64,000 nucleotides of DNA from Haliotis cracherodii (GCF_022045235.1 NW_027266270.1:25358001-25422000); one strand, 5' to 3'. Shown: positions 1-64,000, counted from the first letter of the stretch. Made by a program: numbers and translations. Notes: a model not told the origin generated them from the sequence alone.

Positions 1-41
1 AGATAATTCTTATTATTCATTAACCTTACAAATCGACGTAC

Positions 42-3000
42 CTGACTTTCACGTAATCTGACAGCAGCCATCGGTATATGGCTTTTGAGGCATGCGTCAT
101 GAAGCACCGACCTTTGAACCCTGTTTTCTCCAGGAAGTATGGCAAGGCTCCACAATGGTCCAAGTGGAAACTAAAAAACAACATCATGTGACGTCAATGA
201 CGTCTCGTTTCTTGTTTGTTACGTGATCCCAAATTCCAAATTCTACTGTTTCCGCTTTTAGCGCACAGATGTCAGCAGGCTGGATGCCATTTAATTCATT
301 TATAGCAACAGTAAATGAAGTTGTCTTTTCACATCATGTTACTTATTTTGGTCAGCATAATATTAAATACTCTGCCTTTCCTTTTTTCATATTTCAATTT
401 TCAGGAGTAATCGCATTCATAAACCAAGTTTAAAAAACCATTTGACCTTAACGTTAAGATTGTTACTCTGTGAGGGGCGGAAAGATTTGCTTGGACAAAT
501 TGGATGAAACCTTAACACCAATTTCCTTAAAATCAGATATTAGTTCTCGCTACCGCTAAACAAAGATCTGAGGACATCCCAATACAGGTCACGTCAGAAC
601 GACCTTTCGCGAACTTTGACCGACCAATGAAATGACTGACAAGAAATCGACATTAGCCAATAAGAAGGCAGCATTCTCGAGCTTTACGACACTAGTTTCA
701 AATTGGCGTCTACGCTTCGAAACATATTTTGACGTATACTCGATTAAAAAAATTAAAACTGATAAGAAGAACATTCTGGAATGGCTTATAGATGGCCTAG
801 ATTGTAATGGATATAATCATAAAACCCGTAACTGTCTTTCGGAATACCCCGTGTTAAATATTTCGTGGTTGCATGATTAGAAAATACATTCCAAGTGTCA
901 CTTTCATAATCTGGTAGGCGACGCTCTGATTGGTTGGATGAAAGGTCATTCTGACATGACCCGTAATGGGATGTCCTCAGATCTTTGTTTAGCGATAGCA
1001 AGAACTAAGATCTGATTTTAATGAGATTGCCTTAACACTTACTGACTGATAAGGAGCAGGTCTATTTCTTCCACATCCACCATGTCAAGAAACGGCAATG
1101 AAGCATAGCCATTCATGCCTGGGTGGATCCCACAGTCCAGCTGAAACAACACCATGACTTCAGTAATTCCTTGTCTCATGCTAACATCGTGAACTGATCG
1201 AACAGTCTTTGCGAGCCAAGTGATAGAGCAGATATAAACAAACATCAATGACAAGTTAAACATCATTGACATAAGACACTGTGGCAGAAAATTCATACAT
1301 AAACAAATTAAAAACATATGGACAATTAAACTTGGATTTTCTGGTTCATGTTTATAAAAAAACAAACTTGTATCTTGTATATCATCAGTTCGCATTGACA
1401 CCAGACAATAATCAGCTCTTTTGTTTGTTTCTTTATTTGCTGATTTTCGCCACTCAGTAGTGCTACATCACAGCAGCCTGTAAACCCGGTAAATAATCAA
1501 TTTGTGATTGATTTATGAGCAACACCACACGCTGTTAAGGTAATATGATACATAATCAACCAAATCACCAAGTCTGACAACCCAATCCATTTTACTTCTA
1601 GTCACATCATGTCACATGTTACGACAAGAAAAGGTTACTGGGAAACAATTTTATCCTTGAATCCCACATGGAAGATGATATCAAACTATATCTATGTATA
1701 GTAATAGTATGATCTTAATTCATGTTAGTATGTTTATCACGAACTTTGAAAATAACTGTCACAACCATGTTAGGACATGATAGTTACAACAGTTGTACAG
1801 CTAAAACAGCATATTGGAATGAGGCACTTGTGTATAAAGTAGGGCTGGGACTATACACCAACAGTGAGATCCGATACGTATCATGAGGGTCTTGATGGGT
1901 TTTAATGCTTAACATAAAACACCCTTCAAACACTATCGTAAACGTAAAACTCATCTTTTTTTATCATAAATGCTTCTTGTAAAATGTCAAAAAATAACTG
2001 CTCAACGTAAATAAATAATTTACTGCTTATCGTAAAATGATTAAAATGGTCAAAAACAGTCCGTCTTCAAGACCCAAATGCTTCGTCACAGAAAGCAGTC
2101 TGCGCAACTGACCAGTCTAGAATGTTTAGCGATGTGAGATTTTGCCCGGTATTAAAAATATGAATTGTCTGGATGAAACGAAAGCAGAATTTAAAGTCCC
2201 ATGTCCCACCATGGGCCATTTAGGAATTTTTCGCCACGATTTTATTGAAAAAGAAGAAAAATTACTGCTTAATGAAAAAGTACGCTAAATTTTACTGCTT
2301 AATGAAAAAGTACGCTAAATTTTACTGCTTACTGCTTATGGGACCCATCCATCAGGACCCTCTATCATGATACCTTGCTCACAATCCGACATGTATCACA
2401 ATGCTTGCATAAGCGCTTATCTGTGGTGTGTAAGCCAACTTTTTCATAGACAGGATGGCCAAATACCTGGCACACTGATGATCTGCAGTTGGCAGTGTCA
2501 AGTAAGGCACAAGGATGAAAATATTTCACTACTAATATTCACTTCTAAAATTAGTGTTTGGTGTAACAGCAAACATTTAAGGTATGTATAGATATTTTAC
2601 TTAGTGTTCCACTGTGATCGACACTTGGATCGAGAAGTAAAAGTATCATCACATCACTAGTTTAAAGGTATCTGAATATAAAAGATGATTTTCTATTTAC
2701 CATTATAGTTTTTCCTTTGAACTCCATGATGTGACATGATCGCCCAACCTCTTGACCGGCTCCTCTGAAAAAGAAATTGAGAATTTCAGGTATTGCACTT
2801 TATCAATATAAAACAATACATGAACAGACAAGTATAGGATCTCCTTAGGTTAAAATATGGAATGAAAAATATACTTTCTGAACACATGCACAGGTGTTTT
2901 CAAACCATTGTTAGTTAATCTGGCTCACGTTTGGTATGTTTGGGTTTGGTTCCCTTGTTGTTCTTTATTGAGGGTAGTCTCTTGTATCATGACCTTACTT

Positions 3001-3708
3001 TCTGTCCATAACATTTTCTGTTAGATTGAAAAGTTTGTCAGTTACAGACCTAACCTAATGGCAAAGTAGGAGTGACAATGTCCCAAAGACACAGCCAAGT
3101 CTCATTTGGACAATGAATAGATGTCAATTTAAGTTCCATTGTGAATGTAGCATGCTACACATCCCACCCTATTAAGTTTCTACTTTTGAAAGACAGCACC
3201 CTCATTTATCTACTTTTGAAAGACAGCACCCTCATTTATCCCATATTTGAAAAGTTGCAATCGATCTTTCTGATCTCGTTCAATTTTGGTCTTACACTAG
3301 TTATCACTTTTGAGGGGTTTGTGTGTGTGTGTGTGTCGTGTGTCGTGTGTGTGTCGTGTGTGTGTGTGTGTGTCGTGTGTGTGTCGTGTGTGTGTCGTGT
3401 GTGTCGTATGTGTGTGTCGTGTGTGTCGTGTGTGTGTGTGTGTGTGTGTGTGTGAACATCTTTTAAACAGAGCGGTGCAAGAACTCAACCATGACCATGC
3501 TGTTTGTGTTTGCTCACAAAGACGCATGATCAGCTGGTGACGTGAGATCTACGAATCAAGACCCAGCGTGTGTATGATTTTGTTCTCTCTTCAAATAAGA
3601 CGAATCATAAGACATTGACATAAAGTTATGAACTAACAGAGGTCTAATAATGAGTTGTTCGCTCTCTTCAGCCGGTACTTGACTCTCGGATTTTCGTTTT
3701 GACGCCAT
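42..3708 (-). CDS. CPSF3: Cleavage and polyadenylation specificity factor subunit 3 (CPSF73), first four coding exons; gene continues beyond the left edge
   Basis: Exons 3638-3708, 2701-2764, 1043-1140 and 42-170 all have GT-AG borders and compatible phases. They splice to [121 protein letters not shown]. The metallo-beta-lactamase HxHxDH motif is present. [19 protein letters not shown] and [13 protein letters not shown] fit CPSF3 rather than INTS11. Confidence 0.96.
519..1029. mobile_element. Non-autonomous DNA transposon (MITE) with about 90-bp TIRs and a 9-bp TSD, Mutator-like
   Basis: Left end CAATTTCCTTAAAATCAGATATTAGTTCTCGCTACCGCTAAACAAAGATCTGAGGACATCCC has an inverted match ending at 1029. 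CCTTAACAC flanks both sides (510-518, 1030-1038). Confidence 0.85.
1840..2659. mobile_element. hAT-like MITE containing a nested insertion
   Basis: Ends are TAGGGCTG and CATCACTA, with GATAC/GTATC subterminal motifs. Flanks GTATAAAG and GTTTAAAG match at 7 of 8 positions. Confidence 0.6.
1885..2362. mobile_element. Nested non-autonomous DNA element with GAG..CTC termini and a 6-bp TSD
   Basis: TIR GAGGGTCTTGATGG / CCATCAGGACCCTC. TATCAT lies on both sides (1879-1884, 2363-2368). Internal TTTACTGCTTA repeats. Confidence 0.75.
3319..3453. repeat. Compound (GT)n/(GTC) microsatellite in CPSF3 intron 1
   Basis: Directly visible. It explains the VC-rich and HT-rich ORFs. Confidence 0.95.
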
Positions 3709-4625
3709 TTCTGACCGGATACGGAAATCATTCGGATACTTCGTTAACCAGGAACATATTATGTCACTTTCTAAATAATTCATTATTTTAAACCTAGTGA
3801 AAATGTCAAATGTAAAGTTTGAACAAACAGTCGACTAAGGCATTCACTTAAGTGTCCATATTGTATTACTTGGTGCGTAGTTGCTCGAAAATTGTGACAT
3901 AAATAAATATGCCCGGATTTTAAGCACAACAAAATGGCTGCCCCCGTTATTGGAGGCATGTGTTATGGTGTTATGTCATGTTTCTGAAATGAATCTTTTG
4001 ACAGCAAATTCGAGAAGCTGACATGTTTATTTTGGGTAATGAATTAATAGGTTGTCAATACAAGACGGAAATGGACGGTTGTTATCATCATGCAAACATG
4101 TTTTTCACATGTGCAAGGTTTCATTGATCCAGACTTCTTTTCTGTTTAAAAGCAAAGACTAAATTTTTGACAGTCACCAATATGCCAGTTAATTTGTGAA
4201 TGGGTCTTTTAGTAGTTTGACCTAAATGCTATATACAGTGGCCACATGCATGCCTCATTAAATAATTTTAAGTCCAATTACTTTTTTTCAAAAAGTTGCA
4301 TTCAGTAGAGAGAATGTGTATTTTTCAAAATTGTTATAATTACATTGTTTGTGAAAATGACACTTAGTAGGACTAAAATGTTGTTTCTATGCAGTTGGGA
4401 TATGTTGACATCCATCAACCAAATCAGCGACCCCCACCACCTTAGCCAATTAGTCTGCTCTTACAAAAAGCATGGGTTGATGAAGACAAATTCTGACCCA
4501 GATAGTTTCGTCCTAGTATGTATAACTCAACAGAACACTCTCCACTGAGCTCAATGTTCTATTTCAGATCTCCACCAAGAACTGAAGCACATCCAAATCC
4601 ATCCGATGAATCTATAAATCTGAAA
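3709..4625. promoter_or_regulatory. Bidirectional (head-to-head) promoter and 5' UTR region of CPSF3 and MTRF1L
   Basis: The divergent ATGs are about 0.92 kb apart. AAATGGCG/AAATGGCT YY1-like motifs occur at 3703-3710 (minus), 3931-3942 and 4623-4632. A plausible acceptor (CTATTTCAG) ends at 4567, upstream of the MTRF1L ATG. Confidence 0.6.
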
Positions 4626-7600
4626 ATGGCCGCCCCATTGAGCAAGTGTAACGCAACCTGTATAAAGCGCCTGTATTTCACATTATTGTCACATCAAAGA
4701 CAACTGTCCTGTCAAAGTCCAATGAAAAGTTGTTCAGATCAGAAATCTTTTTTTTCAAAGCAATATTTTCAAAATAGACAATACTCTGTTTATGGCAGTA
4801 TATCATTCAGTCAATATCGGGCAATATGTCAAGTGAAACATGTACTATCTATGGAAACTGACAGGATTGCAAATGATAACAAGAAGAAAGATTTGCAGTT
4901 GTTTGGACTAAACTACATAGAGCAAATTCTTGCAAGGAAATACCACTCTGTTACTCAAGGTGTACAGTGGTCGAGTAGGCTCAAGTGTGTTGTAGATGTA
5001 TGTGATGACAACACATGGAGAGCTGTAAACCACACGAGGAAATATGCTTCTAGAAGTGACCGATTCAACATTAACTGTAACCAACTTTACCATGACTATC
5101 TTACTAGCTTAGATACTGAGTATGACAATTTAGCTTCTGATCTCGCCGGCCAAAGTGTCAAATCTTCCAAGGACATGAATCTACGTCTGCAGAAGTTGTC
5201 TCCTGTGGTATCAGTCTTCAGGGACATTCAACAGAAATATTCCGAGGTGACGGAACTGGATAGCTTGTTATCAGGTACAGAGGTAGGGCAATGGACCTGA
5301 TGACATTGCATTTAAAATTTATATATGAAACTTAAAGTCTATAGTCAGCACCGATGACCAAGTGGTCTATAGTGCCACAATTTGTTGTGCAGTTGAATGC
5401 CATGGTCATATCAGGATCTATTGTTTGTGAGTTAGAGAGACACTCAGTTCCAGGAATGAGTTGTCATACTTTAAAATATATATCTACAAATTAAAAAAAA
5501 TAATCCAAAGCTTAATTTGAAAGCTGAGGCAATTTACACTTACCAAATCATTCTAGACTTGAGTTGGATTCATTTTTCTATTTATTCTCTGGGGTCTGGG
5601 AGACAGACAAGTCATGAGTTTGAATCCCAGATTTGCTCTCATTTTGATCATTTGTCAGAACCACTATGCCCATGTTCATGGGTTTCGCCTAATGGTAAAT
5701 GTCTATGACCTGCTTCACATGGACTTTTCTCCAACACTATACTTTGTATAACTGAAGTGAGGTTAATGAAAGGAGGGGGCTTATGTTTCTAGGTTTGTCA
5801 GCACCATACCCGTTCTCGTTGGTGGTAAACGTCTGAGACCTGCATCACTTTGGGCTTTCTTCCTACATTAAGCTGACATGCCGCGATATAACTGTAATAC
5901 TGTTTAAAAGTGACTTTAAACCCAACTCACTCACTCACTCACCAATGACAGGGATGTGCTCAATGTGGGCATGGTGGGTGAGTCTCTAGTTTTGGATTAT
6001 TTTATGCCTAGTGAGACTGGACATGGGACTGGTCATGGTTGGTTTGTTAGTTTGTTGTTTTACGGCGTACACAGCAATATTCCAGCTATATGACGGCGGT
6101 CTGTAAATAATGGGGTCTTCACCAGACAATCCAGTGACTGATATCATGAGCATCGATCTACGCAATTCGGATCGATGACATGCTTCAACAAAGTCAGCGA
6201 GCCTGACCACCCATGAAATAATGACTCTTCTATTTTTTCAAAGATACAAGTTATAAATTTGAAAATCATAATGATCATTTAGGGACTGATAATTTATTAT
6301 GGGGAGGGTGCGGGGGAGGAGTCATGAAGAATGTTTGCTTGTAATTAGGGTGGATATTGGGACATGAAAAAATGATACATACAATGGGGTCAGCAAAATA
6401 TGATACAGTCCTAAGACCAATCTCTCCCCCTACAAAATACATTACCAGTCCCTTGGGTAAAACAGTAAATAAAATAGTTTGATATGGCAAAATATAAATT
6501 GAAAAAATGTGCTGGTGGTATCACAAGTCTATTTACATTATTTCAAATTAATCCATCCTTAATCTTTGCAATTTTTCAGGTTATGACTGATTGAGGAGTC
6601 TAAATGTTTCGCTAATAACCATTTGGAGGAACACATGATCACTTTCACATTCCTCTATCCTTTCATTTCCTCAGGGTCTGATGATGCTGAGATGGTTACC
6701 ATGGCAACAAGAGAGAAGCAGGAACTGCTTGAAGATATTAAGGATAAGGAGAGTGGGGTATGGTAACCATGACAACTGCTGTTTGTGAATTGTAATGAGT
6801 TTGTATCTGTGGCATATACTACAACAGGACCACCTCTGTGGTAGAGCATTGTCCGTGGGGTTCGATCCCTGGCCGCGTCATACCAAAAGACGTTAAAAGA
6901 TGGTACTTGTTGTACCCTGTCTGGCGCTTGGCATTAAGGGGCTAAAACAAGGACTAGTCGGCTCGGAGTCAGTATACTGTGTCTGAGTGGGGTATTCATG
7001 TTAAACTGCGGCATGGTATCTCAGTGGGCTAGCACTATAAATCGGTATCAGTNNNNNNNNNNNNNNNNNNNNNNNNNNNNNNNNNNNNNNNNNNNNNNNN
7101 NNNNNNNNNNNNNNNNNNNNNNNNNNNNNNNNNNNNNNNNNNNNNNNNNNNNNNNNNNNNNNNNNNNNNNNNNNNNNNNNNNNNNNNNNNNNNNNNNNNN
7201 NNNNNNNNNNAGTGCAATAATCTTGGACGCGACGTTAAACCCAATTTCACCTCACCTGAACATGTGACAAGGGAAGGCATTACAACCCTGACAATGACCC
7301 ATTCTACCCATTGTGATAATCTTTTTGTCATGTTCAGGACGACTCCAAACAAAGTGACCGGCCAATCAAGAAGAACCTTAATTTGTAGAAAAAATTGTAC
7401 ATTGTATTTGTTTTTACTTTTTGTGTGTGTTAATTTCAGATGTTTTTAAACATTGCATTTTAAAATTGCAGTCAGTGGAAATATTTTATACATATTTGTA
7501 TGCGAGAAAACTCAAAATTAATGGGTAATGAAGATGACCTTTGCATATTTTACGTGACCCATGAAGATTCTGGGGTAGACTAGGTCTTCAGCAACCCATG

Positions 7601-9065
7601 CTTGCCGTTAAAGGCGACTATGCTTGTCGTAAGACAGGATTGGCTGGTCAGGCTGGCTGACTTGGTTGATACATGTCATCGATCCCAATTGCCTTTGTCG
7701 ATGCTCATGATTCACTGGATTGTCTGGTCGAGACTCGATTATTTACAGACTGCCGTCATGTAGCCGGAATATGGCTGAGTGCGGTGTTAAACAAGAAACC
7801 AACAAAGCATATTTTACGTATATTCTCAGCTTACTGGAGCTGTGCCTACAGTAGTGGCAGTGCTGACAATCAAGCTGGACCAACCACTACCCCAAACACT
7901 CCCCCTATAGGTATTCATGGAGTTCTCTCCCTTCCTGTTGCAGCTGGTGTTGATGTTGGCTGGGGAGTCTAGGGTGGACAAGAATGACATCATTCTTGAG
8001 GTGTCGGCCGGTGTCGGGGGTCAGGAAGCCATGTTGTTCACAGGCGAGGTGTTCAGCATGTACGAGAACTATGCACAATACAAGGGCTGGGTCTTCCAAA
8101 TAATTGACTATGAACGCAGTGAAATAGGTAGGACTTCAGCATGATCATCCATTCTCATGTCTATATATTTCTTCAGGGTAATAATACTTTTTCTTCACAT
8201 ATTATCAAAATAGTTTTTGTGATAAAAAATTTAAGTGGAAAGAAAATCTTAATAGTGCTTTCCAGTATTTGGTGTCTACATCTCACGGCTTTTGAGGTAC
8301 AATAGTAAGAGCTTGTTCGGCTGCAAACATTGGAAAGAGCATCATGCGACTCTTGCTCGAAGGTTGTTAGATCAGGTTACGACCTGTATGACCTTAGTAA
8401 TGGTTTCAAAAGGTTTTTCATGTTAGACAGGGGCAGTCGGGTAGCCTAGTGGTTTTGCGTTCGCTTGTCACGCTGAAGCCCCGGGTTCATTTCCCGACAT
8501 GGGTACAATGGTTGAAGTCCATTTCTGGTGTCCCCGGCCGTGATATTGCTGGAATATTGTTAAAAGCGGCGTAAAACCATACTCACTCACTCATGTTAGA
8601 CATGCAGAGGACATTTCCAAATATGACTCAGTCAGAATTGTACAATGGACATAAAGCAGATAATTTTTTATGATTATGGAAACTTTTATTTCTTGATTTA
8701 GTTGAAACTCCCAACATTGTTTTTCCTTTCACATGTTGTTTTCAGGGGGTTTGAGACGAGCATCCGCTGCCATAGAGGGGACAGACGTATTCAAGTACCT
8801 GAAGTTTGAGGGCGGTGTGCATCGGGTTCAGAGAGTCCCGCGGACTGAGAAGTCTGGCCGAGTCCACACCAGTACCATGACAGTCGCCATATTGCCACAA
8901 CCTGATGAGGTATGAGGGAATCTACTCATGATTTGTAGAATGCAACTCCCTCATATTTCCAATTTCTAGCATCTTTCGATATTGTTTATATTCCTGCATC
9001 CTGGCTGCAGATTAAGAATTCAGTCTGTATTAAGTTCCTATCAAAGTTAGTCAGTCATGGTTATT

Positions 9066-9099
<34 letters not shown>

Positions 9100-12000
9100 T
9101 GAGGACTTTTATTGTGCTAGCCTCATACACTTCTGCATGCTCAAAGCGCTAACTTTTTTACCCCAGTCAACGGATGAGTGTACACTCGATCTTCATTCTC
9201 AGCTCCCCGGGGAGTATACAACCCAAGCTGACTTGTCAGATGCTAGAAGGGGGACAGTCACATTACCATCTCATTCTACAGCGTACCCATTTTTACTGCT
9301 GGGTGAACAGAGGCATATTTCGAACAAAGTAACAAGGCTACTACATACCACTGGTGAACCATCAACTCATGAAAGGCCCCAATCAGTCATAATCCTTTTG
9401 TTGTTTATTACTAGCTTCACCCTTCTGTTTATATTACAGGCTTCACCGGCTAATATGTTTTACCCTTCTGTGTACATAACAGGCTCCTCCACTCCAGCAG
9501 TGTAACAACATCTCATATCTACTCTACTGTATAAACACTGCCTCCTATCCTGTCCATATACTGGTCAACCATACTCTGTACATCATATGCTTGATAACGG
9601 TGTTAGAACCTACACCGAATCGTCGCTCCTAATTGTAATAAAGAAGTTGTTCATCCATATATCTTATCCTTACAAAGTAACTCGCCTAAGGAGACACCAA
9701 ATGTAATATGTGCTTCAGTATATGGCAGGCCTGAAGCCTGAGAAACTCTCAGGACTGAAGCTGCCGAACGTGGTTACCCATCCACCCCTCCGCGATCTTC
9801 TCTCATTTCTTACTTAAAAGATTGGTAACCTGTGCTCTGTGCAGTTCACCTGTGCTCTGTGCAGTTCACCTGTGCGAAGGCAATTCACAATTATGAGATT
9901 AGAGAGACGCAATATTGAGGTACATATATGTTTCTACTTCTATGTAATGTTTGAAAAATAGAGCTTAAACTTAGAAGCTGTTTATTTCTGGTCCAGATTG
10001 ATGTTGTGATCCATGCAAAGGACCTTCAAGTGGAGACGTTCCGTGCCAGTGGGAGCGGAGGCCAGCATGTCAACAACACTGACAGTGCTGTCCGCATCAC
10101 ACACACTCCCACCAGTAAGTGGTGGCCCCAGGCATTTAAGGCACCATAATTTGCTGCTCAGAGTTACATCCCTTGGGCACGCCAGAAACCTATGATTGTG
10201 GGTTCCCGTCCCTATTCGCCTTGATTATGTTTCTAGGTTTGTCAGCACCATAACTGTGCTCATGATTTTCACAAAAGTGGTAAGCATCTGAGACCTGCAT
10301 CATTTCAGGCTTTCCTCCTGCATTGAGCTGTGATGTAACTAGGATACTGTTCAAACGGGGTTAAACCCGACTCACTCACTCATTCAACTGTAAAATTATT
10401 GATGAGTTGTTAAATGCAGTGTCATTTTTTCACTGCAGTACCTTTTGTCAAGTATTGTCATTTGACGATACCAATTTTAGCAATATTCCAGCAATATCAT
10501 TGTGGGGGACACCAGAAATGGGCTTCACACTTTTTGAACATGTGGGGAATCAAACCCTGTCCCTTAATGTGATGAGCAAACACTTCAATCACTAGGCTAA
10601 CATGCCACCCTGAAATACCTACACAGCTACTTACAGTTCTTGGGCCCCCTAACACAAAGCGATCTTAGTGCTAAGATGATCTTAACTCCCATACTTTAAC
10701 ATAGGCTTACAATGGTCTTAGCGCTAAGATCGTTTTGTGCAAGTGGGCCCTGTTCTCATTGATGTCATGTCATGAAGTGTAACCTGCAACAACTTAACTT
10801 TGTTTATAATGTCACCCATCTTCCCGAGGCAAGGGAGTTAACTGACTTTAAAAGTCTTAGTTCCACCCTTGCCAAACTAGGCTGAAATAATGGAGTTATA
10901 ATTTGGCTGGACTAACGAGTCTATGCATAGTCCAATCCAAACTGTTTTTTCTCTCAGATCTTTGGGGAGTATACATTTTATAGGTAGCAATGTATCAGTG
11001 TATATATAGATTTTGGCGAAAAATGTGATGAACTTTCGGTATCAGTTACCATTCTTGTTCTTTCAGTAAATTGTATATTGTCTGACTGTAATTGTATAAC
11101 TGCACCTGCAACTCTGTGTGCTTCTGTTAAACGAAGATACTGCAAATACCCAACACCAGCATCAAGCCTCTTCCAGGAATGTCCTTGTTCCTTCAGAAAC
11201 CATCGCTGAATGTCAGTCTGAGAGGTCGCAGATTCGAAACCGAGAGATTGCATTGCAGCTCATAAGGTCAAGGTCAGTGAATGTGTTACAGAAAATGGGA
11301 CGTGGTTTTAACCTGCTTGTCAGCAACATCGAAGCACATCAGCAGCCTTCAAAATTCACGCTAGACAAAGACGGCTCAATTGTGCTTAGGGCAAATAAAG
11401 TTCTCATTTTGACAAGAAGCATTTAAGGGCAACAAATCTGAACTAGTTCTCAATAATGCAGTTCGCTCAAGTTGGAACAACATAAAACTGACAAAAAATG
11501 TAAGCATTGTAAACATTTTTGTCTTGTTCAAGCAGGACAAGTCCAAGACTCTGGACTTAAATTTACATAGTCCTCTGGGGGTATCATGGATGGCCCAGTC
11601 ATCTAAAGCCCCACGATTTGCTGTGTAGAGTTGCTTCCCTTGGGCATGCCAGAAACCTATGATTGTGGGTTCGAATCCCGGTTCGCCCCAATTATGTTTC
11701 TAGGTTTGTCAGCACCATACCCGTGCTCATGGGTTTCACCGAAGTGGTAAACTTCTGGGACCTGCATCACTTCAGGCTTTCTTCTGACATGAAGCTGACA
11801 TGTCGCGATATAACTGGAATACTGTTAAAAGTGGCGTTAAACCCAACTCACTCATTCACTCGCTTACATAGTCTTCTGGACTAATCTTATTTTTTTTCTA
11901 GGGGTTCATCAACATTGTGTTTTGTCACCTTCAGCAATATTCCAGCTGTATGAGGGGTGGCAAGGTTTATTTGACTCTTTTAAGAAAAGTGAAACACCCA

Positions 12001-12310
12001 TGTCTGTTCCAGGATATACCAGGAGGAATTGACAGCCCAAATGGCAGAGACCGATGCTACCAGGAGGCTGCAGATCGGTACCGGTGGACGGTCCGAGAAG
12101 ATCCGCACCTATAACTTCCCACAGGACAGAGTGACAGACCACAGACTTGGGGAGAACTGTCACAACATCGATGTCTTCCTCCATGGAGGCGAGGATCTTG
12201 ATGACGTCATTGTCAGTCTTATGTGGGGCATCAAGTATGAGATTGTTGATGGCATACTGGAGGATTTTGACAACAAACGAAAAAAGACAAATAAAGTAAA
12301 GAAGACGTAG
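4626..12310 (+). CDS. MTRF1L: Mitochondrial peptide chain release factor 1-like (mtRF1a type), 7 coding exons, about 523 aa
   Basis: Exons 4626-5274, 6675-6757, 7944-8127, 8746-8909, 9997-10114, 11197-11272 and 12013-12310 are GT-AG and phase-compatible (1572 nt). Motifs: [20 protein letters not shown] (RF1-type PxT), SGSGGQHVN (GGQ), [27 protein letters not shown]. The N-terminus is basic and Ser-rich like a presequence. The start ATG choice is less certain. Confidence 0.93.
6828..7256 (+). mobile_element. tRNA-headed SINE with a Meta-like central domain (family 3), spanning the assembly gap 7053-7210
   Basis: GGTTCGATCCC B-box, GTCATACCAAAAGACGTTAAAAGATGGTAC core and GACGTTAAACCCAATTTCACCTCACCT tail. 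Confidence 0.8.
7053..7210. other. Assembly gap
   Basis: Run of N inside a SINE. Confidence 0.99.
7556..7806 (+). mobile_element. Short retroposon, family 4 (non-tRNA GACCC head), apparently full length
   Basis: 13-bp TSD GCATATTTTACGT and an (AAAC)-like tail. Related copies near 6040-6215 (minus), 16637-16912, 19900-20060 (minus), 22510-22670, 23180-23470 and 48580-48800. Confidence 0.85.
8430..8590 (+). mobile_element. tRNA-Asp-derived SINE (family 1)
   Basis: A and B boxes, GTC anticodon-like loop, (ACTC)n tail, and 12-bp TSD TCATGTTAGACA. Confidence 0.88.
10642..10751. mobile_element. Small palindromic MITE with GGGCCC termini
   Basis: GGGCCC..CACAAAGCGATCTTAGTGCTAAGA is mirrored by TCTTAGCGCTAAGATCGTTTTGTG..GGGCCC. 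A related fragment lies near 59765-59852. Confidence 0.65.
11577..11860 (+). mobile_element. tRNA-headed SINE family 2 in the MTRF1L last intron (shared with copy B at about 40211-40506)
   Basis: GGTTCGAATCCC B-box and (ACTC)n tail. Flanked by TTACATAGTC(C/T)TCTGG on both sides. Confidence 0.8.
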
Positions 12311-12807
12311 ATTCCGATAAAGTCTTGTTGGTTCTACGGTGTGTGTTATGGTTTCTAGTTTTTCTCAATCTTATTAATATCGGATCTTTACAAAAATATG
12401 ATACCTCTCTGTCTGAGCCAATCAGATGTCAGCTTCATAAAACACTCCAGCTTCATTTCTTCACCCTGCCATTTTGGGAATTTTGATTTGTACAAATGAA
12501 AACCAACAGAGAATACATGTTGTCTCCAGTGGTACTCCCCCTTGGGTGTTGATGTCAAGCGCTCAAATATAACAGGGTATATAAAATGTGAATGCAATAT
12601 AAAGGTGTGGCTTTTTTTATCGGCATTCGGAACTTCATGTTCGAGATACAGAAATCAGATACACTGGTCTGCATGTTTGGCTCCCTCGTACATGGAAATT
12701 TCGAAACACTTATTGCCTGATTAGAAAGTTCTGATTCGACCTCCGATGGAAGTTATTTATTGGAGGGGTGGTCATGAAAAAATGACAGGTTTTTTCTAAT
12801 AAAAAAT

Positions 12808-12962
12808 GGGGCGGTCGGGTAACCTAGTGGTTAAAGCCGAAGATCCAGGTTGGATTCCCGACGTGGGTACAATGTGTGAAGCTTATTTCTGGTGTCCCCC
12901 GCTGTGATATTACTAGAATATTGCTGAAAATGGCGTAAAACCATACTCGCATACTCACTCAC
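12808..12962 (+). mobile_element. Family 1 SINE in the MTRF1L 3' UTR, inserted before the duplication (also at about 41643-41798)
   Basis: TSD TCTAATAAAAAAT. Present in both duplicate copies. Confidence 0.85.
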
Positions 12963-13566
12963 TCTAATAAAAAATAATAAATTTGAACATTATTTATGGA
13001 TTGGTCATTTGTTGTAGCAACTGGAGGGAGGGGGAATGGCATGATAAATGTTAATGTATTTGGTGGGTGGGGTAGGTCCTGAAAAACTGTAACATAAGAT
13101 GAGGGAATTAGCAAAATATGAGACAGTCCAAATAACAATCTCCCACCCTACACCCCAGCTCAACATCATACAGTAATAAATGACCAGTCCCTAACTCCAG
13201 ATGAATAGGAAGGAAATATGGAAGTGTAACATTATGGATTGATATTTATATGGATCCATTGTGACATTTGATTGCTTTGGTCATGCCCTTGGGACACAAC
13301 TCGAGGACATGTCCTTTACTGTTTATTTATATATTTCTAGTGTTAGAATGGTTGGACAGTATATATGTGAATAAGAGTGACAATGGATGAAATATGATAC
13401 ATGTTATTGAATGATGCATATTTTCTAGAAAAGTATGCATTTACATAATCATGACATTGTTGATTTTTCTGTCATAATGTATTGTATTACATATCAAATT
13501 AGAAAATGTTGAGTCAATGAAATTTCACGGTATAAATGTACTGTAAATGATAATAGTTTTGTTAAA

Positions 13567-13572
13567 AATAAA
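13567..13572 (+). terminator. Probable polyadenylation signal of MTRF1L
   Basis: AATAAA about 1.25 kb after the stop, followed about 15-20 nt later by TG-rich sequence. It is conserved in duplicate copy B near 42407. Confidence 0.45.
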
Positions 13573-13997
13573 CTGGAGGCATTATCTGTGTTATCAACTT
13601 ATCAGTGTGTTTCTAGGTTTGTCAGCACCATACCCGTGCTTGTGGGTTTCACCGAAGTGGTAAACGTCTTAGACATGCATCACTTTGGGCTTTCCTCACA
13701 CATTAAGCTGACATGATATAACTGGAATACTGTTAAAAGCGTGATTGTTATAAAGGTAGTTTACTGTACATAAGATACTGTAGAAAAGTGAACTTGTAGT
13801 TTATTTATGTGAAGTATATGCACACAAAGACATATATATGTTATAAATATATAAACATTTTTTATTAGCACTGGAAGTAGCACTGAATTAAACTGGATGT
13901 CTCTGAATAGTCTTTGTTTACTCCAACCCTGTCTCCAGTGTTGACATGTCTGTCGAGTGGTTCTCTTGTTGTACATGTAACCTTAGAAAATAACCTG

Positions 13998-14715
13998 TTG
14001 TGTGCCTCGCTGCGATGTTACATATTCCACTAGCCTTAAACCCGCCATGGTATTGTGTGCCTCGCTGCGATGTTACATATTCCACTAGCCTTAAACCCGC
14101 CATGGTATTGTGTGCCTCGCTGCGATGTTACATATTCCACTAGCCTTAAACCCGCCATGGTATTGTGTGCCTCGCTGCAATGTTACATATTCCACTAGCC
14201 TTAAACCCGCCATGGTATTGTGTGCCTCGCTGCGATGTTACATATTCCACTAGCCTTAAACCCGCCATGGTATTGTGTGCCTCGCTGCGATGTTACATAT
14301 TCCACTAGCCTTAAACCCGCCATGGTATTGTGTGCCTCGCTGCAATGTTACATATTCCACTAGCCTTAAACCCGCCATGGTATTGTGTGCCTCGCTGCGA
14401 TGTTACATATTCCACTAGCCTTAAACCCGCCATGGTATTGTGTGCCTCGCTGCGATGTTACATATTCCACTAGCCTTAAACCCGCCATGGTATTGTGTGC
14501 CTCGCTGCGATGTTATATATTCCACTAGCCTTAAACCCGCCATGGTGTTGTGTGCCTCGCTGCGATGTTACATATTCCACTAGCCTTAAACCCGCCATGG
14601 TGTTGTGTGCCTCGCTGCGATGTTACATATTCCACTAGCCTTAAACCCGCCATGGTATTGTGTGCCTCGCTGCGATGTTACATATTCCACTAGCCTTAAA
14701 CCCGCCATGGTATTG
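13998..14715. repeat. 55-bp tandem repeat, about 13 near-identical units
   Basis: Unit GTGTGCCTCGCTGCGATGTTACATATTCCACTAGCCTTAAACCCGCCATGGTATT. No spacers between units. Confidence 0.95.
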
Positions 14716-15769
14716 ACCCAAGCTGATGAAACAAACCCTATATACACAGGTAACATAATTAAATAATTAGATTAAAACTGGAGTAGAGATCTGACTCGAG
14801 TAAACTTTAATAAATTCATTAACAATTAATTCACCAAAGAATTGTTCCTGATAAATTCCATGATTCTAACTAATGCCTAGACGTTTCATTTTTTTTTTTC
14901 TCATTATTTCTTGTTTCAGGAAAATTATTCAATTCCAATATTTAGTATCTACCTATTTCCTGTGGATTATTCATAACAACATCCCTCGTTTCTAATTTGA
15001 ATCTTCTTATATCTCATTCAATCCTAATGTTCGTCAGTTTTCGTCAATTTTCTTGTAGTCCTGCCATGTTATGGTTTGATTTGTAAGGGGTTTATTGTAC
15101 ATCTACAATTTGATGAAAGCATCTTGCATCTAAGAGTAACATAAAGCAATGGCAAAAACAATTAATACCCATCATGCATCAACGCATTGCCAAATGGAAA
15201 GCGTATTTTGCATACCACCAGTGGGAAGTTATTTGATACAAAGGGGTTTGATTGTATCCTGAAGGAGTCTTTTGATCCTGAGAGGGGAGTGGTAATTTCA
15301 CTCTTGACTCTGTCCGTGGATCAGGTTACTCTGGTGTGATTTATCCTAGGACAGAATAACACAAGGCTGAAATTTAAGAAGAGGGATTTGATCCTGCCAC
15401 ACCGGCTTGGAAGCCGGACTGATACTTATACGAAACGTTGTTCTTATAAACGTAATTATACAAGTGTTTAAAAGCAATTCTTTCAAATAGTTTCCCAACA
15501 CAACTAATGAAAATATCGGCCTCTAGTTTGATACAATAGTATGGTAACATGTTTAGGTTATGGTGATGTTGTGTTTAGGTGATGTTTAGTATGTAAGACG
15601 ATAGTTAATTGCATGTGTTTAGACCCTAAACGTGTTTAGATATAACACACCAAATGCGTCTTTTGCTTAGTATTTAAACTCAAACCTAAACATTTCTTGT
15701 ATGTGTTAACATTCTAAACACATGTTTACAGTGAGTGTACACATATGTACGAAGACGTGATGTAGAAGG

Positions 15770-15936
15770 TAAGTGAGAGTGAGTATGGTTTTACGCCGCT
15801 TTTAGCAATATTCCAGCAATATCACGGCGGGAGACACCAGAAATGGGCTTCACACATTGTACCCATGTCGGGAATCGAACCTGGGTCTTCGGCGTGACGA
15901 GCGAACTCCTCAATCACTAGGCTACCCGACCGCCCC
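15770..15936 (-). mobile_element. Family 1 SINE
   Basis: Full head and tail on the minus strand. 12-bp TSD TGATGTAGAAGG. Confidence 0.88.
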
Positions 15937-16072
15937 TGATGTAGAAGGATTGGCAATGGTTGATACATATTGAATTATATCTAGCAGGATCCGTATTATA
16001 CAACATACAACACTATACATATATACAACTGGCGCACTCAACCCTACTGGATATTCACCCTCTTCCCAGGGC

Positions 16073-16423
16073 AGACCGCCTCCGTGGTTTAGTGGTAGAG
16101 CGTCTACCCGGAGAGCGGAAGGGCCGGGGTTCGATCCCGACCGCGTCATACCAAAAGACGTTAAAAGATGGTACTTGTTGTTACCCTGTCTGGCGCTCGG
16201 CATTTAAGGGGCTAAAACAAGGACTGGTCGGCTCGGAGTCAGTATACTGTGTCTGAGTGGGGTATTCACGTTAAACTGCGGCATTGTATCTCAGTGAGCT
16301 AGCACTATAAATGGGCATCTGTCCGGACTAGTACAAGCAGCCACACAAACACACAGGCGCATGCACGTCGCTATATAAGTCCAATAATCTTAGACGCGAC
16401 GTTAAACCCAATTTCACCTCACC
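16073..16423 (+). mobile_element. Family 3 (Meta-like) SINE, full length
   Basis: tRNA-like head GACCGCCTCCGTGGTTTAGTGGTAGAGCG..GGTTCGATCCC. TSD TCTTCCCAGG. Confidence 0.88.
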
Positions 16424-16879
16424 TCTTCCCAGGACAAGGGCGTTAACTGACGATAAAAGTCAAGTTTGCACGTGGACACAGATACATACTATGTTAGTCA
16501 CAATACAAGTGTAAACAACATAATAAAAGATTGACAAACTATTCACAGCAAAAATACACGAGAATATCTCAATGTTCAAATTACCACCAGACCTGCAGGT
16601 ATTGCCAAATGTAATGGCATTTAGTTAACACTAACAGACCAGTGAAGATCCTAGAGAACAGGCCTTGAACAACCTATGCTTGCCGTTAAAGGCGACTATG
16701 CTTGTGAGAGGCGACTAACTGGAACGGGTGGTCAGGCTCGTTGTCTTGGTTATTGCATGTGGTCCCAGTTGCGTAGAGCATGGTCATGATGTCAATCACT
16801 GGATTGTCTAATCCAGACTCGAATATTTACAGACCGCTGTCATATGGCTGGAGTATTGCTGAGTGCGACGTTAAACTTC

Positions 16880-16911
<32 letters not shown>

Positions 16912-17057
16912 ATAACATTAACACTCACATAGTATAAGATCGCAAACCTCGACTCTGAGTGAATTAACAGTGAGTTTTTTTGTCAGTCACACTGTGTGAC
17001 TGACTGTTGTCCGTATTTACACCTTTACTAGCTACTATCGATAATCATATTTAATGA

Positions 17058-17338
17058 GGGGGCACGGGTGGCTCAGTCGTCTAAGGCGCCGCGATTCGCT
17101 GTGAACAGTTGCGTTCCTTGGGCGCGCCAGAAACCTATGATTGTGGGTTCGAATCCCGGTTCGCCACGATTATGTTTCTAGGTTTGTCAGCACCATACCC
17201 GTGCTCGTGGGTTTCACCGAAGTGGTAAACGTTTGAAACCTGCATCACTTCGGGCTTTCCTCCCACATGAAGTTGACACCCCGCGATATAACTGGAAAAC
17301 TGTTAAACGCGGCGTTAAACCCAACTCACTCACTCACT
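17058..17338 (+). mobile_element. Family 2 SINE marking where A/B homology resumes (partner at about 45217-45486)
   Basis: GGGGCACGGGTGGCTCAGTCGTCTAAGGCGCC head and (ACTC)n tail. The 3' flanks are shared between copies and the 5' flanks are unrelated. Confidence 0.85.
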
Positions 17339-18122
17339 TATTTCATTATGAAGATAACGTTAAAGGTGTATTATGGTAAACTGTAGAGACGCTATCGCGG
17401 CATAATTATGATTTCGTTTAGTTTGCCCGAGGTATTGATGATAAAGGAGCTTACAAGTACAGTTTTCTTTGAAGAAGAATAGCTAACCAGTATGCCACGG
17501 ATGTATACGTGGTCCGTGTGATTTCACAAGTATGGATGAATGACATAAGCCATAAATGCAGATAAAGGTTTTAACGCCTTACATGTGTTTGCCTGGGAGT
17601 CATTTTGACCAGCACAACAAGAGATACAGGTCCTGGGTTATGTCCGTAGCGCGTTATCAATTTAACCCTTGGCAGGTTTAAGATACTGAAACGTGGTCCG
17701 TTAATTTGTAATATTCCCTTTTTTCAGAATTTCTCACTGCATCCAATCCTTAATATGTGGTCATAAATTATTTTTAATGAATGAAAGATCATTTTAGAAA
17801 ATATATTTTAAATCTGTAACTTTAAAAAAACTGCTCGTGCAAATAAATAACCCCGAATACACACTGCCATAGTAAAAGGGATACGCTATCCACTTTCAAA
17901 ACGAATTAAAAATTTCTATGAAAGCATACGGCTCCAGAAAAGAAGTCTTCTAGATACACCCGATACAAGGCAACGATAATGCTCCACATTAGTTATCAAG
18001 TTATTACATGAATACAGAGGAATGTAAATCTACATATATTGGCTATATAAATTTTGACACGACTCCTTCACCTCCAAACGCCCTCAGAAAACTTTGTATG
18101 GTGACCAGTGAAGCGGTTGTCC

Positions 18123-18130
18123 TATATATT
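18123..18130 (+). promoter_or_regulatory. TATA box of double-PEBP gene copy A (equivalent near 46428 in copy B)
   Basis: CCTATATATT lies about 36 nt upstream of the signal-peptide ATG and is identical in both copies. Confidence 0.5.
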
Positions 18131-18158
18131 TCACCACCCGAGGTGAGTTGCAGAAAGC

Positions 18159-18628
18159 ATGGCGTCCTCGTGTACCAGCATCGTCTTGCTCGTCTCCTGT
18201 CTAGCTTCACTGTCACAAGGTAACCCATAACGTCAGCCTTTTTAGGTGATCATATGCTGTATGTGATGTATTCCAATGTATACTATTTTTACATGAATAT
18301 CATTTAATGGTTTTGGTTCATTGTTGTTTTCAAGGTTACGTAAGATTGTTTTCGCGTCATGTAACCCTTTTTCAAAAGCGTAATATGGTCATGTTTATGT
18401 AGATAGTACCCGCATTTAACCACAGGCATGAACTTTTCAGTAAGGATTTTCAAATTGTTAAGTAAATGTTCTGCAAGTTTAGCTGACAAACATGTCGTCT
18501 AAGAAGTGAACGGGTGAATAGGTATGGCTCAACGCCGCATGAACAATCTTGCAGCTACATGAAGTCTCAAAGTAGGTGAGGTGAAATGGCGTTCAACGTC
18601 ACGTTCAAGATTATTGCACTTATACAAC

Positions 18629-18662
<34 letters not shown>

Positions 18663-21600
18663 GGGGGTGGGGTGGGGTGTTATCGTGCTAGCCCACAGAT
18701 ACCTTGCCGCAGTGTATCATGGGTAGCCCACTCGACCTGACAGACGCTCTACCCACAAGGCCAAGAATGCGAGCCCCACCCATAAGAATACTTCAAAACT
18801 TTCATTCTCACATTCCTCTATGTTGTGGCTTACTGTGTGAAATAGCCATTTGGAGAGCATGTTTTGACCATGTTATTGCGCAACAAATAACGATAAACGA
18901 AGACGGAGAAATCAAGTGACATTTTGTTCTTGGGTGTGAACATAATCATAACATTTGCTAAGGCCCTAAACAGTCACCTTCAGTCAAAGGTGTGTGCTCG
19001 TCAGCAAAAGTTGAATTCTATTTATGAGAAGTTCATTTTCTACCGGAAGCTTGAAAATACACCGTCCTTCTGCATCCCCTTTAGCTACTGTAACATTTTA
19101 TATATATTCCATTTTATTTTAAAATTCATAGGCTGAGAAACATCAAAACAAAAGCATAAATGCAAATATCAAGGCAGTCATTTGGAACTTACGTATATAT
19201 GAAGTATCAACTTTTCAAGAGTTCTTTGACTCTTTTTTATCAATTCTAAAAATTCCCTTTTCGTCGCTATTGGGCAAAACATAAAAGGTAAAAGGTAAAA
19301 AAAAGGCACCCCTAAAGCTTGACGGCTATTTGGTCAGTTCACCCCAAACGTCTGATACAACATCACCATCCTGATAAGCCGCGAAAATGTCAAGCCCACA
19401 AACACAGTACTGCTGAATACGTTATGCAAATACCGATGCTTTGTCAGATCTTGTCCTTGAGCCTGACATGACTGTCACACGTTGCACGCCGTTGCTCTTG
19501 ACATAAAAGGACGTTTACCTCGGTGCAATGCAGGCAGGTCAGGTGCGCTCGTGCTCACGCGCTGGAAAGGAAATGACATAATGGGGTATTGGGTCCGGCA
19601 TGAAACATGTCAATATTTAAAATGGTCGAGGAATGCTACGTGACAAATGGCGAGTAGAAATGGAGAATAATGGAATCAGATACCCTAGAAGAGAAGTCAG
19701 ATGCCCGACAGGGATGCGGCTGACTAACTGTTTGTAATTATAAACCTTCAGTGACGTAATCCTAAAGGTTTTATGTGGCCTTCTCGTACAAGAGAGAAAA
19801 CCGGTTTTAGATGTTTTGAAAGTCGCTCGTCAGAGATGTTTTGGCTACTGAACAGCACTCACTGCGATGCTAGCTCAAGGTCATGTGAGGAAGGATATTT
19901 TGTTTCTTTGTTGTTTAACGCCGCGCTTAGCAATCACGCAATAGGGACACGATGACATGCATCAACCAAGTCAGCGAGTCTGACAACCCGATCCTGTTAG
20001 TCACTTCTTACGACAAGCATAGTCGCCTTTTACGGCAAGCATGGGTGGCTGAAGATCCAGATGAGGAAGGATGGAAAATCCAGCAATAAATGTTACTTGT
20101 ATTTCAGTGGGGTCGAACTTCGTATACATTTTGAGGCACTGATAAATCTCTTCTTGAGGTGCATATTCGCCAGCAGGAATATAGTACGTCCATTTCTCAA
20201 GGCTCACCTATGTTGGAAATCTAAAATTGTTGAAAATGTTGTTTTGGATGGATTTTTCTTTAGGTTTTAGGTTTAAAAGTCGGATACCACACTTCCGCTA
20301 TTCCAGACCCATCGTGTTTACATTCTCAGCCAAACCGTCGGAGTCGTGTTTCATCTTGAACTTAAACAGAAAGAGCATGTGTTGTCATCCATGCTTTATA
20401 ATACAGCCTTTTGGATTTTAGTATTTCGTCGCCAATCTGACACAATCAAAAAAATTTTTGTTATTAATTATATATAATCCCCCTAACTAAATTCCACGCA
20501 TACCTTTTAGCTATACTTGCCCCCTCCACCCCTCTCTCGCCCTAACCCTTTTAATATTTGAATAGAGCAGATCAAATCAAGCCATGTCCCCATAGCCATT
20601 ATCTAAAGGATTTCCGCCTTCCCTCTTTATAGAGCATTTGGTTCCCCCTTTTCCCCTGTATAATGTTATCACGTGAGGAGGCTATTGTCTCCATGCCGTC
20701 TTACATGTGTTCAGCATGAAAAGCCCCCTTCTCGTATTCCCCCCACAGTGATTCTGGATCGGAAGAGCACCCCTTCAGTTCGTATTGTTATGTCTTGCCC
20801 CTTCTCGTATTCCCCCCACAGTGATTCTGGATCGGAAGAGCACCCCTTCAGTTCGTATTGTTATGTCTTGCCCCTTCTCGTATTCCCCCCACAGTGATTC
20901 TGGATCGGAAGAGCACCCCTTCAGTTCGTATTGTTATGTCTTGCCCCTTCTCGTATTCCCCCCACAGTGATTCTGGATCGGAAGAGCACCCCTTCAGTTC
21001 GTATTGTTATGTCTTGCCCCTTCTCGTATTCCCCCCACAGTGATTCTGGATCGAAAGAGCACCCCTTCAGTTCGTATTGTTATGTCTTGCCCCTTCTCGT
21101 ATTCCCCCCACAGTAATTCTGGATCGGAAGAGCACCCCTTCAGTTCGTATTGTTATGTCTTGCCCCTTCTCGTATTCCCCCCACAGGGATTCTGGATCGG
21201 AAGAGCACCCCTTCAGTTCGTATTGTTATGTCTTGCCCCTTCTCGTATTCCCCCCACAGTGATTCTGGATCGGAAGAGCACCCCTTCAGTTCGTATTGTT
21301 ATGTCTTGCCCCTTCTCGTATTCCCCCCACAGTGATTCTGGATCGGAAGAGCACCCCTTCAGTTCGTATTGTTATGTCTTGCCCCTTCTCGTATTCCCCC
21401 CACAGTGATTCTGGATCGGAAGAGCACCCCTTCAGTTCGTATTGTTATGTCTTGCCCCTTCTCGTATTCCCCCCACAGTGATTCTGGATCGGAAGAGCAC
21501 CCCTTCAGTTCGTATTGTTATGTCTTGCCCCTTCTCGTATTCCCCCCACAGTGATTCTGGATCGAAAGAGCACCCCTTCAGTTCGTATTGTTATGTCTTG

Positions 21601-24600
21601 CCCCTTCTCGTATTCCCCCCACAGTAATTCTGGATCGGAAGAGCACCCCTTCAGTTCGTATTGTTATGTCTTGCCCCATCTCGTATTCCCCCCACAGTAA
21701 TTCTGGATCGGAAGAGCACCCCTTCAGTTCGTATTGTTATGTCTTGCCCCTTCTCGTATTCCCCCCACAGGGATTCCGGGTCGGAAGAGCACCCCTTCAG
21801 TTCTTATTGTTATCAGAGACCACATGATATTATATGGTCTCTGTTGTTATGTCTTGCCCCTCGTCCATCTGTCGTAAACCTTGTCAGTATTTTGTTGATT
21901 AATAAAATACTAACCAAACTATGTCATGCATGAATGGATTGTCACATCACAGCTGCATGTATTATATAAATAAACTGCAAGTGATTCCTCGGCATATGAT
22001 TGGCTAACCCACAAGTCCATGTAACTAATATTCTCCTCAATTATAAACCTATTCATTGGGATCTATAGGCATTTTAACCTATTGTGAGGTTTTACTTTCC
22101 AGGCGGGTTAAATCTCATAAACAGGGACGTTGTAATGTCCCAGGGATTTTATTAATATAACTTCCGTTCAGATTGTAACATGTAATGAAATGTTAAATCA
22201 AATGACAAATGTTTTCTTTATATTCCCGGGTATCGAACTCGCAATCTTTATATCTGTAGCCCAGTGAGTGTACCACGAGGCTACAGAGGTGTTGATAAGT
22301 CTCACTGGTTTTTAGAATGTCCTTTTCAAGATCCGTACGCCAGCAACAGATATTCTAGGCACGTTTCCTAAGGTTCATGGAAAGTATGTTCGAAACATAA
22401 AAATGTTGATAAATGTTGTTTTATGTTTCTTTTTTCGGTTTATAAGTATGGAAAAACTTTTTCCCCTTGGTTTTTCCCTCTCCCCAGGGCATGCTCTGTC
22501 TACCAAACCTGGTGAGCGTGACTTGGATGATGCATACCATCGTATCCCAATTGCGTGGATCGATGCTCATGCTGTTATTCACTGGGTTCTCTGGACCAGG
22601 CTCGATAATTTACAAACCGCCGTCATGTAGCTGGAATACTGCTGAGTGCAGCGTTAAACAAACAAACCATAAAACAAAAACCGATATGTGCACATTGCGT
22701 AAATCCGCTACGCACTAATTTTTAAGTAAATGCAAAACAATTTGAAATCAAGTCGTATAATAAAATATTGTTTTCCTATAATACTATGTAATTTCTCAAT
22801 CTCAACCCTTACTCTAGTGAGCTGTCACTGGACTGTTTGCAAGGACAACTTCAACAATCAGACATGTATGACCACTGTCAAGGCCGCCCTGAATGATAAA
22901 ACCTTGTTTTGGTTTGGCACTAAGTATATGGAGATGTGTCCAAATGGTCCAGATTTTACCCAAAAGTGTACCAATCTTCGACCAAACATGAATGACTCCA
23001 TTATGAGCCGAATGTTCACCGGAAGTAACGTCACGACGGACTCGATAACCTCCATCATGAACATCACCTACCCCCGACCGCTGGAACGTAAGTAGACACC
23101 TGACGCAACCTTCACCTTGGAAGTTTGGGTTCTAACACCTTAAAAGTTTCAAACATATTTTTTTTATTAATTCAGTAATGTTTTATTGTTTATTGTTTAA
23201 CATCGCACTCAGCAATATTTCACCTTTATGACGGCGGTCTGTAAATAATCGAGAGATTGACAAAATGGCCCATCAACATCGATCTGTTCAGTTGGGATAC
23301 AGTGGTCAGTCTCACTGACTTGGTTGATGCATGTCATCGTATCCCAATTGCTTGGATCGATTCTCATGATATCTATCACTGGATTGTCCAAACTCGATTA
23401 TTTACAGACCGCCGTCAAAAAGCTGAAATATTGCTGAGTGTGGCGTTAAACAACAAACAAGCAAACAAACAAAATGTTGCTAAAAACGTCGTCAAATCAT
23501 GTTCACGACACATGTCATGATCACACCCACCCTTCTGTCGTCCTAGGCATATACACAGGATGCGGGGCAGAGATTAAACAGACTTCCAGGTCCACTTCCT
23601 TCAAAATTGACCCTCTCAACCCTCACTACAGGACGTCAGTTGATTACAGTGGCATGCCGGACGTCTCGTGGTCAGCGAAGCCCGACGTCAAATACACCGT
23701 AGTGTACTACGACACTGGCTATTTCATTGTCCACGGCATCTACGTCAACGCCGACGGTGGAAACATAACCATGGGCGAGGTAGGAAGATACGTACTTTGA
23801 GATCATTGATCACGCCGTCATATCCATGAAATACTGTTTAACGACGGTGATAAACCAAACTCACTTCCTCATTGATGAAGCTCGTGGAGCGATTTATATA
23901 CAACGGCCATAGTACCATGACACGCTGTGATAAACATGAAATAATGTTCGATGCTGTGTTAAACTAAACCCACCCACTCAACAATAAAGTCGTTGTCCGT
24001 GGTGTGGGCATGGGGAAAGTCGTTTTCAATGGTGTGAGCATGGAGAAAGTCGTCCGTGGTGTGAGCATGGGGAAAGTCGTTGTCCATGGCGGGAGGATAG
24101 GTAGAGTCGTTGTCCATAGCGGGAGCATGGGGAAAGTCGTTGTCCATGGCGGGAGCATGGGGAAAGTGGTTGTCCATGGTGTGAGCATGCGGAAAGTCGT
24201 TGTCCATGGCGGGAGTATGGGGAATGTCGTTGTCCGTGGCGGGAGCATGGGGAAAGTCGTTGTCCATGGCGGGAGCATGGGGAAAGTCGTTGTCCATGGT
24301 GTGAGCATGGGGAAAGTAGTTTGTCGTGGTGTGAGCATGGGTAAACTTGTTGGTCGTGGTGAGAGCATGGGTAAAGTCGTTGGTCGTGGTGTGAGCATGG
24401 GTAAAGTAGTTGGTCGTGGTGTGAGCATGGGTAAAGTCGCTGATCGTGGTGAGAGCATGGTTAAAGTCGTTGGTCGTGGTGAGAGCATGGGTAAAGTAGT
24501 TGGTCGTGGTGTGAGCATGGGTAAAGTCTCTGATCGTGGTGAGAGCATTGGTAAAGTCGCTGGTCGTGGTGTGAGCATGGTTAAAGTAGTTGGTCGTGGT

Positions 24601-27600
24601 GAGAGCATGGTTAAAGTAGTTGGTCGTGATGTGAGCATGGTTAAAGTAGTTGGTCGTGGTGTGAGCATGGGTAAAGTAGTTGGTCGTGGTGTGAGCATGG
24701 GTAAAGTCGTTGGTCGTGGTGTGAGCATGGGTAAAGTAGTTGGTCGTGGTGTGAGCATGGGTAAAGTCGCTTATCGTGGTGAGAGCATGGTTAAAGTCGT
24801 TGGTCGTGGTGTGAGCATGGTTAAAGTAGTTGGTCGTGATGTGAGCATGGGTAAAGTCGCTGATCGTGGTGAGAGCATTAGTAAAGTCGCTGGTCGTGGT
24901 GAGAGCATGGTTAAAGTAGTTGGTCGTGATGTGAGCATGGTTAAAGTAGTTGGTCGTGGTGTGAGCATGGTTAAAGTAATTGGTCGTGGTGAGAGCATGG
25001 GTAAAGTAGTTGGTCGTGGTGTGAGCATGGTTAAAGTAGTTGGTCGTGGTGTGAACATGGGTAAAGTCGCTGATCGTGGTGAGAACATGGGTAAAGCAGT
25101 TGGTCGTGGTGAGAGCATGGTTAAAGTAGTTGGTCGTGGTGTGAGCATGGGTAAAGTCACTGGTCGTGGTGTGAGCATGGTTAAAGTAGTTGGTCGTGGT
25201 GAGAGCATGGTTAAAGTAGTTGGTCGTGATGTGAGCATGGTTAAAGTAGTTGGTCGTGGTGTGAACATGGGTAAAGTAGTTGGTCGTGATGTGAGCATGG
25301 TTAAAGTAGTTGGTCGTGATGTGAGCATGGTTAAAGTAGTTGGTCATGGTGTGAGCATGGGTAAAGTAGTTGGTCGTGGTGAGAGCATGGTTAAAGTAGT
25401 TGGTCGTGGTGTGAACATGGGTAAAGTCGCTGATCGTGGTGAGAACATGGTTAAAGTAGTTGGTCGTGGTGAGAGCATGGTTAAAGTAGTTGGTCGTGAT
25501 GTGAGCATGGTTAAAGTAGTTGGTCATGGTGTGAGCATGGGTAAAGTCGTTGGTCGTGGTGAGAGCATGGGTAAAGTCGTTGGTCGTGGTGTGAGCATGG
25601 TTAAAGTAGTTGGTCGTGGTGTGAACATGGGTAAAGTCGCTGATCGTGGTGAGAACATGGGTAAAGTAGTTGGTCGTGGTGAGAGCATGGTTAAAGTAGT
25701 TGGTCGTGGTGTGAGCATGGGTAAAGTCACTGGTCGTGGTGTGAGCATGGTTAAAGTAGTTGGTCGTGGTGAGAACATGGTTAAAGTAGTTGGTCGTGGT
25801 GTGAGCATGGTTAAAGTAGTTGGTCGTGATGTGAGCATGGTTAAAGTAGTTGGTCATGGTGTGAGCATGGGTAAAGTCGTTGGTCGTGGTGAGAGCATGG
25901 GTAAAGTAGTTGGTCGTGGTGTGAGCATGGTTAAAGTAATTGGTCGTGGTGTGAACATGGGTAAAGTCGCTGATCGTGGTGAGAACATGGGTAAAGTAGT
26001 TGGTCGTGGTGAGAGCATGGTTAAAGTAGTTGGTCGTGGTCTGAGCATGGGTAAAGTAGTTGGTCGTGGTGAGAGCATGGTTAAAGTCGCTGGTCGTGGT
26101 GTGAGCATGGTTAAAGTAGTTGGTCGTGGTGAGAGCATGGTTAAAGTAGTTGGTCGTGATGAGAGCATGGTTAAAGTCGTTGGTCGTGATGTGAGCATGG
26201 TTAAAGTAGTTGGTCGTGGTGAGAGCATGGGTAAACTTGTTGGTCGTGGTGAGAACATGGGTAAAGTAGTTGGTCGTGGTGAGAGCATGGTTAAAGTAGT
26301 TGGTCGTTGTGTGAGCATGGTTAAAGTAGTTGGTCGTGGTGTGAACATGGGTAAACTTGTTGGTCGTGGTGTGAGCATGGGTAGAGTCGTTGGTCGTGGT
26401 GTGAGCATGGGTAAAGTAGTTGGTCGTGGTGTGAGCATGGTTAAAGTAGTTGGTCGTGGTGTGAGCATGGTTAAAGTAGTTGGTCGTGGTGTTAGCATGG
26501 TTAAAGTAGTTGGTCGTGGTGTGAGCATGGGTAAACTTGTTGGTCGTGGTGTGAGCATGGGTAGAGTCGTTGGTCGTGGTGTGAACATGGGTAAAGTCGT
26601 TGTCCGTGGTGTGAACATGGGTAAACTTGTTGGTCGTGGTGAGAGCATGGGTAAAGTCGTTGGTCGTGGTGTGAGCATGGGTAGAGTCGTTGTCCGTGGT
26701 GTGAACATGGGTAAACTTGTTGGTCGTGGTGAGAGCATGGGTAAAGTCGTTGGTCGTGGTGTGAACATGGGTAAAGTCGTTGTCCGTGGTGTGAACATGG
26801 GTAAACTTGTTGGTCGTGGTGAGAGCATGGGTAGAGTCGTTGGTCGTGGTGAGAGCATGGGTAAAGTCGTTGGTCGTGGTGTGAGCATGGGTAGAGTCGT
26901 TGTCCGTGGTGTGAACATGGTTAAAGTAATTGGTCGTGGTGTGAGCATGGTTAAAGTAGTTGGTCGTTGTGTGAGCATGGTTAAAGTAGTTGGTCGTGGT
27001 GTGAACATGGGTAAACTTGTTGGTCGTGGTGTGAGCATGGGTAGAGTCGTTGGTCGTGGTGTGAGCATGGGTAAAGTAGTTGGTCGTGGTGTGAGCATGG
27101 TTAAAGTAGTTGGTCGTGGTGTGAGCATGGTTAAAGTAGTTGGTCGTGGTGTTAGCATGGTTAAAGTAGTTGGTCGTGGTGTGAGCATGGGTAAACTTGT
27201 TGGTCGTGGTGTGAGCATGGGTAGAGTCGTTGGTCGTGGTGTGAACATGGGTAAAGTCGTTGTCCGTGGTGTGAGCATGGGTAGAGTCGTTGTCCGTGGT
27301 GTGAACATGGGTAAAGTCGTTGGTCGTGGTGTGAGCATGGGTAGAGTCGTTGTCCGTGGTGTGAACATGGGTAAACTTGTTGGTCGTGGTGAGAGCATGG
27401 GTAAAGTCGTTGGTCGTGGTGTGAACATGGGTAAAGTCGTTGTCCGTGGTGTGAACATGGGTAAACTTGTTGGTCGTGGTGAGAGCATGGGTAGAGTCGT
27501 TGGTCGTGGTGAGAGCATGGGTAAAGTCGTTGGTCGTGGTGTGAGCATGGGTAGAGTCGTTGTCCGTGGTGTGAACATGGGTAAACTTGTTGGTCGTGGT

Positions 27601-30600
27601 GTGAGCATGGGTAGAGTCGTTGGTCGTGGTGAGAGCATGGGTAAAGTCGTTGTCCGTGGTGTGAGCATGGGTAAAGTCCTTGTCCGTGGTGTGAACATGG
27701 GTAAACTTGTTGGTCGTGGTGAGAGCATGGGTAAAGTCGTTGTCCGTGGTGTGAACATGGGTAAAGTCCTTGTCCGTTGTGTGAACATGGGTAAAGTCGT
27801 TGTCCGTGGTGTGAGCATGGGTAAAGTAGTTGGTCGTGGTGTGAGCATGGGTAAACTTGTTGGTCGTGGTGTGAGCATGGGTAAACTTGTTGGTCGTGGT
27901 GAGAGCATGGGTAAAGTCGTTGTCCGTGGTGTGAACATGGGTAAAGTCGTTGTCCGTGGTGAGAGCATGGGTAAAGTCGTTGCCCGTGGTGTGACCATGG
28001 GTAAAGTCGCAGATCGTGGTGTGTAAACATGGATTGAGTCGCTGATCGTGGTGTGAGCATTGGTAAAGTCGTTGTCCATGGTGTGAGCATGGGTAAAGTC
28101 GTTGGTCGTGGTGTGAACATGGGTAAAGTCGTTGTCCGTGGTGTGAACATGGGTAAAGTCGTTGTCCGTGGTGTGAACATGGGTAAAGTCGTTGTCCGTG
28201 GTGTGAGCATGGGTAAAGTAGTTGGTCGTGGTGTGAGCATGGGTAAACTTGTTGGTCGTGGTGTGAGCATGGGTAAACTTGTTGGTCGTGGTGAGAGCAT
28301 GGGTAAAGTCGTTGTCCGTGGTGTGAACATGGGTAAAGTCGTTGTCCGTGGTGAGAGCATGGGTAAAGTCGTTGTCCGTGGTGAGAGCATGGGTAAAGTC
28401 GTTGCCCGTGGTGTGACCATGGGTAAAGTCGCAGATCGTGGTGTGTAAGCATGGATTAAGTCGCTGATCGTGGTGTGAGCATTGGTAAAGTCGTTGTCCA
28501 TGGTGTGAGCATGGGTAAAGTCGTTGGTCGTGGTGTGAACATGGGTAAAGTCGTTGTCCGTGGTGTGAACATGGGTAAAGTCGTTGCCCGTGGTGTGACC
28601 ATGGGTAAAGTCGCAGATCGTGGTGTGTAAGCATGGATTAAGTCGCTGATCGTGGTGTGAGCATGGGTAAAGTCGTTGTCCATGGTGTGAGCATGGGTAA
28701 AGTCGTTGCCCGTGGTGTGACCATGGGTAAAGTCGCAGATCGTGGTGTGTAAGCATGGATTAAGTCGCTGATCGAGGTGTGAGCATGGATAAAGTCGTTG
28801 GTCGGGGTGTGAGCATGGATAAAGTCGTTGGTCGGGGTGTGAGCACGGGTAAAGCTGTTGTCCATGATGTGAGCATGGGGAAAATCGTTGGCCGTGCTGT
28901 GGGCATGGGTAAAGTCGTTGGCTGTGGTGTAAGCATTGTGAAGATGCTGGTTTTGGTATGAGAATGGATGCAGACGATGGCCTTGATCTGAGTACTGTTC
29001 GAAGACTCTAATATTACATATGCTGTAAATAAATGCTCTGTTGAACCAGGCTGTCAAACCCCACAGCGGTCCCCTGAACACCCTCGATCGGCTAAACATC
29101 TATGTCTGGGTGGTCTTCGAGCAAACAAACGACATCCAAGTCGAAGAAATGAAACAATACATCAACGAAACCAATTCGTTTATGAATCCCCTGTTTATGC
29201 ACGAGTTCATACAGACATATGGTCTTCAAGGTAAACTCAATGTTTGAATACCGTTGCACTACTCACATGTGTCTTCTACAAACAGTCCAAATGACAACGT
29301 GGACATGAGGTTGTTGTTTTTCAAAATGGTTTAAATCAATCAACTAAACTGTAGACATTGACTCTATAAAAGAAGATATATAATGCGTAACTAGGACTTT
29401 CTCAAAGGCCGCGAAGATCCATATTGTATAGATCCCCTCAATTTGTTAACGTATTCACGTGTGTGGATGATTGCTTTCCTTACACTACCCAGAGACCATA
29501 TACCCTGCTCTTATCCTCTTCTCATGCTTACCAATCAATAATGCTTCCCTGCAACCCCCACACCCAGCACGCCCTAATCCAATAATGTTTCCCTGCAGCC
29601 CCCCACCTACCACGCCCCCCTCCAATAATGCTGACCTGCACCACCACCCCACACCCAGCACGCCCTAATCCAATAATGCTTCCCTGCAGCCCCCCACCTA
29701 CCACGCCCCCCTCCAATAATACTTCCCTGCAACCACCCCCTCTCCACCCCCACCCCCACCCCCACCCCACTGCTTCCCCCTCTGTATCATTACCAACTCT
29801 CCAAACCATTATTTCTATCAGCTTCATGTTACTTTTCAGGTCCCGTCAGCTTCGACATCGTGCGCTCCTATGGCGACGACTACGCCGCTGTGATGATGAG
29901 AGACAGGGGTGATACAAACAGGTGTCCCTACTTCCACCAAAAACGTGAGCCATCTATATCACATGCCGGCAAACCTCTAACCACTAGTTTAATTAGGGGA
30001 TATCTCTGTTGTTTTGACACCTCGGTTTTCTCTAACGCGGCTGGAATGAAAGTTGAAAGTTGACATTTGCAAGCTTTATTATTTACAATTTACCCATGCA
30101 CCGATCTCATGGCAGTGGAGGAGGTATACACCCGTGTTAGATAGTGGCAAAACGTGAAACAGACCAGAATTGGTTATTCGATGGTGAAGTAATTCATACG
30201 GGTATCATTGCAGTGTCGGGGCAGCTGTTGCCAGTCTGGTAACGTTTTCATAATGTTTATAATTTGTAGGTCAAATCCAATTTTCAAGAGTATAATTTCT
30301 GTTGCCCGGCAGTTTATGCATGGTTTTGTGACCCAAGGGGCATTGGTGGGCCGGTCGTCTAAGGTGCCGCGATTCGATGGCTGCCAGAAACCTATGTTCG
30401 TGGGTTCGAATCCCAGAAACGTCCTGATTATGTTTCTGGGTTTGCTAGCACCATAACCGCGCTCACTGGTTTCACCAAAGCTGTAAACATCTAAGATCTC
30501 ACACATCTAGTTGACAGGTCATGATATGTGACATACTGTCACTCACCTTTATGCAGCCCCCTGAGTGCAGCTCATTCTTAGATTCCACGATGGCTACGGT

Positions 30601-31577
30601 TGGAACACTGCTAAAAGAATGATAAAACACAGCTCACACACTCACGCCTTTACAGAGAGGTACTTAGCACGCCTCATATCATAACAAGCGTAGGAAGAAT
30701 TCCGTTCTGAAATATTTTCTTCTTCTTCCAGGACTCCAAGAGCACGTGGACAGCCATGGCGGTCTGACCTTCAACCTGTCGTCTGCTGAGGCCGGGATCT
30801 CTATTGACCTGCACTTTATGACCCCGGACATGCCCTTCCCCTTCTGCTGTTCTGAAATGAAGACTGGGTGAGATTGATTTACAGTTAACTATACAAACTT
30901 GTAACAATCCGTTTCTTTTGTTTTCCTTGACACGTGTAGAATATGTGAAGCTGAGTCTCAGTTTCTAACATTATGCTAAAAGTGACGTATGACCAAATCC
31001 ACTCACTCCATCACTGCGATTGGTATTATTGAAGAGAGCCTTGTTAATCATCATCATCATCATCTTCATCATCATCATTAGGCACGTAAGAAACCTGTCA
31101 TTGTGGGTACAAGTCCCGATGCGCCCGATGCGCCCCGATAATGTTCCTAGATTTGACAGCACCATATCAAGCTCGTGGTAAACGTCTGAAACCTGCATCA
31201 GTTCGGGTTTTCCTCCCATATTAAACCGACACGCTGTTGACTCTGGAATACACTGACACTGTTCACAGCAACGTTGAACCGAACTCACTTTTATCATCAT
31301 AACCCTCACACTCATTTAATATAAGAAGAAGTTTATTCATGTTAAAGACCATATGATTTTCAGAATAAACAGCACACATAGATAAGTTGCTGATTAAATG
31401 TATTATTGTGATAATCATTGTTGTTGATATCATTTTATTGTGACAATCATTTTTGTTGATATTATCATCATCATCATTACATCATCATCATCATCATTAT
31501 TATTATTAATTATATATTCAGTATTTATTTCTGTGTCATCATCATCTTCTTAATCACTGATAAATTAAGTTATTATT

Positions 31578-31619
<42 letters not shown>

Positions 31620-34600
31620 TTGTTGTTGTTGTTATATATTCATTATTTACTTATGTGTCATCATTATCTTCTTAATCACTGATAAATATTGTCTCATTCA
31701 GCGCCGCCAACGTTCATGTCAATTATAAGTCCACTGGGGAGATCATGGCCGCCAAAGTGAGAGCAAAGCCAATGGTGCACTTTGTGACAAGAAACACCTC
31801 CGCCCCTGCCAGAACTACCCTGCAAGGTAGTAAATGTCCTGTCAGGCTTCCCAACCAACATGTGTATGGCTGCAATGACACTCAGCCATTGCTAGATCCC
31901 ACGTGGATTATATACTTCAGTTTCATTTATAAAAGAGTGTAAGGTATAAACACACAATGCCATTTTAGAAAGTGGTCAGATGTAACAAATGGTATGTTTG
32001 GGATAACACTTTCTTAATAAAGTTCAGATTCTCGTACTTAAAGTAATAATAGTAAGGTAATTTAAATCCAACGTTTCTAAGACAGCACACCATTTAGGAT
32101 TCCGGGTTCGAAGAGGCCCTCACCAACCAAGGCGAAACCGCATTATCGGTGGTTTGAGAAGGGAGCTAACTCAGTTTGCCTAATCGAAAGTTCGAGGTGG
32201 GCCCACATTCGAAACTAAACGCACTTGTTGTTGAGAATATGTACAATGTAAACTAACCCGCATTACGAACTGTTATTTTGTCTATTAAAAATAAGTATTA
32301 TGACTTAATAATTGGATTAGAATGTACAAATGCGATGATACTACAGCAGAACTCACTTCTATGAACATCGCCAAACTAGGTCGTGGGGTCATTAATATTC
32401 ATGAGTTATTCCTTTTATGGAACAAGTTCTCGGAAAAGTTTGAGGCTTGTATCATGACTGTCATGTCCGAGATCAATTTAAGTGTAGACATATTTCCTGC
32501 GGCAAACTTATGATCAGATTGATGTGTTATACTGGAAAAAGTAGAATGAGTAGTTTTGCCTCTGTAAATTTAATTTGAAGTAGATCGAAGTTTCTTGCTT
32601 TGTAGCCTATTTTTGCAAAACTAGTGTGGTCAGCTATGATGACGTTATTCAAACTTCAAGGACTTTGTGTGCATTTATAAAGATATTTCCCATCAATATT
32701 ACAAAATGAGAATTATATATAATGTCACAAACCCATGCAAATGTGATCCCACTAGTCTAAATGACTCAGTCAACCCAATGAAGCCCAGCGATTTACAAAT
32801 GTGGGCCCACCTGTTTCGATCACTGTAAGACGGGAACAATGTGGGCCCACATTTTAGAAAATGGTTATAATTAAGCCAGGCTAATGAAGCTTAGCGATTT
32901 ATAAATGTGGTCCCTCCTGTTGCAATCACTATGACGGAAGAACGTCTTCCTACTAGGAGATATACAAAAGTGGGCCCACTTGTTTCGATCACCATATATG
33001 GCGGGAACAATGTGGGCCCACATTTGAGAAAATGATTATCAATATTTAAGTAGAATTTCGCGATTAGTAAATGTGGTCCCTCCTGTTGCAATCAATATGA
33101 CGGAAGAACGTCTGCCCACATTTAGGAATTGATTATCAGAACTAATTAAACAACCTAACGAAGCTAGGTTATATACAAATGTGGGCCCACTTGTTTCGAT
33201 CACCATATATGACGGGAACAATGTGGGCCCACATTTTAGAAAATGGTTATCAGCACTAAACCAATCTAAGAAGATGTACGGATGGAAACATAAATATATA
33301 AAGCATTCAAACATTTAATTAAGAATACGTTTTACCTTAGGGATAAGCTGGGCATTTAATAGCTAGACCAATAACGTACGGCGTGACTGACGCCATTTCT
33401 CGCAAATACGAAAACAACGGAGATAGCTCCCGTCTGAATTTAGAGTGACCTCCCTTTCCCAATATGAACCACTTATAATGCGGTTTCGCCCCAACCAATG
33501 CTGTTCGTAATAATCGACTTAATGGATTGGGTGGTCAACAAACCGAGAGAGCGTGGATCGTTGCTCATAATTTCAATCACTGGCCACATTCGGTTATTTA
33601 CAGACCGCCGTCATGTAGCTGGAGTTGATTTCATATTTGCTATTCTCGCCCAACAGGTCAGTTCTTCACCTTGATGCTGGTCAACCCAACAAAGGAGTTG
33701 AATACATCAACCCCCAACACTGACGTACATTGGCTCGTTGTCAACATCAACGCCGATGACGTCGCTAACGGTGACGTCGTCGTCGAATACATGCCTCCGA
33801 TGCCAAGTGCAACAAAGCGGATGTATCTGGCCCTTCTGTACAAGCAAGCGAACAGAACTGACCAAGTGAAGAATATCACAGGCCTGCTCGGTTCTGGGTG
33901 CCCTCAGAACACTAAGTACGAGACGCTACTGTGGAGATTTCGTCGCTATTTGACTAAAATAACGCCGATTTGACGTTCTTTTTTAAATTGTCGAGATAGT
34001 TGTGTTTGCCTTTTTATGAAGAACGTATTTTGTCGTTGATAGTCTTGCATTCAATTCTATATTTACGAAATTAAGTACCTGGTAAATATCGGACATATTG
34101 ACATGTTAGACACCTAGACAGGAGCTGTCTCCATTTCATTATAATACCTTGTACATGATGAATTTAATACCCCACAAGAAAACGTCACCAGTCATCAATA
34201 CGGCGGCAACAAATTATCATGTCCATATTAAAATCTTAAACAAATTAAATTTGCAATAAAATAATTTTCACAAAATATTCATCAACAGAGGGATGTTGAA
34301 AACAAAATGAACAATAATGGCTACAATTCTTTCCCTGATTTTCATCTTGCATCATGTTTTGACTGCTATGCGATTACCTCCCTTACATAATGAATTTGAT
34401 AAATACAGTGTGTCTACAGTAAGTGAGCGCTGTAGCCTATTCAGGCTACATAATCTCAACTAATTTTCATATCTCTACTGTTTCATATCCCCGCTCTCTT
34501 TCATATCTCCACTCTGTTTCATATCTTTGCAATGTTTTATATCCCCGCTCTGTTTCATATCTCCACTTTGTTTCATATCTCCACTCTTTTTTATATCTCC

Positions 34601-36210
34601 AGTTTCTTTAATATCCCCGTTCTGTTTCATATCCCTGTTCTGTTTAATAACCCCGCTTTGTTTCATATCTCCGCTCTGTTTCATATCTCTGCTCTGTTTC
34701 ATATTGCCGCTCTGTTTCATATCTAAAATTAGTTTCATATCTCCACTCTACTTCAAATCCCGATCTGTTTCATGTCTCCACTTTGTTTCATATCCCCGCT
34801 CTGTTTCATATCTCCACTCTGTTTCATATCCCCGCTCTGTTTCATATCTCCACTCTGTTTCATATCTCCACTTGGTTTCATATCCCCGCTCTGTTTCATA
34901 TCTCCACTCTGTTTCATATCTCCACTCTGTTTCATATCTCCACTGTTTCATATCCTCGATCTGTTTCATATCTCCACTTTGTTTCATATCCCCACTCTGT
35001 TTCATATCTCCACTCTGTTTCAGATGGCCACTCTGTTTCATATACCCGTTCTGTTTCATATTTCCTCTTTGTTTTATATCCCCGCTCTGTTTCATATCTC
35101 CACCCGGGGCTATCGGGTAGCCTAGTGGTTAAAGCCTTCGCTCGTCACGCCGAAGACCCGGGTTCGATTCCTGACGTGGGTACAATGTGTGAAGCCCATT
35201 TCCGGTGTCATATATCCGCTCTCTTTCCATATGTAGAATACCTGCCTTTCTGTTGATGAATTTACGACCCAGAAGCTTTGTTGTAAAATTCCAAACACAT
35301 ATCTGTTTCATATCTCCGCTCTGTTTCATATCTCTGCTCTGTTTCATATCTCCGCTCTCTTTCATGTCTCCACTCTATTTCATATCTCTGCTTTGTTAAG
35401 TATCTCCGCTCCATTTCATATCTCTGCTCTGTTTCATATCTCCGCTCTGTTTCATATCTCTGCTCTGTTTCATATCTCCGCTCTGTTTCATATCTCCGCT
35501 CTGTTTCATATCTCTGCTCTGTTTCATATCTCCACTCTGTTTCATATCTCCGCTCTGTTTCATATCTCCGCTCTGTTTCATATCTCTGCTCTGTTTCATA
35601 TCTCCGCTCTGTTTCATATCTCCCCTCTGTTTCATATCTCCGCTCTGTTTCATATCTCCACTCTGTTTCATATCTCCGCTCTGTTTCATATCTCCGCTCT
35701 GTTTCATATCTCCGCTCTGTTTCATATCTCCGCTCTGTTTCATATTTCCACTCTGTTTAATATCCCCGCTCTGTTTCATATCCCCGTCTTGGTTTCATAT
35801 CCCCGATCTGTTTCATATCCCCGATCTGTTTGATATATCCGCTCTGTTTCCATATGTAGAACTTCAGTACCTGCCTTTCTTTGATGATTTTAAGACCCAG
35901 AAGCATTGTTGTGAAAATTCCAAACACATTATCAAACCCTCTTCTGTTTAGGTGCAAGTTCCAGGTGAAAAACTATGTCATGAAGAACAGCCTCGTTCTG
36001 AGTGGACTCCGCCAGATGGACGTTAAACCCGACCACTACAGCAAACACCAGGAAGTGAAGAACGGGATGAGATCCGAGAATGAAGCATGTGAAGGCATGG
36101 CTGGTTACAGAAATCCGTGCCCAACAGGAACTGGGCTTCCTCTGACATCCTCCATGGTCGCCATCTATGCCATGGCGTTGCTGGCTGTTGTCTGTCAAAA
36201 GGCTTTTTGA
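18159..36210 (+). CDS. Secreted or GPI-anchored protein with two tandem PEBP (phosphatidylethanolamine-binding/RKIP-like) domains, copy A, 9 exons, 542 aa
   Basis: Exons 18159-18219, 22818-23087, 23547-23779, 29050-29230, 29840-29944, 30732-30867, 31702-31826, 33657-33915 and 35952-36210 are all GT-AG, phase-compatible and give 1629 nt open. Signal peptide MASSCTSIVLLVSCLASLSQVSC. Domain 1: PDVSW..YTVVYYD..HGIYVN..YVWVVFEQ..YGLQGPVS..DDY. Domain 2: FTLMLVNP..HWLVVNI..EYMPPMP..YLALLYKQ. Hydrophobic C-terminal tail SSMVAIYAMALLAVVCQKAF. Confidence 0.88.
20723..21812. repeat. 73-bp tandem repeat, about 15 units, intron 1 of copy A only
   Basis: Unit GCCCCTTCTCGTATTCCCCCCACAGTGATTCTGGATCGGAAGAGCACCCCTTCAGTTCGTATTGTTATGTCTT. 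A single unit is present in copy B (about 48187-48280). Confidence 0.95.
23985..28935. repeat. 30-bp minisatellite, about 165 units, intron 3 of copy A
   Basis: Consensus GTGAGCATGGGTAAAGTCGTTGGTCGTGGT, with occasional 32-bp variants from 28021 onward. Confidence 0.97.
29535..29785. repeat. C-rich degenerate tandem repeat in intron 4 (also at about 51648-51940)
   Basis: Recurrent CCAATAATGCT(TC/GA)CCTGCA..CCCC units. Confidence 0.75.
32131..33490. mobile_element. 1.36-kb non-autonomous DNA transposon with GG..CC termini and an 8-bp TSD (Merlin-like), copy A intron 7 only
   Basis: TIR GGCGAAACCGCATTAT at both ends. TSD CCAACCAA (32123-32130, 33491-33498). Empty site in copy B near 53690. Internal AATGTGGGCCCAC repeats. 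Confidence 0.9.
34465..35855. repeat. 18-bp minisatellite in intron 8 of copy A, interrupted by a SINE fragment (about 35106-35207)
   Basis: Unit CTCTGTTTCATATCTCCG. It produces the MKQSGD and FHISAL ORFs. A shorter array is in copy B at about 54712-55150. Confidence 0.93.
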
Positions 36211-37513
36211 AATTCTGCGATTTTATATTCGTCTTTTAACTAACAAGGCTGCATTTAAAGGAGAGACCAGGCTCCCTGGCCCATTTCTAAACGTTGAAAT
36301 TCGTGCGGAAGAAAAACACGACACCTTGTCTCTGTGTACTTTGTACCTACTAGATGGCAATTCACCATAAATTTGAGTTAGCCCTTGGTTGGAAATGATT
36401 TGTATCAAACTTGATATTCCGATTGGCCTGATCCTAGTCTTCCTTTTACACTGCGAATAGCAACTGACAAGATGCTTTGTGTTAATCAGAATCCATATTA
36501 TCACGTTATTACAAGCCTATATAGCGTGCCTGGACATATTGTCAAATCGACCGTAGCACTCCGCCAGGCTAAAGACAACGTTTCGCTGTTACGTAATCCT
36601 ATATTTACAGTGCTCGCTTTGATGAGGGTGAATTTCTTATTTTTACATTGTATGTTTGACTGTTATAACCGGGAATAAATAATGATGCATGTCGGCCTGT
36701 TTCCTTTGGGCATGTTGCGCTGTGGTAGAACGCGCAGTGTACATCCGGGTACCAAGGATGAGTGTAGAGCGCCGCGCACAAGATTCAGAAACCGGATAGA
36801 GTCGCATTTGACACCTTGACTTGCTGATAACTTCCGGAATGACAACTCATTCGATGGCTCAAACCAGAGAACATATACAGAATCAATATTACGTCTCTGT
36901 TTGACGCTTACCCGAGTTATTCTTCTTTTTAACAATTCATCTTATAAGATGGGTGAATATCTAACAATGATTAAATGATTCGGTCGTCACGCCGAAGTCA
37001 TTCGGCCAGATATTTCTGGAATATTGCTAAAAGCGGCGGAAAAACACTCAGTCACTCTAATACACACATACTCCGGTACACCAGAACATTATATTCAAGT
37101 ATCACGTTTTTAATACTAAACCTCACATTTCTATGTTTATTAAGTATTTTTGTTTTGATGGATAAAATGACTGAAGGTTAAAAAACAGAAAGTGGCATCT
37201 TTTTTCATAAGACATTTCTTCAAATAAAATGTTTTGGCGTTTAGAATTTATTGATTTAAAATATATCTTGAACTAGGTATCCCATGACTGTGTTTGAGGA
37301 GGAGCTACTTGTTTCATTGTTATTCTAATTTCAGTAAGGTCAGTTGATCATGGTGCTGTATTTGTCATTTTGTATTTCAAATGTTGATTTTTGTAATAAA
37401 ATTTAACAAAACAGCTGTATTTCTTTATGTCTATTAGGGGTGGGTTAGTAGCATGGAAAAACGTTAGATAAAATGAAGGGGACGTCGGCAAAATATGATC
37501 TAAGACAAATTCT

Positions 37514-50000: not shown

Positions 50001-53000
50001 TCTGGTGTGAGCATGGGTAAAGTCTTTGTCCATAGCGTGAGCATGGGTAAAGTCGTTGTCCGTTGTGTGAGCATGGGTAAAGTCGTTGTCTCTGGTGTGA
50101 GCATGGGTAAAGTCGTTGTCCGTGGTGTGAGCATGGCTAAAGTCGTTGTCTCTGGTGTGAGCATGGGTAAAGTCTTTGTCCATGGCGTGAGCATGGGTAA
50201 AGTCGTTGTCCTTGGTGTGAGCATGGGTAAAGTCGTTGTCTCTGGCGTGAGCATGGGTAAAGTCGTTGTCCGTGGTGTGAGCATGGGTATAGTCGTTGTC
50301 CGTGGTGTGGGAATGGAAAAAGTCGTTGTCTCTGGCGTGAGCATTGGTAAAGTCGTTGTCTCTGGTGTGAGCATGGGTCGTTGTCCATGGCTTGAGTATG
50401 GGGCGAGCTGTTGTCCATGGCGTGAGAATGGGGAAAGTCGTTGTTCATGGCGTGAGCATGGGGAAAGTCGTTGTCCGTGGTGTGACCATTGGTAAAGTCT
50501 TTGTCCGTGCTGTGACCATGGGTAAAGTCGCTGGTCGTTATGTGAGAATGATTAAAGTGGTTGGTCGTGGTGTGACCATGGGTAAAGTCGCTGATCGTGG
50601 TGTGTAAGCATGGGTAAAGTAGTTGGTCGTGGTGTGAGCATGGATAAAGTCGTTGGTCGTGGTGTGAGCATGGATTAAGTCGCTGATCGTGGCGTGAGCA
50701 TGGATAAAGTCGGTGGTCGTGGCGTGAGCATGGATAAAGTCGTTGGTCGTGGCGTGAGCATGGATAAAGTCGTTGGTCGGGGTGTGAGCATGGGTAAAGT
50801 AGTTGGTCGTGGTGTGAGCATGTTTAAAATCGCAGATCGTGGTGTGTAAGCATGGATTAAGTCGCTGATCGTGGTTTGAGCATGGTTAAGTCGTTGGTCG
50901 GGGTGTGAGCATGGATAAAGTCGTTGGTCGGGGTGTGAGCACGGGTAAAGCTGTTGTCCATGATGTGAACATGGGGAAAATCGTTGGCCGTGCTGTGGGC
51001 ATGGGTAAGGTCGTTGGCCGTGGTGTTAGCATTGTGAAGATGCTGGTTTTGGTATGAGAATGGATGCAGACGATGGCCTTGATCTGAGTATTGTTCGAAG
51101 ACTCTAATATTACATATCCTGTAAATAAATGCTTTAATTGCTCCATCGTCATCTCTGTTGAACCAGGCTGTCAAACCCCACAGCGGTCCCCTGAACACCC
51201 TGAATCGGCCAAACATCTATGTCTGGGTGGTCTTCGAGCAAACAAACGACATCCAAGTCGAAGAAATGAAACAATACATCAACGAAACCAATTCGTTTAT
51301 GAATCCCCTGTTTATGCACGAGTTCATACAGACATATGGTCTTCAAGGTAAACTCAATGTTTGAATACCGTTGCACTACTCACATGTGTCTTCTACAAAC
51401 AGTCCAAATGACAACGTGGACATGAGGTTGTTTTCAAAATGGTTTAAATCAATCAACTAAACTGTAGACATTGACTCTATAAAAGAAGATATATAATGCG
51501 TAACTAGGACTTTCTCAAAGGCCGCGAAGATCCATATTGTATAGATCCCCTCAATTTGTTAACGTATTCACGTGTGTGGATGATTGCTTTCCTTACACTA
51601 CCCAGAGACCATATACCCTGCCCTTATCCTCTTCTCATGCTTACCAATCAATAATGCTTCCCTGCAACCCCCCCCACCCACCACGCCCCCTCCAATAATG
51701 CTGACCTGCACCCCCCACCCACCACGCCCCCTCCAATAATGCTGAACTGCACCACCAGCCCCCACCCACCACGCCCCCTCCAATAATGCTGACCTGCACC
51801 ACCACCCCACACCCACCACGCCCTAATCCAATACTGCTTCCCTGCAACCCCCCACCTACCACGCCCCCTCCAATAATACTTCCCTGCAACCGACCTCTCT
51901 CCACCCCCACCCCCACCCCCACCCCACTGCTTCCCCCTCTGTATCATTACCAACTCTCCAAACCCCCTATTTCTATCAGCTTCATGTTACTTTTCAGGTC
52001 CCGTCAGCTTCGACATCGTGCGCTCCTATGGCGACGACTACTCCGCAGTGACGATGAGAGACAGGCGTGTTACAAACAGGTGCCCCTACTACCACCAAAA
52101 ACGTGAGCTATCTACATCACATGCCAGAAAACCTCTAACCACTAGTGTGTCCCCCGCCGTGATATTGCTGGAATATTGCCAAAGGCGGCGTAAAACCATA
52201 CTCACTCACTCACTCACTCACTCTAACCACTAGTTTAATTAGGGGATATCTCTGTTGTTTTGACACCTCGGTTTTCTCTAACGCGGCTGGAATGAAAGTT
52301 GAAAGTTGACATTTGCAAGCTTTATTATTTACAATTTACCCATGCACCGATCTCATGGCAGGGGAGGAAGTATACACCCGTGTTTGATAGTGGCAAAACG
52401 TGAAACAGACCAGAATTGGTTATTCGATGGTGAAGTAATTGATACGGGTATCATTGCAGTGTCGGGGCAGCTGTTGTCAGTCTGGTAACGTTTTGTTTAT
52501 AATTTGTGGGTCAAATCCAATTTTCAAGTGTATAATTTCTGTTGCCCGGCAGTTTATGCACGGTTTTGTGACCCAAAGGGCATTGGTGGGCCGGTCGTCT
52601 AAGGTGCCGCGATTCGATGGCTGCCAGAAACCTATGTTCGTGTGATCGAATCCCAGAAACGTCCTGATTATGTTTCTGGGTTTGCTAGCACCATAACCGC
52701 GCTCACTGGTTTCACCAAAGCTGTAAACATCTAAGATCTCACACATCTAGTTGACAGGTCATGATATGTGACATACTGTCACTCACCTTTATGCAGCCCC
52801 CTGAGTGCAGCTCATTCTTAGATTCCACGATGGCTACGGTTGGAACACTGCTAAAAGAATGGTAAAACACAGCTCACACACTCACGCCTTTACAGAAAGG
52901 TACTTCGCACGCCTCATATCATAACAAGCGTGGGAAGAATTCCGTTCTGAAATATTTTCTTCTTCTTCCAGGACTCCAAGACCTCGTGGACAGCCATGGC

Positions 53001-53215
53001 GGTCTGACCTTCAACCTGTCGTCTGCTGAGGCCGGGATCTCTATTGACCTGCACTTTATGACCCCGGACATGTCTTTCCCCTTCTGCTGTTCTGCAGTGA
53101 AGACTGGGTGAGATTGATTTACAGTTAACTATACAAACTTGTAACAATCCGTTTCTTTTGTTTTCTTTGACATAAATTATTGATAAATTAAGTCTTCTTC
53201 TTCTTCTTCTTCTTC

Positions 53216-53258
<43 letters not shown>

Positions 53259-55505
53259 GTTGTTGTTGTTGTTATATATTCATTATTTATTTATATGTCA
53301 TCATCATCTTCTTAATCACTGATAAATATTGTCTCATTCAGCGCCGCCAACGTTCATGTCAATTATAAGTCCACTGGGGAGATCATGGCCGCCAAAGTGA
53401 GAGCAAAGCCCATGGTTCACTTTGTGTCAAGAAACCTCTTCGCCCCTGCCAGTACCACCCTGCAAGGTAGTAAATGTCCTGTCTGGCTTCCCAACCAACA
53501 TGTGTATGGGTGCAATGACACTCAGCCATTGCTAGATCCCACGTGGATTATATACTTGTATGTTTGGGATAACACTTTCTTAGTAAAGTTCAGATTCTCG
53601 TACTTAAAGTAATTTAAGTAAGGTAATTTAAATCCAACGTTTCTAAGACAGCACACCATTTAGGATTCCGGGATCGAATAGGCCCTCGCCAACCTATGCT
53701 GTTCGTAATAGTCGACTTAATGGATTGGGTGGTCAGCATACCGAGAGGGCGTGGATCGTTGCTCATAATTTCAATCACTGTTTATTTACAGACGGCTATT
53801 TACAGACCGCAGTCATGTAGCTGGAGTTGATTTCATATTTGCTATTCTCGCCCAACAGGTCAGTTCTTCACCTTGATGCTGGTCAACCCGACAAAGGAGT
53901 TGAATACATCAACCCCCAACACTGACGTACATTGGCTCGTTGTCAACATCAACGCCGATGACGTCGCTAACGGTGACGTCGTCGTCGAATACATGCCTCC
54001 GATGCCAAGTGCAACAAAGCGGATGTATCTGGCCCTTCTGTACAAGCAAGCGAACAGAACTGACCAAGTGAAGAACATCACAGGCCTGCTCGGTTCTGGA
54101 TGCCCTCGGAACACTAAGTACGAGACGCTACTGTGGAGATTTCGCCGTTATTTGGCTAGAATAACGCCGATTTGACGTTCTCTTTTAAATTGTCGAGATA
54201 GTTGTGTTTGCCTTTTTATGAAGAACGTATTGTTCGATTACAATGAATTTATAAATATTCATCTGAAGATCGTATTTTTTCGTTCATAGCCTTGCATTCA
54301 ATTCTATATTTACGAAATAAGGTACCCGATATATATCGGACATATTGACATGCTAGACACCTAGACAGGAGCTGTCTCCATTTCATTATAATACCTTGTA
54401 CATGATGAATATAATACCCCACAAGAAAACGTCACCAGTCATCAATACCGCGGCAACAAATTATGATGTCAATATTAAAATCTTAAACAAATTAAATTTG
54501 CAATAAAATAATTTTCACAAAATATTCATCAACAGAGGGATGTTTAAAACAAAATGAACAATAATGGCTACAATTCTTTCCCTGATTTTCATCTTGTATC
54601 ATGTTTTGACTACTATGCGATTACCTCCCTTACATAATGAATTTGATAAATACAGTGTGCCTACAGTAAGTGAGCGCTGTAGCCTATTCAGGCCACATAA
54701 TCTCAACTAATTTTCATATCTCTACTGTTTGATATACCCGTTCTGTTTCATATCTCTGCTCTGTTTCATATCCCCGCTCTGTTTCATATCTCCACTTTGT
54801 TTCATATCTCCACTCTGTTTCATATCTCTACCTTGTTAAATATCTCCACTCAGTTTCATATCTCCACTTTGTTAGATATCCCCGCTCTGTTTCATATCTC
54901 CAATTTGTTTCATATCTCCACTCTACTTCATATCCCCGATCTGTTTCATATCTCCACTTTGGTAGATATCCCCGCTCTGTTTCATATCTCCAATTTGTTT
55001 CATATCTCCGCTCTACTTCATATCCCCGATCTGTTTCATTTCCCCGATCTGTTTCATGTATCCTCTCTGTTTCATATCCCCGATCTGTTTCATATCTCCA
55101 CTTTGTTTCATATCCCCGCTCTGTTTGATATATCCGCTCTGTTTCCATATGTAGAACTTCAGTACCTGCCTTTCTTTGATGAATTTAAGACCCAGAAGCA
55201 TTGTTGTGAAAATTCCAAACACATTATCAAACCCTCTTCTGTTTAGGTGCAAGTTCCAGGTGAAAAACTATGTCATGAAGAACAGCCTCGTTCTGAGTGG
55301 ACTCCGCCAGATGGACGTTAAACCCGACCACTACAGCAAACACCAGGAAGTGAAGAACGGGATGAGACCCGAGAAAGAAGCATGTGAAGGCATGGCTGGT
55401 TACAGAAATCCGTGCCCAACAGGAACTGGGCTTCCTCTGACATCCTCCATGGTCGCCATCTATGCCATGGCGTTGCTGGCTGTTGTCTGTCAAAAGGCTT
55501 TTTGA
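46465..55505 (+). CDS. Double-PEBP secreted or GPI-anchored protein, copy B, 9 exons, 542 aa
   Basis: Exons 46465-46525, 48950-49219, 49630-49862, 51167-51347, 51998-52102, 52972-53107, 53342-53466, 53859-54117 and 55247-55505. Exon lengths, phases and splice dinucleotides match copy A, with no stops or indels. About 93% aa identity to copy A by hand count. Confidence 0.88.
49957..51035. repeat. 30-bp minisatellite, about 35 units, intron 3 of copy B
   Basis: Same unit family as 23985-28935, with its own TCTCTGG variant. Confidence 0.95.
52147..52220 (+). mobile_element. 5'-truncated family 1 SINE, copy B intron 5 only
   Basis: 14-bp TSD CTCTAACCACTAGT. Empty site in copy A near 29975. Confidence 0.9.
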
Positions 55506-56022
55506 AATTCTGCGATTTTATATTCGTCTTTTAACTAACAAGACTGCTTGCATTTAAAGGAGAGACCAGGCTCCCTGGCCTATTTCTAAACGTTGAAATT
55601 CGTGCGGAATAAAATTATGATACCTTGTCTCTGTGTACTTAGTACCTACTTGATGGCAATTCACCATAAATTTGAGTTAGCCCTTGGTTGGAAATGATTT
55701 GTATCAAACTTGATATGACTTCCTACTGGCCTGATCCTATTCTTCCTTTTACACTGCTAATAACAACTGACAAGATGCTTTGTGTTAATCAGAATCCATA
55801 TTATCACGTTATCACAAGCCTATATAGCGTGCCTGGACATATTTTAAAGGTATCGTCAGTAGATCAAGAGTCATTCACAAATCCACAAATTGACCGTAGC
55901 ACTCCGCCAGGCTAAAGACAACGTTTCGCTATTACGTAATCGTATAGTTACAGTGCTCGCTTTGATGAGGGTGAATTTCTTATTTTCAAATGTTTCCGGA
56001 AGTGTCATTTTTTTTCTGTTTA

Positions 56023-56745
56023 CCAAGGATGACAGAGGTTTTACATTGTATGTTTGACTGTTATTACCGGGAATAAATAATGATGCATGTCGGCCAAGGA
56101 TGACAGGGTTCTTCCATTGTATGTTTGACTGTTATAACCGGGAATAAATAATGATGCATGTCGGCCAAGGATGACAGGGTTCTTCCATTGTATGTTTGAC
56201 TGTTATAACCGGGAATAAATAATGATGCATGTCGGCCAAGGATGACAGGGTTTTTACATTGTATGTTTGACTGTTATAACCGGGAATAAATAATGATGCA
56301 TGTCGGCCAAGGATGACAGAGTTCTTACATTCTATGTTTGACTGTTATAACCGGGAATAAATAATGATGCATGTCGGCCAAGGATGACAGAGTTCTTACA
56401 TTGTATGTTTGACTGTTATAACCGGGAATAAATAATGATGCATGTCGGCCAAGGATGACAGGGTTTTTACATTGTATGTTTGACTGTTATTACCGGGAAT
56501 AAATAATGATGCATGTCGGCCAAGGATGACAGGGTTTTTACATTGTATGTTTGACTGTTATTACCGGGAATAAATAATGATGCATGTCGGCCAAGGATGA
56601 CAGGGTTTTTACATTGTATGTTTGACTGTTATTACCGGGAATAAATAATGATGCATGTCGGCCAAGGATGACAGGGTTTTTACATTGTATGTTTGATTAT
56701 TATAACCGGTAATACATAATGATGCATGTCGGCCAAGGATGACAG
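56023..56745. repeat. 71-bp tandem repeat, about 10 units, copy B only
   Basis: Unit CCAAGGATGACAGGGTTTTTACATTGTATGTTTGACTGTTATAACCGGGAATAAATAATGATGCATGTCGG. A single partial unit is in copy A at about 36641-36696. Confidence 0.95.
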
Positions 56746-57289
56746 ATGGGTGAATATTTAACAATGAAGTCATTCGGCCAGATATTTCTGGAATATTGCT
56801 AAAAGCGGCGGAAAAACACTCACCCACTCTAATACACACATACTCCGGTACACCAGAACATTATATTCAAGTATCACTTTTTTAATACTAAACCTCACAG
56901 TTCTATGTTTATTTAGTATTTTTGTTTTGATGGATAAAATGACAGAAGGTTAAAAATCAGAAAGGGGCGTCTTTTTTTCATAAGACATTTCTTCCAATAA
57001 AATGTTTTGGTGTTTAGAATTTATTTATTCAAAATATATCTTGAAATAGGTATTCCATGACTGTGTTTGAAGAGGAGCTACTTGTTTCATTGTTATTCTA
57101 ATTTCAGTAAGGTCAGTTGATCATGATGCTGTATTTGTCATTTCGTATTTCAAATATTGATTTTTGTAATAAAATTTAACAAAACAGCTGTATTTCCTTA
57201 TGTCTATTAGGGGTGGGTTAGTAGCATGGAAAAAAACGTTAGCTAAAATGAAGGGGACGTCGGCAAAAACATGATCTAAGACAAATTCT

Positions 57290-58759
57290 CTGAGCTGTCC
57301 GGGAAAACGAGGGTATAATGTACGGAATTGAGTTGTCCGGGATGACGAGGGTATAATGTACAGAACTGAGTTTTCCGGGATAACGAGGGTATAATGTACA
57401 GAACTGAACTGTCCGGGAAATCGAGGGTATAATGTACGGAACTGAGTTGTCCGGGATAAAGAGGGTATAGTGTACAGAACTGAGTTGACCGGGATAAAGA
57501 GGGTATAATGTACAGAACTGAGTTGTCCGGGATAAAGAGGGTATAATGTACAGAACTGAGTTGTCCGGGATAACGAGGGTATAGTGTACAGAACTGAGTT
57601 GTCCGGGATAACGAGGGTATATTGTACAGAACTGAATTGTCCGGGATAACGAGGGTATAGTGTACAGAACTGAGTTGTCCCGGATAAAGAGGGTATAATG
57701 TACAGAACTGAGTTGTCCCGGATAACGAGGGTATAATGTACAGAACTGAGTTGTCCGGGATAACGAGGGTAAAATGTACAGAACTGAGTTGTCCGGTATA
57801 ACGAGGGTATAATGTACAGAACTGAGTTGTCCGGGATAAAGAGGGTATAATGTACAGAACTGAGTTGTCCGTGATAAAGAGGGTATAATGTACAGAACTG
57901 AGTTGTCCGGGATAAAGAGGGTAAAATGTACAGAACTGAGTTGTCCGGTATAACGAGGGTATAATGTACAGAACTGAGTTGTCCGGTATAACGAGGGTAT
58001 AATGTACAGAACTGAGTTGTCCGGGATAAAGAGGGTATAATGTACAGAACTGAGTTGTCCGTGATAAAGAGGGTATAATGTACAGAACTGAGTTGTCCGG
58101 GATAAAGAGGGTAAAATGTACAGAACTGAGTTGTCCGGTATAACGAGGGTATAATGTACAGAACTGAGTTGTCCGGGATAAAGATGGTAAAATGTACAGA
58201 ACTTAGTTGTCCGGTATAACGAGGGTATAATGTACAGAACTGAGTTGTCCGGGATAAAGAGGGTATAATGTACAGAACTGAGTTGTCCGGGATAACCAGG
58301 GTATAATGTACAGAACTGAGTTGTCCGGGATAACGAGGGTATAGTGTACAGAACTGAGTTGTCCGGGATAACGAGGATATAATGTACAGGAACTGAGTTG
58401 TCCGGGATAACGAGGGTATAGTGTACAGAACTAAGTTGTCCGGGATAACGAGGGTATATTGTACAGAACTGAGCTGTCCGGGATAAAGAGGGTATAATGT
58501 ACAGAACTGAGTTGTCCGGTATAACGAGGGTATAACGTACAGAACTGAGTTGTCCGGGATAACGAGGTTATAATGTACAGAACTGAGTTGTCCGGGATAA
58601 CGAGGGTATAATGTACAGAACAGAGTTGTCCGGGATAACGAGGGTATAATGTACAGAACTGAGTTGTCCGGGATAACGAGGGTATAATGTACAGAACTGA
58701 GTTGTCCGGGATAACGAGGGTATAATGTACAGAACTGAGTTGTCCGGGATAACGAGGGG
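57290..58759. repeat. 38-bp tandem repeat (copy B)
   Basis: Same unit as 37514-39058. Confidence 0.96.
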
Positions 58760-60265
58760 ATACTTGAAAATCAAACATATGATACAGTCAACTGAGAGGT
58801 ATAATTTCCTTTGCTCCTCAGTTTTTATCGCCTTATCTGAACGTCCGTTACAGAAGCAATGTATGCATGTTGTACTCGTATGAGAAATATGATGCACTCC
58901 GTTTTGCTGTGTATTTCAAAATTTGAATTTTGTTGAATATGTACCAATGCCCCGCTACCTTGTAAACATGAGATCAGATGCCCATACAGCGATGTCTGTT
59001 GTGTATAATTGACGTTTCCTTTTGTTTGCGTATCATTATTTACCAAATATCTGTGTCTGATGAAATATCATATTCCAGAAACATTAAGTGAGCTATTTGT
59101 ATCGCCCCTTATGACAAACTTAGGGCCTGACCCCTCACTCGGGAGTTCTGGAGTTCCACAGGTAATATCACACGCCGTACGGATAACGAAATCACATTTC
59201 ATTGCTGCACATGAGTTAATCTTTAAAGCAAACAACTCCCTAATAATCAAACATCCACTTGTTGGAATACCCCGTTGTTATGTTGACCTTACCACAGCCC
59301 CGTTTTAATGTCCATTGTTTCTTGTAGATGGTAATGCGGTCTGGGATATTAAAATGTTTCGCAATCTCCACATCCCACACATATTACCTTTCACGGACCC
59401 CTTTGTCACCTGGCCATGGTATTCCCCCACGACAGAGTCTTGACCCCTTGGGTCCTACACGGCATGCGTGTTGACCTTTGGTGACGTAATGACACGTGAC
59501 TGCACATCGCGAGGACATTTGTTTCGCTGTTTGGGTTCTCTATCGTCTTGTTTAGTTATGTACCACTGATCGTGTTTCACCAAGTGGTTCACATCTAAAC
59601 ACCGTCTTGTTTTCTCCCACATAAATCTGACACGCCGTGATATAATTAAAATAAACTGTTCCAACCGGCGTTCAACCCAAACTCACAAACCCACTCTTGT
59701 ACAGTTCCGAGACAAAAGGGCTGACCCAGAAATTTCAAATTTCGGATTATGCCGTATAAAACAACCTTAGCACTATGAGTCTTAAGTCTATGTTAAGGTA
59801 TGGGAGTTACGAAAGCCTCAACGCTAAGATCGCTTTGTACAATGGCACCCCGGCCAGTATAGATAGGAACTATGTATGGTATTTAGTGAATAGTATTTAA
59901 AGCTACATTCTGTAACCGTATACATTCAAGCTCGTTAACATTTTACACTTTATTAAGACGGTCTCGAATTCAAATGTATGCATTAGTGGATCCAAACAAA
60001 TGTAAACATAGATTCAGATCTTTATTTAATTAGACGAACAGCAAGAGGATTCATCTTCCTGTGCTGGTCGTAAGAGGGTGCGTTTTGGCGAACAGTTTTA
60101 TAAGTAAAATTAAGACATGCCTTCAGAACAGACTGCACCCCGCGGCGTGGATCGTTGTTCATAATATCGATCACTGGATTGTCTACTTCAGACATGATTA
60201 ATAACAGGCGGGGGCCATACAGTTGGAACATTGCGGCGTTAACAACAAACACAAAAAGGGGATAT

Positions 60266-61359
60266 TACGGTTGGCAATGAGGGACATGGAGTCTGTTTTC
60301 AATATTTTGATATTATTAACTTTTATCGTGACCTTTTGCAAATTAACACAATTTATCATACAAATATGTGATAAATCATGTATAAAAACAACCGAAAACT
60401 TGGAAAATGTACTTGAAATGTGAAGCGAAAATGTCGAAAACTAAAATGGAAATGTCAAAAACAAAAGCGAAAATACGGTGGCCCATAAGGGACATAGAGT
60501 CTGTTTTTCAATATGTTGATATTTCACTTACTGTTATCGTAAGCTTTTGCAAATTAACACGATTTCTGATACAAATATGTGATAAATCATGTATAAAGAA
60601 GATACTGAATCCCTGAAAAGTGAAGCGAAAATGTCAAAAACAAAAGCGAAAATACGGTGGCCCATAAGGGATATGGAGTCTGTTTTTCAATATGTTGATA
60701 TTTCACTTACTGTTATCGTAAGCTTTTGCAAATTAACACGATTTGTGATACAAATATGTGATAAATCATGCATAAAGAAGATATTGAATCCCTGAAAAGT
60801 GAAGCGAAAATGTCAAAAACAAAAGCGAAAATACGGTGGCCCATAAGGGACATTGAGTCTGTTTTTCAATATTTTGATATTTCACTTACTTTCATCGTAA
60901 CCTTTCGCAAATTAACACAATCTATCATACAAATATGTGATAAATCATGTATAAAAACAACCGAAAACATGGAAAATGTACTTTCAAGTAGCTATTGAAA
61001 CTCTGAAATGTCAAGCGAAAATGTCAAAAACTAAAATGGAAATGTCCGAAACAAAAACGAAAAGGTCAAAAACTAAAATGAAAATACAGAAAAGTATTTC
61101 CACCGCGGGGATAACTATTTACACCGTCGTGAAAAGTATTTAAGTGGGAACATTATCACCTCGGTGAAAATACTTTTCTGTATTTTCATTTTAGCTTTTG
61201 ACATTTTCATTTTAGTTTTTGGCATTTTTGCTTCACTTTTCAGCGATTCAATATCTACTTTATACATGATTTATCACATATTTGTATGACAAATCGTGTT
61301 AATTTGCAAAAGGTTACGATTGCAGTAAACAGACTCCATGTCCCTTATGGGCTACCGTA
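60266..61359. mobile_element. Foldback non-autonomous DNA transposon (TAC..GTA termini, near-perfect 6-bp TSD) with a tandemly amplified left arm
   Basis: The right arm (about 61150-61359) is the reverse complement of the left-arm unit. The left arm recurs at 60266, 60474, 60653 and 60832. Flanks GGATAT and GTATAT. Confidence 0.8.
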
Positions 61360-61763
61360 GTATATACAGTGTGTACTTATGTAGTCGCAACCATAACTTA
61401 AGGACTAAGGAATTCATTAACTTTAACCAGGCATTTGACAAGACATATATTCCGATGACAGACTGATACAATGAAATCCCATATCGTGCACCCACCAGCG
61501 AGATGGGGTCACTGACCATCAGTTTAGGTAATGATAAAACAAAGGCAGCAACCTGATGATTGCATGAGAATACACCCGTATTGCTTCATCACGACATAGC
61601 CTCATTATAACTCGTGTTGCTCCGAATCAAGTTACGGAAAGAGGCGAGTGGTGATGGTTGCACGAGAGCTCGCCTGACAACGCCCCAGTGCACCCCGGGA
61701 TATATAAGGTCGATACCCTGTCTGCATGTGTTGTACTGCCCCAGAAGTGAAGGAGTGAGGAAC

Positions 61764-61809
61764 ATGGCAGCCCTGATGAAAATATCCCTCGTATCTCTTC
61801 TAGTTTCAG
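61764..61809 (+). CDS. Probable first (signal-peptide) exon of another secreted-protein gene continuing beyond the window
   Basis: TATATAA at 61701-61707, good start context AACATGG, peptide MAALMKISLVSLLVS, and a strong phase-1 donor CAG/GTGAGT. No downstream exon was recognised in the window. Confidence 0.6.
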
Positions 61810-62493
61810 GTGAGTGGTCATTCATTGAATTTTTTTGCAAGAAAAATATCTTCGTTTGTGGACGAGGCAAGAAAAGACCCACAAGATCTGGATAATTTAA
61901 TAACTGAGCAAAACGTGTTGTTAAAGTTTTCAGATGTGTTCATATGAATGAGAAGTAGGTTTTGTACAGTTCAACAATGAAACTTTTGGACTTATAATAA
62001 CACGAAATGCATGCTATGTAAGCTAAACTGTGCTCAAGAGGCTGATTTTAAAGACCTTCGGCAAACGCTAATGGTAATCCTTGAACAAGGGAAGGCCTTT
62101 GAAGCAAGTTCATATTTATAAATAGTAAACATCATGTTAGGTCACAGACCTGATCACTGTTTGGTGTTCTTTTGAAGTTAGAAAAAAATCACTCTAGCCA
62201 TACGTATGTATTTCATCATATAAAAAAAGTCTAAAACTTGCAAGTGCAAGAACGAAAAAAGGGTTGATGTAATCGATTTAAATATGTCTGATAAGTTTCA
62301 TACCAGGCTTTCAAAGTCTGCGACTGTATATAACTTGAGGCATCCAGTGGGCCAAATAAGCCCTCATCCTACCTCGTCCTTAATGTTCACCTTCATCAAT
62401 AAACATCTACGTTTGCAAATATATTACGTATATGCGTCATGTTTTTAGTTCAACATCTATGCTGTTCTTGTGGCTTTTCTTATACTTACCTCT

Positions 62494-62648
62494 GGGTTGC
62501 GGTCGGGTAGCCTGGTGGTTAAAGCGTTCGCTCGACACGCTGAAGACCCGGGTTCGATTCCCGGCATGGGTACAATGTGTGAAGCCAATTTCTGGTGTCC
62601 CCCGCCGTGATATTGCTGGAATATTGCTAAACCATACTCACTCACTCA
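62494..62648 (+). mobile_element. Family 1 SINE
   Basis: Head GCGGTCGGGTAGCCTGGTGGTTAAAGCG and (ACTC)n tail. Confidence 0.85.
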
Positions 62649-63531
62649 TGATACTTACTTAATTCAGTCTTAATGTCGCTCGAAATTACTATTTAAATCG
62701 AATACTCCTCAGGGAGGGAAGAAAGAAAAATCGAGTGCACACTGATCCCTTGACCGGGACAATAATGTAACACTTTGAGTACGCTTTAGTGTGCGGTTGG
62801 CGCAGTATAAATATGCACTTTATTATCAGTATTATAATATGGGAGAGCTACAAACCCCTGTGCTTAAAACGGATATTGGTATGCAAATAAATTTCACTTA
62901 GGCTAGGTATGAACATGTAACCTACATCATTTTTTCAAATAAAAGGTCACTTGTTTTGTTGAAATAGAAGACAATAATTAACATAACCTAAATAACAGAC
63001 ACTGACATGATCTAAGTAAAGGTGAAATCAAGGTTTTTTTAAGAAAAAATGTGGGATAAAAGAAAGTATAAACATAGAAAATGTTTTTTTGCATTCAATA
63101 CGGCTGTCATAGTTGTGTTTTAGACCTAAGGTTTTCAGTATTTTGGCGACTGTGTTCAGCCTAGTTTCGTTTTGGTGGTCAAATCCAATTTTTGTATTTT
63201 GCATGGGAGTTTATGAAAAAAACATAAATTCTTTAATTTGTCAATATTCCACTTGTACTCCACTCCAGATGTACGTTATCCTCTAATGAAATACGTACCT
63301 TCATTCCGTGGATTACATAGTGATATATACATGAAAGGCGTGTATAACCCACTCAAAGATTCCCCCGCGACCCCCGACTGGCAGTTTACTGTCTGTTAAT
63401 TATTGACAGGGGCTTGTTGATTGGCTCATAAAGCAATTACGTCGTCTGCGATTTACAACATAAATCTTTGCTCACCTTATGAAGAATGTGTCAAATTTAT
63501 CGCATTTGTGCAGCGGCCATAAAAGGGGTCA

Positions 63532-63822
63532 TTATTGAAGGAGGAAATCTAGATGGTCTTTTGCAACCCCCTTCATTGGAGGAGAAAATCTAGATGATCT
63601 TCTGGAACCCCCTTTATTGAAGAAGGAAATCTAGATGGTCTTTTGCAATCCCCTTCATTGGAGGAGGAAACTAGATGATCTTCTGAAACCCCTTTATTGG
63701 AGGAGGAATTCTAAATGATCTTCTGAAACCTCTTTATTGAGGGAGGAAATCTAGATGAACTTTTGTCACCCCCTTTATTGGAGGAGGAATTCTAGATGAT
63801 CTTCTGAAACCCCTTTTATTGG
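63532..63822. repeat. About 41-bp degenerate tandem repeat, about 7 units
   Basis: Recurrent TTATTGGAGGAGGAAATCTAGATGATCTTCTGAAACCCC. Confidence 0.85.
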
Positions 63823-64000
63823 AATAATGAATGTATAGGAAATCATGAATAAAATTAAAGATTTCTAAGAATAATGCAATTTATCATGATCATTAACGAT
63901 GCTGTCGCTGTCGTTGTTGTTGAAACCAGCAAACGCTGGGGACGTCTACAAGTATACCAAGGTCGTTATCCCGTCTACCATACTACTTTAATTCGGGCGG

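Follow-up and report, generated by a model that had tools for sequence, protein, structure and literature searches.

Two intact tandem genes of the black abalone Haliotis cracherodii, both expressed, probably encode a secreted, GPI-tailed ectoprotein built of two PEBP domains, which would act as a binding or recognition module at the cell surface. What is new is the two-domain architecture, the PEBP fold itself being already known. The evidence comes from the gene structure and spliced transcripts in the window (the whole stretch of 64,000 nucleotides analysed here), from structural modelling and from comparison with the protein family to which the genes belong.

Gene structure and expression of the tandem copies

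The first gene, copy A, lies on the plus strand at 18159-36210, with start and end exactly where an earlier sequence-only reading had placed them. Manual reconstruction joins nine GT-AG exons, with fitting phases, into a reading frame of 1629 nt that encodes 542 aa and ends in TGA (Table 1). The product agrees in every letter, from the translation of exon 1 at the N-terminus onwards, with RefSeq XP_071100213.1, a record named "uncharacterized protein [Haliotis cracherodii]", which bears out the nine in-phase exons and the protein length proposed beforehand. About 10 kb downstream lies a tandem duplicate, copy B (46465-55505, plus strand), which is also intact, 92.6% identical to copy A and the source of XP_071100214.1. 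Close to the window end begins a third member of the family, a distant paralog of 544 aa (XP_071099728.1) that shares 32% identity with copy A. Specifically, tblastn places residues 1-19 of the protein P0123 at 61764-61820 with 89% identity, and the ATG at 61764 and GT donor at 61810 reproduce the exon 1 phase of both copies.

The locus is a real, expressed protein-coding gene of H. cracherodii. Spliced contigs in four runs of four studies, whose RNA nature was deduced from their intron-less contigs, show junctions 4/5, 5/6, 6/7, 7/8 and 8/9. In particular, a spliced contig of 1517 nt with a depth of about 470 has all five junctions at the model positions, carries the copy A base at every listed difference from copy B and departs from copy B by 3, 7, 6, 8, 4 and 2 differences per exon, the same counts as between the two genes; it is therefore the mRNA of copy A. 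A loose contig end, reading the end of exon 3 joined to exon 4, backs junction 3/4, and the basis of junctions 1/2 and 2/3 is given by the GT-AG sites, the phase and the identical RefSeq model.

Table 1. Positions of the family features in the window, counted from its first nucleotide
Feature	Position	Strand	Content or support
Copy A exon 1	18159-18219	+	ATG at 18159; predicted signal peptide residues 1-20 and first base of codon 21; hydrophobic h-region; GT donor at 18220
Copy A exon 2	22818-23087	+	N-terminal part of D1; conserved C28, C37, FWFG motif, C61, C71, four sequons; AG/GT sites, phase, family conservation
Copy A exon 3	23547-23779	+	D1 core: GCG (C116), degenerate DPDxP (D166-T-G), His173
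Copy A exon 4	29050-29230	+	D1 strand with RLNIY (degenerate GxHRY), then helix
Copy A exon 5	29840-29944	+	D1 C-terminal helix, NRCP motif (C277)
Copy A exon 6	30732-30867	+	D2 start, FCC (C322, C323); junctions in spliced contigs
Copy A exon 7	31702-31826	+	D2 N-terminal strands; junctions in spliced contigs
Copy A exon 8	33657-33915	+	D2 core: NPTKE (degenerate DPDxP), invariant His395, TKRMY, C452
Copy A exon 9	35952-36210	+	D2 end: C458, C503, C513; junction 8/9 in spliced contigs
Predicted GPI-type signal, copy A exon 9	~36121-36207	+	Small residues, then a spacer, a hydrophobic run of 14-17 residues and four final residues
Copy A stop TGA	36208-36210	+	
Copy B exon 1	46465-46525	+	100% identical to copy A exon 1
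Copy B exon 2	48950-49219	+	95.6% nucleotide identity to copy A
Copy B exon 3	49630-49862	+	93.1% nucleotide identity to copy A
Copy B exon 4	51167-51347	+	Joint 51347/51998 GT..AG, 3 runs
Copy B exon 5	51998-52102	+	Joint 52102/52972 GT..AG
Copy B exon 6	52972-53107	+	Joint 53107/53342 GT..AG, 3 runs
Copy B exon 7	53342-53466	+	Joint 53466/53859 GT..AG, 3 runs
Copy B exon 8	53859-54117	+	Joint 54117/55247 GT..AG, 3 runs
Copy B exon 9 with stop codon	55247-55505	+	Contigs extend past 55547 into 3' UTR
Third family paralog, exon 1 (predicted signal peptide)	61764-61809	+	Remainder beyond window end

Two divergent PEBP folds

The AlphaFold model (pLDDT 83.6, pTM 0.77) contains two PEBP folds, D1 at about residues 25-273 and D2 at about residues 262-498. 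When compared with solved structures by VIA-align, D1 superposes on FT with a Z of 17.5 and an rmsd of 1.9 Å over 151 of 162 residues and on RKIP with a Z of 15.7, and D2 matches mL38 (Z 16.8) and the PEBP of P. vivax (Z 14.3). Among the Foldseek matches listed down to an E of about 2e-3, all are PEBP-fold proteins. At the level of sequence profiles, hhalign joins D1 and D2 over 158 columns (probability 99.8%, E 5.8e-28), and the family profile A1 finds the solved PEBPs CG7054, Tm16 and PEBP1 over D2 at E 1e-16 to 1e-13, D1 being tied to these structures through its homology with D2. Model, superpositions and profiles thus agree on the two tandem PEBP units, and the two folds, that the sequence-only reading had anticipated; as modelled, D1 and D2 are shown to be homologous but divergent and confidently packed in tandem.

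The relation to PEBPs appears in the profile search, but the Pfam PBP (PF01161) score remains below the gathering score of 24 bits (21.7 for P0122, which is copy A, and 19.1 for P0128) and concerns D2 only. Exon 8 of copy A gives Pfam PBP at E 5e-4 (20.8 bits) and, as a phmmer query, retrieves 113 proteins at E<=0.001; family relatives in Ostrea (63 bits), Pecten (62 bits, two stretches) and Owenia (53 bits, two stretches) score above the threshold. The Cys-rich N-terminal segment, described beforehand as a separate element, is present but lies inside the span aligned to PEBP structures. The alignment with RKIP covers model residues 30-273, and exon 2 is within the span aligned with both RKIP and FT; because of this position the segment looks like the N-terminal part of D1 in the model, with no separate module.

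Degenerate pocket motifs

The degenerate motifs that had been read in both domains were all found. In D1, D166-T-G stands for DPDxP and is followed by a deletion of about 10 residues, and RLNIY stands for GxHRY; in D2 the corresponding stretches are N380-P-T-K-E and TKRMY. The His of GxHRY is therefore Asn in D1 and Arg in D2, with the Tyr retained in both. The claimed equivalents of RKIP H86 and Y120 also persist. Specifically, in a register taken from profile alignments, the His86 equivalent is His173 in D1 (His in 21 of the 26 family members) and His395 in D2 (26/26), and the Tyr is Tyr427 in D2 (Tyr or Phe in 24/26), with Tyr206 as its retained D1 counterpart. Of the 26 family members, 22 have the first Asp of DPDxP in D2, 8 the second and 9 a GxHRY-type His, and the bivalve, Lottia and Owenia members still have DPDVP-like and HxY motifs in this domain. 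Judging from the family alignment, the loss of the pocket is family-wide and old in D1 and lineage-specific in D2.

Since the classical anion pocket would have been dismantled throughout the family in D1 (D-x-G for DPDxP, a loop of about 10 residues deleted, Asn for the GxHRY His) and degraded in this lineage in D2 (Asn for the first Asp, Arg for the His), we tentatively propose that the protein would most likely operate through surface contacts with proteins or glycans, in binding or recognition, and not by holding a phosphoryl ligand. The conservation of His395 and Tyr427, together with the motifs kept by bivalves, Lottia and Owenia, could instead indicate that D2 is still a classical PEBP pocket for an extracellular anionic, lipid or nucleotide ligand, with D1 as a structural partner. 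D2 is moreover the slower-evolving and more conserved half between copies A and B, with a dN/dS of 0.52 against 1.31 for D1 and 0.84 overall (all from small counts, 14.5 synonymous and 43.5 non-synonymous) and with 98.5-99.2% nucleotide identity in exons 8-9. However, in both abalone genes the first Asp is replaced by Asn, the second by Thr, the Pro by Glu and His-Arg by Arg-Met, and D2 falls under the Pfam gathering score, which makes a working classical pocket rather unlikely.

Some PEBPs inhibit proteases, as yeast Tfs1 does with carboxypeptidase Y and mouse PEBP with serine proteases, and the extracellular site would suit protease control by a membrane-tethered inhibitor of this kind. The carboxypeptidase Y inhibitor 1wpx_B indeed aligns to D1 (Z 15.5, 168 residues), but no better than other PEBPs do and with 12% identity, as expected of a shared fold only, and no reactive-site feature was identified; an inhibitory role is accordingly improbable. 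Recognition, protease inhibition and mucus or gamete biology, the roles suggested beforehand, are all conjectural.

Predicted secretory features and C-terminal signal

The proposed secretory N-terminus is recognisable by inspection as a hydrophobic stretch of about 20 residues, shared by the proteins of the window and most of their relatives, with an n-region devoid of positive charge. Copy A has the 11 N-x-S/T sequons counted earlier, and copy B has 10. Cysteines amount to 16 in copy A, two in the predicted signal peptide, C538 in the tail and 13 between them; the figure of 12 given for the mature chain is one short of this count and holds for the family-conserved cysteines, C23 being specific to the H. 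cracherodii/H. rufescens group. GCG, FCC, RCP, ACE and PCP all occur in the copy A product, including the Cys-bearing inserts (GCG, FCC) and the cysteines after the terminal helices (RCP, ACE) pointed out beforehand. The Ostrea relative lacks both C452 and C458, a joint loss which suggests that these two residues pair. We infer that the chain passes through the secretory pathway, where it would acquire disulfide bonds and N-glycans.

As already read from the sequence, the C-terminus is short and hydrophobic, has no cytoplasmic part and is preceded by small residues. In 22 of 26 members the hydrophobic stretch, delimited with a Kyte-Doolittle window, ends 1-9 residues before the C-terminus, with S/G/A/N-rich residues upstream. 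Small residues, a spacer and a short hydrophobic end are the usual layout of a GPI signal, unlike that of a type I anchor. The GPI-type signal claimed for the protein is consequently retained as a predicted one, inspection and the hydrophobicity heuristic being the basis for both anchor and cleavage sites. If processed as such, the signal would be cut off at one of the small residues near G516-S523 and a GPI anchor attached there, leaving a two-domain PEBP ectoprotein on the outside of the cell membrane. Alternatively, the stretch might span the membrane as a helix with four residues in the cytoplasm, or shedding or secretion might set the protein free. The AlphaFold model is indeed helical over residues 523-541, a hydrophobic tail is missing entirely from P0030 and P0120, the Bradybaena pair, and in P0104 and P0032 it is followed by more than 9 residues, which form longer polar ends. 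Nevertheless, the run of hydrophobic residues spans no more than about 14-17 positions, with no flanking basic cluster and no cytoplasmic domain, and most family members have the small-residue stretch and spacer upstream, so that a membrane-spanning or freely released form is unlikely and GPI anchoring is the reading that we prefer.

Sequence turnover

The H. cracherodii proteins are 65-67% identical to that of H. asinina, whereas the neighbouring paralog reaches 84%. Such fast turnover and the repeated tandem duplication might fit a quickly changing partner, a suggestion of low certainty, and relaxed constraint would explain a dN/dS near 1 between the two copies equally well. The reading that one copy, or each of them, is a recent duplicate on its way to losing function, transcribed but unconstrained, would be in keeping with this ratio and with a dN of 0.035 close to the intron divergence of 0.039, but is very improbable given that neither 1629-nt frame is broken and all 16 splice sites persist despite 58 substitutions, that both copies hold the 12 family-conserved cysteines and the invariant residues, that at least one run contains copy A mRNA in abundance and that H. 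rufescens also retains two copies of 539-542 aa.

Family distribution and closest known systems

This architecture recurs in relatives of about 530-585 aa from seven gastropod genera besides Haliotis, from several bivalves and from the annelid Owenia. The 12 cysteines, the predicted signal peptide and the short hydrophobic C-terminus are conserved in the relatives of about 540 aa from all three groups, and the family alignment shows no variation at the cysteines, His395, D166 and some further positions. A literature search found no paper on this two-PEBP family, and the architecture, held to be unrecognised, indeed belongs to no named or characterised family that we found; the sequences, however, are already in RefSeq, and many molluscs, as well as Owenia, have annotated homologues of about 540 aa. 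Both H. cracherodii models are labelled "uncharacterized protein", and some relatives are automatically named PEBP or 'C56G2.4-like'. The latter name, after C. elegans C56G2.4, is given by NCBI to the H. asinina and Babylonia relatives; the literature search returned no paper mentioning C56G2.4. In the ESM Atlas the closest cluster (536 aa; score 0.95, 219 of 256 features) is mostly nematode, with PBP in 53% of its members. Name and cluster give a hint of nematode relatives.

With the canonical PEBPs (RKIP/PEBP1, plant FT/TFL1/CEN, Drosophila CG7054, Trichuris Tm16; PF01161) both abalone domains share the fold (Z 15-17.5, rmsd 1.9-2.8 Å, 150-170 residues), the RKIP His86 equivalent and the Tyr of GxHRY, and the family profile shows homology to them at E 1e-16. 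Canonical PEBPs are, however, single-domain proteins of some 170-190 aa that lie mostly in the cytosol and have no disulfides, whereas the abalone protein combines two domains of about 225-250 aa with a predicted signal peptide, 12 conserved cysteines, many sequons, a GPI-type end, degenerate DPDxP/GxHRY motifs and a Pfam score below threshold. The best structural match to D2, N-terminal extension included, is mL38 (197 residues), a mitoribosomal protein that works inside the cell and has just one PEBP domain, and the likeness is one of shared fold with a long N-terminal extension only.

Other chains with at least two PEBP units, often behind a signal-like N-terminus, are found in the tick Ornithodoros (418 aa), the wasp Eretmocerus (398 aa), the mite Medioppia (633 aa, four units) and the chiton Liolophura (404 aa). 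Unlike the present family, with its 13-16 cysteines, they have 2 (tick, wasp) or 7-8 (mite, chiton) and show no match to the N-terminal Cys-rich part (the FWFG region), and their units fit just the D2-type profile, or fit only in part. The PEBP fold also enters the secretory pathway in Onchocerca Ov-16, Toxocara TES-26, Drosophila 'odorant-binding protein A5' and mammalian PEBP4, which to our knowledge carry a single PEBP domain whose pocket motif is intact and have neither a tandem repeat nor a GPI-type signal. A fragment of an H. rubra relative has been automatically named 'putative odorant-binding protein A5' by NCBI.

Gene structure and expression of the two copies

Copy A, which the sequence-only reading had described as a nine-exon gene encoding 542 aa, was rebuilt with the same length, start and end. 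Spliced in compatible intron phases (1, 1, 0, 1, 1, 2, 1, 2), its nine exons give 1629 nt, corresponding to 542 aa plus TGA. The product is letter for letter XP_071100213.1, a 542-aa 'uncharacterized protein [Haliotis cracherodii]' found by a word search that started from the H. rubra protein; this database entry (P0122), being identical to spliced copy A, was used for the full-length searches and for the fold. A tblastn search of the window with the larger copy A exons, followed by blastn, revealed a collinear duplicate, copy B, in which nine exons of the same lengths are bordered by GT-AG throughout and the frame is intact. The copy B model is P0128 (XP_071100214.1), and both models have been reached independently by NCBI's pipeline. 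The two proteins differ at 40 of 542 amino acids.

Transcription was followed on copy B. Seventeen small runs, whose label 'RNA?' is a guess, contain 9-15% of the words of the stretch 51100-55550, where the exon share is 24%. Contigs from four runs of four studies, placed on exons 4-9, are intron-less across these exons, their joints fall exactly at the model exon borders, and a loose contig end ahead of exon 4 carries the final bases of exon 3. Spliced RNA is in this manner observed across the predicted junctions 4/5 to 8/9, with 3/4 supported by the loose end. In particular, a 1517-nt contig (depth ~470) differs from copy B at 3, 7, 6, 8, 4 and 2 positions in exons 4-9; since these are the A-B difference counts and copy A's base is found at every difference listed, this contig represents the mRNA of copy A. 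The remaining runs carry B-like, allelic or orthologous forms. Copies A and B are a real, spliced and expressed gene pair. Three intronic bins of copy B reach a summed contig depth of up to about 250,000 in all four runs, with many loose ends sharing a common consensus, a signal that is probably due to transcribed interspersed repeat copies and not part of the gene.

A third, distant paralog, P0123 (XP_071099728.1, 544 aa, 32% identity with copies A and B), has its first exon downstream of copy B, in the same exon-1 phase. The window thus contains two genes and the beginning of another, all of one family, and at least three double-PEBP genes lie in tandem at this locus, in one orientation.

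Coordinates of the features of the cluster and its surroundings
Feature	Position	Strand	Remarks
Candidate ORF	4518-5300	+	260 aa, ATG-initiated
Assembly gap	7053-7210		N run
Copy A, exons 1-9	18159-18219, 22818-23087, 23547-23779, 29050-29230, 29840-29944, 30732-30867, 31702-31826, 33657-33915, 35952-36210	+	AG acceptors, GT donors
Copy A, 73-bp satellite	20725-21813		x15
Copy A, 30-bp satellite	23985-28936		about x165
Copy A, 18-bp satellite	34478-35855		x76
Collinear duplicate	~45.2-56.0 kb		
Copy B, nine exons	46465-55505	+	GT-AG
Copy B, 30-bp satellite	49958-51032		
Copy B, 18-bp satellite	54725-55150		
Copy B, spliced joints	51347/51998, 52102/52972, 53107/53342, 53466/53859, 54117/55247	+	GT..AG
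Copy B, high-depth intronic bins	52143-52291, 52590-52738, 53782-53930		
Regions compared for A-B divergence, among others	29975-30932 vs 52221-53172		
Third member, exon 1	61764-61809	+	ATG 61764, donor 61810; gene runs past 64000
P0123, residues 1-19	61764-61820		

Two PEBP folds in one chain

Searched exon by exon against Pfam, copy A gives a weak PBP match in exon 8 alone (20.8 bits), the other exons being blank or hit by chance. In the full-length proteins the PBP match lies in the second domain (D2) alone, at 21.7 bits for P0122 and 19.1 bits for P0128 against a threshold of 24; relatives score above this threshold, some of them with two stretches. A profile of A1, the 26-sequence family alignment, matches solved PEBPs over D2 with E-values of 1e-16 to 1e-13. 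Moreover, when the slices of A1 for the first domain (D1, residues 111-285) and D2 (286-505) are compared by hhalign, they align over 158 columns with a probability of 99.8% (E 5.8e-28). On this alignment, D1 and D2 are the products of an internal duplication.

The AlphaFold model, built from A1 with P0122 as first row, has a mean pLDDT of 83.6 and a pTM of 0.77, and every Foldseek match listed, down to E about 2e-3, is a protein of the PEBP fold. Specifically, FT, TFL1, Tm16 and RKIP align by VIA-align to model residues ~25-273 (best Z 17.5, rmsd 1.9 A, 151/162 residues), and mL38 and a Plasmodium PEBP to residues ~262-498 (Z 16.8 and 14.3). Both halves are thus predicted to be PEBP folds, in agreement with the two that had been expected from structure prediction. 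The Cys-rich N-terminal segment also described in that reading is present at residues 21-110, but it does not look like a separate unit: in the whole-protein model these residues fall inside the span aligned to D1, which argues against a distinct N-terminal domain, and they are apparently the N-terminal part of D1. Fold and profile place the protein in the PEBP superfamily, while it fails the motif definitions and the Pfam threshold.

Cysteines, sequons and C-terminal tail

Positions that are invariant or nearly so in A1 include C28, C37, W52, G54, Y57, C61, C71, C116, D166, N178, Q213, D261, C277, C322, C323, R349, H395, C452, C458, C503 and C513. The twelve conserved cysteines would allow six disulfides, and the joint absence of C452 and C458 from the Ostrea member suggests that these two may form a pair. 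Of the other cysteines, C23 is restricted to the H. cracherodii/H. rufescens group and C538 is part of the tail. Eleven N-x-S/T sequons were counted in copy A, the same number as originally read, and ten in copy B.

A small-residue stretch, a spacer and a terminal hydrophobic run make up the layout of a GPI attachment signal. In most members, 27-40 residues past the last conserved cysteine comprise a small-residue stretch, a spacer and a hydrophobic run of 13-17 residues, which, according to a hydrophobicity heuristic, ends 1-9 residues from the C-terminus in 22 of the 26 sequences. Accordingly, the GPI-like tail proposed earlier stands as a layout, and the anchor itself would follow from it. 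A transmembrane or shed form in place of the GPI anchor would be a less likely alternative: the hydrophobic run is missing from the Bradybaena pair and is followed by longer polar ends in two other sequences, set against its terminal position in most of the family. Overall, the protein has a secretory-type N-terminus, a GPI-type C-terminus and conserved cysteines, and it would be secreted, glycosylated and GPI-anchored.

Remodelling of the ligand pockets

The registers of DPDxP and GxHRY, the anion-pocket motifs of canonical PEBPs, were set by HMMER against CG7054 and Tm16 and by hhalign. As had been noticed from the sequence, both motifs are degenerate in both domains. D1 has D166-T-G at the DPDxP site, followed by a deletion of ~10 residues, His173 and RLNIY in place of GxHRY, and its D-x-G/Asn pattern is family-wide (D in 26/26, G and N each in 22/26). 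In D2, N380-P-T-K-E is followed by the invariant His395 and by TKRMY; the first Asp is kept in 22 of the 26 members, Asn occurring only in four H. cracherodii/H. rufescens sequences, and the GxHRY-type His is kept in nine (bivalves, Lottia, Owenia and one unnamed transcript-assembly sequence). From the contrast between the family-wide D1 pattern and the patchy D2 pattern, it follows that D1 lost the canonical pocket early, whereas the D2 motif distribution indicates a later loss in some lineages only, this one included. Residual ligand binding in D2 would be favoured by His395 and by the motifs kept elsewhere, and is weakened by the substitutions in the abalone copies themselves. Protease inhibition would be a further, rather unlikely alternative.

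For PEBP specialists, the family offers a natural comparative series, with the D1 pocket lost family-wide and that of D2 kept in bivalves, Lottia and Owenia and lost in most other gastropods examined.

Relatives of the family

With exon 8 as query, phmmer retrieved 113 proteins at E<=0.001 from 1.84 billion representatives, many of them ~530-585 aa long and matched twice by the query. Cluster look-ups placed relatives in gastropods (Haliotis asinina, H. rubra, Lottia, Littorina, Babylonia, Aplysia, Lymnaea, Bradybaena), bivalves (Ostrea, Pecten, Saccostrea, Mercenaria, Mactra) and the annelid Owenia, and a later word search added unnamed ones in the freshwater mussels Potamilus and Sinanodonta. 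The family spans molluscs and one annelid. All relatives are 'uncharacterized' or 'hypothetical', apart from a few auto-named PEBP, 'C56G2.4-like' or 'odorant-binding protein A5'. This 'C56G2.4-like' label and the nearest ESM Atlas cluster, which is nematode (536 aa, PBP in 53% of members, score 0.95), suggest nematode relatives; homologue searches yielded two proteins with the 26-sequence profile and bivalve and gastropod relatives only with the Ostrea member, with no nematode sequence among them.

A literature search for the family, C56G2.4, the locus names, tandem or double PEBP, PEBP with GPI and mollusc, and PEBP with Haliotis returned nothing relevant. No paper on the family was found among these results, and its sequences were already in the databases, yet unnamed and unstudied; both abalone models stand in RefSeq as 'uncharacterized'.

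Some gene models are longer. In those of Saccostrea echinata and S. cucullata (P0010, P0134; 619-622 aa), the double-PEBP unit is preceded by a Frizzled-type cysteine-rich domain (Pfam Fz, 74 bits). This may be a genuine fusion, which would point to binding of a ligand outside the cell, or else the result of merging gene models. P0013 of Mercenaria (950 aa) and P0119 of Littorina (1004 aa) carry two complete N-D1-D2 units one after the other and are probably tandem duplicates merged by annotation; such models suggest that tandem duplication of the family is common in molluscs.

Rate of change of the abalone copies

Between copies A and B, dS is 0.042 and dN 0.035 (ratio 0.84), with a dN/dS of 1.31 in D1 and 0.52 in D2 and an identical tail. 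Intron divergence outside the satellites is 0.039, close to dN, so that non-synonymous sites have changed about as fast as neutral ones. On these small counts, relaxed constraint and diversifying selection would both fit the rates. Drifting duplicates, the reading that near-neutral dN would favour, are the weakest alternative, as frames, splice sites and conserved residues are all intact in both copies despite that rate.

The H. cracherodii copies are 87-93% identical to two H. rufescens copies and 65-69% identical to the H. rubra and H. asinina genes, against 97% and 84% for the neighbouring paralog over the same species pairs; assuming orthology, the A/B lineage is therefore two to three times faster. 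The identity matrix of copies A and B with the two H. rufescens copies is not cleanly orthologous. Divergence between A and B is also uneven, at 2.0-2.6% in introns 4-5 and 5-10% in introns 6-8, and exons 8-9 are 98.5-99.2% identical; this unevenness hints at possible gene-conversion tracts between the copies.

Possible function at the cell surface

Work on PEBPs has dealt almost wholly with small regulators in the cytosol (RKIP, florigen) or with secreted antigens of a single domain. To our knowledge, the secreted members Ov-16, TES-26, Drosophila A5 and PEBP4 have one domain and an intact motif, unlike the two domains and degenerate motifs found here, and the multi-PEBP chains of tick, wasp, mite and chiton differ in being without the Cys pattern and the N-terminal part of the abalone family. 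Two PEBP folds with altered pockets and predicted disulfides are, in this family, probably displayed on the outer cell surface, where they might serve in binding or recognition by contacting proteins or glycans instead of using the classical anion pocket. Given the conservation across molluscs and at least one annelid, a second, extracellular role of the PEBP fold would exist.

A broader reading, which we put forward tentatively and consider rather unlikely as a whole, is that double-PEBP ectoproteins, GPI-anchored and locked by disulfides, form an ancient family of protostomes, present in molluscs, annelids and possibly nematodes (C56G2.4). On this reading, a fold that bound phospho-ligands inside the cell would have come to serve recognition at the cell surface, and the A/B pair of the abalone tandem cluster would evolve unusually fast through contact with a co-evolving partner, for instance a pathogen, a gamete protein or a self/non-self cue. 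For abalone biology, such a predicted fast-evolving, tandemly duplicated surface glycoprotein would be a starting point in the search for its partner. Annotation gains modestly: about a dozen entries named 'uncharacterized protein' can be relabelled as tandem PEBP-fold proteins with a GPI-type signal.

Intronic satellites and surroundings of the cluster

Pfam found no match in three long ORFs upstream of the cluster (1-17.5 kb). A 260-aa candidate ORF there is likewise without a Pfam match, and the window contains an assembly gap. The 18-kb span of copy A is due to large intronic satellites; the 30-bp and 18-bp arrays are far shorter in copy B, so that array expansion accounts for a large part of the difference in gene size (18 kb against 9 kb). 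The 30-bp array also yields long spurious ORFs on both strands.
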